From Candidatus Kaiserbacteria bacterium RIFCSPHIGHO2_01_FULL_53_29 (GTDB lineage Bacteria; Patescibacteriota; Minisyncoccia; Phycocordibacterales; UBA2100), in assembly GCA_001781125.1 (NCBI GenBank), contig MFKT01000029.1, positions 68,040 to 132,039 on the forward strand: DNA of 64,000 nt, in the 5' to 3' direction. Below are positions 1 through 64,000 of this stretch, piece after piece. A model generated the notes under the pieces. That model was not told the DNA's origin. It saw only the letters and a list, made by a program, of their open reading frames with translations, and ran no database searches. A program made the translations under genes and the position numbers. Position 1 is the stretch's first letter; each line of letters opens with the position of its first letter.

Positions 1-929
1 TGGGTCAATCCGGAATAAAAGAGAACCTCCGCATCCTTCTCACTGCCGCCAAGGGGCGCAATCACCAGCCCGAGCACGTGCTCCTCTATGGCCCGCCGGG
101 GCTTGGCAAGACCACCCTCGCGCATTTGATGACCAAGGAGATCGGCGCCTCAATGCGCTCCACTTCCGGCCCTGCGATCGAGCGTGTGGGTGATCTCGCC
201 GCGATCCTCACCAATCTCAACGCCGGTGATGTGCTTTTTATCGACGAGATCCATCGTCTCAATCGCACCATCGAGGAAGTGATGTATCCCGCGATGGAGG
301 CGGGGGTCCTCGATATCGTCATCGGCAAGGGGCCATCGGCGCGCACGGTGCAACTCGAGTTGCCTCCGTTCACTCTGATAGCTGCCACCACGCGCATATC
401 GATGCTCTCGGCACCGCTGCGCTCGCGCTTCTCCGGCGGCACCTTCCGTTTGCAATACTATTCCGACGACGAAATAGCGGAGATATTGAAACGTTCTGCA
501 AAAATCCTCAAAATCGAGATCGACGGCGAGTCGCTCAAGGAAGTTGCGACAAGAAGTCGCGCCACCCCGCGCACGGCCAATTATTTATTGAAACGCGCAC
601 GTGATTTCGCGGAAGTGAATGAGGAGAGATTGGATCTGAAGACGGTAAAAAAAGCGCTCGCGCTCCTCGAGATAGACGAGATGGGATTGAACCAAACCGA
701 CCGCGACATCCTTACCGTCATCGCCGAGAAATTTAAAGGTGGTCCGGTGGGATTGAAGACCATCGCCGCTTCCCTCTCGGAAGAAGAGGCGACCATCGAA
801 GAGGTCAACGAGCCATACCTTATGCAAATGGGCCTCATCGAGCGCACTCCCCGCGGCCGCGCCATCACCAAAAAAGGCTACGACCATATCGGCGCGGAAA
901 TTCCGAGCGCGCAGCAAAAATTAATATGA
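1..929 (+). CDS. ruvB: Holliday junction branch migration helicase RuvB (5' end truncated by window edge)
   Basis: In-frame translation from nt 3 gives GQSGIKENLRILLTAAKGRNHQPEHVLLYGPPGLGKTTLA: the Walker A motif plus the full RuvB AAA+ and C-terminal winged-helix region. No upstream stop codon within the window. Confidence 0.9.
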   Translation, partial: GQSGIKENLRILLTAAKGRNHQPEHVLLYGPPGLGKTTLAHLMTKEIGASMRSTSGPAIERVGDLAAILTNLNAGDVLFIDEIHRLNRTIEEVMYPAMEAGVLDIVIGKGPSARTVQLELPPFTLIAATTRISMLSAPLRSRFSGGTFRLQYYSDDEIAEILKRSAKILKIEIDGESLKEVATRSRATPRTANYLLKRARDFAEVNEERLDLKTVKKALALLEIDEMGLNQTDRDILTVIAEKFKGGPVGLKTIAASLSEEEATIEEVNEPYLMQMGLIERTPRGRAITKKGYDHIGAEIPSAQQKLI

Positions 930-1014
930 GTCCGTTATCTTGGTTTGTGGGGATAAAGGCACTTGTCCTCTAAATGACGTGTACTATATAGGTCACAAGC
1001 GCACGGTAAACAAA

Positions 1015-1044
1015 AGACCTCCGCAAGGGAGGTCTTTTGCTTTT
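1015..1044. terminator. Rho-independent terminator hairpin after ruvB (agacctcc-gcaa-ggaggtct followed by T-rich tract)
   Basis: Perfect 8-bp stem with tetraloop, followed by tttgctttt. Lies between ruvB and the convergent minus-strand gene. Confidence 0.7.
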
Positions 1045-1333
1045 CGGTCATTGGGAATCGATGCTCTGCTCCGCGCGACTTGATACGATCTCACCGCACT
1101 TCGCACAACACCTCACTGCTCTGACCGACTGCTCCTGCAGCATCTTCGTACTTTCGTACGGGATAGATCCAAGGAACGTTCGTCTGGGTGCCAACATTGC
1201 TGCGAGCCCTTCGACGACGACCGACGCACGGTTAGGCACATCGATAGAGGAGATAATATCGTATCGAAAGAACCCCACGCAACGCCGCAAACCCCAAAAA
1301 TGGGGGATTTCGAGTGGATAGAGCTGTGGAAAA

Positions 1334-3127
1334 CTACTCTCCCCTCATGGCACGTTGGATATCCGCAATACGGCGGCTTATTTGGTCTAGGGTCTGCCTC
1401 GCGCTACTTTGAATGTTACCCACTATCGTAGCGATGCCCTGTTCTAGTAGGGTAACAATGCTCTGCGGTAGGGCTACAGGCTGCGATGCGATGCGGATGT
1501 TTTCTGCGACAGAATTAATGCGCGCGATATCATCGTCAAGGCGCGGCGCTGGGACAGATATATTGGGTGCCGGCGCTCGGATGTCGTCAACGACGCTCGT
1601 GACACGGGCGATGCTCGTATCCACCGCCTCGACAGCCGGCGTGAGCCGGACCTCGTTGGTGAGCAGGGTACTTGCCTCTCGAGTCGCGACTCCTGTTGCG
1701 AACTGTTCGGCATCACGAGCGACCGTGCGATACGTGCTCGTGAGGAATGCGTCGGCCGCAGTGTTCACGAGCGGCCGCAATGCCGCACTCGCGAGCGGTG
1801 CCACGGTCGCAACATCAAGCACCGTGCGATACCCGCTCCCTATCGGGTCAAGTCCGTTCTCGAGCGCGCGCTCGGGATCCGGATTGAATCCCGGGAGACT
1901 CACGAGTTCGCCCAGATTGCGCGCGACCAACGCGACCCCCGCTACCGTTTCCGCACCGAGCACTCCCGCACCATGCACGACATCGCCGAGCGACATATTT
2001 TCAAGGTTCACGCCGGCAGCAAGGTCGGTTGAAACGCTCTTGCCCCAATCGGAAATCGCATTGAGTACACCTGACGCACTACCCTCTCCACGTTGCGCCT
2101 GCCCTATCGCCTGCTGCAGGCTTGCAGACGGCGTGCCCGCGCGGTAATTCTCATATTCGGCTTGGATGGCCTCGGCCTGTCGTTGCAATTCTTGGCGGAC
2201 AAGCTCGCGTGCAGTGTCACCGCCGTCGCCCGAGCCTGTCTGCTCAGTGATGAGCGCATCCATACGATCCAAACGTGCCTGTGTACGCTCGCGCGCTTCG
2301 ACGTATCGCTGGTCTATCGCCGCATCGACGTTCTCCCCCGTCGCAGTCAGGACAGGTGCCTGCACTTGCTCGGACGTAGGCGCACGCGCCGCCTCATCTT
2401 GCAGCCGCTGCCTGAACTCGCCGATTTCCCGTTGCCGCGCTTCAAAGCGCGCATCAAAATCCGTCTGCGATCGGTCCAGCTCCTGTGCGAATTCGACGCG
2501 CCGCCGCGCAAAGCACGATTCCAGAGATTCGGAGTCCAGGCAATTCGAAGACGGCATGATGTTCGCGCTCTGCCACAAATCAGGATTAAGGGGGGCTCCC
2601 TGCAGTTCCTCCGGCGGATTCTCTTTTGCCTCTTTTTGCTCCGACCGCAATGTCGTTCGGGGCGTCTCATGAGCCGCCGGCTCTTTCAAATCATCGGTCG
2701 AAAGCCCCGGCGCAGGTGCTACCGTCGGGCTCCCCTGCGTCTCGCCCGCAAGATAACGCTTGAGGTCCTCGAGCTCGGCCTTGTCCGCGTCGACTATCGC
2801 CTGCAGCGTCTGCTCCATCGTATCGCGGCATATGCGTGTGATGGTCTTCCCATCGTTCGTGCGCATGATCACGCGTCCGGGCATGTTCTTGTACGCCTCT
2901 CCATCGTCGGTCACCGTCATCTCCGGCGTACCTTTCTCACCCTCCTTCACGTTATACGTGTGTCCGTCGCGACATTCCGCTGGGATTTTCGTACTGAGAG
3001 GAGTCGGGGAACCTACGAGCGCCGTTTGTGAGGGGGCCGATACAGGCGCGAAGGACGCTGTACCAAGGCCAAGAACGAGCGCCGCAACTACGCCGAAAAG
3101 ATCCATCATACCGACATGGTAACTCAT
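1334..3127 (-). CDS. Secreted coiled-coil protein of unknown function (598 aa), inserted between ruvB and yebC-ruvC
   Basis: Start taken at the internal Met (MSYHVGMMDLFGVVAALVLGLGTASFA), which gives a signal-peptide-like N-terminus. Long ORF with Q/E/R-rich coiled-coil stretches. No recognisable catalytic motif. Confidence 0.55.
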   Translation of the reverse strand: MSYHVGMMDLFGVVAALVLGLGTASFAPVSAPSQTALVGSPTPLSTKIPAECRDGHTYNVKEGEKGTPEMTVTDDGEAYKNMPGRVIMRTNDGKTITRICRDTMEQTLQAIVDADKAELEDLKRYLAGETQGSPTVAPAPGLSTDDLKEPAAHETPRTTLRSEQKEAKENPPEELQGAPLNPDLWQSANIMPSSNCLDSESLESCFARRRVEFAQELDRSQTDFDARFEARQREIGEFRQRLQDEAARAPTSEQVQAPVLTATGENVDAAIDQRYVEARERTQARLDRMDALITEQTGSGDGGDTARELVRQELQRQAEAIQAEYENYRAGTPSASLQQAIGQAQRGEGSASGVLNAISDWGKSVSTDLAAGVNLENMSLGDVVHGAGVLGAETVAGVALVARNLGELVSLPGFNPDPERALENGLDPIGSGYRTVLDVATVAPLASAALRPLVNTAADAFLTSTYRTVARDAEQFATGVATREASTLLTNEVRLTPAVEAVDTSIARVTSVVDDIRAPAPNISVPAPRLDDDIARINSVAENIRIASQPVALPQSIVTLLEQGIATIVGNIQSSARQTLDQISRRIADIQRAMRGE

Positions 3128-3164
3128 TTTTGCGAGACTCTTGCAATCTGTATACAATGGCTCC

Positions 3165-3695
3165 ATGTCCGGACACAATAAATGGGCGCAGATAAAGCGG
3201 CAAAAGGGTGCGAATGACAGCGCGAAAAGTAAAGTGTGGGGTACATTCGGGAAACGCATCGCCGTTGAGAGTAAAAAGGCCAATGGTGATGTGAGCGCGC
3301 CGGGCCTGCGTGCGATGATCGAACGGGCAAAGAAAGAAAATATGCCCAAAGATGCCATCGAGCGCGCGGTCGCAAAAGGGACCGCATCAGACGCAGCAGC
3401 GCTCGAAGCCGTCACCTATGAGACCTACGGTCCGGGTGGCGCTGCGATCGTGATCGAAGCGCTCACCGACAGTCGCAACCGCACGGCACAAGAAATAAAA
3501 CATCTGCTTTCTGCGCTCGGTCTCGCACTCGCATCCCCCGGAAGCGCTCTTTGGGCATTTGAAAAAACCGCGGAAGGCTATACTCCCAAGACCACTGTCC
3601 CACTTTCAGAAACCGATGACGCGCAACTAATGAAAATAATGGAACAGATCGATGCACATGATGACGTGGAAGAAGTGTACACCAACGCCGAATAG
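3165..3695 (+). CDS. yebC: YebC/PmpR-family transcriptional regulator, compact 177-aa form
   Basis: N-terminus MSGHNKWAQIKRQKG and the conserved motif YETYGPGGAAIVIEALTDSRNRT match the YebC family. Sits immediately upstream of ruvC, as in many bacteria. Confidence 0.8.
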   Translation: MSGHNKWAQIKRQKGANDSAKSKVWGTFGKRIAVESKKANGDVSAPGLRAMIERAKKENMPKDAIERAVAKGTASDAAALEAVTYETYGPGGAAIVIEALTDSRNRTAQEIKHLLSALGLALASPGSALWAFEKTAEGYTPKTTVPLSETDDAQLMKIMEQIDAHDDVEEVYTNAE

Positions 3696-3696
3696 C

Positions 3697-3790
3697 CAGC
3701 AGCTCGTAGCTTGGAGCCTGTAGCCTGAAGAAATGCGATACTAGATGCATGGCGTTTTGCTACCAGCTACAAGCTACTGGCTACAAGCTA
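3697..3790. repeat. Heptamer-array inverted-repeat element (GTAGCNN x4 arms with a 28-nt spacer) between yebC and ruvC
   Basis: Left arm agcagctcgtagcttggagcctgtagcctgaag and right arm gctaccagctacaagctactggctacaagctat are near reverse complements. Member of the seven-copy family in this window. Confidence 0.8.
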
Positions 3791-4284
3791 TGAGAGTGCT
3801 TGCGATAGATCCGGGATACGGCAGATGTGGGGTTGCGGTCGTGGAGAAAAATGGTGGCTCTTCGACTTCGCTCAGGGCAGGGAAAGAAATTCTGCTGTAC
3901 TCCGCGTGTATCAAAACTCCGGCGAGTATGGATTTTCCGGAGCGGCTTGCGATCGTCGCCGACGAATGTGCGCGGCTCATCAAGACTCACGAGCCGGATT
4001 GCCTCGCGATGGAAAAATTATATTTCAGCACGAATCAAAAGACCGCAATGCGGGTCGCCGAAGTGCGCGGCGCTCTGCTCTCCACCGCCAACAACGCTGG
4101 CCTTAAAGTATTTGAATATACGCCCGGCGAGGTGAAGAGTGCGGCGGCAGGCAGCGGAAGCGCCGACAAAAAAGCGGTCGCCCAAATGCTCCGTGCGCTC
4201 GTGAAAATAGAAAAAAAGATCGAGCATGATGACGAATACGATGCCATAGCCATCGCCGTTACACACCTTGCAAGAGTGCGCTAG
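3790..4284 (+). CDS. ruvC: Crossover junction endodeoxyribonuclease RuvC
   Basis: MRVLAIDPGYGRCGVAVVEK N-terminus with the catalytic Asp. Internal Met chosen over the ORF-track start, which lies inside the repeat element. Confidence 0.85.
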   Translation: MRVLAIDPGYGRCGVAVVEKNGGSSTSLRAGKEILLYSACIKTPASMDFPERLAIVADECARLIKTHEPDCLAMEKLYFSTNQKTAMRVAEVRGALLSTANNAGLKVFEYTPGEVKSAAAGSGSADKKAVAQMLRALVKIEKKIEHDDEYDAIAIAVTHLARVR

Positions 4285-4318
4285 GTCAGACGTCTAAAAG
4301 CGATATAATCACTCGAAT

Positions 4319-6796
4319 ATGCGGTCTCTCCGAAAATTGTTGCGGCGCCTCGTCTACATATGGCGGGCGCTTCCTGCGTGGCTTGAATTCGGCATTATCG
4401 GCTCTGCGGCGGTCGTCTTGCTCATCCTTGGAACCGCGGTCGTGTGGGCAACGGTAATGCCGATCCCGGCCATCAACAACTTCCAGAACCGTCAGGTGGC
4501 GCAATCAACGAAAATTTACGACCGCACCGGCAACATCGTTCTCTACGATGTACACGGCACTATGCGGCGCACAGCCGTCCCGATAGACCAAATTTCTCCG
4601 TACGTCCAAAAAGCGGCGGTCGCGGTGGAAGATGAAACATTCTATACCAACGCGGGTTTTCGCCCGCTGTCGTTCTTGCGGGCTGTCGGCACAAACATTC
4701 TTCAGGGAAAACCCCTAAGCGGCCAGGGCGGCTCGACCATCACCCAGCAAGTGGTAAAAAACGCGCTTCTCACGCAGGAGAAGACCGTCTCCCGTAAGAT
4801 CCAAGAAATCATCCTCGCCCTGCGATTGACGCACGTGTACACCAAAGACCAGATACTGAATACGTACCTCAACGAGAGCCCGTACGGTGGTACGATCTAC
4901 GGCGTACAGGAAGCGAGCCAGTATTTTTTCGGCGTCGACGCGAAAGATGTGGATCTGGCACAAGCGGCATACCTTGCGGCACTTCCGCAAGCGCCGACGT
5001 ATTTCTCTCCGTACGGCAACCACCGAGATGCGCTTGATGAGCGCAAAAATTTCGTTCTGTTCCGTATGAAGGATAGCGGATTCATTACGGACGAGGAATA
5101 CGACCAGGCGTTCAACGAAAAGGTGCAATTCAAGGACGTGCGCGAGGCCGGCATCAAGGCGCCGCATTTCGTCTTCTATATCCGCGAACACCTCGAGCAA
5201 AAGTATGGAGTTGATGCGGTAAGTCAGGGCGGCTTGCGTGTTACGACGACGCTCGACTACGACCTGCAGAAAAAAGCCGAGGAAATCGTCGCCAAATTCG
5301 CGCCCAGTATGCTGAGAGATTTCAACGCATCCAATCAAGCGATCGTTGCGATCGACCCGAAGTCGGGGCAAATTCTCGCCATGGTCGGATCAAAGGGCTA
5401 CTTCGACGAGACGATCGACGGCAAGGTGAACGTCGCGCTTGCGAATCGCCAACCCGGTTCTTCGTTCAAGCCGTTCGTGTACGCGACCGCGTTTCAAAAG
5501 GGCTACACGCCCGACACGGTCGTCTTCGATCTGAAGACACAGTTCTCGACGCGATGCGGGGTGCAGGATATCTTGAACGACACGCCGCCGTGTTACTCCC
5601 CCGACAATTTCGACGGCACATTCAAGGGCCCAATAACACTGCGCAACGCGATCGCGCAGTCGGTGAATGTTCCTTCGGTCAAAACTCTCTATCTTGCGGG
5701 GATCAGGGATTCGATCACAACTGCGCGGGACCTCGGCATCACAACACTGAGCAATGCCAATCAATACGGGCTCACGCTCGTCTTGGGCGGCGGAGAGGTG
5801 AATCTTTTGGAAATGACGGGGGCCTATAGCGTATTCGCCAACGATGGCCTCCGGAATCCCCCGACGGGTATTTTGCGCGTCGAAGATAATGCCGGCACTA
5901 TTCTTGAAAGCTACCAGCAGCAGGCGACACAAGTGCTTGATCCGCAGATCGCGCGGCAGATCAACGACGTGCTCTCCGACAATGTCGCGCGCACGCCAGA
6001 ATTCGGGGCCGACTCGCCCCTGAATTTTCCGGGCTATGATGTTGCCGACAAAACGGGAACGACCAACGATTTCCATGACGTGTGGATCTTGGGATATACG
6101 CCGGGCATTGCCGTCGGCGCGTGGGCGGGCAACAATAACAACACCGCAATGGCGAAAAGAATAGCTGCATTCATTATTGCGCCGATGTGGCATGAATTCA
6201 TGGATGCAGCACTCCAAAAGTACTCTTCGCAATCTGATACCTTTGAGGCATCCGCACCGGACGCGAGCTCGTCTTCATTTCCTCCGGTCTTGAGTGGCAA
6301 CTGGAACACTGATCCTTCGCGGGGCGTCCACGATATTTTGTATTGGATAGACAAAGATAATCCGCGTGCAGGCCGCTCGACGAATCCCTGGAGCGATCCA
6401 CAATTCGCCTATTGGGATTATCCGGTGCAGATCTGGGCCGGTCAACAATTCGCACCGGAGGCGACCAGTACCGATCAGGGGGTGCCCGGAGGACCGGATA
6501 TTCCGGGTAACTCCGGCACTGACACGGCGCAATCGGGTTTCCAAATTACATCTCCGCAGCAAGGCGCATCCATCCCCTTCGGCGCGTCAATCACCTTTAG
6601 CGCCGCCTCATCGCAAGCAAGGGAGATCACAAACATCTCATATTTCGTCAATGGAGCCCTCATCGGCACGACCGGGCAGCCTCCCTACACAGCCTCATTT
6701 ACCGCAAACGCGCGCGGCACTGCGGTCTTGCGCGCCGTTGCGCTGCACCTCGATGGTACAAGCGAAGAGCAAACAATAACGTTTACGGTGCAGTAA
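4319..6796 (+). CDS. Class A penicillin-binding protein (glycosyltransferase plus transpeptidase) with a C-terminal Ig-like extension
   Basis: N-terminal TM segment. GT51 motifs (GGSTITQQ, RKIQE), and transpeptidase motifs SSFKP and KTGTT. 825 aa. Confidence 0.9.
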   Translation: MRSLRKLLRRLVYIWRALPAWLEFGIIGSAAVVLLILGTAVVWATVMPIPAINNFQNRQVAQSTKIYDRTGNIVLYDVHGTMRRTAVPIDQISPYVQKAAVAVEDETFYTNAGFRPLSFLRAVGTNILQGKPLSGQGGSTITQQVVKNALLTQEKTVSRKIQEIILALRLTHVYTKDQILNTYLNESPYGGTIYGVQEASQYFFGVDAKDVDLAQAAYLAALPQAPTYFSPYGNHRDALDERKNFVLFRMKDSGFITDEEYDQAFNEKVQFKDVREAGIKAPHFVFYIREHLEQKYGVDAVSQGGLRVTTTLDYDLQKKAEEIVAKFAPSMLRDFNASNQAIVAIDPKSGQILAMVGSKGYFDETIDGKVNVALANRQPGSSFKPFVYATAFQKGYTPDTVVFDLKTQFSTRCGVQDILNDTPPCYSPDNFDGTFKGPITLRNAIAQSVNVPSVKTLYLAGIRDSITTARDLGITTLSNANQYGLTLVLGGGEVNLLEMTGAYSVFANDGLRNPPTGILRVEDNAGTILESYQQQATQVLDPQIARQINDVLSDNVARTPEFGADSPLNFPGYDVADKTGTTNDFHDVWILGYTPGIAVGAWAGNNNNTAMAKRIAAFIIAPMWHEFMDAALQKYSSQSDTFEASAPDASSSSFPPVLSGNWNTDPSRGVHDILYWIDKDNPRAGRSTNPWSDPQFAYWDYPVQIWAGQQFAPEATSTDQGVPGGPDIPGNSGTDTAQSGFQITSPQQGASIPFGASITFSAASSQAREITNISYFVNGALIGTTGQPPYTASFTANARGTAVLRAVALHLDGTSEEQTITFTVQ

Positions 6797-6814
6797 AAAT
6801 CTGGCGCGGTCTTT

Positions 6815-7411
6815 TCAGGACTTCTTTTTGAATTCGCCGATTTCTTTTTCCAATTTTTTTATCTGCATCTCCAGTTTCTGCGTCCGTTCCACCATTCGAC
6901 CCCCAAGATGATTCGCGTGGAGGGCTACCGTGTCGGCAATGAACATTATTTCTGTCACGTCCTCTATGGCGAGAAGTATGATGGGGGGAAATAATCCCGC
7001 GACAGCATCCCCTTTATAGATCCGGCGGGCGTTCAGGATCATTACCCTGCGCCCGATGAGGGGAAATTCGTGGACGACCTCAAACCCTTTAAAAAAAGAA
7101 TTTTGGGGCAGGATATCCTCAAGAAGTTTCCGCAGGGCGGGAATATTCCATTGACCGTTCCCGAGTTCATACACCAGTTTTTTCTCGGTATCCTTCAGCT
7201 CGACCTGAAATGTCCGGCAAAAAGATTCGTTGGCCACCATCACCCGAAGTTTTTCATCAAGAATCAAGAACGGCTCCCGTACCGTGTCTACGATGGTCTT
7301 GATATAGTCCCAGCTTTCTTCCCACAAACGCATCGTTATACCGATCTCTCCCAGATCAAGTCTTTCCTTGGTGATGTTTGTGGTCTGTTCTTTTTTAATA
7401 TCTTTTTTCAT
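6815..7411 (-). CDS. PAS-domain protein (sensor-like, no output domain)
   Basis: 198-aa ORF with a PAS-like fold signature in the central region. Lower GC than neighbouring genes. Convergent with the PBP gene. Confidence 0.55.
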   Translation of the reverse strand: MKKDIKKEQTTNITKERLDLGEIGITMRLWEESWDYIKTIVDTVREPFLILDEKLRVMVANESFCRTFQVELKDTEKKLVYELGNGQWNIPALRKLLEDILPQNSFFKGFEVVHEFPLIGRRVMILNARRIYKGDAVAGLFPPIILLAIEDVTEIMFIADTVALHANHLGGRMVERTQKLEMQIKKLEKEIGEFKKKS

Positions 7412-7529
7412 ACTACCAGTGCCGTCTCGGGGCCCGGATTATTACAAAAAATTGCCATTAAGGTACCGACGTGGTATAGTCAAAATCTCGACAGTATCTT
7501 CATGAAAATATCACCGCAAGAGTGACAGA

Positions 7530-8138
7530 GTGGTGGCACGGGCTATGTCGCCCCTCGATATGATGAATAAACTCCAAGAAACGCCGCAACGCAGGGTAAA
7601 AACAGCGGGCTTTTCTAACAGCGATGCTGTACGCAGGGCGGAGGCGCTCCTAACATCGGCGGAGCACGAGTACGGCAAAGGCCTGAGCCGACACTCATTT
7701 TTCAAGCTCCAAAATCGCGGACTTTCTGAAGACTTGGTGCAGGATACCTTCATGAGAACGTGGAGCTACCTCGTCAAAGGCGGAAAGATCGATGTGATGA
7801 AAGCATTTCTCTACCACATTCTCAATAACCTTATTGTAGATGAATATCGCAAGCACAAAACGCTCTCCCTCGATGTTCTTCTCGAAGATGGCTATGAGCC
7901 GGCCATCGACGAGCGCGGACGTCTCTACGACATCCTGGATGGAAAGGCGGCACTTCTCTTGATCCAGCGCCTCCCCGAGGTGTATCGAAAAGTGATGCGT
8001 ATGCGCTACATTCAGGATCTGTCACTTGAAGAGATGTCCGGTATTACCGGACAATCACGGAACGCTCTGTGCGTGCAGCTTCACCGCGGACTGAAGAGGC
8101 TCAAACTTTTGTACGGAGATACGGCCGTAACGGGATAG
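7530..8138 (+). CDS. ECF-type RNA polymerase sigma-70 factor
   Basis: Sigma-70 region 2 (LVQDTFMRTWSYL) and region 4 HTH (LSLEEMSGITGQSRNALCVQLHRGLKRL). Start could alternatively be the Met at 7545. Confidence 0.75.
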   Translation: MVARAMSPLDMMNKLQETPQRRVKTAGFSNSDAVRRAEALLTSAEHEYGKGLSRHSFFKLQNRGLSEDLVQDTFMRTWSYLVKGGKIDVMKAFLYHILNNLIVDEYRKHKTLSLDVLLEDGYEPAIDERGRLYDILDGKAALLLIQRLPEVYRKVMRMRYIQDLSLEEMSGITGQSRNALCVQLHRGLKRLKLLYGDTAVTG

Positions 8139-8164
8139 GGAACAACGAAAAAACATTCCACCGC

Positions 8165-8656
8165 TTACTCCCGCACAACCTGCGTATCAATTATCGGCTC
8201 CGTGCCGCCTCCACTTATTTTTCCTGTCACCGTAACGATGTCACCCACCTGAATATCCGAGAGTGTCTCTTTTTTGCCATTCTGTGTGAGAAATTGGGTG
8301 TTGTAATTTGTCTCCAGTATCCACGTAAGATCCGACGAACCCCATGACATCCCCACATGGATCGTGCCGCCATTCATTGCGAGTACGTGCGCTCCGCGCA
8401 AAAGCACGAGGCCGTTATTCGCGATGTTGACCTCGACCATCGGCGCTTCCTCGCCCGAGACTGCCACAACGGGCGCTTGTGCGGAGAGATAAGCCTTGCC
8501 CGGGGAGGACGTGATCGCCGCGCTGCCTGCGCTGAGCGCGCGAGCTAAGGGTGGTGCATGCACTTGATACAAGAAAAGGCCGGCCAAAAGGAGTGCCCCG
8601 ACCGACACTGCCGCAACAGTGAATATTCTCTGCGAAAAGATATAAGACGGCATCAT
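8165..8656 (-). CDS. Hypothetical membrane-anchored protein downstream of dnaN
   Basis: 163-aa ORF with an N-terminal hydrophobic helix (FTVAAVSVGALLLAGLFLY). No family assignment. Confidence 0.4.
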   Translation of the reverse strand: MMPSYIFSQRIFTVAAVSVGALLLAGLFLYQVHAPPLARALSAGSAAITSSPGKAYLSAQAPVVAVSGEEAPMVEVNIANNGLVLLRGAHVLAMNGGTIHVGMSWGSSDLTWILETNYNTQFLTQNGKKETLSDIQVGDIVTVTGKISGGGTEPIIDTQVVRE

Positions 8657-8707
8657 GCAATACCTGACGGGCAGGTTCGCAATTTATTACAGAGCCGGAT
8701 CCTGGAC

Positions 8708-9805
8708 CTACCTATTGAGCGGCATCACGAGATACGTGAAGGATGGGTCAGAGACTCCGCGGACAACGAGTGGTTTACCCGCCCCGGCGAAGCCCAAGAT
8801 TATCGAATCGGATTCAATGGTGGGAAGACAGTCGGCGAGGTAGCCGATGTGGAAATTTATGTCAAGATCTTCGCCGGAGACTGCCGTCTCGATCAAATCC
8901 GACATCTCGCCCACTTCGGCACTTCGCGCCGTGGCGCTGAAAATTTTACGCTTCGGATACACATGCAAGCCGACATGCTGGTCGTTACCGGAAAATACGC
9001 GTGCTTTGCGGAGCATCTCGGCAAAATCATTTTTCAAGATGGTTGCTTCGGTTGAGAATGTTTTTGGCATGATCTCCTTGTAATTCGGGAATGTGCCATC
9101 AACAACGCGCGATATGTAGCGCACACCGCCCGCAGCAACGCACATCTGCGAATCATCCGCCGATAAACGTATCTCGTCATCCTCCACACGCTCGAGCACG
9201 TGAGAGAGTTCGAGCGCGTGTTTGAGTGGAATTAAAAGTTCTGTGCTTTGTTTTCCCGTGACGTCGGAGATTTTTTTCTCTGCGAGGCGGAAGGAGTCGG
9301 TTGCAACACACACGATCGCGCCGGGTTTTATTGAAACGTACACACTCCCCAATTCTGGCCGGATCATCGAGGGGGACGCGGCATACGAAACAGACTGAAT
9401 GCCGCGCATAAGCTCCGGCCGCGAGACACTCACGCCATTCTTCTCGTCCGCCTCACCGAGTTTGGGGAATTCTTCGCTCGGAATAGATTTTATAAGGGTT
9501 TTGGTACCACGCGACTCTATCACTAAATTTCCCTCTTCAGTTTTGAGTGTGATTTTTTCCCCGGAAATTGAGCGTAATGTTTGTGAAAGTACTACCGCAG
9601 AAACAGCGACGACCCCCTTATCTTCGATCTCACAAGGGACGTGTATCTCAATACCCGCTTCTAAATTTGTCGCGCGCACCAACAAGTCTCCACCAACCTC
9701 AAGAAGCACGCATGAAAGTACAGGGAGAGATTCTTTCTTTCCCGTTATCCGCTCCGCCAATAAAACAGCATTAAGAATTTTCTCCTTAGTTGTTGTTACC
9801 TTCAT
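8708..9805 (-). CDS. dnaN: DNA polymerase III beta sliding clamp
   Basis: 365 aa. N-terminus MKVTTTKEKILNAVLLAERITGKKESLPVLSCVLLEV is typical of DnaN. Located directly downstream of dnaA. Confidence 0.9.
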   Translation of the reverse strand: MKVTTTKEKILNAVLLAERITGKKESLPVLSCVLLEVGGDLLVRATNLEAGIEIHVPCEIEDKGVVAVSAVVLSQTLRSISGEKITLKTEEGNLVIESRGTKTLIKSIPSEEFPKLGEADEKNGVSVSRPELMRGIQSVSYAASPSMIRPELGSVYVSIKPGAIVCVATDSFRLAEKKISDVTGKQSTELLIPLKHALELSHVLERVEDDEIRLSADDSQMCVAAGGVRYISRVVDGTFPNYKEIMPKTFSTEATILKNDFAEMLRKARVFSGNDQHVGLHVYPKRKIFSATARSAEVGEMSDLIETAVSGEDLDINFHIGYLADCLPTIESDSIILGFAGAGKPLVVRGVSDPSFTYLVMPLNR

Positions 9806-10023
9806 ACTAAATTCTTTTTATATAGATACTATTACTACTATTAGTAGTGTGGATATTGGGGAAAAGTATTTTTTATTCAATCCCCAATCCATTTTTCTGG
9901 AGTTTGGATGTGTTGAAAAAAATGCGGATGACTCGAGTAAAGTGTTCATAACATAATTCTGATTTTTTGGGGTGGGGATTACTCGTGGTTTGTTCGATAC
10001 ATATTCACTCGATGTACACAGTG
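9806..10023. promoter_or_regulatory. Candidate oriC / DNA-unwinding region in the dnaA-dnaN intergenic spacer
   Basis: AT-rich 218-bp spacer (ttttatatagatactattactactattag) containing a near-consensus DnaA box TGTGGATAT (about 9851-9859) and weaker box-like sites. Lies in the dnaA-dnaN-rpmH neighbourhood. Confidence 0.45.
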
Positions 10024-11391
10024 TTATGCGTGAATGAGTGTGCGGATGTGCTCGAGCTCGGCCTCGAGCGATGTGCTGGATTTGATCTCCTCTTTTATCT
10101 TTTCACATGAGTGGATCACCGTCGTGTGGTCGCGGCCGCCAAGCTTCTCGCCGATCGACGGGTAGGACACACTGAATTCCTCCCGCAACATGTACATGAT
10201 TATCTGCCGGGGCTTCACGACCTCCTTCTTGCGGGTCTTCTCGTAAATGCTTTTCTCGGGAATATCGTAGTACTGCGCGATGCGGCGCACGACCTCGTCG
10301 ACCGAAACACCGCGGTTGGGCTTCACGTTGTGTTTAATGAGGGCACGCACGTCTGCGTGTGAGACCGCCTTACCCTTGAGCTGCGACTTGCACACGATCA
10401 TGTTCAACACCCCCTCGAGTTCACGGATATTTCCGCGGAGATTCTCCGCGATGTACTGGATGATATCTTCGGGTATGGCAAAGCCATGCTGCTCTATTTT
10501 TGAGCGAATGATCGCAACACGCGATTCCTGATCCGGCTCGGGAATTTCCGCGATCATCCCGGCGCCGAAACGACCCTTGAGACGCTCCTCCAAACCCGGC
10601 AGGAGTGCGGGATGCTTGTCGCTCGAGAATACGATCTGTTTGTTGTTGTCGCGCATTGCGTTGAAGAGGTGGAACAATTCCTCCTGAGTTTTTTCCGTGT
10701 TCGCGATGAATTGCACGTCGTCCATGATAAGGACGTCATATTGGCGGTACTGGTCCTTAAAATTATTCGCGTGGCCTGCCCGCACGGCATTGATGTAATC
10801 CACCGAAAAACGCTCCGAGGTCACATAAAGCACTTTCTTGTTCGCGTGGCCTTTCTTAAAATAATTTCCGACCGCCTGGATCAGGTGTGTCTTGCCGTGG
10901 CCTGTCTGACCGTAAATAAAAAGCGGATTGTATGCAAGCCCCGGACGCTCAAGAATGGCTTTTGCCGCAGCGTGCGCGAGTTCGTTGAATGGCCCAACGA
11001 CGAAGGTCTCAAACGTGTAGCGTGGGTTCAGATTATCGCGCTTGTCGATATACAGAGCCTGCAGATCAAGTGCGGCGTTCTCATTCACCTGTGGCCGCGG
11101 GAGCTTGCGCTCGCTTGGAGCGGCCGCCGAGCGGTGAACGGCATATTCGACGGTGCGCACCGAGCTGTCGAGGCCGCGGAGAGCCTTCATAATGAGCTTA
11201 TGATGTTTTTCCATGAGCCATTCTTTGACGATCTTCGAAGGAACTGCCACATGGACAGTGCCCGCTTCGCGGCTTGCGATATCGGTATTCCGGAACCACG
11301 TGCGGAAGGATGCCTCAGAGGTCCCAAGCTCGATCTGGACGAGCGCATTTTGCCATAGTTCGCGATTGCTCATAGAAGTGAGGGTTGTCAT
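10024..11391 (-). CDS. dnaA: Chromosomal replication initiator DnaA
   Basis: AAA+ Walker A (GQTGHGKTHL), the sensor region, and the C-terminal DnaA-box-binding HTH (VSYPSIGEKLGGRDHTTVIHSCEKI). Start possibly at Met 11373. Confidence 0.9.
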   Translation of the reverse strand: MTTLTSMSNRELWQNALVQIELGTSEASFRTWFRNTDIASREAGTVHVAVPSKIVKEWLMEKHHKLIMKALRGLDSSVRTVEYAVHRSAAAPSERKLPRPQVNENAALDLQALYIDKRDNLNPRYTFETFVVGPFNELAHAAAKAILERPGLAYNPLFIYGQTGHGKTHLIQAVGNYFKKGHANKKVLYVTSERFSVDYINAVRAGHANNFKDQYRQYDVLIMDDVQFIANTEKTQEELFHLFNAMRDNNKQIVFSSDKHPALLPGLEERLKGRFGAGMIAEIPEPDQESRVAIIRSKIEQHGFAIPEDIIQYIAENLRGNIRELEGVLNMIVCKSQLKGKAVSHADVRALIKHNVKPNRGVSVDEVVRRIAQYYDIPEKSIYEKTRKKEVVKPRQIIMYMLREEFSVSYPSIGEKLGGRDHTTVIHSCEKIKEEIKSSTSLEAELEHIRTLIHA

Positions 11392-11577
11392 GCGCAGAAG
11401 TCGGTCCCATTATACGCGCCGCATCTCCCAAGGGAAGTGCGTGCGTTTTGGGAATCCGAGTGTATAAGGTGGGGATACACTGGGGACAGTAATTAGCCAC
11501 CAGCCGCTCGGGGTTAGAAAAAACAAAACCACATTTTCTAATGGCTAAACCCCAGTGGCTATGCTACCATTCCCCGC

Positions 11578-11712
11578 ATGAAACGAACGTGGCAGCCAAA
11601 AAAACGCAAGCGCGCAAAGACGCATGGCTTTCTGGCGCGCTCGGGGAGTGCCTCTGGTCGCAATGTACTGCGCCGCCGCCGCCGCAAAGGGCGCGCGAAG
11701 CTCTCGGTCTGA
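11578..11712 (+). CDS. rpmH: 50S ribosomal protein L34
   Basis: Hand-translated: [44 protein letters not shown]. Absent from the ORF track because it is under 60 aa. Classic rpmH-rnpA pairing. Confidence 0.85.
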
Positions 11713-11715
11713 CAA

Positions 11716-12066
11716 ATGCCAAAAAAATACCGTCTGTCGCGGTCTGACTTTCTCGGCCTTGATCGTAAAAGGTCACGGCGTGTGCATGGGACCTGTTTTT
11801 CCCTTACCATAGCACCGCTTCCGGAAGGAGAGAGGGCAAAAGCGGCCGTGGTTGTTCCTAAAAAAATGGCGGCGCGGGCAGTCGATCGCAACCGGATAGA
11901 GCGCCGCGTGCGCGAGGCTTTGCGGCCCCTTCTTGCCCGTCTCCAGAGCCCCACTGTACTCGTTTTTCATGCCAAGCGTGAGGCAGCAGAGGCATCCTTT
12001 GCAGATACGAAGAAAGACATCAAAACACTTTTGGGGCGAGCGGGTTTGGGGGATACAACCCTGTAG
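11716..12066 (+). CDS. rnpA: Ribonuclease P protein component
   Basis: 116 aa, basic protein, located immediately after rpmH. Confidence 0.85.
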   Translation: MPKKYRLSRSDFLGLDRKRSRRVHGTCFSLTIAPLPEGERAKAAVVVPKKMAARAVDRNRIERRVREALRPLLARLQSPTVLVFHAKREAAEASFADTKKDIKTLLGRAGLGDTTL

Positions 12067-12170
12067 TGAAATTTCGGCTCGCCCCGTAGTAGAGCGAAGC
12101 TTCACTACAGGGCTCGCGGCGCAGGCGCAAAATTCAGTAGCCGAAATTCTACTACAGGGTACAATGCCCA
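12060..12170. repeat. Nested inverted repeats between rnpA and yidC (ccctgtagtgaaatttcggctc / gagccgaaattctactacaggg)
   Basis: Two overlapping palindromic units share the motifs ctgtagtgaa and tcggctcg/cgaagc. Likely hairpin or processing signal. Confidence 0.6.
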
Positions 12171-12174
12171 CACT

Positions 12175-12921
12175 GTGATTTCCACACTTTTTCACGCGAC
12201 GGTGTACGACCCGCTCTACAACGGCCTTGTCTTTTTCGTCGGCGTCATCCCAACCCACGACGTGGGGCTTGCGGTCATCGCGCTCACGATAGTCGTACGC
12301 ATCATCATCTATCCCCTTTCACAGCGCGTTATAGAGTCGCAACTTGCGATGAAAAAGGTCGCGCCGGCAGTGGAGGAGATCAAGAAAAAATACAAGAAGA
12401 ATTCTCCCGAGCAGAGTCAGGCAATATTTGCTCTCTATCGGGAGCGTGGTGTACATCCCTTTGCGAGCCTCGGACTCCTCCTCGTTCAATTTCCCGTTCT
12501 GATCGGTCTCTACTGGGTGTTTTTAAACGGCGGATTACCGAACATCGACACCTCCCTGCTCTACTCATTTGTTCCGGTGCCCGAATCGGTCAACATGGAA
12601 TTCCTTGGATATGTAGACATGGCGGCCAGCCACAATCTCGTTCTTGCGGCCTTGATAGCGCTCTCCCAGCTCGCTTACTCGCGCTTGTCGATGGGACCGC
12701 GTGAGAAGGCGCTTGAAAGCACACCGGTCGAAGCGTCTCTTTCGGGTGATATGGCAAAGAGCTTCGATCTGCAGGCGCGCTATGTATTCCCCGCGATGTT
12801 CGGTATCATCTCGTACTTCGTCGCTTCCGCGGCACCCCTCTACTGGCTTACGAGCAATGTATTCATGATCGGGCAGGAGCTCGCGTCGGGTAAACGGTTC
12901 GGACGGAGTAGTCCGCATTAA
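12175..12921 (+). CDS. yidC: Membrane protein insertase YidC (short form), GTG start
   Basis: Multi-TM protein, 248 aa. Conserved position after rnpA. Confidence 0.8.
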   Translation: MISTLFHATVYDPLYNGLVFFVGVIPTHDVGLAVIALTIVVRIIIYPLSQRVIESQLAMKKVAPAVEEIKKKYKKNSPEQSQAIFALYRERGVHPFASLGLLLVQFPVLIGLYWVFLNGGLPNIDTSLLYSFVPVPESVNMEFLGYVDMAASHNLVLAALIALSQLAYSRLSMGPREKALESTPVEASLSGDMAKSFDLQARYVFPAMFGIISYFVASAAPLYWLTSNVFMIGQELASGKRFGRSSPH

Positions 12922-12969
12922 GGCGGTCAGTTATTTTGAAAATCCGGGCACGAGGAGTATAGTTCCCCG

Positions 12970-13443
12970 ATGCCGGATGTTGAAGCAATTCTCAAGGAAC
13001 TCCTTGCTGCTCTCGGCGTCCCCTATGTGAGCGTCGAGCATAGCTCGATCGCCGGACAGGAGATCTTCTCGATCCGCACCGAGGCGGAGGCCCGCGTCCT
13101 TATCGGCATACATGGCGACACTGTGCACGCGCTCGACACCTTGGTAAAAAAGATCTACGAGAAACGCCTGCCTGCTCCCGCGGAAGGAGAGATAGCGGAG
13201 CGCTCCCCGATGTTCCTGATCGACGTCAACGACTATCGCGCGAAGCAGATCAAGGATCTGCAGGCGAAGGCCCTCATGATGGCCGAGCGTGCGCGCTCGT
13301 TCCAGTACGACGTCGAGCTCTCCCCCATGAGCTCATACGAACGTCTCATTATTCACACGACGCTCCAGGACGCGCCGAACGTGAAAACAGAGTCACAGGG
13401 AGAAGGAAGAAATAGACGAGTCGTGATTAAATATTCAGTGTAA
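12970..13443 (+). CDS. jag: Jag/KhpB-like RNA-binding protein (Jag_N, KH and R3H domains)
   Basis: 157 aa. Follows yidC as in the canonical rpmH-rnpA-yidC-jag cluster. Confidence 0.8.
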   Translation: MPDVEAILKELLAALGVPYVSVEHSSIAGQEIFSIRTEAEARVLIGIHGDTVHALDTLVKKIYEKRLPAPAEGEIAERSPMFLIDVNDYRAKQIKDLQAKALMMAERARSFQYDVELSPMSSYERLIIHTTLQDAPNVKTESQGEGRNRRVVIKYSV

Positions 13444-13631
13444 CGCAAGGAATCGCGGGGTGAGACGGGGGCGGGGCCCCGTCGCAAGGCCGGAGGCGCT
13501 CGGCGCCGAGGCGGGGTCGCGCAATTTTTCAGCAGAAAAATATGCGTGACAGTGACGCAACCGTAGAGTGGTGATCAAATACGCAACAGAGTAGGGCGTG
13601 TCCTCCTGAGGTCCTCGCACTCACCTGACCG

Positions 13632-14033
13632 TCAGTCTACCTTCGCCGGCGTGATGTTTTGGAGGGCTTTCAAGGTCAAAATATCCGGATTGATCTGGTA
13701 GAGAATAAGATAAATTGCAAGAAGCAAGAGGAGCCCGAACGTCACTTCGCCGAGGATGCCTTTGGCCGCGCTCTTTGTGCTCCACATATCGGCTGCTCCC
13801 ATGTAGAGGTACCCTGCATAGGCTATCCGCAAGACGGCGCCGATCGCACCGATCACAAGCGCGAATTTGAAAAGGCTGTTGACGAAATTCGAGAGATCGC
13901 CCTGCGTAGCGTAGAGCTGCCCCAATTTTGATGACCCCGGTGTTTGCGCAAGCGGTACAAAGGTTCCCACTTGGTAGAGTACAAAACGTCCGCGAGATCT
14001 CAGATACTGTAGGAATTTCTTCATGGGAATCAT
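13632..14033 (-). CDS. Small two-TM pilin-like protein (VirB2/TrbC-like candidate), last gene of the T4SS-like operon
   Basis: Start taken at MIPMKKFLQ, giving an ATGA overlap with the upstream gene's stop. Two long hydrophobic segments separated by a short loop (LFKFALVIGAIGAVLRIAYAGYLYM ... VTFGLLLLLAIYLILY). Confidence 0.45.
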   Translation of the reverse strand: MIPMKKFLQYLRSRGRFVLYQVGTFVPLAQTPGSSKLGQLYATQGDLSNFVNSLFKFALVIGAIGAVLRIAYAGYLYMGAADMWSTKSAAKGILGEVTFGLLLLLAIYLILYQINPDILTLKALQNITPAKVD

Positions 14034-15277
14034 TTGTTGAGCCGCAGGAGCCAGAGAGATCGATCGGTCGCATTTATGAATGCGACATAGTCTCCTCCGC
14101 TGTCCACGATCGGATCGGTAACATCGACCGACGTACCGGCCGGCGAGTACACAAGTTCGGCAGAGCCGGCGAGAGCCTCCACGCGCCAGAAGGCGTCGGA
14201 CGAGTGTATGGCTCCACGGTACCAGTCGTCGAGGAAATTTCTGATCGTTGGTGTCTGCGGCACGCCGCAATATGCGATTAATTCCTTGCCACTTTGCCAT
14301 ACGCACTTGTCTGCAACCGTTTTTATCGGGAGGAGCACCGCTTGTGTGTTCGGAGTCGCCTGTGCGTAGAGAGCCATGGCGCTACCCGCCGATTCTCCCC
14401 AAAGGAGCGCACCCGACGCGTTTTGCCCCGCCGGGGCGGAGCGGGGCAAGATCGTAAGACCGGACGTTGCCCGCAGAAGCGGATCCAGCGTGCCGTCAGC
14501 CTTGAGCTCATACGCGTATCCGGGCACGCCACCTGAAGCGGCCTGTGCAAGAATGATACGGCCGTCCTCAAGCCACAGCAAACGCCAATGCGTGATCGAG
14601 GATGTGAAGATTGTTTTTTGTTTTGATCCATTCCACTGCGAACGGACTCCGGTGACCCCTGTGCCTTCGTGTACGAGATAGAACAATTCATCGGACTTTG
14701 GATTTGTCACGATCTGTGTGATGTTTTTTGCCAGATACAGCCCGGGGAGTGATCGCGTGGATGTCGCGGTATCGGAGACGGGCGTACTGGTGGAAATAGT
14801 TGCAATGAACGTCGTAATGTTGCCCACCTCATCAAGCGAGCGCTCGATCACACGTCCGCTTTCTGTGAGCTGTGCCTCGTAGATCTTCGGGAGGAGCGTA
14901 TTGGAGAGTCGCAGTGTATTCCCCGTTTCCGGATCGGCCTCGAACACATAGCCGGTCGCACGCTCGACGTAGCGCAAGCGCACATCCTTTCCAGTCCCTA
15001 TAAATGCAAGACCGGCAACGGGTTTGCTTTGGACATGCCACAGCTGCGGCGGACGTGCCGTTTGCGTGGGTGAACCTTGCGTGTCCCGCGCGCCACTTCC
15101 AAAAACGGTATTCCCCGCGTTCCCCATGGGTGCCGTTGCCCCGTACCCGCGCGCTGCAGCTCCCGCACGGCTTGTCTGTGATTGCCCGCGCAGGAAAAAA
15201 TACCACCCTGAAAGCCCCCCGAGGATAAGGACCACTACGCCCGCGAGGATATACTCAATGACAGTCTTGGTTTTCAT
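14030..15277 (-). CDS. N-terminally anchored periplasmic protein of unknown function (T4SS-locus associated)
   Basis: 415 aa with a single N-terminal TM (VIEYILAGVVVLILGGLSGWYFFL). Translationally coupled to its neighbours. Confidence 0.5.
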   Translation of the reverse strand: MKTKTVIEYILAGVVVLILGGLSGWYFFLRGQSQTSRAGAAARGYGATAPMGNAGNTVFGSGARDTQGSPTQTARPPQLWHVQSKPVAGLAFIGTGKDVRLRYVERATGYVFEADPETGNTLRLSNTLLPKIYEAQLTESGRVIERSLDEVGNITTFIATISTSTPVSDTATSTRSLPGLYLAKNITQIVTNPKSDELFYLVHEGTGVTGVRSQWNGSKQKTIFTSSITHWRLLWLEDGRIILAQAASGGVPGYAYELKADGTLDPLLRATSGLTILPRSAPAGQNASGALLWGESAGSAMALYAQATPNTQAVLLPIKTVADKCVWQSGKELIAYCGVPQTPTIRNFLDDWYRGAIHSSDAFWRVEALAGSAELVYSPAGTSVDVTDPIVDSGGDYVAFINATDRSLWLLRLNK

Positions 15278-15280
15278 GGT

Positions 15281-16327
15281 TTATTGGTCCACAGAATGGA
15301 ATTGATCTTGTACGCCAGAACTTTCGGAGAAATTGATGTTCCAGGAACTTTTTGCATCCATGTAGTAATTCGTTGCATGAGTGAGTTCAAGTCCGAGAAG
15401 AGCGATTCCCGTTGAGTTCTTTGCGTTGATGGTTATCTCACTCGGACGCGCGGCATTTTGCGCCACTCTGGTGTTATTGACCCGCCAGTCAAAAATGAGC
15501 TGGGCATCATTCGCACTTTGCACCTGCGCAAAATAAGGTATCGCCGCGAACGTCATTTCAGATTCTGGGATGAAGGTCGAAGCGGAAAGTGCATCGTTGT
15601 ACAGGATGCCGAAGAGCGGATGATCTTTATAGAGTAAGAGAATGGGCTCGGTCGATGAGAGGGAAAGCGATCTCGCGCTCGAGAGCGCTGTGTCCCTCGT
15701 GCGGACTTCGAGTGTTATGATGTCAGTACCGAAGAGATGTGGTGAAGGAATTGTTATGCTCGATCTTCCTCTTCCCGAAACGCCCGCGATGACCTCACCG
15801 TTCCTCCGCCAGGTGTAGATGAGGTCAGCGTCGGCCGCAAAGAAACCCGTCGGGAGCTTGAAGCGGGGAATGGCCTGCAGATGAAGATCCACTCCCGCTG
15901 AAACGCGCGCCCCGCCCCGGTAGAAGGGCGGAACAAAAGAATCAGAATCGACCAGCAGATCGAGCCCGGTCGGTATGATCGTAACTTGCGCAGACGCGAC
16001 CGTGCCGACCGGCATGATCGCATCAACCACGATCTTCGTCTCGGTCCCCAGATCTCCTGCGACGACTGTCGCCGTATCGACGCCATCTCCTTGCGCGATC
16101 ACTTTTCCGTTCGCATGCCACGTCAGCGTGATCTCGGAGAGGTCTAAGCTCAAGCTCCGTGCGCTCAAACGCACCGTGTCTCCCGCATCAGGGTGTGCGG
16201 GCGAAAGAGAGATCGAGAGATCCGCACCTTGCTCCGGAGAGGTGAATTGTGCATAGCCGGGCATTGCAAGAAAGAGTGCGGACAGTGCAAGAAATCCAGC
16301 AAGAGCCCCAGCAAAGCGCGCGCTCAT
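15281..16327 (-). CDS. Secreted protein of unknown function (T4SS-locus associated)
   Basis: 348 aa. Signal peptide MSARFAGALAGFLALSALFLAMPGYAQ. 4-bp overlap with the virB4 stop. Confidence 0.5.
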   Translation of the reverse strand: MSARFAGALAGFLALSALFLAMPGYAQFTSPEQGADLSISLSPAHPDAGDTVRLSARSLSLDLSEITLTWHANGKVIAQGDGVDTATVVAGDLGTETKIVVDAIMPVGTVASAQVTIIPTGLDLLVDSDSFVPPFYRGGARVSAGVDLHLQAIPRFKLPTGFFAADADLIYTWRRNGEVIAGVSGRGRSSITIPSPHLFGTDIITLEVRTRDTALSSARSLSLSSTEPILLLYKDHPLFGILYNDALSASTFIPESEMTFAAIPYFAQVQSANDAQLIFDWRVNNTRVAQNAARPSEITINAKNSTGIALLGLELTHATNYYMDAKSSWNINFSESSGVQDQFHSVDQ

Positions 16328-18264
16328 ACCGAAGCGAGGCGGGGTGCACTCGTGGTCGCAGTATCAGCTCCCGGGGCAGCGTGAGCAGGCGCTTGCGAGG
16401 GCAAGGTGGGTTCGTTCGCACTCGCGAGATCCATTTTAGCTTTTTTGATCGCGAGAATTTGTGAGGGGTCCGAGGTGATGATCTGATCTTCAGTATACGA
16501 TGCGATCACTTTGATGGCGACGTGTTTCAGCCCCGCGAAGAATATCCCCTCCCCCACATCCGATTCCAAGAGTAGATATTTTTCTTCGTCTGAAAGTTTG
16601 AATGTCTGTTGGACAAGATCGACCGATGTCGGCGATTGGCGCAAGAGAAGTTGGATCGAGGAGTTGGTGATCATGGGGATGCCGTAGGGCGAATTGAGGA
16701 AGTCGGAGACGTCCTGTGTGATCGTGGAAATGCCGAGATAGTATTTGCGTCCACGCTTCGCGATGGAAAAAAGAAAGGATGCCGTGTCTTCACTGCGCAT
16801 CATCCACCACGCTTCATCAATGACGAGGAGGCGCTTGCGCAACTCTTTGCGCACCGTGTTCCAGATATGGTGCGTGATGATGTACATGGCGACGGGCTTG
16901 AGGTCGTCTTCCATATCGCGCACAGAAAATACGATGAGTTTTTTATTCATGTCCACGTTGGTCGGGCGGTTCATGAATCCTGACCACGTACCCTTGGTGT
17001 ATTTCGAAAGTCGATTTACCAGCGACTCGCTCCCCTCCATGCCCGAGAGCACGAGCTCGAAGTCCGAGAGAAGCGGCGGCTCGACAAGCGCGAAGTTCGC
17101 TTCGGCGGTGATGTCTTTGAGCGCGTATGTTTCGGTAATGGCGCGATCTATGACCGCGTCTTCTTCGGGAGTGAGGCCGCCCAACATGATGCGGAAGAGC
17201 CCGACCAATGTAATGATGTTGTTGCGCAAGATGTCTCCGGGGTTCTCATCTTCGCGCGGCACGGGGAGATCGAAAGGGTTGATATGGTGCTCGCTCGAGA
17301 GTGAAATGTTGAAGTAGCGCCCGCCCACCGTCTCGGCCAAATATTCATATTCGCGCTCGGGGTCGATGACGATGACCTCTGTATCAAACATTAAACTTCG
17401 CAATATTTCAAGTTTCGTGGTATAACTTTTACCGGCGCCGCTCTTTGCGAATGTGACCGAATTATAGTTCTCTAAAGAAAAACGATCGAAAAGAATGAGC
17501 GATGAGTTGTGTCTATTGATACCGTAGAGAATACCCCGGTCCGAGGTGAGGTCGAATGAAATGAACGGGAAGATCGAGGAGAGCGGGGCGGAATTAAGCT
17601 TCGTGTGGACGTTGATCTCATCGGTCGCAAGCGGCAAGACAGAGCGGAAGCCCTGCTCCTGCTGGAAGAGCGCGGGGCGGATGTACACGAGACGCGATTC
17701 GAGGATCGAGCGGACCTCTGTCTCGACTCTGTCGATCTCCTCGCGGGTGTTGCCGTAGATCGTGAGATAGAGACCGACCTCAAAAATGCGCTCCTGTGCC
17801 TGCTGGAGAGAATCTCGCAGCTGTTCCAGATCCGAATACGCGGTATCGAGCATCGGGTCGCGCACCATGCCCTTCTGTTCGCGCGTCGAGATCTGGCTCT
17901 GCACTTCGGCGACTTTTTTCTGGAATTTTCGCAGCATCTCATTGGTGTCCATCGGATGGATGAAAATAGAAATGTCGATGACCTTGTCCATGTTGATGAT
18001 GGGGGCGAACCAGCCTGTGGTGAGGAAGCGGGGGTAGGAGATGACGAAGAATGTGCGGGCGATGCGCTCGCCCAAGTCGAGCTCGCGCGAAGAGATCCGG
18101 AGCGCGTGTGGCGCGATCACGTCCTGCAGATCCAACACCCCCGATTTGTAGATGTCCTCGGGAAGGACAGGCAAAACATTGGGCCCCTCCACTCGTTTCT
18201 TCTTGAACAGATCTAAGAGCGCCATAGACCTATTTTTGGAGTGGCATCGGCTTGCCTTCCTCAC
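16324..18264 (-). CDS. virB4: VirB4/TrbE-family type IV secretion ATPase
   Basis: Walker A FAKSGAGKSYTT, Walker B LLVIDEAWWMM, and the conserved C-terminal domain. Start may be Met 18225 (MALLDLFKKK). Confidence 0.85.
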   Translation of the reverse strand: MRKASRCHSKNRSMALLDLFKKKRVEGPNVLPVLPEDIYKSGVLDLQDVIAPHALRISSRELDLGERIARTFFVISYPRFLTTGWFAPIINMDKVIDISIFIHPMDTNEMLRKFQKKVAEVQSQISTREQKGMVRDPMLDTAYSDLEQLRDSLQQAQERIFEVGLYLTIYGNTREEIDRVETEVRSILESRLVYIRPALFQQEQGFRSVLPLATDEINVHTKLNSAPLSSIFPFISFDLTSDRGILYGINRHNSSLILFDRFSLENYNSVTFAKSGAGKSYTTKLEILRSLMFDTEVIVIDPEREYEYLAETVGGRYFNISLSSEHHINPFDLPVPREDENPGDILRNNIITLVGLFRIMLGGLTPEEDAVIDRAITETYALKDITAEANFALVEPPLLSDFELVLSGMEGSESLVNRLSKYTKGTWSGFMNRPTNVDMNKKLIVFSVRDMEDDLKPVAMYIITHHIWNTVRKELRKRLLVIDEAWWMMRSEDTASFLFSIAKRGRKYYLGISTITQDVSDFLNSPYGIPMITNSSIQLLLRQSPTSVDLVQQTFKLSDEEKYLLLESDVGEGIFFAGLKHVAIKVIASYTEDQIITSDPSQILAIKKAKMDLASANEPTLPSQAPAHAAPGADTATTSAPRLASV

Positions 18265-18895
18265 CGGGGTTGAACATCTTGTAGAGAAGTTCTATTGCTT
18301 CTTCGGTGCCGAGTTGTACCGTGCGCACGCCGGTGCGCACCAGCCCCTGCTGCACGATCGAGACACGCTGCTCGAGCTGTGTGACCTGTTCTTCGAACGA
18401 CCTGTTCGCCTCTTCGCTCCCTTTCTTCTTTTTCCCGAATGGCAAGAGTGCGAGCGGACCCCTCTGCGTGATGTCGATCGACGCAGAGTACGGCACTGCG
18501 ACGAAGAAATTTTTTGTCATGATATTGGCGGCTTCGGTGAAGCTCTTTACGAACTCGATATATTCGCGGATCTGGATGCGCATGAGGTCGTCGAGCTGCT
18601 CCTTGTACGCGGCCTCCAGTGTCGCCACATAGGGGCGGATGTCGAGCATGCGCGACTGCACGAAGATCTGCACGGAAAAATCCAGCGAGTTGAGAAAATT
18701 TTGGAATTGCACGATGAATGCGGTTTGTTCATCTTCGGATTTAAGCGCGAAGTTGATGCTCGAGGCGAGAAGTATGGCGCGCAAGCCGCCGTCTTTGAGT
18801 ACGATGACACCGTCGCGCACCTCGGAAACCGGCAGGAATTCCTGCGTTGAGCGGGCGGAGGCGCGCGGGCCTTTATCTTCTGTTTTTGTGGGCAT
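18230..18895 (-). CDS. Hypothetical T4SS-associated protein immediately upstream of virB4
   Basis: 221 aa, soluble. Co-oriented and tightly packed in the operon. Confidence 0.5.
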   Translation of the reverse strand: MPTKTEDKGPRASARSTQEFLPVSEVRDGVIVLKDGGLRAILLASSINFALKSEDEQTAFIVQFQNFLNSLDFSVQIFVQSRMLDIRPYVATLEAAYKEQLDDLMRIQIREYIEFVKSFTEAANIMTKNFFVAVPYSASIDITQRGPLALLPFGKKKKGSEEANRSFEEQVTQLEQRVSIVQQGLVRTGVRTVQLGTEEAIELLYKMFNPGEEGKPMPLQK

Positions 18896-18898
18896 AGG

Positions 18899-19408
18899 TT
18901 ACTGGCTGCGCGCGAGCGCTTGCTGCGCCGTGCGTATCGGTACGACGAGGTCTTGATCGGTGCGGATAATGTGGCGCTCCTCGTCGTTGGCGACCCCTCC
19001 CGCGATACGCTCCTTAATATCCAAACTCCACGAGAGTTCATGTAATCTGCTCTCGGAGAGCTTAGGCACGTAGATCTCGGCACTCCCCTGCGCCATCTTG
19101 CCCACCACCGGCATCGCAACACTTTTTTTGCGTGTGTTGTTCCAGAGATAGAGCTTGCTTCGCAGAAGGAAAAAGAACCCGTTCTCGAGGGCAAGAATAA
19201 ATGGCCGTCCATTGACCTGGAAAAAGGCAAGACCTGCGGCAAGGCCACCGGTGAGTACCACAAGAGGCGCCGCAAGATACATGGGCAATACGCGCCACAT
19301 GATGTAACAAGCGCCGAGGCCCCCGGCGACGTAGATGAATTGTTTAAAGGTCAAAGGGCCAAAAATCTTATCCTCGACCTCGATGAATTGTGGTACCTGG
19401 AATTGCAT
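18899..19408 (-). CDS. Small two-TM protein, VirB3/PrgI-like candidate
   Basis: 169 aa. Hydrophobic hairpin FIYVAGGLGACYIMWRVLPMYLAAPLVVLTGGLAAGLAFF, typical of VirB3-class subunits that precede VirB4. Confidence 0.5.
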   Translation of the reverse strand: MQFQVPQFIEVEDKIFGPLTFKQFIYVAGGLGACYIMWRVLPMYLAAPLVVLTGGLAAGLAFFQVNGRPFILALENGFFFLLRSKLYLWNNTRKKSVAMPVVGKMAQGSAEIYVPKLSESRLHELSWSLDIKERIAGGVANDEERHIIRTDQDLVVPIRTAQQALARSQ

Positions 19409-19414
19409 AGAGTT

Positions 19415-19445
19415 AGCTTGTAGCCGGTAGCTTGTAGCCGGTAGC
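19415..19445. repeat. Heptamer-array arm (AGCTTGT/AGCCGGT units), left arm flanking the IVS-protein gene
   Basis: agcttgtagccggtagcttgtagccggtagc. Reverse complement of the arm at 19818-19853. Confidence 0.8.
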
Positions 19446-19465
19446 TAAAAAAGCACCCGGCAAGC

Positions 19466-19816
19466 TTACCGAAGCGCTTTAATCATACCATGCAACATTT
19501 TACTCATTTCGGTTACTTGTGTACGCACGTTTTCGAACTCTTTTTCTGTGCAAAAGGCAAGCTCCTTGCTTATTAAGAGCTGCGTTTCAAGCTCAGCTAA
19601 GGAGCCGTGCGCCATTCGCAAGAAATGTCCAAAATCGGCATCGGTCCCACGCCGTCTCCCCTCTGCTATGTTTGATGGTACAGATACGGCTGCGCGACGG
19701 ATTTGTGATGTAAGGCCATACATCTCACGCGACGGGAACTTTTCGGTGAGCCGGTATATCAATGTACAAAGTGCAACCGCCTTTTTCCAGACCGCCAAAT
19801 CTTCGTGTGATTGCAT
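19466..19816 (-). CDS. Four-helix-bundle protein of the 23S rRNA intervening-sequence (IVS) family (PF05635-like)
   Basis: HEDLAVWKKAVALCTLIYRLTEKFPSREMYGLTSQIRRAAVSVPSNIAEGRRRGTDADFGHFLRMAHGSLAELETQL is the hallmark sequence of this family. ATG at 19816 preferred over the TTG at 19840, which lies inside the repeat arm. Confidence 0.8.
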   Translation of the reverse strand: MQSHEDLAVWKKAVALCTLIYRLTEKFPSREMYGLTSQIRRAAVSVPSNIAEGRRRGTDADFGHFLRMAHGSLAELETQLLISKELAFCTEKEFENVRTQVTEMSKMLHGMIKALR

Positions 19817-19817
19817 A

Positions 19818-19853
19818 GAGCTACGGGCTACTGGCTGCAAGCTACTGGCTTAC
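19818..19853. repeat. Heptamer-array arm, right arm flanking the IVS-protein gene
   Basis: gagctacgggctactggctgcaagctactggcttac. Inverted partner of 19415-19445. Confidence 0.8.
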
Positions 19854-20473
19854 TGCGGTGGCTCCCGGTAGGGATCGTCTTCAACGGACTTCCGAACTGT
19901 CGAGGCCTCGCCGGCTTTGTAGGCGGCTGATACGGGCGCGCGTTCTATTTTCCCCGTAGGTGAGGTCGAGGGCGGTGTAGCCGGTGCAACGAAGCTTGTA
20001 GCTTGTAGCTTGTAGCTTGTAGCAGATTCGGCATTCGTGCTGGCTTCAGGCTCCAAGCTACTGGCTACGGGCTGTTCTCCCAGCACTTGCGAGCGCACAT
20101 CTTCAACCCCGGTCGTATCTGCGGCCCTTGCATCCGGATGCTCGAGCTCACGCTCGAGCTGTTCGCGGACCGGTTGGAACACGATGCGGGAAACATTCGA
20201 AGCCAAGTCCTGTGCCATCTCCTGCGTAACATCAAGGTCTGCTTTGATGTTATCCGCAAGCTCCTCCGGTGGCTGGAACCCCATGAGCGTGAGCAGTACC
20301 TCGTTCTCCAGGAGTTGCCATTGGTCAAGATGCAATTTATTGGTATCCGCCAATTCCCGCAGCTGCTTCTGTATGTCGGTCGACGTAATAGCATCTTGCA
20401 ACACCTTCGGGAGCTCCTTAAACCGCTCCTTCAACTTCGCATTCAACTCATCTTGTGTCATTTTCATGTCCAT
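19850..20473 (-). CDS. Hypothetical acidic protein whose C-terminal region is encoded by a heptamer-repeat element
   Basis: N-terminal 120 aa look protein-like (MDMKMTQDELNAKLKERFKELPKVLQDAI...). C-terminal part translates the repeat (SYKLQATS). True 3' end uncertain. Confidence 0.4.
   Translation of the reverse strand: MDMKMTQDELNAKLKERFKELPKVLQDAITSTDIQKQLRELADTNKLHLDQWQLLENEVLLTLMGFQPPEELADNIKADLDVTQEMAQDLASNVSRIVFQPVREQLERELEHPDARAADTTGVEDVRSQVLGEQPVASSLEPEASTNAESATSYKLQATSFVAPATPPSTSPTGKIERAPVSAAYKAGEASTVRKSVEDDPYREPPQ
19993..20074. repeat. Heptamer-array inverted-repeat element (4 x AGCTTGT left arm, spacer, complementary right arm)
   Basis: agcttgtagcttgtagcttgtagcttgtagc, then a 19-nt spacer, then gcttcaggctccaagctactggctacgggctg. 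Confidence 0.8.
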
Positions 20474-20486
20474 ATATCAATGGGCA

Positions 20487-23363
20487 CTAGCTAGCTGGTG
20501 CGGCGGGGGCAGCGGGCGCGCCTCCTCCTGCGCCCGAACCAGTTTGTATATCTGCGAGCACGTCACGCAAGCCGGCAGTCTTCACCTTCTTTTTAAACAG
20601 GTCCGGAATTTCATCTTGTACGGCCTTATTTACAAGCGTTACTTTACCCAAAGTACGCGTGAGAATGTCCCCCTGTATTGCAGCGAACTCCTTGACAACT
20701 CCTTGAGCAGAAGTCGCCAGTCCTTTGGTCCCCTCTGTCGCCGCTTGATTCGCAAGTCTTTCCGTATCGGTCTGCCATTTTCTTTCCAGTGTCTCTCCGT
20801 ATTTTTTTTCAGCCGTAGCAAAATCATTCTGTACCCTCTTGAGATTGGGATCGTTTTCTATGTTGCCGATACGTGCTACCAATTGTTCTGCATTGCTGCG
20901 CGCATCGCGCGATCGACCAAACACCTCGTCATATTTTCTTGCTCTTTCTACGACTGCGGGATCTAGGGTAGGAATTTTACTTTGGACCTGAATGCGTGCT
21001 TGTTCGATACGATCTTCTTGGTGTCGCATGTCACTTCTGCGCTGCTCTTCAGAACTGGCGAGCTGGTCTTCAATTACTTTTCGCTGCTTCGAATCGGTAA
21101 TTGTTGAGAGCTGTGCCTTGAGACCTTGAATGACCGGATCATGTTTTGCGGCCGCCGTCGCTTTGCCCCCCGCGACTTCCGCTGCAGCGGCGTCAAGTTC
21201 GCGTTTCGCAGCATCCTTTGCTTCAGAATATTGATTCCGCTCGTCAGCGCTGAGATTGCTTGCTCGGGTCTCCGCTTGATCAATAATATCTTGTGCCGCT
21301 TTTTGTTGCGCAACAAATTTCGGATCATTGGCGAGAGCAGGATTTTCAGTTGCCATTTTCTTTAGGGAATCTCTAATGTCTTCCTGAACCGCAACGTTTT
21401 CCGGGCTGTAGAGGGTGCCATCGTTCGCCGCGGCCTTGAACGCGGTGCGGAACTCGTTGCCCACGGTTGTAAGTTGATCTTTCGTCGCTTTAGCAACCTT
21501 CTCTGCCGTTGTCAGCTGTTCTTTAAGCGGTCGTTCTCCTGCGGGATTCATTTTGCCGTCTGCTTCGTCCGCGGCGTCTTTCAGCGCAGCCTCAGCTATT
21601 TCTTTTGCGTTCTTCCGGTCCTCAACCTCCTTTCGTCGTTCGCGACGGATCCTTTCTTTCTCGATCTCCTTCACCTTTTCGTTGTCCTCTGCTGACGGTG
21701 CGATTTTTGCGGCTATTTTTTCTGCTTTTTCGGTTCGTCCTTTGACTTGGTCTGCATAACTCTTTTCGAGAGTAGTTCTCCCTGATTGTCCTGCTGCGAA
21801 ACCAGTAATGCCGACCGTTTTGGCAACGTTCTGAGCAGTTTTCGTATCCATTATATTGAAGCGACTATCCGCAAGTTTTCCTGCCTGTTCCATCGATTTC
21901 AATTTACTTGCAGCCAACCTCCTCTTTTCAGCGGCGGCTTTCCGCGTTTGCTCTGCAAGTGGAATGTTCCCCAGCGCTTCGTGTCTGTCCGCCGCCCGGT
22001 CCATAGCCGCCGCTTCATTATTTTCTCTCTTTGCGTCTTTGCCGAGTCTTTTAGCAGCAAAATATGCCGGCATGCCAATGCCCAAACGTCCTGCGCCGCC
22101 CACAAGGAAGCGGCTCCCTTGGATCAAGGGAGATAGAGCAAGAGCGCCGGCCAAATTGAATCCGGTGACAGTTCCTGCGATCTTGCTCGAGAGCTTGAAT
22201 GATATAAAGAGCATGCCGAGTACCATTACGAAGTTGAAGAGCGCGGCGATGTTGGCCCCGGGCGTCTGACTCGTCATGAGAGCGCCGAGGGTCCCACAAT
22301 TATGGCCCCCGCTACAGAGTGCTTTGCTCAAGGAGTTCGAGACATTCAACGTTATCCACAAAAAGAGCATCAATGCGGGTGCTAAGACAGCGCTCCCGAT
22401 AAGCGATTTCCACCATACATCCCATCCATAACTGCTCTTCTCCCACGCGGGAACAAGATAGCTCGCGAATGCGAGCGATGCGGTGACCATCAGGAAGATA
22501 AAAATGAGCGCCCGTGAAGCAAGGAGGTAGGTGCCGTATAAAAAGACGAGCGCGGTAGCGATGAGGAAGACGAAAGAGAGAATGCCGTAGACAAGGCCGA
22601 GAAGCGCGTTGTCGTTATTCTCCTGAATTCCGCGCAGCGCGTTGTATGAGTCGGCGATCCCGCCGACGCCGAGGAATCTCAAAAAACTTCCGGCGATGCC
22701 GTTGCCGGTAATGGTCGCAGCACCCGCCCCTGTGTTTGCGGTCGCGGACGGCGCCGCCGCCTCGTCCGCTTGTTTGAGAGCTCCATTGTAGAGCTGGAGT
22801 GCGGTGAAGTTCGACACGTCGATCATCATCTTGGTAAAAAGCAGGCTGAAGTTGATGAGAATGGCGATGATGAGTACCTTCGCGACCATTTTTTTCGCGT
22901 TGAACGTTTGCAATCCGAGAATGGTGCCGATCGCGATAAAAGTGAATATGCCGATGATAAGGATGTTGGCGATATCGCGAAATGCGCTCCACGCGGTATT
23001 GACCCCTTGCTCGATATTGTTGAATATCAGACCTCTGAAGTCGACTATGGTCGCCTTCAGCGCAAATTCGAAGAGCATACTCATCCAGGTGAGGACTGTT
23101 ATTCCGATGTACATAAAGAGCGATCCGAGACCCGCGAATATGCCCCGCATCCAACATATCGGATTTAAGTTGCTCAAATTCCATCCGCTCGAGCATGAAG
23201 TGCTCCCCGCATCATTCGCGACGCCGGAAGCCCCCACGACAGCGTTGAGACCTTGCGCATGGGTAACGGTGGGAATAGCTGTTACCCCTGCGCTGAAGCA
23301 GACCAAGAGCGCAATAAAGACGATTGCGGATCTTTGCCAACGAGTTTGTTTGAAGGTCATCAT
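20487..23363 (-). CDS. VirB6/TrbL-like polytopic membrane protein with a long C-terminal K/E/A-rich coiled-coil extension
   Basis: Signal/TM N-terminus, then about 8 TM helices over the first roughly 480 aa (TrbL/VirB6 architecture). Then about 470 aa of low-complexity charged coiled coil ending in GSGAGGGAPAAPAAPAS. Confidence 0.65.
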   Translation of the reverse strand: MMTFKQTRWQRSAIVFIALLVCFSAGVTAIPTVTHAQGLNAVVGASGVANDAGSTSCSSGWNLSNLNPICWMRGIFAGLGSLFMYIGITVLTWMSMLFEFALKATIVDFRGLIFNNIEQGVNTAWSAFRDIANILIIGIFTFIAIGTILGLQTFNAKKMVAKVLIIAILINFSLLFTKMMIDVSNFTALQLYNGALKQADEAAAPSATANTGAGAATITGNGIAGSFLRFLGVGGIADSYNALRGIQENNDNALLGLVYGILSFVFLIATALVFLYGTYLLASRALIFIFLMVTASLAFASYLVPAWEKSSYGWDVWWKSLIGSAVLAPALMLFLWITLNVSNSLSKALCSGGHNCGTLGALMTSQTPGANIAALFNFVMVLGMLFISFKLSSKIAGTVTGFNLAGALALSPLIQGSRFLVGGAGRLGIGMPAYFAAKRLGKDAKRENNEAAAMDRAADRHEALGNIPLAEQTRKAAAEKRRLAASKLKSMEQAGKLADSRFNIMDTKTAQNVAKTVGITGFAAGQSGRTTLEKSYADQVKGRTEKAEKIAAKIAPSAEDNEKVKEIEKERIRRERRKEVEDRKNAKEIAEAALKDAADEADGKMNPAGERPLKEQLTTAEKVAKATKDQLTTVGNEFRTAFKAAANDGTLYSPENVAVQEDIRDSLKKMATENPALANDPKFVAQQKAAQDIIDQAETRASNLSADERNQYSEAKDAAKRELDAAAAEVAGGKATAAAKHDPVIQGLKAQLSTITDSKQRKVIEDQLASSEEQRRSDMRHQEDRIEQARIQVQSKIPTLDPAVVERARKYDEVFGRSRDARSNAEQLVARIGNIENDPNLKRVQNDFATAEKKYGETLERKWQTDTERLANQAATEGTKGLATSAQGVVKEFAAIQGDILTRTLGKVTLVNKAVQDEIPDLFKKKVKTAGLRDVLADIQTGSGAGGGAPAAPAAPAS

Positions 23364-23505
23364 ACCCGGCTAGTACAATTTCGAATAATTCCTGCCGCAG
23401 GTCACACTGCGGAAAGGTTGCATAACGGCTGAGTCATTTTTTCTTGTCATACGTTGGTGAATATTCATACAAGGCGATTCGAAATTGTCCTGCCGGGCAT
23501 ACTCA

Positions 23506-25209
23506 TTACTTCCACTTTGTGACCCACGCCGCTCTCGTCGCATCGTTCGTGGCGTTGCACCAGCCGACCCCGGGATTTGTCGTGCCGTCCCATGAGAGAT
23601 TTGCGGGAGTGCTCCCATCAGAGCCGACTCCTGTCCATGTATCTCTCGTCGTTTGCAGCAAATTCGTCAATGAGCTCAGGGTGCTTTGCTGTTGCTGTGT
23701 GATCGCTGCCACATCCGGCGGCGTATGGAGAACAGGAGGACGCGCACTGACGAGCTGATCGAGCTCCTGGAGTGCCTGGGATTGTGTGGCGGGATTCGAG
23801 AGACGTGCAGCGATACTCGTGAGTTTTGCAAGCGTTTCATCGGATTTCTGGATGGCGGGTAGTATTTGAGCCGCCAAAGTTCCGATCTGGGAATCGATGA
23901 CCGCTTGCGCGAATTGATAGGTCGAAGTCGCAACGGTGAGACTGCCGCTTGCAGGCGGTTTGGCGGTACATTTTCTATCAGCGTCTGGTGGTGCGGTGCA
24001 CACGTTCGAAATGACGAGAGCCCAGCACTGATTCTCGAGGCCCCGCAGCTGCAATGTCGCTTGCGTGAGCAGACTCCCGATCGATTTCACGACCTGATTG
24101 TACTGCTGCTCTGTTCGCAGAGCGCCGGCGAGATTGTTGTTCGCGACATTGACGGCGGCATCCCGCAGGCCCTGCCCCGATTGCGAGGAGACCTGATCGA
24201 GATATGATGGCTGGCCGCCGATGCTTTGAGACAGGCCCGCGAGTCCCTGAGAATCAGCCACGATCTGTGTTGCCACGCCGGCATAGAGAGCTCCTATCAT
24301 CTGGCCGATGTCGTTGGCGCTTTCCAGTTGGCGCACAGAACTATCGATGACGTTCTGGAACGTGCTGTTCACGTTGGAGGCTGGCGTGAGCACCCTTTGG
24401 TTCAGGGGATCTTGCGCCCCATCGGTTAGGGCATAATAGCCGCGACCCCAATTCCATTGATCAAGCTGGTACTGTTTCGCCGCTGCGATCCTGCTGTTTA
24501 CGAGATCCTGAGCTTCAAATTTTGCATATAGAGGGACACAATCCGGATCGGCCCCGGCAAGAAAAGCATCGAAACTGAAATTCTGTGTCGGGTTGGTCTG
24601 GAACGGGGTCAGATCCCCCTCATAGGGACACGTGAGCTCGGTCTGCGGCGCCCTAGTACTTGTGTCGTAATTGACGAGTACGGCACGACTCACCGCCGCC
24701 TTGAAAGCCGGATTGAGCGAATCGAGCGCACCGCTCTGGAACCACGAAACGAATACTTGATCGCCTACGGTCAAGAGTTCCTGCCCTTCATTCACCGCGT
24801 ACTGTGGATTGCCGTTGCGACCCTCTTGGATCCCCTTGTAAGACCTTTTTAAATATGCTGCGCTGGCGGCTTCCCGCTGGCGGACTATCACTTCGCGCAG
24901 CACGCATTCTTTGTACACCAGGATCCCTGTATTGAGCTCGACGGTCGCATCGGCAACGGGCACGTATATCCCGTTTGCCGTGAGCGACCCCACATTCATC
25001 GCGAACGCGCCGTTCTGGTTGCAGTCGAAGATCCCCTGTCGCTGGTATTGATACGCCTGCGCGTTCGCAAAAAGAGGCAGAAAGCATCCCGAGACAACGA
25101 GCGCAGACAAAAGGGTCTTCTTCACCCCGTTAGAGACCGCAGGCAACGAATTTTCTTTCATCATCATTTGGTCAGTTGTTGGACGACCGGAGTCTCTAAT
25201 GGGGCTCAT
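23506..25209 (-). CDS. Large secreted protein of unknown function (T4SS-locus associated)
   Basis: 567 aa. Hydrophobic leader KKTLLSALVVSGCFLPLFANAQA. ATGA start/stop overlap with the upstream gene. Q/N/S-rich. Confidence 0.55.
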   Translation of the reverse strand: MSPIRDSGRPTTDQMMMKENSLPAVSNGVKKTLLSALVVSGCFLPLFANAQAYQYQRQGIFDCNQNGAFAMNVGSLTANGIYVPVADATVELNTGILVYKECVLREVIVRQREAASAAYLKRSYKGIQEGRNGNPQYAVNEGQELLTVGDQVFVSWFQSGALDSLNPAFKAAVSRAVLVNYDTSTRAPQTELTCPYEGDLTPFQTNPTQNFSFDAFLAGADPDCVPLYAKFEAQDLVNSRIAAAKQYQLDQWNWGRGYYALTDGAQDPLNQRVLTPASNVNSTFQNVIDSSVRQLESANDIGQMIGALYAGVATQIVADSQGLAGLSQSIGGQPSYLDQVSSQSGQGLRDAAVNVANNNLAGALRTEQQYNQVVKSIGSLLTQATLQLRGLENQCWALVISNVCTAPPDADRKCTAKPPASGSLTVATSTYQFAQAVIDSQIGTLAAQILPAIQKSDETLAKLTSIAARLSNPATQSQALQELDQLVSARPPVLHTPPDVAAITQQQQSTLSSLTNLLQTTRDTWTGVGSDGSTPANLSWDGTTNPGVGWCNATNDATRAAWVTKWK

Positions 25210-26053
25210 AGCTGTTTTTTCGCGTTGTACGAGTAGAGCCCACTGAACGATGTGAACATGTTCCGTTCGGCCTGATCATAGCTGCGCAAGAGTGCCACTG
25301 AGGCAAACGGGTCCTCCGCGTGTGCCACCAGCTGCTCAAGTGTCGCCGCGAATTCCTGCATTGCATTAAGAATAGCGAGGTGCTGCACGACAGCGTCTGC
25401 CGGAGCCGCGACATTCGCAGTGGAGGCAGCCGCATCTTTGTAATTCTTTGCCACTTCGGTGAGTTCTTTGAGGTAGGACGCATCTTTCGTTTGCACGTAG
25501 TTCCCAAAGATCTCGTATTCAGGGGTCGTGTTCTTGAAAAGCGGCTTCAGTGTGCTCTGGAGAGCAAGGCGATACGCGAGCATTGCCGCATAAGACGTGT
25601 CGGAGCTTGTCTTGACGTCTGCCTTTGTGAAGCGGCGATATGAGACCTCTGCGCGCATCAGCGGAGCGAGATCCTGTGCGATTTGCGCGCCCGCCTCCTC
25701 CGTATACGTACCCGCTTGCTGCATCTGCGCGTATTGACCGGCAAGCCGGTCCATCACCACTGCGCCAATGGAGGAGATCGCGTCGGTCGAAGACGTCGCG
25801 GATGAAAAAGATGCACTGCCGAATATCGACATCCCCGCCACGTTTTCTTTTGACGAAGAAATGTCTGTACCCGCATCCGCAGAGGCGACATAGGTCGTTG
25901 CACTTTTCTTCTCCTGCACCGATCTCTCCACGCTCCATCCAAGAACCACCATGAGCGCCAAGACAGAAGCTGCGGCGGTTATCCCAATAGCCGTGAACCC
26001 ACGACTGTTGTTGCAATAGGACAAAAAGCCCACGCATCTGTTCGCGCGTTTCG
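25206..26053 (-). CDS. Membrane-anchored protein of unknown function (start uncertain; ORF-track N-terminus runs into the repeat element)
   Basis: TM segment ITAAASVLALMVVLGW followed by an S/A/T-rich soluble domain. Upstream ORF extension translates heptamer repeats (MLQATSYWLQ), so the start is placed at the GTG/Met near 26053. Confidence 0.45.
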
Positions 26054-26075
26054 TTCTCACACAGGAAGTATAACA

Positions 26076-26171
26076 AGCTTGTAGCCAGTAGCTTGTAGCT
26101 TGTAGCAAAAAAGAGGAAAAATACGAAACACTCTCTGGCTTCAGGCTACGAGCTGCTGGCTACAGGCTCCC
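26076..26171. repeat. Heptamer-array inverted-repeat element
   Basis: agcttgtagccagtagcttgtagcttgtagc, then a 31-nt A-rich spacer, then ggcttcaggctacgagctgctggctacaggctcc. Confidence 0.8.
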
Positions 26172-26210
26172 GATTTGTCCGCGCGTAGCGCGGTCACAAA
26201 TCGCAGTCCT

Positions 26211-27104
26211 TTATGGGCTCATGGGCGTGAACGTGAAGACGCTTCCCGCATCACTTTGTGCAAAGACGACGCCATAGGCGCCGAAAAGTTCTGCCACCGC
26301 GACATAGTTTCTTGTGAACGTATCAGCCGAAGCGTTGTACGTCTGTATTGCCGCAATAAAATCACTATCGCGCTCTGCATAAGGCACCAGTGCGAGGTTG
26401 GTTCCTATCGCGATGTAGCTCTTTGCCAATTTCTGGTGCGCCGAAGCCATTGCGCTTGGCACGACGTCCATACCTTGGAGATTTTGGCCCACTTCTTTGA
26501 GAGCCCGCGCGAGCTCGCCCACGGCGGCTGCCTTATTGCTGTCACTGCGGTCCTCGACCTGATCTTTAAGCGTCTGCGCTTTCCCTTGGTTCTGTTCTTC
26601 AAAAGATCGAATGTATGAACCAATATCGTTGCCGTAATCGTAGAGTTTTTGCTGTGTCGCGCTGCGACTCTGTTGGACCGACGTGGTGCTCATAAGTCCG
26701 CTTGGTATGAATGCGTATGCATCTGTCACCTGGTTGTCAGTGCCTCGCGCCCCGCCCGAGGCGGGTCGGCCTTGGGCCGAGAGCAGTGCGATGAACGCGT
26801 TGAAATCGAATGGAGCACTCTGCTCCGTATCAGGATCTTTTACCACAGGCGGGGTATATGCGGAGGGCACGGTCAGAACATTTGGGAACACGGAGTATTG
26901 ATTTTGGGATGGCTGGGTCGACGCGGGGGCAGGAGGCGTATGCGATGATGGATTGAAGAGTGAGATCTCTGTGCCTGCCCACGTCCGTGTGCTTGCGGCG
27001 GGGGATGCCGCGGAGCGGCTGTTCACAATGAGCGCGCCCACGAGGAGAAGTGCCAGCGTTGCGGCCAATGCATCTACGTACGGGTGTGCGCGTAACCAAT
27101 TCAT
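26211..27104 (-). CDS. Membrane-anchored protein of unknown function; carries an in-frame palindromic insertion (QGRPASGGARG)
   Basis: 297 aa. N-terminal TM ALAATLALLLVGALIV. First gene of the minus-strand operon. Contains the element cccgaggcgggtcggccttggg at 26755-26776. Confidence 0.5.
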   Translation of the reverse strand: MNWLRAHPYVDALAATLALLLVGALIVNSRSAASPAASTRTWAGTEISLFNPSSHTPPAPASTQPSQNQYSVFPNVLTVPSAYTPPVVKDPDTEQSAPFDFNAFIALLSAQGRPASGGARGTDNQVTDAYAFIPSGLMSTTSVQQSRSATQQKLYDYGNDIGSYIRSFEEQNQGKAQTLKDQVEDRSDSNKAAAVGELARALKEVGQNLQGMDVVPSAMASAHQKLAKSYIAIGTNLALVPYAERDSDFIAAIQTYNASADTFTRNYVAVAELFGAYGVVFAQSDAGSVFTFTPMSP

Positions 27105-27197
27105 AGCCGGTAGCCGGTAGCTTGTAGCTCGTAGCGGATCCGAAGCCCCATCCGACTAATTGTACGGCTACGGGCTACAGGCTACAAGCTACGGGCT
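27104..27197. repeat. Heptamer-array inverted-repeat element in the divergent promoter region
   Basis: agccggtagccggtagcttgtagctcgtagc, then a 30-nt spacer, then ggctacgggctacaggctacaagctacgggctg. Confidence 0.8.
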
Positions 27198-27215
27198 GTG
27201 TGGTAAAATTTATGA

Positions 27216-27530
27216 ATGCGTCCTGCCGCACTTGCTGCCATCCTATCTTTACTTATAACTCCGCTTGCCGTGCATGCGTTCCCCTTTGGTGGACAAGCGA
27301 ACATAGTACGGCCTTGTTACAACAACGCGATCTATGCCAACCTCGGGCCTCCCGTCGGCGGCCCATATATCTGGACTCCTTCCACAAAGACGTACCAATT
27401 TGGTCCGCCTACGCATGCGGGGCAGTGGCTTCTCGGACTTGCCGGGGCTCCCTACTATTGCATCATCTCGATCGAGCCGGTCATCGTCTGGCCCGGCACC
27501 TACATCACGATGATGGGGTCAAGTCAATAA
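27216..27530 (+). CDS. Small secreted Cys-containing protein of unknown function
   Basis: 104 aa. Signal peptide MRPAALAAILSLLITPLAVHA with an AXA-type cleavage site. Divergent from the T4SS-like operon. Confidence 0.4.
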   Translation: MRPAALAAILSLLITPLAVHAFPFGGQANIVRPCYNNAIYANLGPPVGGPYIWTPSTKTYQFGPPTHAGQWLLGLAGAPYYCIISIEPVIVWPGTYITMMGSSQ

Positions 27531-27537
27531 TTAGCCA

Positions 27538-28350
27538 CTAGGGTTTAGCCACTAGAAAAGACACGAGTTGTTTCCACGCATCCAGCGGGACGTCTTCTGC
27601 GCGAACCGCAGGTAAAATCCCAATAGCATTGAATACCGCAGCGACACGGTCTTTCTCAAACCGCACACCCAGATTGTTTGCCAGGAATTTTCGCTTTGAT
27701 GTAAAACCAGCATGTATAACCTCAAAAAACCTCTCCTCGCTTATAGTGTCGAAGAATTTTTTTGATACATTGTCTATCAGGAGAATCGCGGAGTCGACCG
27801 ACGGCGGCGGGGAGAAATTCCCGCGTGATACTTTTGCAATAATTTTTGGTATTCCGTACGCTTTGACCGAAAGTGAGAGAATGGATTCTTTTCCATTCCG
27901 AGCGACGATACGATCTGCAACCTCTTTCTGCACGAGAAGTGCGAGCGCGCGCGGTTGTGAAGATGTTTCCAAAAACTGTCGGATAATTTCTCCGGTAATG
28001 TAGTATGGAATGTTGGCAGCCAGCACATAGCTTCCCGCGATCAGGTTATATCGTTGTGGGTCGAAGTTGCGAATATCATCCGAAACGAGAATTAATTTTC
28101 CGAACTCGATCTTGCTGCGGAATGTTTCTTCGAGATGCGTAACGAGCGCCTCATCTTTTTCGATCGCGATTACGGTCGCGCCCGTTGCGAGAAGTTCTTT
28201 GGTGAGCGCGCCTTTGCCCGGCCCTATCTCGAGAATTGTTTCGTTCGGTTTGACGTCTACCGCTCTGGCGAGCACCTCGGCGGCCCACGTCCCCGTGAGG
28301 AAGTGTTGCCCCAACCTCGCCCCTTTCCTAGCGGATCGTTTCTTCTTCAT
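27538..28350 (-). CDS. rsmA: 16S rRNA (adenine1518/1519-N6)-dimethyltransferase RsmA/KsgA
   Basis: SAM-binding motif ILEIGPGKGALT. Start placed at MKKKRSARKGARLGQHFL; the ORF-track extension would overlap pcrA. Confidence 0.85.
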   Translation of the reverse strand: MKKKRSARKGARLGQHFLTGTWAAEVLARAVDVKPNETILEIGPGKGALTKELLATGATVIAIEKDEALVTHLEETFRSKIEFGKLILVSDDIRNFDPQRYNLIAGSYVLAANIPYYITGEIIRQFLETSSQPRALALLVQKEVADRIVARNGKESILSLSVKAYGIPKIIAKVSRGNFSPPPSVDSAILLIDNVSKKFFDTISEERFFEVIHAGFTSKRKFLANNLGVRFEKDRVAAVFNAIGILPAVRAEDVPLDAWKQLVSFLVAKP

Positions 28351-30268
28351 ATTCTTTTTTCTCCGGTTGCGCATACTCCATAAGCCGCTGGTCGATGTCG
28401 TCCAAAAATTCCGACGGGAGTGTGTGTTCACGCGAACCGTATTTCATGCGCTCGCTCGCATACGAGAGAAAAAGTCGTTTGCGTGCGCGGGTGAGTGCGA
28501 CGTAGAAAAGTCGTCGCTCTTCCTCCGGGTCGCGCATCTCGTCGCTCTCATGCATTGAGGGGAAAAGTCCCTGCTCAAGACCGGTGATAAAGACGGCATC
28601 GAATTCCAAGCCTTTAGAGGCATGGACCGTCATGAGCGATATGGCTTCCATTTCCTCTCTTAATTCGTCTTGGTCGCTTTGTAGGGCTGCTTCTTCCAGC
28701 AGTTGTTCAATTCCCTCTGGTGGAGCGGCATAATCGAAACGAGTCGCGAAGTTTACGAGCTCGCGAATGTTTTCCAGCCGCTCATGCCCTTCCTCTTTAT
28801 CATTCTTGTACATTTTTTCCATCCCACTCGCCTCGAGTGCGTATCGCACCGCGTCGGAGGCGGGGAGTGTCTCGAGCGCCTTCCGGATATGGGTGAGAGT
28901 ATCCCGAAATCCCTGCACTTTTGCGCGCGCCGCGCGCGCAAGCACATGATCGGCATTCATCAACATTTTCTCGAGCGTCACTTTCCCTATCCCCCGGGAT
29001 GGCGTGCTCGCGGCCCGCGCAAGATCAATTCTACTTTTCGGATTCCACGCCGCGCGCAGATAGCTCAGGAGATCTTTGACCTCCTTGCGCTCGAAGAATC
29101 GTGTACCGATGACGCGATATGGCAGATTGAAATGCAGAAACGCTTCTTCAAGAGCGCGCGACTGGAAATTCTCTCGATACAACACTGCGACCTCGCTCGC
29201 CTTTCCGCCGGAGGCGGATCCGCCTCCGGCGGACATTCCTTTCTCTATAAGTTCTTGGCATTTTGTCGCAACAAACCACGCCTCGTCGATCTCATTTTGC
29301 GCTCCATAGAGTGAGAGCGGCTCACCAGTCGGGTTCTCGGTGAACAATACTTTTGGTTTGCGTCGCAGATTCTTTTCAATGATCGAATTTGCGGCTGCGA
29401 GAATGGTGCGCGTCGAGCGGTAGTTTTGCTCGAGCGTTACAACTTTTGTATTCGGAAACACCTCCTCGAACTCAAGTAAATTTTCAAGACGCGCCTGTCT
29501 CCATGTGTAGATCGCTTGGTCCAAGTCGCCAACGACGCACAAGTTGTTCTCCGGTGCGGCAAGCAGTCGCGCGATCTCGTACTGTGCCGCGTTGGTGTCC
29601 TGGTATTCATCAATAGTGATGTGGGTCCAGCGATTTTGCAAAAGATCGCGCACACCGGCATGCGCGCGCAAAAGTGTGAGCGTGCGCAAAAGAAGGTCGT
29701 CAAAATCCAGCGCTCCCTCGTCGTGCAGGGCTTTCTCGTAGTTTCTCCAGGCCTTTGCAATAATTCGCTCCCGAAAATTCCGTGCCCCGACTTCGAATTC
29801 CCCGGCGGAAAGGCCTTTGCCTTTCTCCCGCGAGATCACTGCAAGTGCCGCGCGTGGCGGAATCGATTCGACTTTGTCTGCCTCGAGCGAACGCCTGAGG
29901 GTCCGCATGCTGTCATCGCGATCCCAGATCGAGAAGCCCCGGGGAATTCCCGCTTCCAGGTGGAATTCGCGCAAGATCCTCACTCCGAGCGAGTGGAAGG
30001 TCGTAAGAAGAGGGATGTTTTTGCCTGCGGGGATAAGGGCTCGCACCCGCTCCCGCATCTCTCCGGCAGCTTTGTTGGTAAAGGTGACGGCAAGTATCCG
30101 GTGCGCGGGTACCCCGCTTTCTATAAGGTGGATGATACGGTGAGTGATGGTCTTGGTCTTCCCCGCTCCTGCGCCGGCGACGATGAGTAGGGGCCCATCA
30201 GTGTGCAACGCAGCCTCCCTCTGTCGTTCGTTGAGATCATCGAGGGATGACACCCCGTTAGAAGCCAT
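28328..30268 (-). CDS. pcrA: ATP-dependent DNA helicase PcrA/UvrD family
   Basis: Helicase motif I AGAGAGKTKTITHR, II VDEYQDTN, and later SF1A motifs. Contains an in-frame 30-bp palindrome encoding GGGSASGGK. Confidence 0.9.
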   Translation of the reverse strand: MASNGVSSLDDLNERQREAALHTDGPLLIVAGAGAGKTKTITHRIIHLIESGVPAHRILAVTFTNKAAGEMRERVRALIPAGKNIPLLTTFHSLGVRILREFHLEAGIPRGFSIWDRDDSMRTLRRSLEADKVESIPPRAALAVISREKGKGLSAGEFEVGARNFRERIIAKAWRNYEKALHDEGALDFDDLLLRTLTLLRAHAGVRDLLQNRWTHITIDEYQDTNAAQYEIARLLAAPENNLCVVGDLDQAIYTWRQARLENLLEFEEVFPNTKVVTLEQNYRSTRTILAAANSIIEKNLRRKPKVLFTENPTGEPLSLYGAQNEIDEAWFVATKCQELIEKGMSAGGGSASGGKASEVAVLYRENFQSRALEEAFLHFNLPYRVIGTRFFERKEVKDLLSYLRAAWNPKSRIDLARAASTPSRGIGKVTLEKMLMNADHVLARAARAKVQGFRDTLTHIRKALETLPASDAVRYALEASGMEKMYKNDKEEGHERLENIRELVNFATRFDYAAPPEGIEQLLEEAALQSDQDELREEMEAISLMTVHASKGLEFDAVFITGLEQGLFPSMHESDEMRDPEEERRLFYVALTRARKRLFLSYASERMKYGSREHTLPSEFLDDIDQRLMEYAQPEKKEYEEETIR

Positions 30269-30331
30269 ATGATTTTGAAAAAGTGATAAACATGCTGTTC
30301 CGAACCCTGATCCGGGAAGCTTCTAACGGGG
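30252..30331. repeat. ACCCCGTTAGAAGC / GCTTCTAACGGGG inverted-repeat element spanning the pcrA start codon and 5' UTR
   Basis: Perfect 13-14 bp terminal inverted repeats with a 53-nt spacer. Left arm encodes pcrA residues 2-5 (ASNG). Confidence 0.8.
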
Positions 30332-30725
30332 ACATCGGACGACTATAGCATGTACTTTCTTCTTCATATAGAAAACGGCTTAAAACAAGGCTACAATAAG
30401 TATCGTCGAGATTGACAATTAGGTTATCCACCGTCCCGCCCTATTATGAATTGACGATGAACCCCTAATGAGGGTAGAGTGAACGGACGGTGGCACTACC
30501 GTACGCTACTCTAGAGGCTGAATCTCCTAAAAAATGAGATTTAAAGCCAAATTTCTGTCCATTCCCTTGTGCCATCTTTAAAAGAGGCTTTATTGTCTAG
30601 CTGAAGATAGAGGATAGCAAAAGTAGGGGTTTTTTGCGTATTCACCAGCGATGACAGAAAGCCGATTAGATCGGCCTATATATAGAAAAAAGAGTGATTC
30701 TCTGCAGGACTCGCGTCCGCGCGGG

Positions 30726-31802
30726 ATGAAATATTCGTTCAGAACCGCACGCGCGGCCCGCTTCGCCGGTGCTACAGCGAGGCGAGCGACCACTCTTATT
30801 TCGTTGGTGCTCGTGCTTGGAGCCCTCATTCCCGCGACCGCGCGGGCTTCTGTTTTGGGTACTTTCATGTCTGCGATTCTGCACAAGCCTGAAAAACAGA
30901 ACAACGCATCCTTCGGAGGCAGCAACCTTCAGACGATGGCGCTCCCCAAACCCGCCATGAATGTCGACCCAAAGGCCGGCAAGGGCGGTGGGGACATAAA
31001 GATCGTTGACGATAGCGCTCTCCTGCCCGAGGAAGGACCTTCCGGGACACCCGCAGAGTACGACAAACCGAAAGATGCAACGATCAGCACCTACGTCGTT
31101 CGGGAGGGCGACACCTTGAGCGGCATCGCGAAGCTCTTCAATGTCACGCCGAGCACGATCCTCTGGGCCAACGATCTCTCAAGCGCCTCCAAACTGAAGG
31201 TCGGCCAGACGCTCACCGTCCTGCCAGTCACCGGTGTGAGGTACCAGATCAAGAAAGGAGATACACTCATCTCCGTCGCGAAACGTTTCGGTGCTGATGC
31301 GACCGAGATCGCGAATTACAATGGCATCGACGATGCGGCGCTCGCAGCGGGGGTGGACATTATTATCCCCGACGGCGAGATATCGGCACCGACGCCGGCA
31401 AAAACCCCGGGCAAGACCGTCACGGCCGCCGCGAAATATGGTACGGGGGCGCAGATTGGCTACTACATGGCGCCGCTCGCACGTTACGTGGAAACTCAAG
31501 GTATCCACGGGTACAACGGCGTTGATCTCGGGGCTCCTATCGGCACGTCCGTCATGGCGGCGGCCGATGGCACTGTCGTCACCGCGAAGTCAGGCGGATA
31601 CAACGGCGGCTATGGCAACTATGTGGTCGTCCAGCACGGCAACGGCTCGCAAACCCTCTATGCCCACATGTCGAAAGTCGCGACGTATGCCGGAGCAAGC
31701 GTCGTGCAAGGCCAGGTCATCGGCTCCGTAGGCTCCACGGGGAAGTCCACGGGCGCACATCTGCACTTCGAAATTCGTAACGGCATCCGCAATCCGTTCT
31801 AA
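30726..31802 (+). CDS. M23-family metallo-endopeptidase with two LysM domains
   Basis: Two LysM repeats (YVVREGDTLSGIAKLF..., YQIKKGDTLISVAKRF...). M23 catalytic region (HGYNGVDLGAPIGTSV ... GSTGKSTGAHLHFEI). Start at MKYSFRTARAARFAG. Confidence 0.85.
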   Translation: MKYSFRTARAARFAGATARRATTLISLVLVLGALIPATARASVLGTFMSAILHKPEKQNNASFGGSNLQTMALPKPAMNVDPKAGKGGGDIKIVDDSALLPEEGPSGTPAEYDKPKDATISTYVVREGDTLSGIAKLFNVTPSTILWANDLSSASKLKVGQTLTVLPVTGVRYQIKKGDTLISVAKRFGADATEIANYNGIDDAALAAGVDIIIPDGEISAPTPAKTPGKTVTAAAKYGTGAQIGYYMAPLARYVETQGIHGYNGVDLGAPIGTSVMAAADGTVVTAKSGGYNGGYGNYVVVQHGNGSQTLYAHMSKVATYAGASVVQGQVIGSVGSTGKSTGAHLHFEIRNGIRNPF

Positions 31803-31979
31803 ATGTATGATGGAAATAATCAGTAGTCTCGTCTTTTTGCTGCGCCATTTGAAATAGGCGAGCAACGTATTCATTCTTGGGCTAAAAAACGTTTTTTCAA
31901 GAATTCGGTAAATCGATCCATTTCCCTATCCGGCGGAAAGGTATCTATTCCCATACAGACAGCATACCGGAAACTTTTT

Positions 31980-32177
31980 CTACTTTCTGTGAGGAGCGGG
32001 AATACCGAGGTCTCGGCAAATCTTGTGTACGAGAGCGGGATCGTCGATGTTGGTATGTCGCGGGACCGTACTCGCTAGCGCGTTCTTGGGGTTGTACCAA
32101 ACACTATGCCGACCTCCCTCGCGCAGAGGAATGCATCCATGCTCACGCAAATGACGTTCGAGATCGCGACGCTTCAT
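31980..32177 (-). CDS. hicA: HicA-family mRNA interferase toxin
   Basis: 65 aa: MKRRDLERHLREHGCIPLREGGRHSVWYNPKNALASTVPRH, a typical HicA/YcfA fold signature. Confidence 0.75.
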   Translation of the reverse strand: MKRRDLERHLREHGCIPLREGGRHSVWYNPKNALASTVPRHTNIDDPALVHKICRDLGIPAPHRK

Positions 32178-32398
32178 GCATGAACGCGCTCTATAAAGGA
32201 GAGAGGTTCGCGTACGAGAGATGCTTTCGGATACTCGCGTTTGGTAAGCAGGCGGCGCGCGGCAAGGAATTCACGCAAAGCATCGTGAAGGTTTTCGGTG
32301 GTGGCATTCTTGGTTTTTCCTTGTGTGTTCACGCCCGGGATCTCCTCGATCCATGCCACATAGCCGGACTTAGTCTTTTTGTAAATCGCCGTATACAT
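32174..32398 (-). CDS. hicB: HicB-like antitoxin (start at internal Met; 4-bp overlap with hicA)
   Basis: MYTAIYKKTKSGYVAWIEEIPGVNTQGKTKNATTENLHDALREFL matches the HicB N-terminal RNase-H-like fold. The ORF-track N-terminal extension is hydrophobic junk and would overlap the purA promoter. Confidence 0.55.
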   Translation of the reverse strand: MYTAIYKKTKSGYVAWIEEIPGVNTQGKTKNATTENLHDALREFLAARRLLTKREYPKASLVREPLSFIERVHA

Positions 32399-32473
32399 GT
32401 CCCGCAGTATAGCAAATGAGAGCAAAAACAACGCATTGCACTGGACTCTGAAAACTGTTAGATTGAGGCAGTT

Positions 32474-33508
32474 GTGTTGAACTTGGATGTCATAGTCGAT
32501 CTCCAGTATGGAGATTGTGGAAAGGGCAAAGTTGCCCACTATTTAAGCCATAAAAACTCCTACACCCACGTGCTCCGCTACAACGGCGGCTGCAACGCCG
32601 GCCACACGATTTTTCATAAAGGGAAAAAATTTGTTACACACTCCGTGCCCGCCGGTGTGTTTTTTGGTGTGAAGTCTATCATCGGCTCCGGCTGTGTTGT
32701 GGACCCCGATCAATTTTTCCGCGAGATTGCAATGCTCGAAAAAGGCGGGGTCGCTACCCGCGGAAAGATCTTCATTGCGAATAACGCGCACATCGTTACC
32801 GATGCGCACAAAAATGAGGACAAACAAAAAGGCGGCAAGATAGGCACCACCGGCCGCGGCAACGGCCCCGCGTATCGCGATAAGTACGGCCGCACCGGCG
32901 TGCGCGCAGAGCAGGTAAGGAAGCTCAAACCGTACCTTATTGATCTCTACGATGAGTGGTATGGGAAATCCGCCCAAGGCGGATCGGCCTCGGGCCGAAA
33001 GAATATAAATATTCTTGCTGAAGGTGCGCAGGGCTTCGGGCTCGATATTGATTGGGGCGATTATCCGTTCGTCACATCGAGCCATTGCACTACAGCCGGC
33101 GCGCTCTTGAACGGACTTCCTGCAAGCGCCATTCGGAGTGTGTGGGGAGTCGCGAAGATCTACGAGACGTACGTGGGCAGCAAGAAATTCCAGCCGAAAG
33201 GCAAAGTATTCAACAAAATCGGAGATATCGGAGAGGAATTCGGCTCGACAACCGGCCGACGTCGCCAGACAAATTGGATGAATATGGCTTCGCTCGAGCG
33301 CGCTATCCGCATGAACGGTGTCACGCACATCGTTTTCAGCAAGACCGACGTCTTGCGCGACGTCGGCGCGTGGGCGGTTATAGATAAAAACAAAGTGGTT
33401 GCGTTTAAAAGTGAAAAAGCAATGCAAGATTTCGTACTCAAACGTCTCAAATCATTCGGCATTCCGAAAACAAAAGTGTATTTCTCCGACAGCAAAGAGA
33501 CGATCTAG
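32474..33508 (+). CDS. purA: Adenylosuccinate synthetase, compact form (344 aa) with an in-frame palindromic insertion
   Basis: P-loop QYGDCGKGK, GHTIFH, the TTGRGNGPAY IMP-binding motif, and TKTDVL. Contains the element cccaaggcggatcggcctcggg encoding QGGSASG. Confidence 0.85.
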   Translation: MLNLDVIVDLQYGDCGKGKVAHYLSHKNSYTHVLRYNGGCNAGHTIFHKGKKFVTHSVPAGVFFGVKSIIGSGCVVDPDQFFREIAMLEKGGVATRGKIFIANNAHIVTDAHKNEDKQKGGKIGTTGRGNGPAYRDKYGRTGVRAEQVRKLKPYLIDLYDEWYGKSAQGGSASGRKNINILAEGAQGFGLDIDWGDYPFVTSSHCTTAGALLNGLPASAIRSVWGVAKIYETYVGSKKFQPKGKVFNKIGDIGEEFGSTTGRRRQTNWMNMASLERAIRMNGVTHIVFSKTDVLRDVGAWAVIDKNKVVAFKSEKAMQDFVLKRLKSFGIPKTKVYFSDSKETI

Positions 33509-33768
33509 GTTCCAAAGAGTTCGTGGTGCGTGCCGATGTTGATAAAGCGCACAATCGAATCACTCACATGATAGAAGATGGCGCGATAATCGCCGGTGAC
33601 GCTGATACAGCGGCACCCGGCATATGGTTCGTGCAGGGCATGATTGTAAAGCAGAGGATGATACGGGTCTTGGATGAATAAATCACGACGCTTTTTGAAT
33701 TGTTCGCGAACTTTTTGCGACAGTTTGGCGTATTTCTTCTCGAATGTTCGGTCGTACCCGATTATCAT
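33505..33768 (-). CDS. RelE/YafQ-family type II toxin
   Basis: 87 aa. HALHEPYAGCRCISVTGDYRAIFY resembles the YafQ/RelE catalytic core. 4-bp overlap with the purA stop. Confidence 0.7.
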   Translation of the reverse strand: MIIGYDRTFEKKYAKLSQKVREQFKKRRDLFIQDPYHPLLYNHALHEPYAGCRCISVTGDYRAIFYHVSDSIVRFINIGTHHELFGT

Positions 33769-33774
33769 ATCGCT

Positions 33775-34056
33775 CTACAGAGAATCGAGATATCGATCCA
33801 TTTCTTTCGTATCTGCAAACAGCGGCGAGAGACGACCCTTTCGGTTGTTATGTATGTCCTTGAGCGACCGATCGAGTTCTTTTCGTGTTTTCGCGTTCGG
33901 GACAAGCGGCTCTCCGAATTCAATACGCTGGTCCTTGGCGAATTGCTTGAGCTGACGGTTCACCACCATCGAGAGCGGTACGCCGATCCTTTTTGCCACC
34001 CTCCGAGCATTATCGCGCACATCTTTGTCCACCTTGAAGCTCATTACTGTTTTCAT
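33775..34056 (-). CDS. DinJ/RelB-family antitoxin (ribbon-helix-helix)
   Basis: 93 aa. N-terminal MKTVMSFKVDKDVRDNARRVAKRIGVPLSMVVNRQLKQF is an RHH motif. Lies immediately upstream of the toxin. Confidence 0.65.
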   Translation of the reverse strand: MKTVMSFKVDKDVRDNARRVAKRIGVPLSMVVNRQLKQFAKDQRIEFGEPLVPNAKTRKELDRSLKDIHNNRKGRLSPLFADTKEMDRYLDSL

Positions 34057-34120
34057 AACCGAAGTATATACAACGGTAGTATTGTGTCAAGGCATATTTC
34101 TCCGACAGCAAGGGAACAAT

Positions 34121-34909
34121 CTAATTCGTATCGGGTTCAAATCGCATGCGGTCGAGATACGACCGGTATGGCAGCTCTTTTTTCTTGAGAATCTCATCGT
34201 TGATCGTATCTGCGGTAACGAAGGTAACCCACGGAAAGGTTTTCTGCAGATCGGGTACCAAATCTTCATAGATAGCGTTGACGTACACGGCTCGGAGATT
34301 TCTGAGACGTGAATCGCCAGTGCTGTACCCTTTTTGGCCGTCCAGGAGTTCATCGTAATTCGAGAGCAGAACGAACGGTTCGCTGGTATAAGGACTAACA
34401 TACAGTGCACCCTGCAGAGGTGCCCATTCGCTGTCGCATACGCCGCTGCCGAGAATATTCAATAGTATTTCCAATTCATAATCTTCTCTTGCAAAGTGTC
34501 GCGCTCGCAAGCCGCTCCCCATCACGTGTCGGCGCACGTCTTCGGAGAGCACCTTGGAACTTTCTCGAAGGATAATGTTTCCCTTCAAATTTGGATCTGA
34601 TAACGATTGCCCTTTATAAAAATATCCATCGTTTGCCGCACGAGTGAGTGTATGATCTCTGACCTCTGCTGCTCGTGTGCGCAGTTCCGTAAATTGTGGG
34701 TCGCTGTCTGATATTTTTTGCCACTCGTTCTTTCTCCATTCATTAAGTTCTTCTATTTGAGATGGGACCTCTATTTCGGCATCCGGCACTTCTGAAGTAC
34801 CACTAGATGCACCTGGCTCGATTCTTTCTCCAACTCCCGCCAGTATCTCGTCGACTGTGAGCCGTTTGCTTTTCCTATTAGGATCGAAGGAATCCGGTGT
34901 GCCCATCAT
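34121..34909 (-). CDS. Hypothetical protein translationally coupled to comM/yifB
   Basis: 262 aa, acidic, no recognisable family. ATGA overlap with the comM stop. Confidence 0.5.
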   Translation of the reverse strand: MMGTPDSFDPNRKSKRLTVDEILAGVGERIEPGASSGTSEVPDAEIEVPSQIEELNEWRKNEWQKISDSDPQFTELRTRAAEVRDHTLTRAANDGYFYKGQSLSDPNLKGNIILRESSKVLSEDVRRHVMGSGLRARHFAREDYELEILLNILGSGVCDSEWAPLQGALYVSPYTSEPFVLLSNYDELLDGQKGYSTGDSRLRNLRAVYVNAIYEDLVPDLQKTFPWVTFVTADTINDEILKKKELPYRSYLDRMRFEPDTN

Positions 34910-36489
34910 ATTTCTCTGGCGCGATATTGCAGGGCTTCCAGCATGTGACCGGGCTCGATCGTGTCGTTGCTCGCGAGGTCGGCTATCGTGCGGGCGAGTT
35001 TGATGGTGCGGTGGTAGCCGCGCGGGGAGAGTTTCATCGAGCGCGCGGCGCCTTGCAAGGTCTCCTCCGCTTTTGACGCGAGGTTGGCGAAGGATTCGAT
35101 CTCTTTTGGTCCCATATCGGCGTTCGTCGAGATGCCTTTTGCATTTTTGAACCGCTCGCGCTGTCGCGCGCGGGCTCTTGCCACGTGCTCCCGTGCACGC
35201 TCCGTCTCTCCCGCCGCTCGCTTTGCTTTTGTCGAGAGTGTCTCAAACGGAATGTGGCCCACCGAGACCCACATGTCGATGCGGTCGGCGACGGGGCCCG
35301 ATATTTTCCGGCGATATTTTTCCACGAGGTGCGGCATGCACTGACAGCGCGAGGTGCCAAGAAATCCGCAGGGGCACGGATTGAGTGCCGCGATGAGCAT
35401 AAAATTTGCGGGAAATACTGCCGAGCCTTTGGCGCGTGCGATCGAGATCACGCGATCCTCGAGGGGCTCGCGCAATGCATTGATGACGTCACGGTGAAAT
35501 TCGGGGAATTCATCGGTGAAAAGCACGCCACGATGCGCGAGCGTTGCTTCGCCGGGGCGGATACCAGACGAGCCGCCCCCGATAAGCGCAGCATAGGAAG
35601 ATGTGTGATGCGGAGCGCGAAATGGTGGCCGGTGGATGGCGCTGCCGCTCAAGGCGCCCGAGAGCGAATGGATCGTGGTGACCTCGATCATTTCGTCTTC
35701 TGAAAGGTCGGGCAGTATCGAAGCGGCCGCGCGTGCGAGCAGCGTCTTCCCTGTTCCCGGCGGGCCATACAGTGCGAGATTATGTGCACCCGCAGCTGCG
35801 ATGACAAGTCCGCGTTTTGCACTCTCCTGCCCGCGTATTTCATCGAGCGCAGCAATGTCGTCGTCGCGCTCGTATGCGCGGCGCATTGCCGGATCAAAAG
35901 TCTTTGTTTTTAAATCATCCTGTAATTGCGTGATCGTATCTTCAAGTGAAGTGACGGGATGGATAGAAATGCCGGAGATGAGCGAGGCTTCTTCAGCATT
36001 TTCCGCCGGCACATAGAGCTCGGTAAATCCATTGGCACGCGCGGCGGTCGCTATCGAGAGCACACCGAGAATTTTGCGCAGCGTGCCGTCGAGCGCCAAT
36101 TCCCCGGCGAACAGTTTTCCTTTCGGATCGAATTTGACCTGCCGCGATGCGAGCAGGAATGCGAGCGCAAGCGGCAGATCAAATGCGGCGCCCTCTTTCT
36201 TCAATTCTGCAGGCGCGAGCGAGAGGACGATCTTTTTATTGCTGCGTTTCGGTGATTCATACCCACCGTCTTCTCTGCTCGTCGGTATAGGCGGCTCGGT
36301 ATTTTTTATCGCCGCCGCGATGCGGTCCTTGGCTTCCTCCACTGATTTATCCGGCAGCCCCACGATGGTAAAGGCATGCAAGCCTTTCACGATGTCGCAC
36401 TCGACGGACACGACGGCTGCGGTGGGCAGCATCGGCTGTGCGCCGAACACCCGCGCAAATCCGGAAGCGATCTTTTGCTTTTCCGCCAT
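34906..36489 (-). CDS. comM: YifB/ComM-family Mg-chelatase-like AAA+ ATPase
   Basis: Lon-like N-terminal domain. Walker A LYGPPGTGKT, Walker B VLFTDEFPEF, and the C-terminal ChlI-type domain. Confidence 0.85.
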   Translation of the reverse strand: MAEKQKIASGFARVFGAQPMLPTAAVVSVECDIVKGLHAFTIVGLPDKSVEEAKDRIAAAIKNTEPPIPTSREDGGYESPKRSNKKIVLSLAPAELKKEGAAFDLPLALAFLLASRQVKFDPKGKLFAGELALDGTLRKILGVLSIATAARANGFTELYVPAENAEEASLISGISIHPVTSLEDTITQLQDDLKTKTFDPAMRRAYERDDDIAALDEIRGQESAKRGLVIAAAGAHNLALYGPPGTGKTLLARAAASILPDLSEDEMIEVTTIHSLSGALSGSAIHRPPFRAPHHTSSYAALIGGGSSGIRPGEATLAHRGVLFTDEFPEFHRDVINALREPLEDRVISIARAKGSAVFPANFMLIAALNPCPCGFLGTSRCQCMPHLVEKYRRKISGPVADRIDMWVSVGHIPFETLSTKAKRAAGETERAREHVARARARQRERFKNAKGISTNADMGPKEIESFANLASKAEETLQGAARSMKLSPRGYHRTIKLARTIADLASNDTIEPGHMLEALQYRAREI

Positions 36490-36494
36490 CGGGG

Positions 36495-36700
36495 CATTGT
36501 ACCGTGTTTACAGACGGGTATTCAAAATGAATACCCAGGAGGAAGTTCCTGGGCGGAGGGGAGAAAATATTTAGAAAATATTTTCAATAAATTATTTGAG
36601 CAATGCGGATCGGGATCCGCGACGTGACAACATCAGTTGTCATGTTTGTTTTGGATCACTTCCGATCCAAATCTAAAGCCAGTGTGCAATAGTTTATTGA
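36495..36700. promoter_or_regulatory. Array of five perfect hairpin/palindrome sites in the comM-trmB divergent intergenic region
   Basis: gggtattcaaaatgaataccc; gaaaatatttagaaaatattttc; gcggatcgggatccgc; gacaacatcagttgtc; ttggatcacttccgatccaa. Confidence 0.6.
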
Positions 36701-36780
36701 AATTCGTCTATAATTAGTGTATGATTGTAGGTGGATAACTATTATGTGGCTCTAAACAAGGATATTATATTAGTAGATAG

Positions 36781-37548
36781 TTGTCGGAAAATATGTACGA
36801 AAAGGCACTAATTGCGGCAGGACTTGATGAGAAGCAAGCTCTTGTGTATATCGCCTGTTTAGAGCTCGGGCCCTCAAAGGTTCCCGCGATCGCCCGAGAA
36901 GCTGAAATAAAAAGAACCACCGCGTACGGGATAGTTGACGAGCTCGTATCGATAGGGCTGATTTCCACAAGTTACAAAGGCAAGACAAAGCTCTACAGCG
37001 CGGCAGATCCAGAGGCGATCATGACATTGCTCGAAGAGCGGAAAAAGAAAGTGACCGACGTCATGCCTGAGTTGTCCGAATTGTTCATTACGCGCCACGT
37101 GCGTCCGAAAATAACTTTTTTCGAAGGACGCGAAGGGTTGAGGAAGATCTATGCTGATGTCCTCGAGTGCAAGTCCAAAGAGATCAAGCAGATAGCGCGC
37201 GTGCGGCAGCACAATGAGGCTATCGGTGACGCGTTTATCAAAGATTTCATTAAAAAGAGGATCGCGCGCGGCATCGTCACCCGCGTTCTGCATCCGAAGG
37301 CGGGAGATCTCTATACAAGTGAGCGGGGAATGGAAGATCCGAAGCTGAAGCGATACGTGCGCTACCTTCCCCCAAATGTTTTTTACGCGGCCATGATCAT
37401 GATCTACGATCACAAGGTCGCGATGGTATCTACAAAGGAAGAGAACTTCGGGTTTATCATCGAGAGCAAGCAATTCTCAAACACACTGAACGCCTACTTC
37501 GATTTTATGTGGGGGCTCGGCTCAAAAGAGCCGGACCTCAATACGTAA
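36781..37548 (+). CDS. TrmB-family transcriptional regulator
   Basis: N-terminal wHTH (LIAAGLDEKQALVYIACLELGPSKVPAIAREAEIKRTTAYGIVDELVSIGLI), typical of TrmB, plus a C-terminal sensor-like domain. Confidence 0.7.
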   Translation: MSENMYEKALIAAGLDEKQALVYIACLELGPSKVPAIAREAEIKRTTAYGIVDELVSIGLISTSYKGKTKLYSAADPEAIMTLLEERKKKVTDVMPELSELFITRHVRPKITFFEGREGLRKIYADVLECKSKEIKQIARVRQHNEAIGDAFIKDFIKKRIARGIVTRVLHPKAGDLYTSERGMEDPKLKRYVRYLPPNVFYAAMIMIYDHKVAMVSTKEENFGFIIESKQFSNTLNAYFDFMWGLGSKEPDLNT

Positions 37549-37551
37549 GTG

Positions 37552-37917
37552 TCACTGGGCGTGTGCGATACACGTGCGCGCAGCAGGATTTGCTTCGAGG
37601 CGCTCGATCGGGATCTGCTCTTTACCGACTTCGCAGATGCCATAGGTGTCCGTGTCCATTTTTTTGAGCGCATCCACAACATCGCGGTGCTGACGCTCCA
37701 ATTCTTCCACCAAGGGCACGTTCGTCACCAGCTCTTCGATCTGATCGGCGGCGTCGGTGGGATCGGCTTCTGTGCCCTCAAGTCCGCTTGAGTTGCCCTG
37801 CCAATCCCCCGTTGTGGATTGCACGCGCCCATGCCCCCCGAGCTCCTCTTCGAGTGTGTTGCGCTCTACTTCCAGCGCATCGCGCAGTTCTTCCAACTGG
37901 CTCTCATCAATATTCAT
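37552..37917 (-). CDS. DksA/TraR-family protein with a degenerate C4 zinc finger
   Basis: 121 aa, acidic coiled-coil N-terminus. C-terminal YGICEVGKEQIPIERLEANPAARTC matches the DksA/TraR finger with only two Cys retained. Confidence 0.6.
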   Translation of the reverse strand: MNIDESQLEELRDALEVERNTLEEELGGHGRVQSTTGDWQGNSSGLEGTEADPTDAADQIEELVTNVPLVEELERQHRDVVDALKKMDTDTYGICEVGKEQIPIERLEANPAARTCIAHAQ

Positions 37918-37949
37918 GGCCCCCAGTATAACAAACGAGGCCTTGCGCG

Positions 37950-39389
37950 CTAGAGTTTGCGGCCAGCTTGCAGACGGCTTAAAACCTCGGCGAATGAGTA
38001 CGGGCTCTCTGCGATGATGAGAATGTTCTGTGTCGGAAATGAATAGTAGAGCTCAATGGTACCCGCATCGTCTTTGAGCGCACGCACGTCGTAATTGCGC
38101 ATCACAAGGTCCTGGAATGTGCGCCGGGTCGGAAGCCCGTTTTGATCCGTCGTGAGCATCGGCACTGCGGTAAAGGCGGGAGCAAGATCGGCATTCATCG
38201 TGGCCTCCCACGCGATCATCCCGGCGAATGCATGATCGTATGAGGTGACGGGGATGACGAGAACAGGGGCATTTTTATCCACCGTATGTATCCCAAAGAA
38301 AAAGTCATCGCTCAAGGCACGTATGAGGCCATCCGGAGCGTGCGCTCCGAGAGCTTGCATGAGTTCGGCGAATGTCGCAGGCCTTGTCGCGCCAGAGCCT
38401 CGTGCGGAGGCGGAGCCTGACTCGTCCACCGAGGCTTGCGCTTCGGCGGATACAATGGGAAGTATCCTCGTAATCGAGCCAAGGGTCCCGGTAGATGCGC
38501 TACGTCCCTCTCCGAGCGTGCGCTTGAGGTTACTTGGAGATTGTTCGTCGAGCGAAAGGAGGACGGTAGTTTCGGCGAAGAGAAGCGAAGACGTGTTGGG
38601 AATTGCCACTTGGCCTGAGTGTTGCTGTTGGATCGTATAGACCCCGAAAATGGCACCCCCGCCAACGACACAGAGAAGTACGATGCTGAAGATAATGCCA
38701 AATGTGCGTCTGGAGCGTTGCATGGTCCCCGCACTCTCCTCCTCGGGCACTTTTCCGCTCGCCCTGCGGTCTTCCTCGAGAGATACAGCTTTCACAAGCG
38801 AGAGCTTTTTTTCGCGCACGACACTCTGCAGGTCATTCTTGAGTGTATGCACCGCCGCGACACTTTCTGCCCCCCTCTCTGCTTCATGGGGGGTGAGGAC
38901 GGGGGGCACTTCGGGAGGATTGGCGACCGTTTCCTGAAGCAATGGGGCTTGTGGCCCGACAGATATCCCGGCTAAAACATTCTGTGTAGCAGAATATTTT
39001 CCCGATGCCGGTCTTTGCCCGGCATTTAGGGATTCTTTTGCAATCGCATCCTGAAGCGGTGTTGATGTGAGTGAAGCGTGCGGCCTCTTTTCCGCGACAG
39101 TTTGGGAGTCGCGACGCTCCGGAAGTTTTACTTCCTGAAGGATTTTTCCAATGTCTTCGCTGAGCACGCCGGAGCGCGCGGCGGGAGCTTCGAGCGGATC
39201 TGATTTTGGCGGTTGTCGCACCGGTGTCGGCGCTACCGCAGGTTGTTGTGCGGGATTCGAATTAGGTTCTCCCGCCACCACCTTGGCTTCGGCGGGCAAG
39301 GCGGCAGGCTTGTCCCCCGCAACATAAGCCTCGGAGGAGCCGGTCGTTTTAAGTTCTGCGGTTTGGGGGTCTGTCTGGTCGTCTACCAT
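37950..39389 (-). CDS. Hypothetical single-pass membrane protein (P/A/Q-rich N-terminal half)
   Basis: 479 aa. Central TM FGIIFSIVLLCVVGGGAIFGVY. Start uncertain, as the ORF overlaps the pnp 3' end by 41 nt. Confidence 0.5.
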   Translation of the reverse strand: MVDDQTDPQTAELKTTGSSEAYVAGDKPAALPAEAKVVAGEPNSNPAQQPAVAPTPVRQPPKSDPLEAPAARSGVLSEDIGKILQEVKLPERRDSQTVAEKRPHASLTSTPLQDAIAKESLNAGQRPASGKYSATQNVLAGISVGPQAPLLQETVANPPEVPPVLTPHEAERGAESVAAVHTLKNDLQSVVREKKLSLVKAVSLEEDRRASGKVPEEESAGTMQRSRRTFGIIFSIVLLCVVGGGAIFGVYTIQQQHSGQVAIPNTSSLLFAETTVLLSLDEQSPSNLKRTLGEGRSASTGTLGSITRILPIVSAEAQASVDESGSASARGSGATRPATFAELMQALGAHAPDGLIRALSDDFFFGIHTVDKNAPVLVIPVTSYDHAFAGMIAWEATMNADLAPAFTAVPMLTTDQNGLPTRRTFQDLVMRNYDVRALKDDAGTIELYYSFPTQNILIIAESPYSFAEVLSRLQAGRKL

Positions 39390-41574
39390 TGTATTCGCCG
39401 CCGCCTTGATCCGGCTTCAGGCCCTTGCGCGTGGCCCACTCCGGATCGGCAGCTTTGATAGAGAGATTATAGCGCCCTTTCTCGTCGATTTCTTTCAGTA
39501 CCACGGGAACGATGTCCCCGATCTGCACGGCATCCGAGATCTTACCGATGCGGAAGGGGGCCACTTCAGAGACGTGCACAAGTCCGTCCTGATTGGGAGT
39601 GATCTTGACGAATGCTCCGAAGTCCATAAGGCGAACGACGGGGCCTTCGAATCTGTCACCCACCATGTATTCGCGCGTGAGATCACTGATCTCTTTCTGC
39701 GCCGCCTCTGCGGCTCCGTCTTTTCCGGTGATAAATATCGTACCGTCTTCTTCGATGGTGATGTCGTCCGCTCCGGTACGCTCACGAATGCCGTTGATCA
39801 TCTTGCCGCCGGGGCCGATGACGAGTCCGATCTGGTCCTTCTTCACGATAATCGTAAGGATCTTCGGCGCGCGGGGCGAGATGTCAGCACGTGGCGATGC
39901 GATCTCTTTCGTAATAACCTCGAGAATTTGCATCCGCGCTTTTTTTGCCTGCGCAAATGCTTCGCCCAACACTTTGAGCGGTACGCCATCGACTTTCACA
40001 TCCATCTGCACGGCGGTGACTCCCTCTGAAGTTCCTGCGACCTTGAAATCCATGTCGCCGTGATGGTCTTCCGGTCCCTGGATGTCAGTAAGAACTTTGT
40101 ATTGCATTTCACTGCTGCCTGTTTTCTGTTTGCCGGCGCCTGACATGAGGCCCATCGCGATCCCTGCGACAGGGCGCGTGATGGGCACCCCTGCATCCAT
40201 GAGCGCGAGTGCGCCCGCGCACACGCTTGCCATCGAGGTCGAGCCATTGGATGCGAGCGACTCACAGACGACCCGGATGGTGTATGGGAAGACATCTTTC
40301 TGCGGAAGGACTGCGCGCAGAGCTTTCTCTGCGAGTGCACCGTGGCCTGTCATGCGGCGGTTGAATCCGCCGACACGCCCTGTTTCTCCCACGGAAAATG
40401 GCGGGAAATTGTAGTGGAGCATGAACGTCTTTTTGGTTTCTTGGTACTCGATAGTGTCGATGAGCTGCGCATCCCCGGGGCCGCCGAGCGTGAGCGCCGC
40501 AAGCACGTGCGTTTGCCCGCGATAGAAGAGACCGGTGCCGTGGATGACGGGAGAGATATTTCCAGCTTGCGCGAACAAGGGGCGTATCTCATCGAATGCG
40601 CGACCGTCGACGCGCTTCCCGCTCTTTATTGCAAGATCGTGCACATATTCGTCCACGCGGTGTTCGTAGTAGGTGCTTATTTTGCCGGACTCAATGTCGG
40701 GAAATGTCGCTGCCGCGTGCGCTGCCCATTCTCCCTTAAGTTCGTTGAAGTCTTCTTTTGCCAGCATATCTTTCTTTGCCTTGATGCGTGACATAACGAC
40801 CTCATCGAAGACAGAAATGAGCCTCCCGTCGTCCTCGAAGGGCGGGATGAATTTTGATTTAGGAACGGCACGCTCTGCGATGATCGTTTTTTGCCATGTC
40901 TGCAATTTTTCTATCTCCTCGCTCGCGCGTGCGAGTGCCGCCTCGAGTGCCTCTTCGGGCACTTCCGCGGCGCCGACTTCTATCATATTAATGAGACCGT
41001 CTTTGCCGCAGGTGAGAAGATCCATTTGCGCGGTGGTCTCAAGACGCTGAATGTAATTGGGGTTGACGATGAACGCATCGGTCCCTTTATCCCGAGCACC
41101 GTCGAGGGGCTTTTCTATCCCGATACGCACAGCAGAAACAGGACCGTTCCATGGAATATTGGATGTGGCGAGTGCGAGTGATGCTGCGTTGACCGCCAGC
41201 ACATCGGTATCGTATTCTTCGAGCGAGAGCACGGTGATTATGACCTGTATTTCTCGCGTCAGTCCTTTGGGAAAAAGTGGGCGAATAGTGCGGTCGACGA
41301 TGCGGCCCGAAAGTATTGCTTCATCGGAGGGCCTCCCTTCGCGGCGCATGAAGCGCGAGCCGAGGATCGCTCCTGCTGCATAGAATTTCTCCTCATATTC
41401 GACGGTGAGGGGGAAATAATCTTTGTCTGATTCCCGGCCCATGACCGCAGTTGCTAAAACGGCGCTATTGCCATAGCGCACGAGAACCGAACCATTTGCC
41501 TGGTCCGCCCAGTCGTTGAACTCGGCCGACATCGTATGCCCCCCAATTTCGAGAGAATATACCTTCTTTTCCAT
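39349..41574 (-). CDS. pnp: Polyribonucleotide nucleotidyltransferase (PNPase)
   Basis: Two RNase PH domains plus KH and S1 domains. Start at MEKKVYSLEIGG. C-terminal R/P/N-rich tail. Confidence 0.9.
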   Translation of the reverse strand: MEKKVYSLEIGGHTMSAEFNDWADQANGSVLVRYGNSAVLATAVMGRESDKDYFPLTVEYEEKFYAAGAILGSRFMRREGRPSDEAILSGRIVDRTIRPLFPKGLTREIQVIITVLSLEEYDTDVLAVNAASLALATSNIPWNGPVSAVRIGIEKPLDGARDKGTDAFIVNPNYIQRLETTAQMDLLTCGKDGLINMIEVGAAEVPEEALEAALARASEEIEKLQTWQKTIIAERAVPKSKFIPPFEDDGRLISVFDEVVMSRIKAKKDMLAKEDFNELKGEWAAHAAATFPDIESGKISTYYEHRVDEYVHDLAIKSGKRVDGRAFDEIRPLFAQAGNISPVIHGTGLFYRGQTHVLAALTLGGPGDAQLIDTIEYQETKKTFMLHYNFPPFSVGETGRVGGFNRRMTGHGALAEKALRAVLPQKDVFPYTIRVVCESLASNGSTSMASVCAGALALMDAGVPITRPVAGIAMGLMSGAGKQKTGSSEMQYKVLTDIQGPEDHHGDMDFKVAGTSEGVTAVQMDVKVDGVPLKVLGEAFAQAKKARMQILEVITKEIASPRADISPRAPKILTIIVKKDQIGLVIGPGGKMINGIRERTGADDITIEEDGTIFITGKDGAAEAAQKEISDLTREYMVGDRFEGPVVRLMDFGAFVKITPNQDGLVHVSEVAPFRIGKISDAVQIGDIVPVVLKEIDEKGRYNLSIKAADPEWATRKGLKPDQGGGEYNGRRPDRPPNRRT

Positions 41575-41863
41575 TATCTCTTTGGGTGATGTTGGGACCT
41601 GCCCCGTAGTGAGTCCAGCTTCCTCTCGCAGACAGCTCAATTCCTGATTGTGGTGCCCGACCTCTCGGACAACGTAATCAAAAATTGAGGACTCTACTGC
41701 GGGGTTTCAGCGAAAACACTCGCCTATCCAAACACCACGACTATTTATTAATGTAGCCAGTATACCCAAATCCCGCGTTTTTACAATACTTATCTATCGA
41801 TTTGATGACGCGGGGCGTGTAGCGGAGTAACGTGCTGCTTCTTTTGTGTTTTGTGCGGATCCC

Positions 41864-41892
41864 CACCAACAATTCCATGGAATTGTTGGTGA
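41864..41892. promoter_or_regulatory. Perfect palindrome CACCAACAATTCCATGGAATTGTTGGTG downstream of arsR and upstream of pnp
   Basis: 28-bp perfect inverted repeat, a second copy of the operator-like site at 42197-42222. Confidence 0.6.
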
Positions 41893-41902
41893 GACACATT
41901 TG

Positions 41903-42175
41903 CTAGATGAAGAGCCTAACGGTTTTAGTGAAATCTTGCGGCATGCGGGAGTTGAGTGAATAGAACACGTGGCCATCCCTCCCTTCTACTCCCAATACGC
42001 CGAGCTTCTGGAGCATGATGAGGTGATTGGATGTTGCGGTGACGGAGATCCTTAGCGCCTCCGCGATATCGCCCACATTCATTTTGCGTCGTGTAGATAA
42101 CAGGATAACTATCTTGAGCCGATTTAGATTCGAGAGAGCTTTGAAAACGATAGTCCACCGCTGCATGTCTTTCAT
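41903..42175 (-). CDS. ArsR/SmtB-family metalloregulator
   Basis: 91 aa from the internal Met (MKDMQRW). HTH LKIVILLSTRRKMNVGDIAEALRISVTATSNHLIMLQKLGVL. The ORF-track N-terminal extension is not protein-like. Confidence 0.65.
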   Translation of the reverse strand: MKDMQRWTIVFKALSNLNRLKIVILLSTRRKMNVGDIAEALRISVTATSNHLIMLQKLGVLGVEGRDGHVFYSLNSRMPQDFTKTVRLFI

Positions 42176-42196
42176 ATCAAAAGTATAGCACACAAC

Positions 42197-42222
42197 AATT
42201 CCATGGAATTGTTGTAGGGCGT
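42197..42222. promoter_or_regulatory. ArsR-type operator palindrome ACAACAATTCCATGGAATTGTTG in the arsR/terC divergent promoter
   Basis: 22-bp perfect inverted repeat immediately upstream of the arsR start and of the divergent TerC-family gene. Confidence 0.65.
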
Positions 42223-42275
42223 TGGGTGAACTGGGGACGTGTTGAAGCGCAGACGAACATGCTATCATATCGACC

Positions 42276-43259
42276 ATGCAGATCTTGGTGTTTCCGGCGA
42301 TTCTGACAGTGGTCGCCTCTGTCGCGGCATATGCGTGGGGCGGCCCCACCGCGCTTTTTCTCCTTGTCATCCTCGTCGTGCTTGAAACGACGCTTTCATT
42401 CGATAATGCCGTCGTGAATGCCAAGGTGCTCTCGCGGATGGATGAGAAATGGCAGCGGAGATTTCTTACGTGGGGCATCCCGATCGCGGTATTCGGCACG
42501 CGCTTTGTGCTTCCCATTCTCATCGTCTCGGCAGCCGCCGCGATCGACCCCATTGCTGTATTCAAACTCGCGATCTTCGATTCTATCCGGTATGGAGAAT
42601 ACCTTCACGACGCGCATGTATCGATCGCCGCGTTCGGTAGTGCATTCCTCTTTCTCGTTTCTCTCAAATATTTTTTTAATACAGCGAAGACGGTGCACTG
42701 GCTCGGATGGATCGAACGGTACTTTTCGCGCTGGGGCGGTATCGAAGCGATCGAGATCGCACTTGTCCTCCTGATCCTGCTCGTTGCCGCCTTTTTTGAG
42801 CCGCAGAAGGCTGCCGCGATCCTCATGGCGGGCCTCATTGGCATCATCCTTTTCATCGTTATTCAGGGGGTCGCCCAGTCTTTTGAGATGAAAGCCGGAC
42901 ATGAAACGGTTGCCGCAGGCGCTGCTCTGTTCGTCTATCTCAATGTTCTTGACTCCGCTTTTTCACTCGATGGCGTTGTCGCGGCATTCGCGGTTACATC
43001 AAGTCTCCCGCTCATTATTGCCGGTCTCGGCATCGGTGCTCTCTTTGTGCGCTCATTCACCGTGCTTCTCGTTCGGGCGAAAACTCTTGAAACCCTTATC
43101 TACCTCGAACACGGGGCGCACTGGGCGATCCTCGGGCTCGCGCTCGCGATGCTTATGAGCATTTTTGTGCACGTGCCGGAAATCATCACCGGCCTCATCG
43201 GTCTGGTATTTATCATACTCGCGTATATCTCATCGCGCAGAGAGATGCGCGCTACATAA
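42276..43259 (+). CDS. TerC-family integral membrane protein (putative metal exporter)
   Basis: Duplicated ExxLSxDNAVV motif (ETTLSFDNAVVNA and DSAFSLDGVVAAFAV) in a protein of about 9 TM. Confidence 0.65.
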   Translation: MQILVFPAILTVVASVAAYAWGGPTALFLLVILVVLETTLSFDNAVVNAKVLSRMDEKWQRRFLTWGIPIAVFGTRFVLPILIVSAAAAIDPIAVFKLAIFDSIRYGEYLHDAHVSIAAFGSAFLFLVSLKYFFNTAKTVHWLGWIERYFSRWGGIEAIEIALVLLILLVAAFFEPQKAAAILMAGLIGIILFIVIQGVAQSFEMKAGHETVAAGAALFVYLNVLDSAFSLDGVVAAFAVTSSLPLIIAGLGIGALFVRSFTVLLVRAKTLETLIYLEHGAHWAILGLALAMLMSIFVHVPEIITGLIGLVFIILAYISSRREMRAT

Positions 43260-43261
43260 GG

Positions 43262-43915
43262 TCACTCCACTCCCGTGATCTTGCCGATCTTGGATATGTC
43301 CTCCGTCGATTGTGGCGCTATGGAATCTTCAGACGCTGATACCTGCACATCGCTTGCTTGCCCTGAACCAGACGAGCGGGTCGAACGACGGCGCATGGTG
43401 GGGCCACGGTAATTGATGAGGTAGCGGCGCGGTTCTTCGTCGAGGTCGAGGAAGTGGTCGGTCGCTTCTTTGAGTTTGAGGGATGTGGAGCGCCCGAAGG
43501 ATACCACTTCCACCTGACAGCCTGCGTGGATCTTCAGGTATTCGACGAGCGGAATGAAGTCACCGTCACCGGTAAAAAGTATCACCGTGTCGAGCTTGGA
43601 CGACGCGGTGATGGCGTCGACCGCCAGCCCCACGTCCCAGTCGGCCTTTTTGGCACCGCCATAGAATATCTGGAGATCTTTGGTTTTTGGCTCGATGCCC
43701 ATTTTGGTGAGTGCCTCGAGAAATGCAGTCTCCTCGCCGGACTCGGTCGTCACCATGTAGGCGCGCGCGCGAATGAGGCGGCGACCGGCGACCGAATCTT
43801 TGAGCACGTTGCCGAAATTCACGCGTGCGTGATAAATATTCTTCGCGCTATGGTAGAGATTTTGCGTGTCGATGAAGACGCCGACGCGCTGTTCCGGATG
43901 CTTGATGATGGCCAT
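43262..43915 (-). CDS. NYN/LabA-like domain protein
   Basis: VGVFIDTQNLYHSAK ... LFTGDGDFIPLVEYLK match the NYN nuclease fold. S/T/R-rich C-terminal tail. Confidence 0.7.
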   Translation of the reverse strand: MAIIKHPEQRVGVFIDTQNLYHSAKNIYHARVNFGNVLKDSVAGRRLIRARAYMVTTESGEETAFLEALTKMGIEPKTKDLQIFYGGAKKADWDVGLAVDAITASSKLDTVILFTGDGDFIPLVEYLKIHAGCQVEVVSFGRSTSLKLKEATDHFLDLDEEPRRYLINYRGPTMRRRSTRSSGSGQASDVQVSASEDSIAPQSTEDISKIGKITGVE

Positions 43916-43919
43916 AAAT

Positions 43920-44058
43920 AGCTTGGAGCCAGTAGCTTGTAGCTAGTAGCAATAAAAAATAAAAAAGAATTTATAAAAAACTTACTAAAGTGTACTCCCT
44001 TACGAAACGCGAGCAAACGAATTTGCTCCAGGCTACCGGCTACGAGCTACAGGCTATT
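43920..44058. repeat. Heptamer-array inverted-repeat element with an 80-nt A/T-rich spacer containing an internal hairpin (gagcaaacgaatttgctc)
   Basis: agcttggagccagtagcttgtagctagtagc ... ggctaccggctacgagctacaggctatt. Lies between the NYN gene start and the rpsO stop. Confidence 0.8.
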
Positions 44059-44320
44059 TCTTGAGCCCAAGCTTCTTGATCAAAGTACCGTACGCGCGCT
44101 TATTTGTAACCTCAAGATATTTCAGATGCTTGCGGCGGTCGGCGACGAGGCCCAAAAGCCCGCGGCGTCCGTGCTTGTCCTTGCGGTTCTTGTCCAAATG
44201 GACCGAAAGTTCCTCGATACGGCGGGTCAAAACAGTGACCTGCACTTCGGGAGACCCTGTATCCGTATCGTGCCGGCGTGCTTTCGCTATCTCGTTCGCT
44301 TTCTTACGCTTCGTAAGCAT
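44054..44320 (-). CDS. rpsO: 30S ribosomal protein S15
   Basis: TGSPEVQVTVLTRRIEELSVHLDKNRKDKHGRRGLLGLVADRRKHLKYL is a clear S15 match. Start at MLTKRKK. Not adjacent to pnp. Confidence 0.85.
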   Translation of the reverse strand: MLTKRKKANEIAKARRHDTDTGSPEVQVTVLTRRIEELSVHLDKNRKDKHGRRGLLGLVADRRKHLKYLEVTNKRAYGTLIKKLGLKK

Positions 44321-44360
44321 GCTCGGAATGATATCACATTCCGCCTCAGAATGCAAGGGT

Positions 44361-44894
44361 TTATTGAGCTTTTTCCGTTGCTGGGACGGTCGGCACTGCC
44401 TCGACTTTTACCAACTGCACGTCGAAGACCAGCGTCGAATTACCGGGAATTATCACTTTTCCAGTCGCATCTTTCACATCTTGCGCACCATATCCGAGAG
44501 TTGGCGGGATCGCGAGCAGTCGCTCGCCTCCTTCCTTCATACCATTCACGCCGATCTGAAAACCGGGAATCGGTACGATTGGCCCCTCGCTTGCACCGAG
44601 CACGAATTCGAGCGGCACGTTGCCGTGCGCGGCAGAGCTATCGAATACGGTACCGTCGGTAAATTTGCCGACATAGAGGACTGAAACCCGCATGCCGGGC
44701 TCCGCGACTTTTCCGGTACCGACTTTCACATCTTGCCCTTGTACCTGCGGAGTCGTAGTGCCGGTAGAGGCCGTTTGATCCTGCGGATTTGCAGCGGCTG
44801 GAGCTGCGGGACTCATCGAGGTGTAAACAAAATATCCTCCGATAATGATGATAAGGATAACGACGACCGAAATAACAATAGTTTTTGTGTTCAT
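44361..44894 (-). CDS. FKBP-type peptidyl-prolyl cis-trans isomerase, membrane-anchored
   Basis: N-terminal TM. FKBP domain motifs (VSVLYVGKFTDGTVFDSS, IPGFQIGVNGMKEGGERLLAIPPTLGYG, STLVFDVQLVKV). Confidence 0.8.
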   Translation of the reverse strand: MNTKTIVISVVVILIIIIGGYFVYTSMSPAAPAAANPQDQTASTGTTTPQVQGQDVKVGTGKVAEPGMRVSVLYVGKFTDGTVFDSSAAHGNVPLEFVLGASEGPIVPIPGFQIGVNGMKEGGERLLAIPPTLGYGAQDVKDATGKVIIPGNSTLVFDVQLVKVEAVPTVPATEKAQ

Positions 44895-44966
44895 ATGCCC
44901 TCTACCATAGCGCGGTAGAAAAATTGTGCAAGTGTGGATAGATGGTCAATTTGATAGAGTGAAGGT

Positions 44967-46247
44967 ATGGAACACCCCAAGGGTAGTGCCGTCGACAGGT
45001 GCACATCTCCAAACGATGTGCCGATTTCCTATCACTCGAATACTCGCGATGGAAATCGGGAGCCCCTCGCGTCGCAGATCAGACCGAAGAGTTTGGATGA
45101 GTTTGTTGGGCAATCTCATTTGACCGGTGTGGGGAAGCCTTTGCGAGTTGCGATCGAGAAGGAAGAATTGTTCTCTTTCGTCCTGTGGGGCCCGCCCGGC
45201 TCGGGCAAGACGACGCTTGCGCGGATCTATGCCAATGCGGTCGGCGCGGATTTTTATGAACTCTCGGCGGTAGACGCGGGCAAAGAAGATATCAAGAAAG
45301 TCATCCGCCTTCGCCAAGGCTTCGGCGGACAAGTCGGCTCCCTTCTCATCGAAAAGCCACGGGTACTGTTCATCGACGAGATACATCGGTTCAACAAGGC
45401 GCAACAAGATTTTCTCCTTCCCTTCGTCGAGCGTGGCGACATCACGCTTATCGGTGCCACGACCGAGAATCCGAGTTTTGAGATTATTTCTCCGCTCCTT
45501 TCTCGCACGCGCGTCTTTGTTCTGAATGAACATACCGAAAGCGAGATGGAGAAAATTATCAAACGCACAAAATTAAAAATCCCGAAAGACGCAAGAGATT
45601 GGCTGATCCAAATGGCCGGTGGCGATGCGCGGCAAGCCATCACGACACTGGAGACCGCAAATGCTTTATACGGCAAAATCACACTGGATACTTTGAAAGA
45701 AGCAATACAGTCCAAGCACCTGCGCTATGACAAAAAAGGCGAGGAGCACTACAACACCATCTCCGCATTCATTAAAAGTATGCGCGCCTCGCAGCCTGAC
45801 GCCGCGCTCTACTACCTCGCGCGCATGGTGGACGCTGGCGAGGATCCCAAATTCATCGCACGGCGGATGGTTATTTTTGCAAGTGAAGATATCGGGCTTG
45901 CCCAGCCGACCGCGCTCGTCGTTGCGAATGCTGTATTCGAAGCGGTCAACAAGATCGGCTACCCAGAGGCGACGATCAATCTCGCGCACGGCGTTGCCTA
46001 CCTCGCACAGTGCAAAAAAGATAGGCGCGCGTACGATGCCATCTTTGAAGCGCTCGACGACGTGAAAAAGCATGGCAATCTCCCTATTCCGATGAAGGTC
46101 CGCAATGCGCCGACGAAATTGATGAAAGGTTTGAAGTACGGGAAAGGTTACGAAATGTACCCTGAAAAGTCGCGAGGCGACCACGGGGCAGGCGACAAAG
46201 AATCCTACCTGCCCGACAAGCTTAAAAAGAAAAAGTACTTGAAGTAA
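44967..46247 (+). CDS. rarA: Replication-associated recombination protein A (MgsA/RarA, WRNIP1-like AAA+ ATPase)
   Basis: RPKSLDEFVGQ, Walker A LWGPPGSGKTTLA, Walker B VLFIDEIHRFNKAQQD, and the MgsA C-terminal domain. Confidence 0.85.
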   Translation: MEHPKGSAVDRCTSPNDVPISYHSNTRDGNREPLASQIRPKSLDEFVGQSHLTGVGKPLRVAIEKEELFSFVLWGPPGSGKTTLARIYANAVGADFYELSAVDAGKEDIKKVIRLRQGFGGQVGSLLIEKPRVLFIDEIHRFNKAQQDFLLPFVERGDITLIGATTENPSFEIISPLLSRTRVFVLNEHTESEMEKIIKRTKLKIPKDARDWLIQMAGGDARQAITTLETANALYGKITLDTLKEAIQSKHLRYDKKGEEHYNTISAFIKSMRASQPDAALYYLARMVDAGEDPKFIARRMVIFASEDIGLAQPTALVVANAVFEAVNKIGYPEATINLAHGVAYLAQCKKDRRAYDAIFEALDDVKKHGNLPIPMKVRNAPTKLMKGLKYGKGYEMYPEKSRGDHGAGDKESYLPDKLKKKKYLK

Positions 46248-46374
46248 TGGACTTTGTCTGTGCACAGGTTATGCACAGGCGCCCTCATTGTTTCCTCATA
46301 TACGAGGTTTACAGTTGAGATGTGCGTATTATGAATCGCACGTGGATGCGCGCGTGCATTAAGTATTATTATGT

Positions 46375-48195
46375 ATGAACAACAATACACGAGGGACCTG
46401 GCGCCGAAGCGTAGCTGCGGCGTCGGTCTCTCTTTTACTGGCCGCTCCTCTCCTCGCCTCGGCGCAAGTTTCTAACGACCCGCTCGGGCGACAGATAGTT
46501 GATAGAATATTCGCGCAGTTATGCGCGCGCGGGATCTTGAAATCTGCACGATGCCAGCCGCCGCCTCCTGCACCGGCGACGCTAACCCTCGTCAAAACGG
46601 TCGTGAACGACAACGGCGGCACGGCAACGACAACCGACTTTCAGGCGAAGATCGACGGAGTGAATGTAGCATGGGGTGTTGCGCAGACCGTGACGGCTGG
46701 TGCCCACATCGCTTCCGAAGTGAACATGGCCGGGTATATGGCTTCTTCTTGGGGTGGCGACTGTGCCGCTAACGGCACGATTACTCTCGCTGCAGGCGAG
46801 AACAAGACCTGCACGATAACCAACAACGACGATCCGCCGACTCCCCCTCCCGCCGGGCACCTCATTGTCGATAAGGTCACGCAGCCGGCGGAAAGCGCGA
46901 GAGAATTCGAAATTCTCGCTTCCGGCACTGGCACGATTACCGGCGGTGGAGCAGGAACGACTACGGATGCGACGAGCAAGAGTTACGAGGTGACAGCGGG
47001 CACCTACTCGGTAACGGAAACGGTGCCTGATGGCTGGACGATGGTGAGCAATACGTGCGTTGACGTTACGGTTGCTTCAGGGGAAACAGAAACCTGCGTC
47101 ATTACCAACGCGAAGTTGCCTACACTCACCGTCACAAAAGTAGTCGTGAACGACAACGGCGGTACGGCAACGACCTCGGACTTCATGCTCTTCGTGGATG
47201 GCATGATGACGACTTCAGGAGTTGCCACAACATCAACGATCGGCGCACACACGGTATCGGAAACAGCAAGCTCGACATACAGCATGTCTATCAGCGGAGA
47301 TTGCGCGGTAAATGGCTCCATTACGCTCGCCGCAGGTGATGTGAAGACTTGCACAATAACCAATGACGATAATCCGCCTGCGCCGCCGACGACAGGTACG
47401 ATTACCGTGATAAAAGTTGTGGTGAACGACGACGAGGGCACCGCAACTTCTTCCGACTCCATAATGCACCTCCACACGGTCGATCCATTGACTGATGTGA
47501 GCGGCTCTCCACAACCGGGGAGCGCCGATGGCACAACGTACAGTGACATTGCGCCCGGAACGTATCACGTCGAAGAAACGGACGGGCCGGATGGATACAC
47601 GACAGCCTTTGGAGGCGCTTGCGACTCCGATGGATTCATTACACTCGCCGCAGGCGAATCGAAGACCTGCACAGTAACCAATGACGACACTCCACCACAA
47701 GCCGAAGGGAAACTCTTGATCAATGAGGTACTCTATGACGTTAACACTTCGACACAAGGTGCAGAAGGAGATAACGAGTGGATCGAAATCTTCAATGGCA
47801 CAAACGCCGCGATCGACCTCGGGGGTTTCACTGTAAGTGACAATACGTCCACAACGACATTACCGGAAAGCACCATTCTCCCGAGCGATGCATATCTTCT
47901 CGTCTTTGCAACAACGACAACGGCGGACTTCTGGCCATCTATACCCGAAGGCACAATGATTGTTGTGGTGGAAGACGGGATAGGCCAACTAGGAAATGGT
48001 GGAGACCGGGTTATTCTGCGGAATTCAGAGGGTCAAGATGTGGACGGTGTGAGTTGGGGAAGCGACACAACGGTGCTCGATCCTTCCGTCCCAGTTGCTC
48101 TCGACGGCTACTCGATTGTGCGCCAAAGCCCGACAACTGATACCGACACCAACGCAGATTGGACCCAAACAATATCACCGACGCCGGGATCCTGA
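46375..48195 (+). CDS. Secreted surface protein with repeated Ig-like (VVNDNGGTATTSDF) domains and a C-terminal lamin-tail domain
   Basis: Signal peptide. At least three repeats of TVTKVVVNDNGGTATTSDF...GxH.VSE...GDC..NGSITLAAGxxKTCTITNDD. C-terminal LLINEVLYD...NEWIEIFNGT...LGGFTVSD...SDAYLLVFA matches LTD (PF00932). Confidence 0.65.
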   Translation: MNNNTRGTWRRSVAAASVSLLLAAPLLASAQVSNDPLGRQIVDRIFAQLCARGILKSARCQPPPPAPATLTLVKTVVNDNGGTATTTDFQAKIDGVNVAWGVAQTVTAGAHIASEVNMAGYMASSWGGDCAANGTITLAAGENKTCTITNNDDPPTPPPAGHLIVDKVTQPAESAREFEILASGTGTITGGGAGTTTDATSKSYEVTAGTYSVTETVPDGWTMVSNTCVDVTVASGETETCVITNAKLPTLTVTKVVVNDNGGTATTSDFMLFVDGMMTTSGVATTSTIGAHTVSETASSTYSMSISGDCAVNGSITLAAGDVKTCTITNDDNPPAPPTTGTITVIKVVVNDDEGTATSSDSIMHLHTVDPLTDVSGSPQPGSADGTTYSDIAPGTYHVEETDGPDGYTTAFGGACDSDGFITLAAGESKTCTVTNDDTPPQAEGKLLINEVLYDVNTSTQGAEGDNEWIEIFNGTNAAIDLGGFTVSDNTSTTTLPESTILPSDAYLLVFATTTTADFWPSIPEGTMIVVVEDGIGQLGNGGDRVILRNSEGQDVDGVSWGSDTTVLDPSVPVALDGYSIVRQSPTTDTDTNADWTQTISPTPGS

Positions 48196-48284
48196 AGCCG
48201 TTACTCCATCAAAGCTTTTTTCAGATCGAAATTGGTGGTTTGGTAGACGAAGTTGATCCATCAGCACCTGTTGTATTCGGGAGG

Positions 48285-49514
48285 TTATTTCCGCCTTGCC
48301 GCTCCAGCAGGTCTCTCATATACAGCCGAGAGTGTGCGTTGTAGTTGCTTGGCTATTTTGCCTATGCCTTTTACAGACTCCAACCCTCCTGCAACTCGTA
48401 TGTATCCTCCACACCTTGGGGAATACGAGACGCTCGTACGCTCAAATCCAAAGCTTTCCGCAATAAAGGTGCCTTTAAAAGCGCCCTCCTCTTCCAATGC
48501 GTAAAATAGCTCCTCCGTCGTGCAAAAAGAATTTTTTAGGGTTGAGATAAAAAACACCGGAGCAATACCGTCACGGTACTTTTTTTGCACATACGTACGA
48601 TTGTCGTGCTGCGGGAGTGTGGGATAACCGACCGTGAATACGTTGTCGCTTCCCTGCGTCTCATTGCAGGCTTCTGCGAGGAATTTGGTGTTCTGCATTG
48701 TGAGCGTATTTCTCCTATCGAACTGTGTTTTTGTGCGGGGAAGCAATTGTTCGAAGCGTTCTATGAGAGACGGACCCGGTGTCGCCCCGCTGCGTTTCCG
48801 TTTCGTTAACAATTTTTGCAAAAGATCGTCACGATACGTAAATAATATTCCCCCCAAGTCCTGATTGAACAGGTAAAATTTTGTAGCGCTCTCAAGCGCA
48901 ACAACTTTCAACGGAGAACGTTTCAGGTAAGGAGCCAGAGAAATGATCGAGCTTGTAGGAAGCGTGTTATCCACGAGTATCAAGGGATCGATCTTTCGCA
49001 GAATCGGTAACGACAAAAATCGCTCTATATCTAAGACCGGCATGTCGGGGCCGTTTCCCACGGTTTCCAAAAAGATAACCTTTATGCGCTCTTTCGAATA
49101 TCGGGCAACAGTCTGTTTGAGCACTGATGCAAGGGCACTGCTGTCCCCTACGTTCACTTCAATCGGGATTACCCCTCTTTCCCGCAGATCTATATTGAGG
49201 TAGTTATAAATCTGTCCGTACTCGACCGTTCCGTGAATGACCACATCGCCCCGCGTCAATGCTGCAGTGTCCAGCGCAGTAATGAATGCTGACATGCCGG
49301 AAGTGGTAAGTGCGAGGTGCCCCTTGTCTACGCCGGTCAATTTTGCGACGGCATTTTCGAGATCCGCAAGCCGTGATGAGCCGCCGCGAAAGTAGAATGT
49401 GTCATGCCGGTACTTATTTTCGTCCTGCCGCTTATACGCGGGAACAAACTCTCGCGCCGTTCTGTATGCAAATAACGGAGTTTGTCTCTTGCTTTCACGC
49501 CGCGCCTTCTTCAT
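48285..49514 (-). CDS. Divergent Cys/Met-metabolism PLP-dependent enzyme family member
   Basis: 409 aa. The ESATKFY lysine motif and overall length are consistent with a fold-type I trans-sulfuration family enzyme. Lower GC than neighbouring genes. Confidence 0.55.
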   Translation of the reverse strand: MKKARRESKRQTPLFAYRTAREFVPAYKRQDENKYRHDTFYFRGGSSRLADLENAVAKLTGVDKGHLALTTSGMSAFITALDTAALTRGDVVIHGTVEYGQIYNYLNIDLRERGVIPIEVNVGDSSALASVLKQTVARYSKERIKVIFLETVGNGPDMPVLDIERFLSLPILRKIDPLILVDNTLPTSSIISLAPYLKRSPLKVVALESATKFYLFNQDLGGILFTYRDDLLQKLLTKRKRSGATPGPSLIERFEQLLPRTKTQFDRRNTLTMQNTKFLAEACNETQGSDNVFTVGYPTLPQHDNRTYVQKKYRDGIAPVFFISTLKNSFCTTEELFYALEEEGAFKGTFIAESFGFERTSVSYSPRCGGYIRVAGGLESVKGIGKIAKQLQRTLSAVYERPAGAARRK

Positions 49515-49782
49515 ATTTCTTTTTTTGGGTCGAATAAACGAAAAAACCAGTCCGAGGACTGGTTTGATTGGTTCTCTGGTATTTTGACGTTATCGAGAAG
49601 CAATGCAAATCAGTCCCTTGACTGAGACATCATCATTGCCATCATGCGGTGAGTTACGTTTGCAAGCATATAAGGGCAGGATACCAACAACTAAAAGCCG
49701 GTCAAGGGTCTGTATGACCCCAAACATGCTCTGTAAACATAAACTGGCTCAAAAGCTACAAATCCTATACGATGGGTCTATC

Positions 49783-50922
49783 ATGAAAGTCCGCACGAAA
49801 TCAGTGCATACCGGCGTCAAGATCGACAAAACGTTCAATTCTGTCATTACGCCTCTGTACCCGACTTCGACTTTCTTTTTTGATAAAATCGGCAAGAACA
49901 AAGGCTTCGACTATACGAGGAGCGGCAATCCCACCCGCGCGGCATTAGAGAAAAATATCGCAGCACAAGAGGGCGGCGTCGACTGTTCGGTAACAGCAAC
50001 CGGCATGTCTGCCATTACTGCGGTCATGTTCTTTTTGAAGCCGGGCGACCACGTTATCGCGAGCAATGATATTTACGGCGGCACCTACCGACTGTTTGAT
50101 GATGTTCTGAAATCCAGAGGCCTTACATTTTCGTTCGTCGACATGCGGAATTTGGAGCGCGTGAAGAGGAGTATCACCTCGAAGACAAAAATGATCTGGA
50201 TCGAAACGCCATCGAATCCGCTCCTGAACATCGTCGACATTAAGGGAATCGTGGCTATCGCAAAGAAGAAAAAGATCCTCACCGTGGCGGACAACACCTT
50301 TCTGTCTCCCTATTTCCAGAAGCCGCTCAAGCTCGGCGTTGATATCGTCGTGCACTCTACCACCAAATACATCAACGGTCACAGCGATGTCGTAGGAGGA
50401 GCTATCGTTTACTCCACGAAAGCCTTGCAAGAGCGCGGTCGCTACCTTGTGAATGCGCTCGGTGTTTCAGGATCACCCTTTGACGCATGGCTTGTTTTGC
50501 GCGGCGTAAAAACCTTGGCTCCGCGCATGGAAATACACCAAAGCAACGCGCTGCTCGTCGCGCAATATTTAGAAGGACACCCCAACGCCAAGAAGGTTTA
50601 TTATCCAGGGCTCGCAAGTCACCCGCAGCAGGATCTCATCAGGAAACAGATGACCGGTTTCGGCGGCATGCTCACCTTCGAACTGAACACCAAAAAGGTA
50701 TCTCTCGACGGATTTTTGAAGAAAATGAAAGTCTTTACGCTTGCGGAGTCGCTCGGCGGAGTGGAATCACTCGTCGAGATACCCTGGTACATGAGCCATG
50801 CGTCAATGGGTGCGGCAGGTCTCAAAGCTTCCGGTATTACTCGTGAAATGGTCCGGGTATCCGTCGGGATCGAAGATGCCGAAGATCTTATCGCGGATCT
50901 GGGCCAAGCCTTAAAGGCGTGA
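49783..50922 (+). CDS. Cystathionine gamma-synthase/beta-lyase (MetB/MetC/MetZ family)
   Basis: YTRSGNPTRAALE, the ATGMSAITAV motif, the PLP lysine motif HSTTKYINGHSDVVGG, and the C-terminal GIEDAEDLIADL. Start at MKVRTKSVH. Confidence 0.85.
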   Translation: MKVRTKSVHTGVKIDKTFNSVITPLYPTSTFFFDKIGKNKGFDYTRSGNPTRAALEKNIAAQEGGVDCSVTATGMSAITAVMFFLKPGDHVIASNDIYGGTYRLFDDVLKSRGLTFSFVDMRNLERVKRSITSKTKMIWIETPSNPLLNIVDIKGIVAIAKKKKILTVADNTFLSPYFQKPLKLGVDIVVHSTTKYINGHSDVVGGAIVYSTKALQERGRYLVNALGVSGSPFDAWLVLRGVKTLAPRMEIHQSNALLVAQYLEGHPNAKKVYYPGLASHPQQDLIRKQMTGFGGMLTFELNTKKVSLDGFLKKMKVFTLAESLGGVESLVEIPWYMSHASMGAAGLKASGITREMVRVSVGIEDAEDLIADLGQALKA

Positions 50923-50952
50923 AATATTGTGCGACGTATGCGGTACAATTGA

Positions 50953-51945
50953 GTGATGGCGGGCGATCTCAAATCCCTCAAAACGCAATTCCTCGAATAC
51001 ATCGAGATAGAAAAAGGGCGCAGTGTAAAGACGGTCGAGAATTACGACCGGTATCTGCGGCGATTCTTGGATTATGCGTCCGCCAAAGGCGGATCCGCCT
51101 CCGGCGGAAAAGTTTTAATGCCGAGCCAGATAACCGAGCAAATGGTGCGTGAATTTCGCATCACTTTGAATCGTTCAAGCGGGGTATCCGGCACGATGAA
51201 GAAGAATACGCAGAATTATCACCTCATCGCGCTGCGCGCTTTTCTCAAATTCCTCCGTAAGCGTGATATTGAGTCTCTGAATCCGGAGCGAATCGAGCTT
51301 GCAAAAACGAGTGGGCGCGATCTGGATTTGATTACCAGTGCAGAACTTGATCGTTTGATGGCGGCCCCCTCCTCCGCTAAAGCTTCGGAGGGCAAGGATG
51401 AGCTCGCGGCGTTGCGCGACCGCGCGATATTAGAGTTATTATTCTCAACCGGCTTACGCGTCTCAGAATTGTGCGGGCTGAATCAGGATATCGATCTCTC
51501 GCGCGATGAATTTTCCGTGCGCGGCAAGGGGGAGAAAGTGCGGGTCGTATTTCTCTCCCCTTCCGCCAAAAAAGCGGTTGCGGAGTATATCAAAAGACGC
51601 GGGGACATGTCGGAAGCCTTGTTCGTCAGCTATGGTCGAGTTGGAATAAAGAAATCGGCCCAAGGCCGATCCGCCTCGGGCGGAGATCTTCCACGCATCA
51701 CTGCCCGCTCGATCGAGCGATTGGTAAAACAGTACGCGATCAATGCCGGCATCACACGAAAGGTCACCCCGCACGTGATCAGGCATAGTTTTGCGACCGA
51801 CTTACTCGAGAATGGAGCCGACCTGCGCTCGGTGCAAGCGCTTCTAGGGCATGCAAATATCGCAACGACACAGGTCTATACACACGTCACCGACAAACAC
51901 CTAAAAGAAATACACAAAGCTTTCCACGGAAAGAGAAGGGCATAG
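50953..51945 (+). CDS. xerC: Tyrosine recombinase XerC/XerD family, with two in-frame palindromic insertions
   Basis: N-terminal core-binding domain. Catalytic residues in RDRAILELLFSTGLRVSE ... HVIRHSFATDLLENGADLRSVQALLGHANIATTQVYTHV. Insertions encode SAKGGSASGGK and AQGRSASGGD. Confidence 0.8.
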   Translation: MMAGDLKSLKTQFLEYIEIEKGRSVKTVENYDRYLRRFLDYASAKGGSASGGKVLMPSQITEQMVREFRITLNRSSGVSGTMKKNTQNYHLIALRAFLKFLRKRDIESLNPERIELAKTSGRDLDLITSAELDRLMAAPSSAKASEGKDELAALRDRAILELLFSTGLRVSELCGLNQDIDLSRDEFSVRGKGEKVRVVFLSPSAKKAVAEYIKRRGDMSEALFVSYGRVGIKKSAQGRSASGGDLPRITARSIERLVKQYAINAGITRKVTPHVIRHSFATDLLENGADLRSVQALLGHANIATTQVYTHVTDKHLKEIHKAFHGKRRA

Positions 51946-52309
51946 GCTTTTCACGCCTGCCCCGTAGTCAGCTCTGCTGTACTGCGGGGGCAAACGCCGG
52001 AAGTGATCTACCGCGCGAGGCGCAGAGCAATGTGGCGCGGGTAGCGGGAGATATGGACGATATTGGGGTAACGCGGCGCCTCTGCCTTGCGCGGGGTGAG
52101 GACGCGGAATGCACCGGCATGATCGTGCCTGACCGCGTTGAACGTATTCCACTCGCGCGCGCCTTGTTCGCGCGGCGAGGCGAACAAATACATCTGATTT
52201 TGTGAGATAGGATTTTTCATATTTTTTAAGGCAACCTGCCTATGACCTGTAAGACGTGCTACTTCCCTGCGCATTACATTATCTATTAGGCCCCATGATG
52301 TTTGTGTGA

Positions 52310-52378
52310 ACCCCGTTAGAAATCGCGCCCGCGCTTGCGCGCCCGAAGGGCCTCGGGCGGGCTATTTCTAACGGGGTG
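52310..52378. repeat. ACCCCGTTAGAAAT / ATTTCTAACGGGGT inverted-repeat element immediately upstream of xth
   Basis: Perfect 14-bp terminal inverted repeats with a 40-nt GC-rich spacer. Ends 25 nt before the xth start. Confidence 0.8.
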
Positions 52379-52402
52379 AAACGCACATGGTATCGTATTC
52401 AG

Positions 52403-53200
52403 GTGAAACTCATCTCATGGAATGTGAACGGCATTCGAAGTGTGCATAAAAAAGGCGCGCTTGTCCCATTTCTCGAAAAGATGAAACCCGATATCGTATG
52501 CTTCCAAGAGACGAAGGCAGAGGAGCATCAATCAGAGGTTGATTTGCCGGATTACGAGGAATACTGGAACTCCTCTAAGGGCCGCAAAGGCTACGCGGGT
52601 ACAGCGATTTTCTCTAAACCGAAGCCTTTGAGCCTTATTTTCGGATTTCCGGAGGAAATACTGGAGAAATATAAGCTCAATGATGGATACGGGGATCCGA
52701 ATGAAGAGGGTCGTGTTATTTCAGCTGAATTCGAAGACTTTTGGGTGGTCAATGTGTATACCCCGAATGCGAAGCCCGATTTGAGCCGTCTTCCGCTTCG
52801 TCACAAGCTCTGGGACCCAGCGTTTCTGGCCTTTTTGAAGCATCTTGAGAAGGGAAAGCCTGTTATTTTCTGTGGCGACTTGAATGTAGCGCACACGCCG
52901 GATGATCTGGCGAACCCAAATGCCAATGAAGGCGAGCATGGTTTTACCAAAGAGGAACGGGAAGGCATCGATACGCTCATTGCTGCCGGATTCGTGGATG
53001 CTTTCCGACTTTTTACAAAAGGCGGTGGCCATTACACCTGGTGGACTCACTTTGCCAACGCCAGAGCGCGGAATGTCGGTTGGCGCATCGATTATTTCTT
53101 TGTGAGCAAGAGTCTCGTGCCAAGGGTCCGCTCGGTCAAGATCTACCCTGACGTAATGGGCTCTGATCATTGTCCTGTGTCATTAGAGCTTGATTTCTAG
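52403..53200 (+). CDS. xth: Exodeoxyribonuclease III (Xth/APE1 family), GTG start
   Basis: MKLISWNVNGIRS, QETK, and the C-terminal SDHCPV match the exonuclease III catalytic motifs. Confidence 0.85.
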   Translation: MKLISWNVNGIRSVHKKGALVPFLEKMKPDIVCFQETKAEEHQSEVDLPDYEEYWNSSKGRKGYAGTAIFSKPKPLSLIFGFPEEILEKYKLNDGYGDPNEEGRVISAEFEDFWVVNVYTPNAKPDLSRLPLRHKLWDPAFLAFLKHLEKGKPVIFCGDLNVAHTPDDLANPNANEGEHGFTKEEREGIDTLIAAGFVDAFRLFTKGGGHYTWWTHFANARARNVGWRIDYFFVSKSLVPRVRSVKIYPDVMGSDHCPVSLELDF

Positions 53201-53434
53201 GCCTTTTTTAAAGGACATACGAGTTCCCTTAGTTATCAACAGCATGTCCTTTACAGTGTCCGATACAGGCGTATTCTTATCGATGGCCGCTCTTTGACTC
53301 AAAGTCGTCCTAAATCCCATCTGGGACGTGTACAAAATTCCATAGCTACTAAATATTACGGCGACCTCTGTCGTCGATTGGATGCCCTGGTAATTTTTGT
53401 CGAGATCTAGTTTGGGTACGACACGAGTCGTATA

Positions 53435-53494
53435 AAGGCCGCTCACAGCGGCGGGTTCAAGAGAGAAAAGACCCGCCTAGTGAGCGGCTTTTTC
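53435..53494. terminator. Bidirectional terminator hairpin between convergent xth and cca
   Basis: aaaggccgctcac ... gtgagcggcttttt with a nested gcgggt...acccgc inner hairpin. T-tract on the plus side and A-tract on the minus side. Confidence 0.6.
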
Positions 53495-53506
53495 TATGTT
53501 TCGAAT

Positions 53507-54982
53507 TCAACTGACGTGGTGTTTGTCGCGCAATTTTTGAACAGCAGCTTCGTCTTCTTCTTCCCGCCGGTCTTTTCCCGCTTCTCCCAATTTTTTCAGC
53601 TCGGCTTCCGGAAGTACCATAAGTTCGTCAGTTCTTTTTTCCAGATATTCTTCGGTGTTTTTTTGCGGATCGTCCAGCACCTCTTCGAGGAGTGCGTGCA
53701 ATATCCAGCCGATGCGGGGACCGGGTTTTTCACCAATCTCGATAATCTTTGCGCCATCGATCTTGAGCATTGAGACGGAAACAGGGTCGCGCATGGCCTC
53801 ATCCACCATCGACATGTATTTGCGCAAGCGGAACGGATGCGCCTTGGGCCGGCCGGTGCCTATCCTGTCGCACACGCGCAAATTGAGAAGATCGGTGATG
53901 TTCTCTTTTCCCACCCGCGAGATGACACGGCGCACGGCCGAGAGCGTTATCACATCGGGATCGGAGAAAAACATGTGCAGGCGCACGAGTGTCGTTACTT
54001 TTTCGATCGTTTCTTTCGGAAATCGCAGATCATTCAGGATTTTTTTCGCCATGCGCGCGCTCACGACATCGTGCCCGTAGAAGGTCCAATCTTTTTTCTC
54101 ATCCGACCATACACGCGTCGCGGGCTTCCCCACATCGTGCAACAGCGCGGCGAGGCGCACGTCGAGTGGCCATTTTTTGTCGGCTGCGTGCTGAAGGCTT
54201 CGCATCAAGTGCTCGAAGACATCAAATGAGTGCGCCTGATTTTGCGCGCAGCCGATGCCCTCCTCAAGTTCGGGGATGACATACTTCAAAATGCCGAGCT
54301 TCTGAGCTACATACAGAGCCTGCATCGGCCGATCACTTTCGAGAATGCGTACGAGCTCATCGCGCACGCGCTCACGCGAGATTTTCGCGAGTTGCACCGC
54401 CTGCGCGGCAATTCCTTCAGCGGTCTTCGCTTCGAGCACAAAATCAAGTTCGGCTGCGATGCGCACGGCGCGAAGCATGCGCAGTGCATCTTCTTCGAAT
54501 CGCTCCTGCGGATCGCCGACCGTCTTCACGCGCTTTGCTGCGAGGTCATCTTTGCCCCCGTGCTCGTCGACGAGCTCGCCTTTTGCCGGATCGTACGCTA
54601 TCGCGTTAATGGTGAAATCGCGGCGCTTCAGATCCTCCGAAAGTTTGTCGCTGAATTTCACTTCATCCGGATGCCGCGCGTTGGAGTACTTCCCTTCGAT
54701 GCGATATGGCGTTATTTCGATCACTTTCAATCGCGGATTTTCCGACTGCGTAACGACGCCGACGGTGCCGAAATCGTTCTCATAAAATGTTTCTTCAAAA
54801 AGTTTCTGAATTTCATCGGGCTTGGCATTGGTCGTGATGTCCCAGTCCTTCGGCTCGCGACCAAGTATCAAATCGCGCACGCATCCGCCGACGAGATACG
54901 CCTCAAACCCGGCTTTCCGCAACGTGTCGTGGAGTGCGAGAACTTCCGGCGGTACCGCAAGCTTTATTTCCATATCGCTCAT
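53507..54982 (-). CDS. cca: CCA-adding tRNA nucleotidyltransferase with an HD domain
   Basis: Pol-beta NT motif GGCVRDLILGREPKDWDITT, RRDFTINA, and the HD motif LLHDVGK. 491 aa. Confidence 0.85.
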   Translation of the reverse strand: MSDMEIKLAVPPEVLALHDTLRKAGFEAYLVGGCVRDLILGREPKDWDITTNAKPDEIQKLFEETFYENDFGTVGVVTQSENPRLKVIEITPYRIEGKYSNARHPDEVKFSDKLSEDLKRRDFTINAIAYDPAKGELVDEHGGKDDLAAKRVKTVGDPQERFEEDALRMLRAVRIAAELDFVLEAKTAEGIAAQAVQLAKISRERVRDELVRILESDRPMQALYVAQKLGILKYVIPELEEGIGCAQNQAHSFDVFEHLMRSLQHAADKKWPLDVRLAALLHDVGKPATRVWSDEKKDWTFYGHDVVSARMAKKILNDLRFPKETIEKVTTLVRLHMFFSDPDVITLSAVRRVISRVGKENITDLLNLRVCDRIGTGRPKAHPFRLRKYMSMVDEAMRDPVSVSMLKIDGAKIIEIGEKPGPRIGWILHALLEEVLDDPQKNTEEYLEKRTDELMVLPEAELKKLGEAGKDRREEEDEAAVQKLRDKHHVS

Positions 54983-55021
54983 TGTAGTGCATTATAGGCG
55001 TTACGCCTGCATGCGCAGACA

Positions 55022-55095
55022 GGCTCCCGTGGTGAAACGGATATCACATCAGTCTTCGGAACTGACGTTCCAGGTTCGAATCCTGGCGGGAGCAC
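55022..55095 (+). tRNA. tRNA-Arg (anticodon TCG)
   Basis: Manual fold: acceptor GCTCCCG/CGGGAGC, D-stem GTGA/TCAC, anticodon stem TCAGT/ACTGA with loop CTTCGGA, T-arm CCAGG-TTCGAAT-CCTGG, discriminator A, encoded CC. Confidence 0.8.
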
Positions 55096-55143
55096 CGAAC
55101 GTTTTGTGCCGTACACTTCGAAGCTCCTTTAGGAGCGAAGTAG

Positions 55144-55214
55144 TGCGGGTATGGAGAATCGAACTCCAGCTTTGACATTGGCAATGTCATGTTCTACCAC
55201 TAAACTACACCCGC
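55144..55214 (-). tRNA. tRNA-Gly (anticodon GCC)
   Basis: Minus-strand sequence GCGGGTGTAGTTTAGTGGTAGAACATGACATTGCCAATGTCAAAGCTGGAGTTCGATTCTCCATACCCGCA folds as a canonical cloverleaf with anticodon loop TTGCCAA. Confidence 0.8.
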
Positions 55215-55901
55215 AACGTGCCCTATACTCGCATAATATTTCCTGCTCATCAACTCGTGGGGCATTAGTCGCAGCCACTCCAGAATTTTCTCCTTGAAAT
55301 AGGTACTTAAGACAAAAATGCTGCAAACCCCATACGAAAGCTTTCTTGTTTTGTGTCGACCTCGGATAGTGACACATTTATGAAAATTCTGAATTTTTAT
55401 GTTTGATCGTGTCGACCAGTACTCTCGACATCCCTCCGGATCCAAATCTGGATAAATCAACACCGAAGCTCCTATCCTCTCTGACGGAACTCGGCAAGCA
55501 TTTTTCAGAAAAAACACAAACAGTCGTATGAGTTCAGGATCTGTATTAGCGAGTCGGACCTGACCGCGTGTGCGTTTATCACCCTCTCCCCAATAGAGCA
55601 TTACTCCGGCAATGAAGAGAGGGTTGTATTTCAATGCCCCGAACTCGACTCGAGCTTCCCGCCGCGCTTGTGCGTACGCTCGGGCGAGACGCTTCCCCCG
55701 TATCGCGTCAAGCGCGATCATGTGATGGGTACTCTCGACCTGCGCCGTGCGGGCGAGTTCGGCCTTCAGTTTTCTGGACCAATTGACCTTTGAAAACCAG
55801 TCGGAGAGCGTTGCTCTTGGAATTTGCAGTTCCGCCATTATCTTCCGATAGCTCTTTCCGGACTTGCGCAGTTTAAAAGCGGCTCTCTTATCCTCGCGCA
55901 T
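55200..55901 (-). CDS. HTH plus LAGLIDADG-like homing-endonuclease-family protein; stop codon lies inside tRNA-Gly(GCC)
   Basis: Start at MREDKRAAFKLRK. Resolvase-type HTH SYRKIMAELQIPRATLSDWF. MLYWGEGDKRTRGQVRLANTDPELIRLFVFFLKNACRV resembles the LAGLIDADG motif-helix-strand of I-DmoI-type enzymes. Paralog of 60338..61021. Confidence 0.6.
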   Translation of the reverse strand: MREDKRAAFKLRKSGKSYRKIMAELQIPRATLSDWFSKVNWSRKLKAELARTAQVESTHHMIALDAIRGKRLARAYAQARREARVEFGALKYNPLFIAGVMLYWGEGDKRTRGQVRLANTDPELIRLFVFFLKNACRVPSERIGASVLIYPDLDPEGCREYWSTRSNIKIQNFHKCVTIRGRHKTRKLSYGVCSIFVLSTYFKEKILEWLRLMPHELMSRKYYASIGHVAGVV

Positions 55902-55972
55902 TGCTACAGGATACCACGGGGGTTCGATTCCTGTTATCCACCGCGTGCGGATGGTACCAGCAAGGGGCTGGC

Positions 55973-56983
55973 CTAGAGATTCGAATCCTGAATGAGGAGG
56001 AGCTGGGTTACCCGCGGATGATTCCAGAATGCCGCGAGGAGCCCCAGGACCGCGATCAGGAAGGCAACAAGGGGCATCCAGAGGGCTGCGCGGCACGATA
56101 CCGAGAAGTACCAGAATCCGAGGAGAAGAAGCAGGAGAACGAGGATTATCGTCGCAATACGCTCGGGCGTCCGTGCCCACGGGACAGACATCGGGAATTC
56201 GGCCCAGAGAGCCGCGCCCACGATGAGTGCGTAAAGGACAAGAAGGATGAGCCACAGACGGTAGGCGCTGGCATCAGAGGCGCAGATGCTCTTGAACGTG
56301 TTCTGCATAGTGCCGACGACGGAAGAGGTCGGTGTGGCGCTTACCGTCTCCGCCTCTTGCGAAGACGAGGCTGAAGACAGCGTGTCCGAGTCGGTCGCGG
56401 TCGTGTCGGAGGTCGGCGTAGTATTATCGGAGCCGGACGTGTTGGAAAAATTCGAGTAGGTACTCCCGCTATACGTTACCGGAGTCGCAGGAGGTGTTTG
56501 CGTGATCGGAGAGCTTCCCCCACCAATCGGTCCCGAGCCGACGCTCATCGATACAACAGCTGCGCACACCGGCTGGCCCGTGCGAGCCGAGAACAGCGTC
56601 ACCCGCAGTGGCAGCGTGCCCCTGATGGGGGTCGTAGCGATATCCACGTGCACACGAACAACACCAGAAGCCTCTACGCGGCGCGTCATTAGGACAAACG
56701 GGAGGGGCGTGTTCCCTACCGATCCCAAAAGTGCTACGTACGAGGCATCCGGAATCGTGAATTCGAAGGAATGGAGGGCCCCATTGTAGATATACGGCGT
56801 GAAATCTTTGGCAGATAGAGCGGCACAGGTGTTGGACCCAGGCGGCAGAACCTGCTGCGTCTGCGTCGGGATCTCAAGCGCGGAGACCTTCATAGGGAAA
56901 GCACTCAAAGAAACAAAAAGAGCACTCGTCGCGAGAACAAGAAGGAGCAGTTGATAAGTCGCACTTCGCACGCTGTCTTTCAT
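55973..56983 (-). CDS. Secreted/membrane-anchored protein of unknown function with a C-terminal multi-TM tail
   Basis: Start at MKDSVRSATYQLLLLVLATSALFVSLSA (signal). S/T-rich middle, hydrophobic C-terminus. The last 14 codons are encoded by tRNA-like remnant sequence. Confidence 0.5.
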   Translation of the reverse strand: MKDSVRSATYQLLLLVLATSALFVSLSAFPMKVSALEIPTQTQQVLPPGSNTCAALSAKDFTPYIYNGALHSFEFTIPDASYVALLGSVGNTPLPFVLMTRRVEASGVVRVHVDIATTPIRGTLPLRVTLFSARTGQPVCAAVVSMSVGSGPIGGGSSPITQTPPATPVTYSGSTYSNFSNTSGSDNTTPTSDTTATDSDTLSSASSSQEAETVSATPTSSVVGTMQNTFKSICASDASAYRLWLILLVLYALIVGAALWAEFPMSVPWARTPERIATIILVLLLLLLGFWYFSVSCRAALWMPLVAFLIAVLGLLAAFWNHPRVTQLLLIQDSNL

Positions 56984-57169
56984 ATGGGGCCAAACTAGTC
57001 TATAGGTGGCGTTGTCGTCAAGGAAAATGCGTGTTGTAAACAGGCATTTTAGAAAGTGGTTGAGCCATAAAATTCTAAAGGACAAACAATCTGCATGCCT
57101 CGCCTACACTGTCAAGATCGGTAGTGCCGGAAAAAAGCACAGAAGACAAAGATCTTTTAAAGCACAAAC

Positions 57170-57198
57170 TGTGGACAACTCTGTGGACATGTGGATAA
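57170..57198. promoter_or_regulatory. Three tandem DnaA-box motifs (TGTGGACAA, TGTGGACAT, TGTGGATAA) in an AT-rich 375-bp intergenic region
   Basis: Direct reading of the sequence aactgtggacaactctgtggacatgtggataaagg. The third box is the perfect consensus. Confidence 0.55.
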
Positions 57199-57346
57199 AG
57201 GACAAGCTGAAGATGAAGAGATGTCCGTTCGGATTCTTCAAAGTGAGCTTTTGAGCCATATTTCTTTATATTACGTTATGAACAGTAATGGACTGTGTCC
57301 TCAAAAGTATGTTACTTAAGTAACATAATCCAGACGTTTCGCGTGA

Positions 57347-57425
57347 ACCCCGTTAGAAGCCTCTAAATCTTGGTAAAATGATAAAAACCCAGGATAGTGA
57401 GGTTTATGGAGCTTCTAACGGGGTG
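57347..57425. repeat. ACCCCGTTAGAAGC / GCTTCTAACGGGGTG inverted-repeat element upstream of yraN
   Basis: Arms identical to the pcrA copy. 50-nt AT-rich spacer. Ends 36 nt before the yraN start. Confidence 0.8.
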
Positions 57426-57460
57426 AAAAGTCCATCAAGTGTGCTATTATTCACAGGATT

Positions 57461-57862
57461 ATGGCAGATGATCGCTTACGCAAGGAGGTAGGGAGGCTTG
57501 GTGAAGACATTGCTTGCCAATTTCTCGAGAGAAAGGGCTTCAAAATACTGGCTCGGAACTACAGAAAACCTTGGGGGGAGATAGATATTATCGCGGAAAA
57601 GAATAATTCAGTCAGATTTGTCGAGGTAAAGGCAGTTTCACGTGAAAGCTTGCCAAATGGTTCACGTGAAATGGATTACCGACCTGAGGAGATGGTTGAC
57701 TCTAGGAAGCTTAGAAAACTAGCCCGGACAGCAGCTCTATACATGGAAGTCCAGAAAGACAAGCGCGAATTCCAAATAGATGTTGTTGGGGTGATCATGG
57801 TTATGGCAAAGAGGACCGCGCGCTGCCGACTTTTTGAGCAGGCACTGGAAGGTAATCTATAA
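57461..57862 (+). CDS. yraN: YraN/UPF0102-family endonuclease-fold protein
   Basis: GEDIACQFLERKGFKILARNYRKPWGEIDIIAEKNNSVRFVEVK matches the YraN restriction-endonuclease-like fold. Confidence 0.8.
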   Translation: MADDRLRKEVGRLGEDIACQFLERKGFKILARNYRKPWGEIDIIAEKNNSVRFVEVKAVSRESLPNGSREMDYRPEEMVDSRKLRKLARTAALYMEVQKDKREFQIDVVGVIMVMAKRTARCRLFEQALEGNL

Positions 57863-58007
57863 AAGACAATGATGTCCGATAGAATGTCCTTTAGAATCTG
57901 TGCTAGTATGTTTGGGTTTTCGGGCCGTCGTATACCCCAGTAGTAGAACGCTTTGCGTTCACTACGGGGCATGCCGCCAGTCGTTTGCATGGGGAGATGT
58001 TCTTTGT

Positions 58008-58078
58008 CGGGGCGTAGTATACCGGTAGTACGCTTGCTTTGGGAGCAAGTAGACCGAGTCCGATTCTCGGCGCCCCGA
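58008..58078 (+). tRNA. tRNA-Pro (anticodon TGG), embedded in a 17-bp perfect inverted repeat
   Basis: Acceptor CGGGGCG/CGCCCCG, D-arm GTAT-ACCGGTA-GTAC, anticodon stem CTTGC/GCAAG with loop TTTGGGA, T-arm CCGAG-TCCGATT-CTCGG, discriminator A. Flanks gagatgttctttgtcgggg / ccccgacaaagaacatctc are reverse complements. Confidence 0.7.
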
Positions 58079-58123
58079 CAAAGAACATCTCCAGCAGTCT
58101 GGGGGACTGCTGTGGCCACGAAG

Positions 58124-58190
58124 TGGAAATAGACCGAGTCCCCCGCCGTCGCTAAAAGCTATGGCGGACAAGGGATTCTCGGCGCCCCGA
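58124..58190 (+). repeat. Partial duplicate of the tRNA-Pro 3' half, interrupted by a 32-nt palindromic insertion in the T-loop
   Basis: tagaccgagtcc[cccgccgtcgctaaaagctatggcggacaagg]gattctcggcgccccga. Outside the brackets it is identical to tRNA-Pro positions 50-73. Confidence 0.6.
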
Positions 58191-58205
58191 TGATAAGATT
58201 CTCTG

Positions 58206-59066
58206 ATGTGGCTTTCACTTGCGCTCGCGAGCGCCGTACTTCTGGCGGTGCGGCGCATCTATGAGAAGGAACTTACGGCTCGATTCGGGAATTTTTCTCT
58301 AAGTTTCCTTTTGATGATATTTTCGGTACCGCCAGTGCTGGTACTCTTCCTCTTTTTCCCGATCCCGCAAAATATCCAGGCGCTTCCGTGGGAATTTTGG
58401 TGGCCACTCATCGTCATTTGGGTCATCCTGTACCCACTGCAAAATTACCTGCTCTACCGCTCGCTCCGGGAAGGGGAATTGTCGCAAGTGACGCCGGTTT
58501 CCGCATTGCTTCCTGTTTTTAATATCGTTCCGTCGTTCTTTCTTCTACGCGAGCTCCCGACCGTGTTTGGCGCCGTGGGCATCATCACGACGGTCGTCGC
58601 TACCTACCTGCTTCTCACGGATGTCCGCGCTGGCGAAAAGCAGAAATATAACCTTCCAGTGCTTTTTATGATCGGCACCGTGATATGCACCGCCATCGGC
58701 TCCACTCTGGATAAGGTCGCGATCGGAGTTTCCACTCCCGTCTTCTATGTATGCGTGAACATGATAGGCGCTGCGGTCGTGTTCCTTGCGCTTACATATC
58801 TCTATCGTCAGCAGAGTGAGCTTGCCCGGTTCAAAGAGTCTTTCTGGACGTTCGCTTTGCTCGGCGTCGTCATGGCGCTTGCGTTCGTCGCGTTTGCGAG
58901 TGCCTTCGCGCTCGGTCCGACCTCCTATACGCTCGCGATACGCTCCAGCGGATTCATCATCGCGGCGCTTTGGGGCGTCTTTCTTCTGAAGGAAAGTTTT
59001 TCATCGCGTAAAGGAATAGCGTTCGTGCTTTTTGTCGCGGGAACTCTCGCGCTTGCGATCGGGTAG
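58206..59066 (+). CDS. EamA/DMT-superfamily transporter
   Basis: 286 aa with about 10 TM helices and the duplicated EamA-type topology. Confidence 0.7.
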   Translation: MWLSLALASAVLLAVRRIYEKELTARFGNFSLSFLLMIFSVPPVLVLFLFFPIPQNIQALPWEFWWPLIVIWVILYPLQNYLLYRSLREGELSQVTPVSALLPVFNIVPSFFLLRELPTVFGAVGIITTVVATYLLLTDVRAGEKQKYNLPVLFMIGTVICTAIGSTLDKVAIGVSTPVFYVCVNMIGAAVVFLALTYLYRQQSELARFKESFWTFALLGVVMALAFVAFASAFALGPTSYTLAIRSSGFIIAALWGVFLLKESFSSRKGIAFVLFVAGTLALAIG

Positions 59067-59067
59067 A

Positions 59068-60249
59068 TCATTGCGCGATGTATCCCATATAGAGAGCGAT
59101 CAAATTCGGCGATGCGCGCGTATTGAAATCAAGGGCTTGCGCTGCGACGTCGCCGGCAAGGATCGTCGGCAGATCGAATTGTGTCTGGAGGCCGAGATCG
59201 CGACTGATGTAGGAGAGGGTGATCGCGCGCAGATCGCGCGCAGCGGTGGTCTCGCCCTCGCTCGTCGTTGCGATAAGGCCGATGAGGCGTCCCCATGCGT
59301 TTACGACGGCGCCGCCGCTCGAGCCGCTCTGGGCTTCAATAACGCCTCCGAGTGAGAGGAGATCGACCGACCGTGTCGCGAATGTCAGAAGCTGCCCGAT
59401 CGTCGTTAGAGAAGATGCGCTATACAGATTGAATTGTGCCGCCTGACTGCCGAGAAATTCTGCCGGATAGCTTGCGACCACGACCTGATCACCCTGGAAT
59501 CCGATCGCCTCGCGCGTGTCAAAGGGAAGGGAAGGGAATCCCAGAGAGAGCGGAGTAAACGCCGCTCCGTCGAGGGAGGTTGTAATGAGGAGCAATGCGT
59601 AGTCATGTTCACCGGTCCCGGTGGGTCTGGCCGCTTTGATCTCCACCGCATGCGCCCCCACCCATACGGGGGGAATGTAGAGGATCTCTGCGCTCCAACG
59701 GGCGACTGCCGGCGAGCCGGTACGGACGACACACGAGAGATTTATCTCGGGACTCTTCGAGAGCAGGACGTATTGCGCGACGTGTGCATTGGTAAGGATA
59801 ACGCCGCGCGGATCGATGATGACGCCGGAGCCTGAAATGGGCGGCAGCGTTCCTCCTGTGCGTGGCATGCACAGAATATTGACGAGTGCCGCGCGCGTCG
59901 CGTCGTTCACTGTTGCGAACGATTGAGGGGGGAAGGGGTACGGGTCCGCTATGCGGACGGCCTCCTCCGCAGGTTCTTTTTTTGCGACGGGCTTTTGCGT
60001 AATTGGTTTCGGGCTGCTTTTGACCGCACTTGCAACAGCCGCATGCGCGGGTTTTGTCGATGTCGCGGCAGCGGGTGGCGCTTCCAGTTTGGCCCGCACT
60101 ATTGCTGTTTGCGCGCTTGTACTCGCCGATGACGCGGCCGGCTGTGTCGCAACACCGTTTGGTCCCCGGTGCACAAGGAAAAAGAACCCGCCGAATATGA
60201 GTACCAGCGCCGCGAGATGGGAGAGGAAGGATTGGGAGCGAGGGGACAT
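59068..60249 (-). CDS. Trypsin-like (S1) serine protease, membrane-anchored
   Basis: Start at MSPRSQSFLSHLAALVLIFGGFFFL (TM). His in LTNAHV, Asp in DYALL, Ser in GSSGGAVV. Confidence 0.75.
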   Translation of the reverse strand: MSPRSQSFLSHLAALVLIFGGFFFLVHRGPNGVATQPAASSASTSAQTAIVRAKLEAPPAAATSTKPAHAAVASAVKSSPKPITQKPVAKKEPAEEAVRIADPYPFPPQSFATVNDATRAALVNILCMPRTGGTLPPISGSGVIIDPRGVILTNAHVAQYVLLSKSPEINLSCVVRTGSPAVARWSAEILYIPPVWVGAHAVEIKAARPTGTGEHDYALLLITTSLDGAAFTPLSLGFPSLPFDTREAIGFQGDQVVVASYPAEFLGSQAAQFNLYSASSLTTIGQLLTFATRSVDLLSLGGVIEAQSGSSGGAVVNAWGRLIGLIATTSEGETTAARDLRAITLSYISRDLGLQTQFDLPTILAGDVAAQALDFNTRASPNLIALYMGYIAQ

Positions 60250-60337
60250 TTCCTGAATATACGCTCTAACCCAAGATGACTCAAGTTTTCCACAACCGGA
60301 CTCTCGACTATGGTTTGTACTGTTATAGCATTCAAGA

Positions 60338-61021
60338 GTGACAAGAATTGCTGCAAAAATTGCTGCCACTGAATTGAGAAAAGCAGGACATTCGTATAAT
60401 CGGATATCTGAACTCTTGGGTATTTCAAAAAGTACATTAAGTGGATGGCTTCCTGATATTCCATACACCCCAAATAAGGAAACGATAGCTCGAATTGGCA
60501 AGGCCCTAGCTGCTTCAGGGGCTGCTAAAAGCAAAATAAAAAGAGAATCCATTGAGCTCGCCCGGAAAACTGCGCACGGGGAAATTGGAAAACTGACGAA
60601 ACGCGATCTTCATATGCTTGGTCTCGGCCTTTACATAGGGGAAGGTATGAAATCGACTCAAATTACTCGTTTCGTTAATTCTAATCCGGCGATCGTGAAA
60701 ATCATCATCCGATGGTTTGTTGATGTCATTGGATTGCGGAGGGAAAATTTTACCATACGTATCCATTTGTATCCTGATTCTAATGTGCGGAAAAGTTTGC
60801 AGTTCTGGTCCGAAACAACTAACATTCCCCTTAGTCAGTTCCAGAAGACCCAGATTGACCGACGCGTAAACAAAAAAGCCTTTAAGGCGGGAAAGTTGCC
60901 GCACGGCACTGCTCACCTAACGATTCGTGCCCTCGCCGAGAAACGTTTTGGCGTTTTTCTTGCAAGGAGAATACTAGGCTGGTCAGATGTTGTCTTGGGA
61001 ACGAATGATCTGCGGGCGTAG
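60338..61021 (+). CDS. HTH plus LAGLIDADG-like homing-endonuclease-family protein; stop codon lies inside tRNA-Gly(TCC)
   Basis: HTH SYNRISELLGISKSTLSGWL. GLYIGEGMKSTQITRFVNSNPAIVKIIIRWFVDVIGL. Shares LYxGEGxK, (I/L)YPD and (Y/F)WS(T/E)T(S/T)NI blocks with the paralog at 55200..55901. Confidence 0.6.
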   Translation: MTRIAAKIAATELRKAGHSYNRISELLGISKSTLSGWLPDIPYTPNKETIARIGKALAASGAAKSKIKRESIELARKTAHGEIGKLTKRDLHMLGLGLYIGEGMKSTQITRFVNSNPAIVKIIIRWFVDVIGLRRENFTIRIHLYPDSNVRKSLQFWSETTNIPLSQFQKTQIDRRVNKKAFKAGKLPHGTAHLTIRALAEKRFGVFLARRILGWSDVVLGTNDLRA

Positions 61022-61082
61022 TTTAGTGGTAAAATACGACACTTCCAATGTTGTGTCGCGAGTTCGATTCTCGCCGCCCGCA
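61012..61082 (+). tRNA. tRNA-Gly (anticodon TCC)
   Basis: GCGGGCGTAGTTTAGTGGTAAAATACGACACTTCCAATGTTGTGTCGCGAGTTCGATTCTCGCCGCCCGCA: canonical cloverleaf with anticodon loop CTTCCAA. Confidence 0.8.
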
Positions 61083-61327
61083 CAAAAACACAAAACCGCC
61101 AAGGAGCCCGGAAAACCACTCGCCTCGCTGAAGTTTCGGCGAAGCGGGTCGGCTCTTACCATTCAGAGGTGTGCGCTTCGCGCACTCATTTTGTGATTTT
61201 GGGAAAAAGGAATTTTCGGGCATGCGATTCAACTCAACTTCTATTTTGTCCTGAGCTTGCTATATTTTTGGTTCTCAGATATTCTCGACTCGAACTAATC
61301 TTTCCGAAACCGAAGGAGGGTTGAAAG

Positions 61328-61939
61328 ATGTTCCGTTCTCTGAAATTCACAGCACTTTCGAAGCCGGTCGTCGTCCATTCACAATGGGACAACGAGCGGA
61401 AGGTCTGCACGCTCCGCATCGTTAGCGACGTGAACGATGCAATCGACTTGTCGTCCAAGTTGCCGCTCAAGGAAGCGGAGGCGTTCAACAAGGTGCGCTA
61501 CGTCCTCAAGCATTCGGACAAGCGCGGCATCGTCCAACTCGAAGGCAACGTTGGAATGGTGCTCACGAACCAGCTTGTGCAGTACCACGACACCACCGGA
61601 CAGTACACGCATGACGCCAAGGAACCCGAACTGTTCGGAACTTGGGGGACGCTCGAAATGGACGGCCGCGGTCGTCCAACCTACATGTGGTGGCACGGCG
61701 ATGGCGGATACCGCGTCGAGACCGTCAACTCCAAAGAACAAGCGGAGGAGTTGATTAAAAGACTGACGTGGTTGGGAAAAGGGCGACAAGAAACGCTCCT
61801 CGACCAAACTAGAACATGGTGGAGCAACGCCCGTTCCACGTCCGACAAGCCTCATCGCATCGATGGTGCGGCCGCCGAGCTTCTCTGCAAGGCCAGTGTC
61901 ATTGCGAAGATGTGGGAGGAGAGACGCGCCATGGCGTAG
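61328..61939 (+). CDS. Hypothetical Trp-rich protein
   Basis: 203 aa. Strong SD gaaggaggg 8 nt upstream of the ATG. No family assignment. Confidence 0.5.
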   Translation: MFRSLKFTALSKPVVVHSQWDNERKVCTLRIVSDVNDAIDLSSKLPLKEAEAFNKVRYVLKHSDKRGIVQLEGNVGMVLTNQLVQYHDTTGQYTHDAKEPELFGTWGTLEMDGRGRPTYMWWHGDGGYRVETVNSKEQAEELIKRLTWLGKGRQETLLDQTRTWWSNARSTSDKPHRIDGAAAELLCKASVIAKMWEERRAMA

Positions 61940-62242
61940 TCGGCGGTTCCTCCGGCGCCGAATCAAGCAGGGTCCTGCTGTGATGAACCGCGGGACTCGT
62001 TTTTTGAAAGAACTATTGTGCGTGCTTTGCACGCTCTCGAATTTAGTCCGCCACGTTCTTCGCTAAAGCTACGAAGTGCGAAGCAAAGAAAAAATTGATA
62101 TTGTCCCCGGGACCATAACGCTTCGCGTTAGCTACGGGGCAGGCAGCGGTGCGGCTTCCCTCCTTCGCTAAAGCTTCGGACGGGCGCGGCGCGCTGATGC
62201 AAGTATTCGGCACACTTCGACAAGCTCAGTGCAGGCAGGAAC

Positions 62243-62270
62243 ACAAAAACCGCCCTCGGGCGGTTTTTGT
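62243..62270. terminator. Bidirectional Rho-independent terminator after hup
   Basis: aaaaaccgccc-tcg-gggcggttttt: a perfect GC-rich stem flanked by A- and T-tracts. Confidence 0.8.
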
Positions 62271-62289
62271 GTTCTCGAGAAACGGGATG

Positions 62290-62568
62290 CTATCCTTTGA
62301 CCGCGTCCTTCAAGGTCTTGGAAGCGCGGAACTTCGGCACTCGCATCGCCTTGATCTGGATCGTGGCCCCTGTGCGCGGGTTGCGCCCCGTGCGGCCGGC
62401 CCGCATCTTCGCTTGGAAGATACCGAGGCCTGCGACCGAGACCTCGTCACCCTTCTTCAGGGTGTCGGTGATCATCGCGATGATCGACTCCACTGCGCGC
62501 TCCGCGTCTGCCTTTGTGCTGCCGATCGTTGAGGCAACCTTCTCCACCAAATCCATTTTATTTGCCAT
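62290..62568 (-). CDS. hup: DNA-binding protein HU
   Basis: 92 aa. MANKMDLVEKVA ... GLGIFQAKMRAGRTGRNPRTGATIQIKAMRVPKFRASKTLK matches the HU/IHF arm signature. Confidence 0.85.
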   Translation of the reverse strand: MANKMDLVEKVASTIGSTKADAERAVESIIAMITDTLKKGDEVSVAGLGIFQAKMRAGRTGRNPRTGATIQIKAMRVPKFRASKTLKDAVKG

Positions 62569-62656
62569 ATATTTTTTCGTTGTGTGATTATTAAATAATT
62601 ATGTATACGCACTCGACCTCTGTCCGACCATTTTGAGCCGTATTTTCCTGCTGTCA

Positions 62657-62776
62657 ACCCCGTTAGAGATCGCGTGCGCAAGTTGCAATTATGTCAAATG
62701 TGGCCTGAAATATACACATCTTATTGGATGACGCAGTGCGCATTTTGGAGGCACGCGCCCTATCTCTAACGGGGTC
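62657..62776. repeat. ACCCCGTTAGAGAT / ATCTCTAACGGGGT inverted-repeat element upstream of hup
   Basis: Perfect 14-bp terminal inverted repeats with a 92-nt spacer. Lies between the TrmB-like regulator stop and the hup promoter. Confidence 0.8.
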
Positions 62777-62849
62777 AATTGACAAACGTCCACAATCCAC
62801 AGCATATAAGCCGCGAAATAACCACCAAAAATATGGCTCAAAATCTAGT

Positions 62850-63602
62850 TTAAACACCTTTCTCCCACACTACCTGAAAGATCTGCCGCATGGCATCGGC
62901 AGTCTGCTTGTTGTCGATAATAGTCGCTTGCTCACGGGTCTCATCGAGGATGCGAATGAAGTCCTCCGCTATCTCAATGGTAGTCGTCGGCGGGTAATCG
63001 TATTTCTCGAGCAGCCGGATCTCAATGTCTTCCCCCGCCTTTGCGAGGTCAAAAATATCCTTGTAGTACTTTCCGCCTCCTTCCTTGGCCATGATTATCT
63101 TGAAACCGACATCTGCCGCAACGGCTTTGCGATCCCATTTGCTATACGCCTCCTTGATCTCTTTGCTTCCGCCCGCCAGCACGCTATAGAACGAGTGATA
63201 TGTCTTCCCGCGCATCGTCTCGAACTTGAAACCGAGCGCCTGAATGAATCCGTTCAGACCGTTGAAGAAATATACGCTTGACGGTGGCCCGCTTCCGAGC
63301 GCATGCAGTTTTGGAATAATCGACTGCGCCGTTTTAAGCCGATTTTCTTGCTCGCGCAGATACCCGCCCAGATCACTCGCTGAAAAAAGGGCCTTTTTTG
63401 CGTGAGGTATCTTCAGCACGAGCCCCTTTTTGCGTAGGTCTTCCAAAATAACGTATACCGTTGGTTTTTTTACCTCACACTGCTGTGCAATTTGGTATGC
63501 CGTTCCGGTCTCGAGGGAAAGAAGTGCCACATATACAACGGCCTCCTTTTCGGTAAGACCGACTTGCCTAAGCGTAGTCGTCAGTTCGTCATTTATCACC
63601 AC
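62850..63602 (-). CDS. TrmB-family transcriptional regulator (second copy)
   Basis: N-terminal wHTH LRQVGLTEKEAVVYVALLSLETGTAYQIAQQCEVKKPTVYVILEDLRKKGLV. 250 aa. Confidence 0.7.
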   Translation of the reverse strand: MVINDELTTTLRQVGLTEKEAVVYVALLSLETGTAYQIAQQCEVKKPTVYVILEDLRKKGLVLKIPHAKKALFSASDLGGYLREQENRLKTAQSIIPKLHALGSGPPSSVYFFNGLNGFIQALGFKFETMRGKTYHSFYSVLAGGSKEIKEAYSKWDRKAVAADVGFKIIMAKEGGGKYYKDIFDLAKAGEDIEIRLLEKYDYPPTTTIEIAEDFIRILDETREQATIIDNKQTADAMRQIFQVVWEKGV

Positions 63603-63760
63603 AAGACTACTATAGCTCGCGCACCAAAAGAGTCAATATTTCTGACTAATATATATAAAGTCCTTTATATTAAGCATATATTATCACATTTGCGTTAACG
63701 GTTTTTGACTATCTCAGATTTCGTTGTACTTTGCTCTACACGCAACTGTTCTTTGAAAAG

Positions 63761-64000
63761 GGGATAGACGATGGCACGCTCAAGGCAACACCAGCTCATC
63801 ACGGACCTTCTCGGGTGGACGTTCGTAGTCCTGCTAAGTGCATCCTTTTTCGCGATGGCGACTGAGATTGGCGGAGTTCTATCGCATGACATCGGAGAAT
63901 CGAAATGCTCGATTTTCTCGATGGGCGTAATGGAGGTGCGGATTTCGGGGGAAGAAGTCGTTCGTTATCCGTACGGTTTTGTCGTCGAATGTGACGGCAA
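63761..64000 (+). CDS. Hypothetical protein, 3' end beyond the window
   Basis: ATG preceded by aaaagggga. Open frame MARSRQHQLITDLLGWTFVVLLSASFFAMATEIGGVL... continues to the window edge without a stop. Confidence 0.35.

Follow-up and report, generated by a model that had tools for sequence, protein, structure and literature searches.

REP/REPIN sequences, or repetitive extragenic palindromes, owe their mobility to RAYT Y1 transposases. Some REPs lie in frame within genes, notably replication and repair genes including those encoding UvrD/Rep helicases (Di Nocera et al. 2013, PMC3733652). Among the Rickettsia palindromic elements (RPEs), RPE-1 is about 100–150 bp long, encodes 30–50 amino acids and is confined to Rickettsia. 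The IS200/IS605-derived miniature elements known as PATEs are mobilised by HUH Y1 transposases via single-stranded hairpins; the insertion site of IS200/IS605-type elements lies 3' of an asymmetric tetra- or pentanucleotide, and their cleavage sites are some way from the hairpin foot. DUS, USS and HIP1 are short words of 8–12 bp, present about once per kb, that accumulate by point mutation. Coding palindromes of up to 284 bp are found in the mitochondrial genes of Nematomorpha (PMC6649704).

Here, we analysed five palindromic sites in a 64,000-nucleotide stretch of Candidatus Kaiserbacteria DNA (the window), and our preferred explanation, held with modest confidence, is that they are copies of a REP/RPE-like, non-autonomous 30-bp insertion element, for which the mobilising mechanism has not been identified. 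The five copies align without gaps as one 30-nt unit read in a single common frame, giving the peptide S-A-x-G-(G/R)-(S/P)-A-x-G-(G/R). This unit consists of two tandem 15-nt inverted repeats of the form TCCGCC-N3-GGCGGA (6-bp arms, 3-nt spacer), the second being approximately the reverse complement of the first. The copy in pcrA (29204..29233, reverse strand) is a perfect 30-bp palindrome, TCCGCCGGAGGCGGATCCGCCTCCGGCGGA, because its canonical arms are combined with complementary loops (GGA/TCC); it encodes SAGGGSASGG, preceded by a host M and followed by a host K (protein context MSAGGGSASGGKAS). Two copies lie in xerC on the forward strand, the first at 51079..51108 (TCCGCC AAA GGCGGA TCCGCC TCC GGCGGA), encoding SAKGGSASGG between host A and K, and the second at 51655..51684 (TCGGCC CAA GGCCGA TCCGCC TCG GGCGGA), which has a compensated G3-C13 variant in unit 1 and encodes SAQGRSASGG. 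The purA copy (32969..32998, forward strand; TCCGCC CAA GGCGGA TCGGCC TCG GGCCGA) has a compensated G18-C28 variant in unit 2 and encodes SAQGGSASGR between host K and K. Finally, the copy in a hypothetical gene (26751..26780, reverse strand; in coding orientation TCGGCC CAA GGCCGA CCCGCC TCG GGCGGG) has compensated changes in both units and encodes SAQGRPASGG.

A preliminary description, made from the sequence alone, had reported the perfect palindrome in pcrA and four further copies in purA, xerC (twice) and the open reading frame 26211–27104, all of which held at the places it gave, except that the 22–28-bp spans it assigned to these four are only inner parts of the 30-nt units located above. 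It had also described the GATC core in the hypothetical gene as mutated to GACC, but this copy is not decayed: the T16>C change is compensated by A30>G, yielding CCCGCC/GGCGGG, and its sequence exactly matches the copy at XerC site 2 in a relative (L256), so it represents a propagated subfamily. A supposed non-coding relative at 36605–36620 (GCGGATCGGGATCCGC) is not a member, since it lacks TCCGCC-N3-GGCGGA and was missed by scans allowing up to 6 mismatches.

In its general structure, the element comprises two 15-nt hairpins in tandem, not a single palindrome. Two small hairpins are favoured over one long hairpin because 27 compensatory double changes fit the former model, compared to 4 that fit the latter. 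Single-stranded DNA folding likewise gave two hairpins in four of the five window copies, with the pcrA copy forming a single 13-bp hairpin; one long hairpin was rejected as the general structure on these counts, as only perfect copies fold in this way. The consensus of 117 copies with their flanks reads tTt-TCCGCC...GGCGGA-aAa, in which positions 1–4 and 27–30 are conserved at 0.89 or more, even though they lay outside the search pattern, and conservation drops sharply beyond the 30-mer, ending at −2 and +33.

Such sites could arise by chance or base composition, or as a sequencing or assembly artefact, for example from a linker or adaptor palindrome. In favour of this, the 12-mer core alone, allowing up to two mismatches, is not enriched in the window (6 observed, 5.4 expected), and every carrier is a MAG. 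We defined the family by a 30-nt, structural criterion in place of this unenriched core, and a scan for two adjacent 15-nt units with perfect 6-bp stems returned exactly the five window sites (5 copies per 64 kb, about 1 per 13 kb), whereas 10 shuffled sequences gave no such site; an excess over chance is thus absent for the core and present for the structural unit. Moreover, the same PcrA protein is found on 12 contigs from ENA and JGI assemblies (all five places examined translate to PcrA), orthologous copies show descent with modification, the frame filter described below is confined to genes, and the carriers come from assemblies of many unrelated studies. Chance and artefact are thereby all but excluded.

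The host genes are varied. The pcrA/uvrD gene (28328..30268, reverse strand) encodes 646 residues with Pfam UvrD-helicase and UvrD_C domains (PDB 1pjr, E = 2e-140). The purA gene (32474..33508, forward strand; Pfam Adenylsucc_synt) encodes a short, 344-aa form, of which residues 6–310 align nearly full length with the 339–340-aa Pyrococcus-type entries 2d7u and 5k7x. The xerC/xerD-type tyrosine recombinase gene (50953..51945, forward strand; Pfam Phage_integrase and SAM-like domains) encodes 330 aa by the GTG open reading frame call (329 aa in database entry P0001), compared to about 303 aa in undecorated orthologues. The hypothetical 297-aa protein (26211..27104, reverse strand), encoded upstream of a T4SS-like cluster and adjoined by PrgI-like and TraC-like genes, had no Pfam match.

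In XerC, PurA and PcrA, the element is cleanly present or absent as a 10-aa block located at loops. Of 120 XerC orthologues, 4 carry the insert at site 1, each being exactly 30 nt longer there than the empty alleles, and the empty orthologues L248 and L249 read TAT GCC|AAG GTG at this site, without duplication; the site-2 insertion is common to six orthologues. The PurA insert occurs in 5 of 120 orthologues, with a second, independent insertion site in P0130, and the PcrA insert in 2 of 120, namely the protein encoded in the window and a single relative with 87% identity. In structure alignments, the PcrA insert corresponds to a 9–10-aa gap relative to PcrA (1pjr) and the XerC site-2 insert to a 9-aa gap relative to XerA (4a8e). 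Among 40 gapped alignments of other host genes, about 20 unambiguous 10-residue filled/empty pairs were obtained. The earlier proposal of in-frame insertions of a repeated palindrome into loops of conserved enzymes thus held, orthologue alignments of PcrA, PurA and XerC confirming lineage-specific insertions at these positions.

No target-site duplication was detected: filled alleles exceed empty ones by exactly 30 nt, and neither flank is repeated. A TT|AA insertion junction is found in 27% of copies, compared to 0.6% in the background, and T upstream occurs together with A downstream in 148 of 214 copies, indicating a symmetric target. Copies are flanked by T-rich sequence 5' and A-rich sequence 3' on either strand, and the flanking F/I/L and K/E/N residues were present beforehand in empty alleles.

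The window xerC carries three hairpin inserts in total. The third (51367..51392, forward strand; CCCTCCTCCGCTAAAGCTTCGGAGGG) belongs to a different hairpin family; it is centred on AAGCTT, encodes PSSAKASEG, is missing from most XerC orthologues and forms a 7-aa gap relative to XerD (1a0p), and PSFAKASEGKK, of the same family, occupies XerC site 2 in other orthologues. A related 26-nt insert in a rarA/mgsA-like gene (45304..45329, forward strand; TCCGCCTTCGCCAAGGCTTCGGCGGA) encodes (I)RLRQGFGGQ, has the outer arms TCCGCC/GGCGGA in common with the 30-bp element and is an indel relative to the L251 orthologue. Besides the 30-bp element, the hairpin-insert families observed in the same loops encode FAKASEGK, FDKAQGK/PSxVEG, STSLRVNK and LRQGFGGQ. 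With several families occupying the same loops, the phenomenon is broader than the 30-bp family.

About two thirds of the copies of the 30-bp element are intragenic, 145 of 215 lying inside open reading frames of at least 450 nt. The split among the three reading frames is 45:0:8 in open reading frames of at least 900 nt, compared to 11:12:7 in contexts below 450 nt, and all 94 in-frame copies encode SAxGGSAxGG. Intragenic copies thus nearly all use the Ser-Ala-x-Gly-Gly frame, whereas intergenic copies use all three, a difference that points to a selective filter acting within genes. The uniform peptide had initially been attributed to palindromy, which is only partly correct, as palindromy alone does not suffice when intergenic copies use every frame. 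A mini-intron (bulge-helix-bulge) or translational bypass was also considered and rejected: the 3-nt loops face each other and are not staggered, and an untranslated insert would not show the observed frame restriction.

An alternative is that the peptide itself is selected, as a Gly/Ser/Ala linker or a modification site, and that the palindromy of the DNA is incidental. In line with this, SAxGGSAxGG is conserved in orthologues, and the loop codons of orthologous copies shift toward K/Q/E and S. However, one third of the copies lie outside open reading frames, in all three frames, and the synonymous sites of the stems are frozen (see below), which is beyond the reach of peptide selection. Additionally, the insertion positions are unrelated, as are the hosts, which include housekeeping enzymes such as DnaG, DnaE, UvrB, aminoacyl-tRNA synthetases, HemB and Mur ligase. 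We consider peptide selection very unlikely and strongly disfavoured as the origin of the element.

A role at the RNA level, in which hairpins in mRNAs or untranslated regions influence stability, processing or ribosome pausing, would account for stems that are held paired by compensatory changes and conserved in situ, and for many REPs an action at the RNA level is assumed (PMC3733652). Against it, the sense strand of coding copies contains 8 G.U pairs and 13 A.C mismatches, showing no G.U preference, and the sense-strand loops reflect selection of amino acids (K...S), not of pairing. Intergenic copies show no bias toward gene 3' ends, with 33 between tandem, 5 between divergent and only 3 between convergent genes. 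The flanks, T-rich upstream and A-rich downstream, are the reverse of a terminator, and at the gathering threshold only four tRNAs in the window matched Rfam, with no family matching the elements. An RNA-level role therefore appears very improbable. An intrinsic terminator, in which a GC-rich hairpin is followed by a U/T run, was rejected on the reversed polarity of the flanks and the presence of two thirds of the copies in open reading frames.

In orthologous copies, synonymous sites within the stems are frozen while flanking codons diverge. At XerC site 2, 6 of the 7 four-fold degenerate columns within the arms show no change, compared to only 10 of 100 in the remainder of the gene (Fisher p = 3e-5). 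Similarly, in the purA orthologue L259, at 76% amino acid identity, all 30 nt of the element are identical, with 9 of 9 four-fold sites conserved inside and 60 of 118 outside.

Such conservation at synonymous sites raises the possibility of a DNA signal that benefits the host or is maintained by drive, for example an uptake sequence for natural transformation or a structure-forming replication or segregation signal, preserved through selection, or because it is preferentially taken up and recombined, and no more than tolerated within coding sequence. Consistent with this, the sequence is identical across lineages of similar habitats, copies show a frame bias within genes, and several of the host genes serve DNA maintenance (pcrA, xerC (twice), dnaG, dnaE, uvrB and hsdR). 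A bias of this kind is known for the DUS of Neisseria and the USS of Haemophilus, and CPR bacteria are believed to rely on DNA uptake. Nevertheless, the copies are clean 30-bp block insertions without accretion by point mutation, and their spacing in the window is far sparser than that of uptake sequences. The compensatory arm changes point to base pairing and not to recognition of a duplex word, the strong TT|AA site bias would be unexpected for a selected signal, and uptake specificity across phyla would be unprecedented. We therefore regard a DNA signal as unlikely.

Palindromes could also be made locally and repeatedly by a replication or repair process, such as template switching or fold-back synthesis at TT|AA, instead of being copied from pre-existing elements. 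The architecture of a unit followed by its reverse complement would fit, as would the absence of a detected transposase and the coordinated compensatory arm changes, which affect all four arms in the filled XerC site-1 orthologue L250 and pairs of arms in L251 (also filled at site 1) and L256, as if the arms were mutually templated. This leaves unexplained why the same 24 arm nucleotides occur at unrelated sites in genomes of 30–70% GC. Equally unexplained is the recurrence of rare multi-substitution variants at unrelated loci: the 30-mer of the purA copy is found again in a hydrogenase gene of Falkowbacteria (L040) and, in reverse complement, as the XerC copy of L257. Local generation is thus very unlikely.

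Pattern scans returned at least 120 loci each in genome and metagenome collections, and the element is present at hundreds of places across genomes. Matches fall mostly in CPR classes, together with MAGs labelled Omnitrophota, PVC, Elusimicrobia, Chloroflexota and others, so that a family limited to the lineage of the window can be discounted; the MAG labels themselves could not be verified. With this reservation, spread across phyla is shown, as are the anatomy, insertion polymorphism, frame filter, target bias and in-situ stem conservation described above. We found no description of the 30-bp family in the searchable literature, querying the DNA core, the peptides and CPR with palindromic/REP/RPE terms, in agreement with the preliminary description, which knew of none; matches to the core or peptides were limited to cloning primers, synthetic linkers and general REP papers.

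Only two matches were found in the viral collection IMG/VR, none in the plasmid collection PLSDB, and in phage GenBank only a chance-level match in a Pyrobaculum spherical virus; on this near absence, a viral or plasmid vector was rejected. All-against-all clustering of 4669 open reading frames from 240 loci revealed no family in more than 7 loci. Small GIY-YIG nuclease genes, present in 7 of the 240 loci, were rejected as linked genes, as they are flanked by other repeat families and not adjacent to the element. When 7077 open reading frames (about 2.1 Mb, no whole genomes) were searched by phmmer with E. coli RayT, a single match was obtained, L232:4776-5297 (Pfam Y1_Tnp, E = 3e-5), about 4.5 kb from the element and not adjacent to it, with no copy in the roughly 300 bp downstream and the other side running off the contig end. 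Within these element-bearing loci (about 2.1 Mb, not whole genomes), no mobilising enzyme was found near copies.

In the insertion-element reading that we prefer, new copies would be placed precisely, adding exactly 30 bp without target duplication and favouring T-rich|A-rich (TT|AA) junctions. Because 30 is a multiple of three, insertion causes no frameshift. One frame gives Ser-Ala-x-Gly-Gly twice, a flexible linker, and the other two Pro-rich or Arg-rich peptides, and within genes only copies in the linker frame at surface loops would survive. After insertion, loop triplets would drift under peptide-level selection toward K/Q/E/G and S, and stems would stay intact or be altered by coordinated, pairing-preserving substitutions. 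We infer that spread may occur by transposition with a hairpin-recognising enzyme, HUH/Y1-like or other and so far unidentified, acting in trans, and that stem conservation may result from arm-to-arm templated correction, from a need for hairpin formation, or both.

Several observations count against this reading. A purely selfish element should decay, yet orthologous stems stay frozen, and the earlier view of merely tolerated selfish elements is incomplete for the same reason. A nearly invariant 30-mer across phyla is unusual compared to REP-type repeats, which are normally species-specific; no mobilising enzyme is in hand, nor a plausible viral, plasmid or phage vector; and a symmetric TT|AA target without duplication differs from what IS200/IS605 or REP systems target, an asymmetric 5'-tetranucleotide. 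A bolder reading, which we regard as no more than possible, is a pan-phylum element with its own, unidentified insertion machinery making a symmetric TT|AA cut without duplication. Its stems would be actively maintained, either for a host-level hairpin function (for example, as single-stranded-DNA signals in uptake, replication or repair of ultra-small groundwater bacteria) or as a self-correcting four-arm palindrome. Were this correct, it would represent a new class of coding-compatible mobile DNA in CPR, Omnitrophota, PVC and other uncultured lineages.

If the insertion-element reading is true, a single 30-bp sequence has spread through the genomes of much of the uncultured bacterial diversity, including the interiors of essential genes for primase, replicative polymerase, UvrB, UvrD/PcrA, Xer recombinases, tRNA synthetases and PurA. 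It would provide a testable case of interplay between mobile DNA and protein evolution, in which flexible loops are gained in one step with one frame allowed, and would account for the recurrent low-complexity 'GGSASGG' segments and length variation of CPR proteins, which otherwise confuse annotation, alignment and structure prediction. Duplication-free insertion at TT|AA and constancy across phyla would imply a dedicated trans-acting enzyme, not yet identified and possibly a new DNA-insertion activity. Frozen coding stems would suggest a function or else self-repair of the palindrome, and either would be of broad interest to the study of genome stability.

Compared to known systems, the element resembles REP/REPIN sequences, which are 20–40-bp GC-rich imperfect palindromes in many copies, in size, GC-rich composition and copy number, in the pairing of units in inverted orientation and in stem changes that keep pairing. 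It differs in having no GTAG or CGTC tag at either end of the 117-copy consensus, no detected RAYT association (240 loci, about 2.1 Mb, no whole genomes), a symmetric TT|AA insertion site, a largely intragenic location without bias to gene 3' ends where REPs are mostly extragenic, and the same 30-mer in many phyla where REPs are restricted to one species or genus. The analogy to Rickettsia palindromic elements, drawn at the outset, is apt: both are in-frame palindromic inserts in functional, conserved open reading frames with presence/absence between orthologues (PMC3733652), tolerated because the encoded segment lies on the protein surface, as reportedly described for RPEs by Ogata et al. 2000. 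The 30-bp element, however, encodes only 10 aa, forms a double hairpin and occurs in CPR, Kaiserbacteria included, and other phyla. With PATEs it has in common end hairpins, precise insertion without target-site duplication and a greater weight of structure than of sequence alone, but its hairpins abut both ends, its target is symmetric and no transposase was found nearby; the lack of a target-site duplication also separates it from MITEs, which have terminal inverted repeats and such duplications. Like the DUS of Neisseria, the USS of Pasteurellaceae and the cyanobacterial HIP1 (GCGATCGC), it is an over-represented short sequence with in-gene frame bias, conserved orthologous positions and inverted-repeat pairing, and it has the GATC-centred palindromic character of HIP1, but it arrives as a block insertion, about once per 13 kb, with hairpin covariation. 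Yeast GC clusters and the Nematomorpha palindromes (PMC6649704) are likewise translated, hairpin-forming palindromes in protein-coding genes; these are organellar, much longer and of other sequence families, without a unit conserved across phyla.

We found five copies of a 30-nt element in the window, which in coding orientation line up gap-free, as a single 30-nt unit read in one frame. The copy in pcrA, at 29204-29233 (-), is a perfect palindrome, TCCGCCGGAGGCGGATCCGCCTCCGGCGGA, with arms TCCGCC/GGCGGA around GGA and again around TCC (peptide SAGGGSASGG), and lies in an ORF at 28328-30268 (-) whose 646-aa product is a UvrD/PcrA helicase by Pfam and by its match to PDB 1pjr (E = 2e-140). Two copies occupy xerC (50953-51945), which encodes a Xer-type tyrosine recombinase: site 1 at 51079-51108 (loops AAA and TCC, SAKGGSASGG) and site 2 at 51655-51684 (TCGGCC/GGCCGA around CAA, then TCCGCC/GGCGGA around TCG, SAQGRSASGG). 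The adenylosuccinate synthetase gene purA (32474-33508) contains one at 32969-32998 (TCCGCC/GGCGGA around CAA, then TCGGCC/GGCCGA around TCG, SAQGGSASGR), and the fifth, at 26751-26780 (TCGGCC/GGCCGA around CAA, then CCCGCC/GGCGGG around TCG, SAQGRPASGG), is in a 297-aa ORF without a Pfam match (26211-27104). A sequence-blind structural scan for neighbouring pairs of 15-nt units, a perfect 6-bp stem and a 3-nt loop being required of each unit, returned exactly these five sites in the window and none in ten shuffles; the 12-mer core on its own showed no enrichment in the window.

The architecture is more than one simple palindrome, as TCCGCC-N3-GGCGGA occurs twice in tandem. Purines dominate the first spacer (AAA, AGA, GAA, GGA, CAA) and T/C the second (TCC, TTC, TCG, TCT, TTG), so that unit 2 approximates the reverse complement of unit 1. 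Across 276 copies, allowing up to 5 arm mismatches, 27 compensatory double substitutions fit two separate 6-bp hairpins and 4 fit a single 30-nt hairpin, and the three seemingly imperfect window copies are the compensated variants TCGGCC/GGCCGA and CCCGCC/GGCGGG. Single-strand DNA folding gave two tandem triloop hairpins for four of the five window copies (about -12.5 kcal/mol) and likewise for the commonest variant elsewhere; the perfect pcrA copy alone formed one 13-bp hairpin (-18.7 kcal/mol). The preliminary description had reported the perfect palindrome in the UvrD/PcrA ORF and further sites in purA, xerC (two) and the 297-aa ORF, all of which were found where reported. Two of its points were corrected: the GACC core in the 297-aa ORF, given there as mutated, is half of a compensated pair produced by the CCCGCC/GGCGGG variant, and the 16-nt palindrome at 36605-36620, proposed as a relative, lacks the two-unit hairpin architecture and is not a member.

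The 297-aa ORF forms the edge of a cluster at about 17500-27100, mirrored at L001:13165-21941, that encodes large unannotated proteins (275, 551, 958 and 207 aa), a 23S_rRNA_IVP/bAvd-like four-helix protein at about 19466-19840, and PrgI-like and TraC-like genes. This content is consistent with a Patescibacteria type IV secretion locus, in support of the label of T4SS-locus gene previously given to the ORF. Window PurA is a short form (about 335-345 aa) whose residues 6-310 align nearly end to end with Pyrococcus-type enzymes (PDB 2d7u, 5k7x), not with the 430-aa bacterial form; purA is neighboured by HicA/UPF0150 and YafQ-like toxin-antitoxin genes.

Comparison with orthologous proteins showed that the element inserts as a block. 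Of 120 XerC orthologues (76-100% identity), four carry the insert at site 1 and all others lack it, a difference of exactly 10 residues; at the DNA level, empty alleles read TAT GCC/AAG GTG, and the window reads TAT GCG, the 30 nt, then AAA GTT, without a duplicated flank. About a dozen orthologues have site 2 filled. Of 120 PurA orthologues, 5 share the PurA insert, and one (P0130) has an independent copy at a different position, flanked immediately by a Phe and a Lys of the host protein. Apart from the window protein, only one relative, 87% identical to it, has the PcrA insert; exactly these 10 residues are missing from the other 118 orthologues. Lineage-restricted insertion, which the preliminary description had proposed to check by ortholog alignment, thus held for XerC, PurA and PcrA as a clean 10-residue difference; the core of its interpretation is supported, with anatomy, scope and evolutionary behaviour refined. 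Against solved structures the gaps fall at loops, between VERGER and RYRDFAVLYR in the PcrA alignment to 1pjr, and as a 9-residue gap at XerC site 2 in the alignment to XerA (4a8e). The proteins encoded in the window match, at full identity, proteins of Candidatus Kaiserbacteria bacterium RIFCSP MAGs, members of the CPR/Patescibacteria. The identical PcrA protein was recovered from ENA and JGI assemblies, on 12 contigs in all, and all five places examined translate to the same sequence, which leaves virtually no room for an assembly artefact as the source of the inserts.

In alignments of filled and empty proteins from unrelated genes, about 20 of the 40 gapped ones showed an unambiguous 10-residue insert, the remainder having 7-9 gap columns. 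The residues beside the insert (F/I/L/M before, K/E/N after) are already present in empty homologues, so that these flanking residues are part of the target rather than of the element. In 148 of 214 copies, a T two positions upstream is accompanied by an A two positions downstream, and 27% of copies, versus 0.6% of background, sit at a TT/AA junction; the window junctions are GCG/AAA, AAA/GAT, AAA/AAG, ATG/AAG and CTC/GCG. The insertion target is symmetric, and no target duplication is made. This block insertion with strong target bias argues against a DNA signal maintained by drive or selection, such as an uptake sequence, which we consider an unlikely account of the motif.

Inside genes, the element is subject to a frame filter. 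ORFs of at least 450 nt contain 145 of 215 copies. Within ORFs of 900 nt or more, the free-loop metagenome copies include 45 in the frame that encodes Ser-Ala-x-Gly-Gly twice and 0 and 8 in the other two, which would encode PPxADPPxA and RRRRIRLRR; in contexts shorter than 450 nt the frames are distributed 11:12:7. All 94 in-frame copies fit SA[KQEGR]GGSA[SFLY]GG, with K...S loops favoured within genes and the R...F variant (AGA/TTC) common outside them. A Pfam scan of twenty host proteins matched 17 to a family and left three without a match; the families include proteins of replication, repair and restriction (DnaG, DNA polymerase III alpha, UvrB, HsdR), two class-II aminoacyl-tRNA synthetases, PheT, CysS, HemB, [FeFe]-hydrogenase, ArsA, a CtpA-type protease, an E2 acyltransferase, GH57 and a Mur ligase. 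Selection at the peptide level could be invoked to explain the inserts, but intergenic copies use all three frames, making this very unlikely; a role at the RNA level is also improbable, as the sense strand shows no preference for G.U pairs (8 vs 13 A.C mismatches).

Scanning one genome per GTDB species with the pattern CCNRAGGCSGATCSGCCTYSGG gave at least 120 loci, and a metagenome scan with the free-loop pattern TCCGCCNNNGGCGGATCCGCCNNNGGCGGA likewise at least 120. By record title, 64 of 120 genome-scan loci belong to CPR classes, including Kaiser-, Sacchari-, Lipton-, Doudna-, Moranii-, Falkow-, Buchanan-, Uhr- and Nomurabacteria; other labels include Omnitrophota, Verrucomicrobiota/Kiritimatiellae/Lentisphaerae/Planctomycetota, Elusimicrobia, Auribacterota, Chloroflexota and 'Gammaproteobacteria'. 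All 120 are labelled as MAGs except one untagged record (L110), and local GC at host loci ranges from 30% to 70%. Two or three high-GC matches (loci L062, L072, L105) lack conserved outer arms and probably reflect chance. Alignment of 117 copies showed 89-97% conservation at the eight arm positions that lay outside the search pattern, and conservation ends sharply at -2 and +33, indicating that no larger element surrounds the 30-mer. Among collections of possible vectors, IMG/VR yielded only 2 matches, PLSDB plasmids none, and GenBank phages nothing beyond one chance-level match.

Rare variants recur at unrelated loci. The four-substitution variant of the 297-aa ORF reappears unaltered at XerC site 2 of one relative (L256). 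That of purA recurs without a single difference in a Falkowbacteria hydrogenase gene (L040), and its reverse complement occupies XerC site 2 in L257. Both copies on a contig of a further Kaiserbacteria relative (L250: 706-735 and 864-893) have TCCTCC/GGAGGA arms instead of TCCGCC/GGCGGA. These recurrences favour copying of pre-existing elements over local de novo origin, and an origin of the copies by local template switching is accordingly very improbable. The arms shared by the two L250 copies also hint at genome-specific concerted evolution of the family.

The stems, moreover, are frozen. Six XerC orthologues share the site-2 insertion and the unit-1 variant, with loops forming a mutational series (CGA/TTG, CGA/CTG, CAA/TTG, CAA/TCG, CAT/TCG). 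In the arms, 6 of 7 four-fold columns are identical (pairwise identity 0.95), versus 10 of 100 elsewhere in xerC (0.43; Fisher test, p = 3e-5), and the arms changed only in L256, where GGA>GGG is accompanied by TCC>CCC and the 16-30 base pair is thereby restored. In a PurA orthologue of 76% amino-acid identity, all 30 nt of the insert are identical, and four-fold sites match at 9/9 positions in the insert versus 60/118 outside (p = 0.004). Codons directly beside the inserts differ, ruling out recent allele transfer as the cause. Orthologous copies at XerC site 1 differ by coordinated changes: all four arms are changed in L250, and in another orthologue (L251) the 5-26 pair is changed, giving a perfect palindrome. 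The loop series together with the frozen arms indicates that loops are under peptide selection and arms are held at the level of nucleotide and pairing.

Insertions of several unrelated hairpin elements concentrate at the same two protein loops, in XerC and PurA (orthologues P0014, P0021, P0045, P0046 and others; contig loci L254:2312-3247 and L255:10001-10936). At XerC site 2, other orthologues carry PSFAKASEGKK and (G/P)STSL(G/R)VNK, and the PurA loop carries PFDKAQGK, its reverse-orientation form PSxVEG, or PRAKSRG; in other Kaiserbacteria, the families filling these loops include PSFAKASEGKKG. Window xerC has a third insert at 51367-51392, of an AAGCTT-centred family (CCCTCCTCCGCTAAAGCTTCGGAGGG, encoding PSSAKASEG), which is missing from most XerC orthologues, and its three separate hairpin inserts account for a protein of ~330 aa versus about 303. 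A 26-nt relative inserted at 45304-45329 in a rarA/mgsA-like gene (44967-46247), TCCGCCTTCGCCAAGGCTTCGGCGGA, encodes (I)RLRQGFGGQ and has the outer arms of the main element, TCCGCC/GGCGGA; like the third xerC insert, it comes from another GC-rich hairpin family.

Further repeats were observed elsewhere in the window. An intergenic cluster at 62040-62280 contains other cross-genome repeat words (CTTCGCTAAAGCTACGAAG, CCTCCTTCGCTAAAGCTTCGGACGG, CTTCGACAAGCTCAG) followed by a perfect 36-nt terminator-like palindrome (62239-62274), and CTTCGACTTCGCTCAG at 3860-3875 is also present in 6 other loci. The AT-rich perfect palindrome ACAACAATTCCATGGAATTGTTGT occurs at 41862-41893 and 42192-42215, about 330 bp apart, around the start of the gene at 42276-43259; by appearance only, the pair might be operator sites for a dimeric regulator. 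TCTAACGGGGTGAA or its complement is found four times (25121-25134, 52367-52380, 57346-57359, 57414-57427), once just ahead of a GTG start at 52376, and in at least three unrelated loci of other genomes, and is conceivably a leader or ribosome-binding-type motif.

The reading we favour, with moderate confidence, is a non-autonomous insertion element resembling REPs and RPEs. Its structure, insertion polymorphism, frame filter, target preference, distribution and stem conservation are shown here. At 30 bp, its insertion never shifts the host frame, and on this reading the element is tolerated within genes only in the Gly/Ser/Ala frame and only at loops. Mobilisation in trans by a hairpin-recognising enzyme is inferred, and no such enzyme was found: no gene family recurs near copies in the element-bearing loci, and an E. 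coli RayT query detected one Y1 transposase in 2.1 Mb, not next to any copy. Small stand-alone GIY-YIG nuclease genes (Pfam PF01541) are present in 7 of 240 element-bearing loci (L008:4690-5124, L027:3418-3900, L047, L157, L223:616-987, L232, L244) and are not next to the 30-mer, except loosely in L008. These nuclease genes are bordered by other hairpin-repeat families, e.g. GTCATTCTGAGCGAGCC... and GATCCTTCGACTCGG...CTCAGGATGAC. Stem conservation may reflect templated arm-to-arm correction in the four-arm palindrome or selection for hairpin formation; both are inferences.

Intragenic REPs have been documented in Opitutus, Thauera and Rickettsia (RPE-4, RPE-6), frequently in genes for replication and repair, UvrD/Rep among them (PMC3733652), so this kind of element is already known; the literature searched contained no description of the 30-nt element itself. 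Unlike REPs, which bear a GTAG or CGTC tag, are mainly extragenic and are linked to RAYTs, the 30-nt element has neither tag, is not mainly extragenic and showed no RAYT link in the ~2.1 Mb searched. From RPE-1 it differs in size and host range, and from REPs and RPEs alike in being constant across phyla and in having a symmetric, duplication-free target.

Follow-up and report, generated by a model that had tools for sequence, protein, structure and literature searches.

A conserved triplet of predicted DnaA boxes beside parS-like sites at yraN in Candidatus Kaiserbacteria

The DNA analysed here, a stretch of 64 kb to which we refer as the window, comes from a member of Candidatus Kaiserbacteria (CPR/Patescibacteria). 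At 57167-57201 it reads aacTGTGGACAActcTGTGGACATGTGGATAAagg, and these letters contain three 9-mers that resemble the DnaA box, for which TGTGGATAA (equal to TTATCCACA on the other strand) was used as reference and TTATNCACA as the degenerate form. Box 1, TGTGGACAA at 57170-57178 (TTGTCCACA on the minus strand), agrees with the reference in 8/9 positions, box 2, TGTGGACAT at 57182-57190 (ATGTCCACA on the minus strand), in 7/9, and box 3, TGTGGATAA at 57190-57198 (TTATCCACA on the minus strand), in 9/9. All three are TTATCCACA-like on one and the same strand, the minus strand, with 1, 2 and 0 mismatches. Boxes 2 and 3 have one base in common (57190), and this overlap rules out canonical occupancy of the two at once. 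Only two perfect DnaA boxes are present in the window and the second one, at 22352, is isolated. In the box score, the 300-bp stretch around 57170 reaches the window maximum of 9.5, compared with 5.0 for the spacer between dnaA and dnaN. A comparable cluster, defined as three boxes on one strand within about 30 bp and with no more than 3 mismatches in sum, did not arise in any of the 200 simulated windows that were generated with a first-order Markov model. The triplet of same-strand boxes with one perfect member, as reported in a preliminary description of the sequence, is borne out by the letters, by the top score and by the simulations, and the comparison of box density suggested there likewise singles out this stretch as the highest-scoring one. 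The match counts given for boxes 1 and 3 were correct; for box 2 the value of 7-8/9 has to be replaced by 7/9.

The triplet lies in a spacer that is indeed AT-rich (GC 0.41 versus 0.53 for the window), flanked by a gene for a signal-peptide protein on the minus strand and by yraN on the plus strand. The spacer length of 375 bp stated before applies to a TTG start of the left gene; from the ATG start at 56983, which is used by public annotations, it amounts to 477 bp. For the left-flank protein of 693 aa, a look-up returned no database record. The distance from the triplet to dnaA (10024-11391, minus strand) was measured as 45.8 kb, in line with the earlier figure of about 46 kb, and that to the origin module between dnaA and dnaN is about 47 kb. 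The YraN protein was also found on GCA_001781875.1 and nine other contigs, and the spacer is 100% identical in all ten. These close-strain contigs hold no informative variation in the spacer.

Several further elements are located between the boxes and yraN. Directly 3′ of box 3, on the plus strand, there is an inverted repeat of the form aGGACA-loop-TGTCC(g/t)tt (57199-57229), and in many relatives its stem is longer, reaching AAAGGACA/TGTCCTTT. At least 5 bp of stem are present in 53/64 loci, the arms are conserved in sequence, and the frequent G-T pairs are compatible with an RNA of the plus strand only. The stems are modestly longer than those at control positions (6.2 versus 5.0 bp). An intrinsic terminator was considered at this place and dismissed, given these stem lengths and a terminator scan that called none. 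GGACA...TGTCC was also considered as a genome-wide element and discarded, since it is not enriched elsewhere in the window (21 observed versus 24 expected). Further downstream, at 57249-57261, follows the motif TTTTGAGCCATAT, consisting of ATGGCT and then a TAAAAT-like hexamer on the opposite strand. This ATGGCT/AGCCAT motif recurs in most loci and flips its orientation between species; it could be a promoter or one half of a palindrome. Of the explanations tried for it, namely a half-palindrome, a -10 region for sigma-70 and a site of the sigma-54 type, none was convincing.

A 14-bp palindrome with parS-like arms and a TTAA centre, GTTACTTAAGTAAC, which we call pal2, is found at 57311-57324, 11 bp before the first parS-like site, and the start-to-start distance between the two is a constant 25 bp across loci. 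The sequence GTTACTTAAGTAAC is present in a single copy in the window. In the form GTTWC-N3-4-GWAAC, pal2 was detected at this place in 42/70 loci, with 6 occurrences elsewhere in 658 kb. A strong inverted repeat, ACCCCGTTAGAAGC ... GCTTCTAACGGGGT at 57347-57424 (-20 kcal/mol, z = -4.7), is restricted to a subset of relatives, namely the window and four other loci, and it appears to have been inserted into the right arm of parS-like site 1, with GTGAA on both sides. Immediately before yraN, on the plus strand, lies a promoter-like site (57423-57450) composed of GTGAAA, 16 nt and TG-n-TATTAT, and most relatives have a TATAAT-like hexamer just before the yraN ATG. As the promoter-like site ends 10 nt before the ATG, the mRNA of yraN probably starts with a very short leader or none at all. 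A fourth 9-mer that fits TTATNCACA, TTATTCACA at 57447-57455 on the plus strand, overlaps the -10 hexamer of yraN; its orientation is opposite to that of the triplet and it is not kept in relatives. Two small ORFs span the boxes, one at 57006-57254 on the plus strand (75 aa in one NCBI record) and one at 57104-57259 on the minus strand. They were rejected because variation within the boxes shows no period of 3 and conservation does not extend into the flanks.

The comparison with related genomes allowed us to assess the conservation of the triplet. A YraN-based scan with one genome per GTDB species delivered 80 loci from Kaiserbacteria and related Paceibacteria. Two boxes 20 bp apart with a summed match of at least 15/18 were counted as a box pair, and such a pair occurs 70-570 bp upstream of yraN in 63/80 of these species-level loci, usually with a third box at +12. 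The geometry 0/+12/+20 and the strand are fixed throughout the 63 loci, down to about 40% YraN identity. Boxes shifted by 1 nt are found in four further loci, and two loci have boxes with a spacing of 21 bp. In total, 67 box pairs were counted when about 0.8 Mb of locus sequence was scanned on both strands (1.6 million positions), so that at most 4 of them lie away from the site at yraN, and no such pair was present in 66 loci around dnaN. The clade consensus reads aAAaC TGTGGAnAA CTC TGkGGAyA TGTGGATAA aGGACA. According to the position-frequency table of 64 loci, the consensus is TGTGGAnAA for box 1 and TGkGGAyAT for box 2, and all 9/9 positions of box 3 are conserved, the distant members (TGTGCATAA and TGTGTATAA) differing only at the N of TTATNCACA. 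An A/T-rich tract precedes box 1 by 10-14 nt. Synteny is kept as well, in the order cca (minus strand), yraN (plus strand) and a gene for a trypsin-like protease (minus strand), with cca in 59 and the protease in 57 loci. The immediate upstream neighbour is variable and can be the secreted-protein gene, a LAGLIDADG-like ORF, a tRNA or cca.

These results bear on the question of whether the triplet could be a chance cluster or the relic of a mobile element that had integrated beside tRNA genes, the latter being one of the origins considered in the preliminary description. In fact, the few kb around the boxes contain a tyrosine recombinase as well as tRNA genes and LAGLIDADG-like ORFs. However, the conserved triplet geometry and synteny rule out both chance and a mobile relic: the boxes have the same place, strand and spacing in 63/80 loci, the simulations gave no such cluster, and the spacer is identical across 10 independent assemblies. 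We therefore attach next to no probability to an explanation of this kind.

The DnaA protein of the organism aligns over its full length to DnaA of B. subtilis and contains the DNA-contact motif GGRDHTTVIH of domain IV. Within the boxes, variation sits where DnaA tolerates change, and a TCC[A/C]CA polymorphism is common to the triplet and to the boxes at the origin. Judged from this pattern, DnaA is the likely binder of the triplet. A different reading of the same letters would be a small RNA of the CsrB type, which sponges a protein by means of GGA motifs (UGUGGAUA three times and AGGACA) and ends with the GGACA/UGUCC hairpin. In its favour, boxes 1 and 2 never depart from the GGA core, G-U pairing in the hairpin is possible on the plus strand alone, and the A/T-rich tract is placed 10-14 nt upstream of box 1. 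However, conservation covers all nine box positions and goes beyond GGA, and there is no conserved -10 hexamer at a fixed upstream distance. The search against Rfam, with the gathering threshold for the whole window and with E-values up to 10 over 56800-58200, delivered tRNAs only, and the terminator scan made no call. CsrA-type GGA repeats were rejected because distant members drop GGA in box 3 and yet retain the DnaA consensus. Altogether, an RNA of this type is very improbable.

The best candidate for the replication origin is located in the spacer between dnaN (8708-9805, minus strand) and dnaA. In the basal unwinding system, a DnaA box is followed by a spacer of 0-16 bp and by at least 3 NAN trios with the consensus 3′-GAT-5′; membership is defined by one or two boxes with at most 2 (or 4) mismatches and by trios of the form NAN, typically TAG or TAA (PMC8287927). 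The dnaA-dnaN spacer matches this grammar with a likely oriC unwinding module at 9806-9865 on the minus strand. It starts with the box TTTTCCCCA (9865-9857) and the abutting box ATATCCACA (9856-9848), one matching in 8/9 and one in 7/9 positions, followed by one base and seven trios (9846-9826; c TAC TAA TAG TAG TAA TAG TAT), by the AT-rich sequence ctatataaaaagaatttagt and by the ATG of dnaN. The statement that this spacer has only one near-consensus box is accurate for the 8/9 box; it had missed the abutting 7/9 box, the trios and the AT-rich tract. Runs of at least 5 TAN trios occur in the window only at 9826-9847, and no run of at least 6 was seen in 200 shuffles.

The module is widely conserved. 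A DnaN-based metagenome scan yielded 66 related loci, 60 of which include the region upstream of dnaN, and at least 4 TAN trios between tandem boxes and an AT-rich tract with the dnaN ATG were detected in 52/60. In 7/8 of the remaining loci, NAN arrays (CAA CAA CAG ..., or TAA TAG AAG TAA TAG) take the equivalent place; one distant locus with 31% identity has no trio array upstream of dnaN. The cumulative G-C curve, calculated for the 64-kb window only, has its minimum at 9838, within the module, and shows only local wiggle at 50-56 kb. The neighbourhood of dnaA is canonical, with a yidC-jag cluster divergent from dnaA, and in the related locus L044 rpmH adjoins dnaA. Based on the box-trio-AT module, its conservation, the skew minimum and the canonical neighbourhood, the origin is likely the dnaA-dnaN spacer, within the limits of a 64-kb window.

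With this result, the suggestion that the triplet marks a displaced origin or unwinding element loses its ground. According to such a reading, DnaA would open the AT-rich spacer before yraN, as a displaced or second origin. The spacer does contain the best box cluster of the window, parS sites are usually found near the origin, and origins separate from dnaA exist, for instance in E. coli (PMC8287927). However, the triplet shares with a basal unwinding system the boxes only: neither in the window nor in relatives is there an array of at least 3 NAN within 16 bp on either side. Past box 1 the minus strand continues with GTTTGTGCTTTAAAAGATC, in which no frame has three NAN, and relatives have GTTTT... 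at this position. The triplet is also away from the skew minimum, an outcome that had been named beforehand as speaking against a displaced origin, and it is not linked to dnaA or dnaN. How far yraN lies from dnaA differs between genomes (46 kb here and 5.6 kb in L044), and in none of the 66 loci does yraN lie less than 3 kb from dnaN. Given the complete and conserved module at dnaA-dnaN, an origin at the triplet is extremely unlikely.

The site at yraN has a second property, namely parS-like palindromes. The parS consensus is the 16-bp palindrome TGTTNCACGTGAAACA (PMC7022226), and our search was carried out with the 14-mer core GTTTCACGTGAAAC; the palindromes of the clade are of the TTCACGTGAA type. 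The three best core matches of the window, starting at 57336, 57635 and 57659, are all at yraN (57461-57862, plus strand; UPF0102, PF02021, PD-(D/E)XK-like). Site 1, GTTTCGCGTGAACC at 57336-57349, is upstream of the gene and matches GTTTCACGTGAAAC in 12/14 positions. The other two are hosted by the gene itself: site 2, GTTTCACGTGAAAG at 57635-57648 (13/14), encodes V-S-R-E, and site 3, GGTTCACGTGAAAT at 57659-57672 (12/14), which follows 24 bp after site 2, encodes G-S-R-E. The agreement with the parS consensus is therefore 12-13 of 14 core bases, and exact 14-mers are present in two related loci. In 702 kb of locus DNA, 210/252 parS-like sites with at most 2 mismatches fall between -600 and +400 of the yraN start, and the intragenic ones occupy two conserved positions in yraN, roughly +145-175 and +170-200. 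The codons of the SRE motif in YraN are strongly biased, with TCA in 87%, CGT in 89% and GAA in 98% of cases, compared with 25%, 14% and 42% in the rest of yraN. This bias indicates that the parS palindrome itself is under selection at the DNA level. We infer that the yraN palindromes are putative ParB sites.

ParA and ParB were searched for by tblastn with B. subtilis Spo0J/Soj sequences as queries in 1.23 Mb of related DNA, with no match, and Pfam scans of 40 window proteins and the gene lists of the flanks contained no ParBc domain. Our literature search found no paper on parS/ParB in Patescibacteria or on DnaA boxes at yraN.

Boxes and parS-like sites are arranged as one module in the order three boxes, GGACA/TGTCC hairpin, pal2, parS-like site 1, yraN promoter and yraN with parS-like sites 2 and 3. 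Box 3 and parS-like site 1 are 137 bp apart in the window and about 30-330 bp apart among relatives. Seven loci, from Yanofskybacteria and others, encode a YraN without SRE and parS, and these have no triplet. An informative case is the locus L073, in which a membrane-protein gene on the opposite strand is inserted between the module and yraN. Here the boxes form an inverted pair around the GGACA hairpin. Pal2 and three parS sites have remained beside them, at a distance of more than 1 kb from yraN, whereas the yraN side keeps one parS and two intragenic sites. From this arrangement we conclude that the boxes travel with the parS cluster and not with the promoter of yraN. Since boxes and parS co-occur within one clade, their association may reflect a single ancestral event. 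In both cases in which the distance is visible, the module is proximal to the origin, with 47 kb to oriC in the window and, in L044, about 5.6 kb to dnaA. At the level of the sequence, the locus thus combines a conserved box cluster outside oriC with DnaA boxes that adjoin parS-like sites, and the position of the triplet beside parS suggests a link of DnaA to a chromosome-partition site.

The L073 case also bears on another interpretation, according to which the triplet is a plain operator. DnaA would then regulate a promoter in the spacer, either of yraN or of the divergent secreted-protein gene, and parS would be incidental; in the case of yraN, the target would be a distal promoter located some 40-60 bp past box 3. 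DnaA-box clusters of the promoter type are known, an example being sda in B. subtilis (PMC6399470). In addition, the boxes always stand in the orientation of yraN, and many loci have, 37-44 nt past box 3, a -10-like element followed by AAGCCAT. The promoter-like motifs between the boxes and yraN agree with promoters at the consensus level only. Against an operator, the conserved TATAAT of yraN itself is adjacent to the ATG and is separated from the boxes by parS and usually by more than 100 bp of DNA, and the AGCCAT/ATGGCT motif changes its orientation between species. Furthermore, the boxes of L073 have been retained despite the opposing gene between them and yraN, yraN orthologues that lack parS lack the boxes as well, and on the other side of the spacer the upstream neighbour varies. 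For these reasons we regard a plain operator as rather unlikely, though as the main competitor of the interpretation given next and well ahead of an RNA or an origin.

The interpretation that we prefer, with a probability of roughly one half, is that the triplet represents a conserved, origin-proximal docking site for DnaA at a centromere-like region, similar to datA or other box clusters and also to DnaA at the centromere of Caulobacter. The three 9-mers are predicted from their sequence to be genuine DnaA boxes of high affinity. They would form the upstream edge of a conserved module of non-coding and coding DNA at yraN, and this module would be the centromere-like parS cluster of the chromosome in Kaiserbacteria and related Paceibacteria. 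DnaA, presumably bound to the triplet through domain IV, could build a small oligomer at the edge of a ParB-parS partition complex, with ParB on the palindromes. In this arrangement the triplet might act as an origin-proximal docking or titration point, as a sink or a sensor for DnaA, whose copy number would double early since it is proposed to be replicated soon after initiation. It could couple the status of the initiator to the way in which the origin region is organised or segregated, and transcription entering parS and yraN may be gated by it as well; unwinding of DNA and a function as origin would not be expected. Among the three readings offered in the preliminary description, a site of the datA type for titration or regulation comes closest, as the cluster is conserved, outside oriC and near the origin; the parS module had been overlooked there.

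A more specific form of a centromeric role can be proposed tentatively. The box triplet, the hairpin and the paired parS and variant palindromes in and around yraN may constitute one nucleoprotein unit, a composite centromere of DnaA and ParB, in which the TTAA-centred palindrome would stand for a new specificity of the ParB family. We consider this composite possible, at less than even odds. If it is true, the initiator has a conserved role at the centromere that is independent of the origin.

The timing of bacterial replication depends centrally on secondary clusters of DnaA boxes, among them datA, DARS and the clusters of B. subtilis. To our knowledge, these clusters have been mapped in a few model species only, and the experimental basis for a role of DnaA at the centromere comes essentially from Caulobacter. 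In the present case, a deep-branching and uncultured lineage with tiny genomes has its strongest predicted DnaA site at a parS cluster and not at the origin, and this holds for dozens of species. If DnaA and ParB bind there, the coupling of initiator and centromere would be ancient or would have evolved repeatedly. The module provides a substrate of about 200 bp, defined by its sequence, for in vitro work with recombinant CPR proteins. For the annotation of genomes of this clade, a simple rule can be derived: oriC is expected at the box-trio-AT-rich module upstream of dnaN and the putative centromere at yraN.

In comparison with known systems, the triplet resembles E. coli datA and the DnaA-box clusters of B. 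subtilis in having good boxes outside oriC that are intergenic and proximal to the origin, and it has no sequence homology with them. The datA locus has an IHF site and about five boxes that are distributed over some 1 kb, whereas the triplet is made up of only three closely packed boxes on the same strand. With DARS1 and DARS2 of E. coli it has in common a compact core of three boxes outside oriC. In the DARS core, one box is opposed to the other two, and since all three boxes are on one strand in the 63 loci, the triplet does not qualify as DARS. Boxes 1 and 2, as tandem same-strand boxes at most 3 bp apart, are similar to the basal unwinding system of oriC (PMC8287927); however, the triplet is not adjoined by DnaA-trios or an extended AT-rich element, and the likely system of this kind in the window is the module at 9806-9865.

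The palindromes at yraN correspond to chromosomal parS sites (TGTTNCACGTGAAACA; PMC7022226) in their match to the core (12-13/14), in being clustered and origin-proximal and in being tolerated in a coding region. They differ from them by a pairing at 24-25 bp, by one partner (GTTACTTAAGTAAC) that is centred on TTAA and not on ACGT, and by yraN as the host gene in place of parB. A parallel to the whole arrangement is the centromere of Caulobacter crescentus, where DnaA boxes adjoin parS, do not coincide with the unwinding site and have a distance to the origin of between a few kb and tens of kb. In the account of Mera 2014 given in PMC6399470, DnaA binds boxes in the parS region of Caulobacter and enables segregation. 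Binding and a role in segregation are thus established there, whereas for the yraN module both are predicted from the DNA, and ParB was not located in the 1.23 Mb of related DNA searched in this clade. Compared with Caulobacter, the module described here belongs to an unrelated phylum, the CPR/Patescibacteria, and is distinguished by a fixed 0/+12/+20 triplet of boxes, a conserved hairpin, a second palindrome and two parS-like sites inside yraN.

Positions 9806-9865 of the window, in the spacer between dnaA and dnaN, are predicted to hold a complete unwinding module of the origin, composed of boxes, trios and an AT-rich tract. Two DnaA boxes abut here, the minus strand reads TAC TAA TAG TAG TAA TAG TAT, i.e. 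seven TAN DnaA-trios, and the AT-rich tract reaches directly to the ATG of dnaN. The core of this module, TAATAGTAGTAATAGTAT, is almost unchanged among related metagenomic loci, and the cumulative G-C curve of the window has its minimum inside it, at 9838. On its right-hand side, the origin is directly followed by a series of minus strand genes (14030-27104), which comprises a VirB4/TraG-like ATPase (16324-18264, minus strand) and several large ORFs without a Pfam match. These genes point against the fork that is presumed to run rightward, yet the GC skew of the plus strand is positive there.

Apart from the box triplet upstream of yraN, only one perfect DnaA box was found in the window, TTATCCACA on the plus strand (22352-22360), which stands alone within a 958-aa ORF of unknown function. 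In the case of L073, one of the related yraN loci, the block at 4800-5140 has its boxes as an inverted pair flanking the GGACA hairpin, with the layout TGTGCATAA..TGGGGATAA | TTATCCCCA..TTATGCACA TTATGCACA. After this pair come the palindrome and three parS sites, and an inserted membrane-protein gene separates the whole block from yraN. Between DnaA boxes and palindromes, the window (57249-57261) and many of the loci L011-L077 share a recurring motif in either orientation. It consists of (at)ATGGCT with a TAAAAT-like hexamer after it, also read as its complement TTTTAAGCCAT(at); in L061, L065 and L066 it makes a TGGCT-N6-AGCCA palindrome.

The perfect 14-bp palindrome GTTACTTAAGTAAC (57311-57324) combines parS-like arms with a TTAA centre, and palindromes of this type lie at a constant 11 bp ahead of parS-like site 1. 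It may represent a variant ParB-family site. An ATAT centre occurs in L075 in the intragenic yraN sites themselves (GTTTCATATGAAAC). In the window, the two intragenic parS-like palindromes are read in the yraN frame and encode VSRE (57635-57648) and GSRE (57659-57672), at a spacing of 24 bp. The YraN segment holding them is lineage-specific, and their TCA-CGT-GAA codons are kept in about 60 species, far above usual codon usage. The more distant members L067-L089 carry an additional good parS-like site, e.g. GTTTCACGTGAAAA, inside cca, about 1.35-1.9 kb upstream of yraN; the cca gene of the window has no parS-like site.

The yraN module is bracketed by two paralogous ORFs (55143-55901 and 60338-61083), both of which have an HTH_23 domain at the N-terminus as well as a GEG motif resembling that of LAGLIDADG proteins. 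The first abuts or overlaps tRNA-Gly (GCC) at 55143-55214, the second tRNA-Gly (UCC) at 61012-61083, and homologues are present at the same places in only some relatives.

Finally, a strong inverted repeat (57347-57424; 14-bp arms, -20 kcal/mol, z = -4.7) with GTGAA/TGAA on either side seems to have been inserted into parS-like site 1, within its right arm. Such a repeat was found only in some relatives (L011, L012, L026 and L035), its arms show compensatory changes among them, and it resembles a miniature palindromic insertion.
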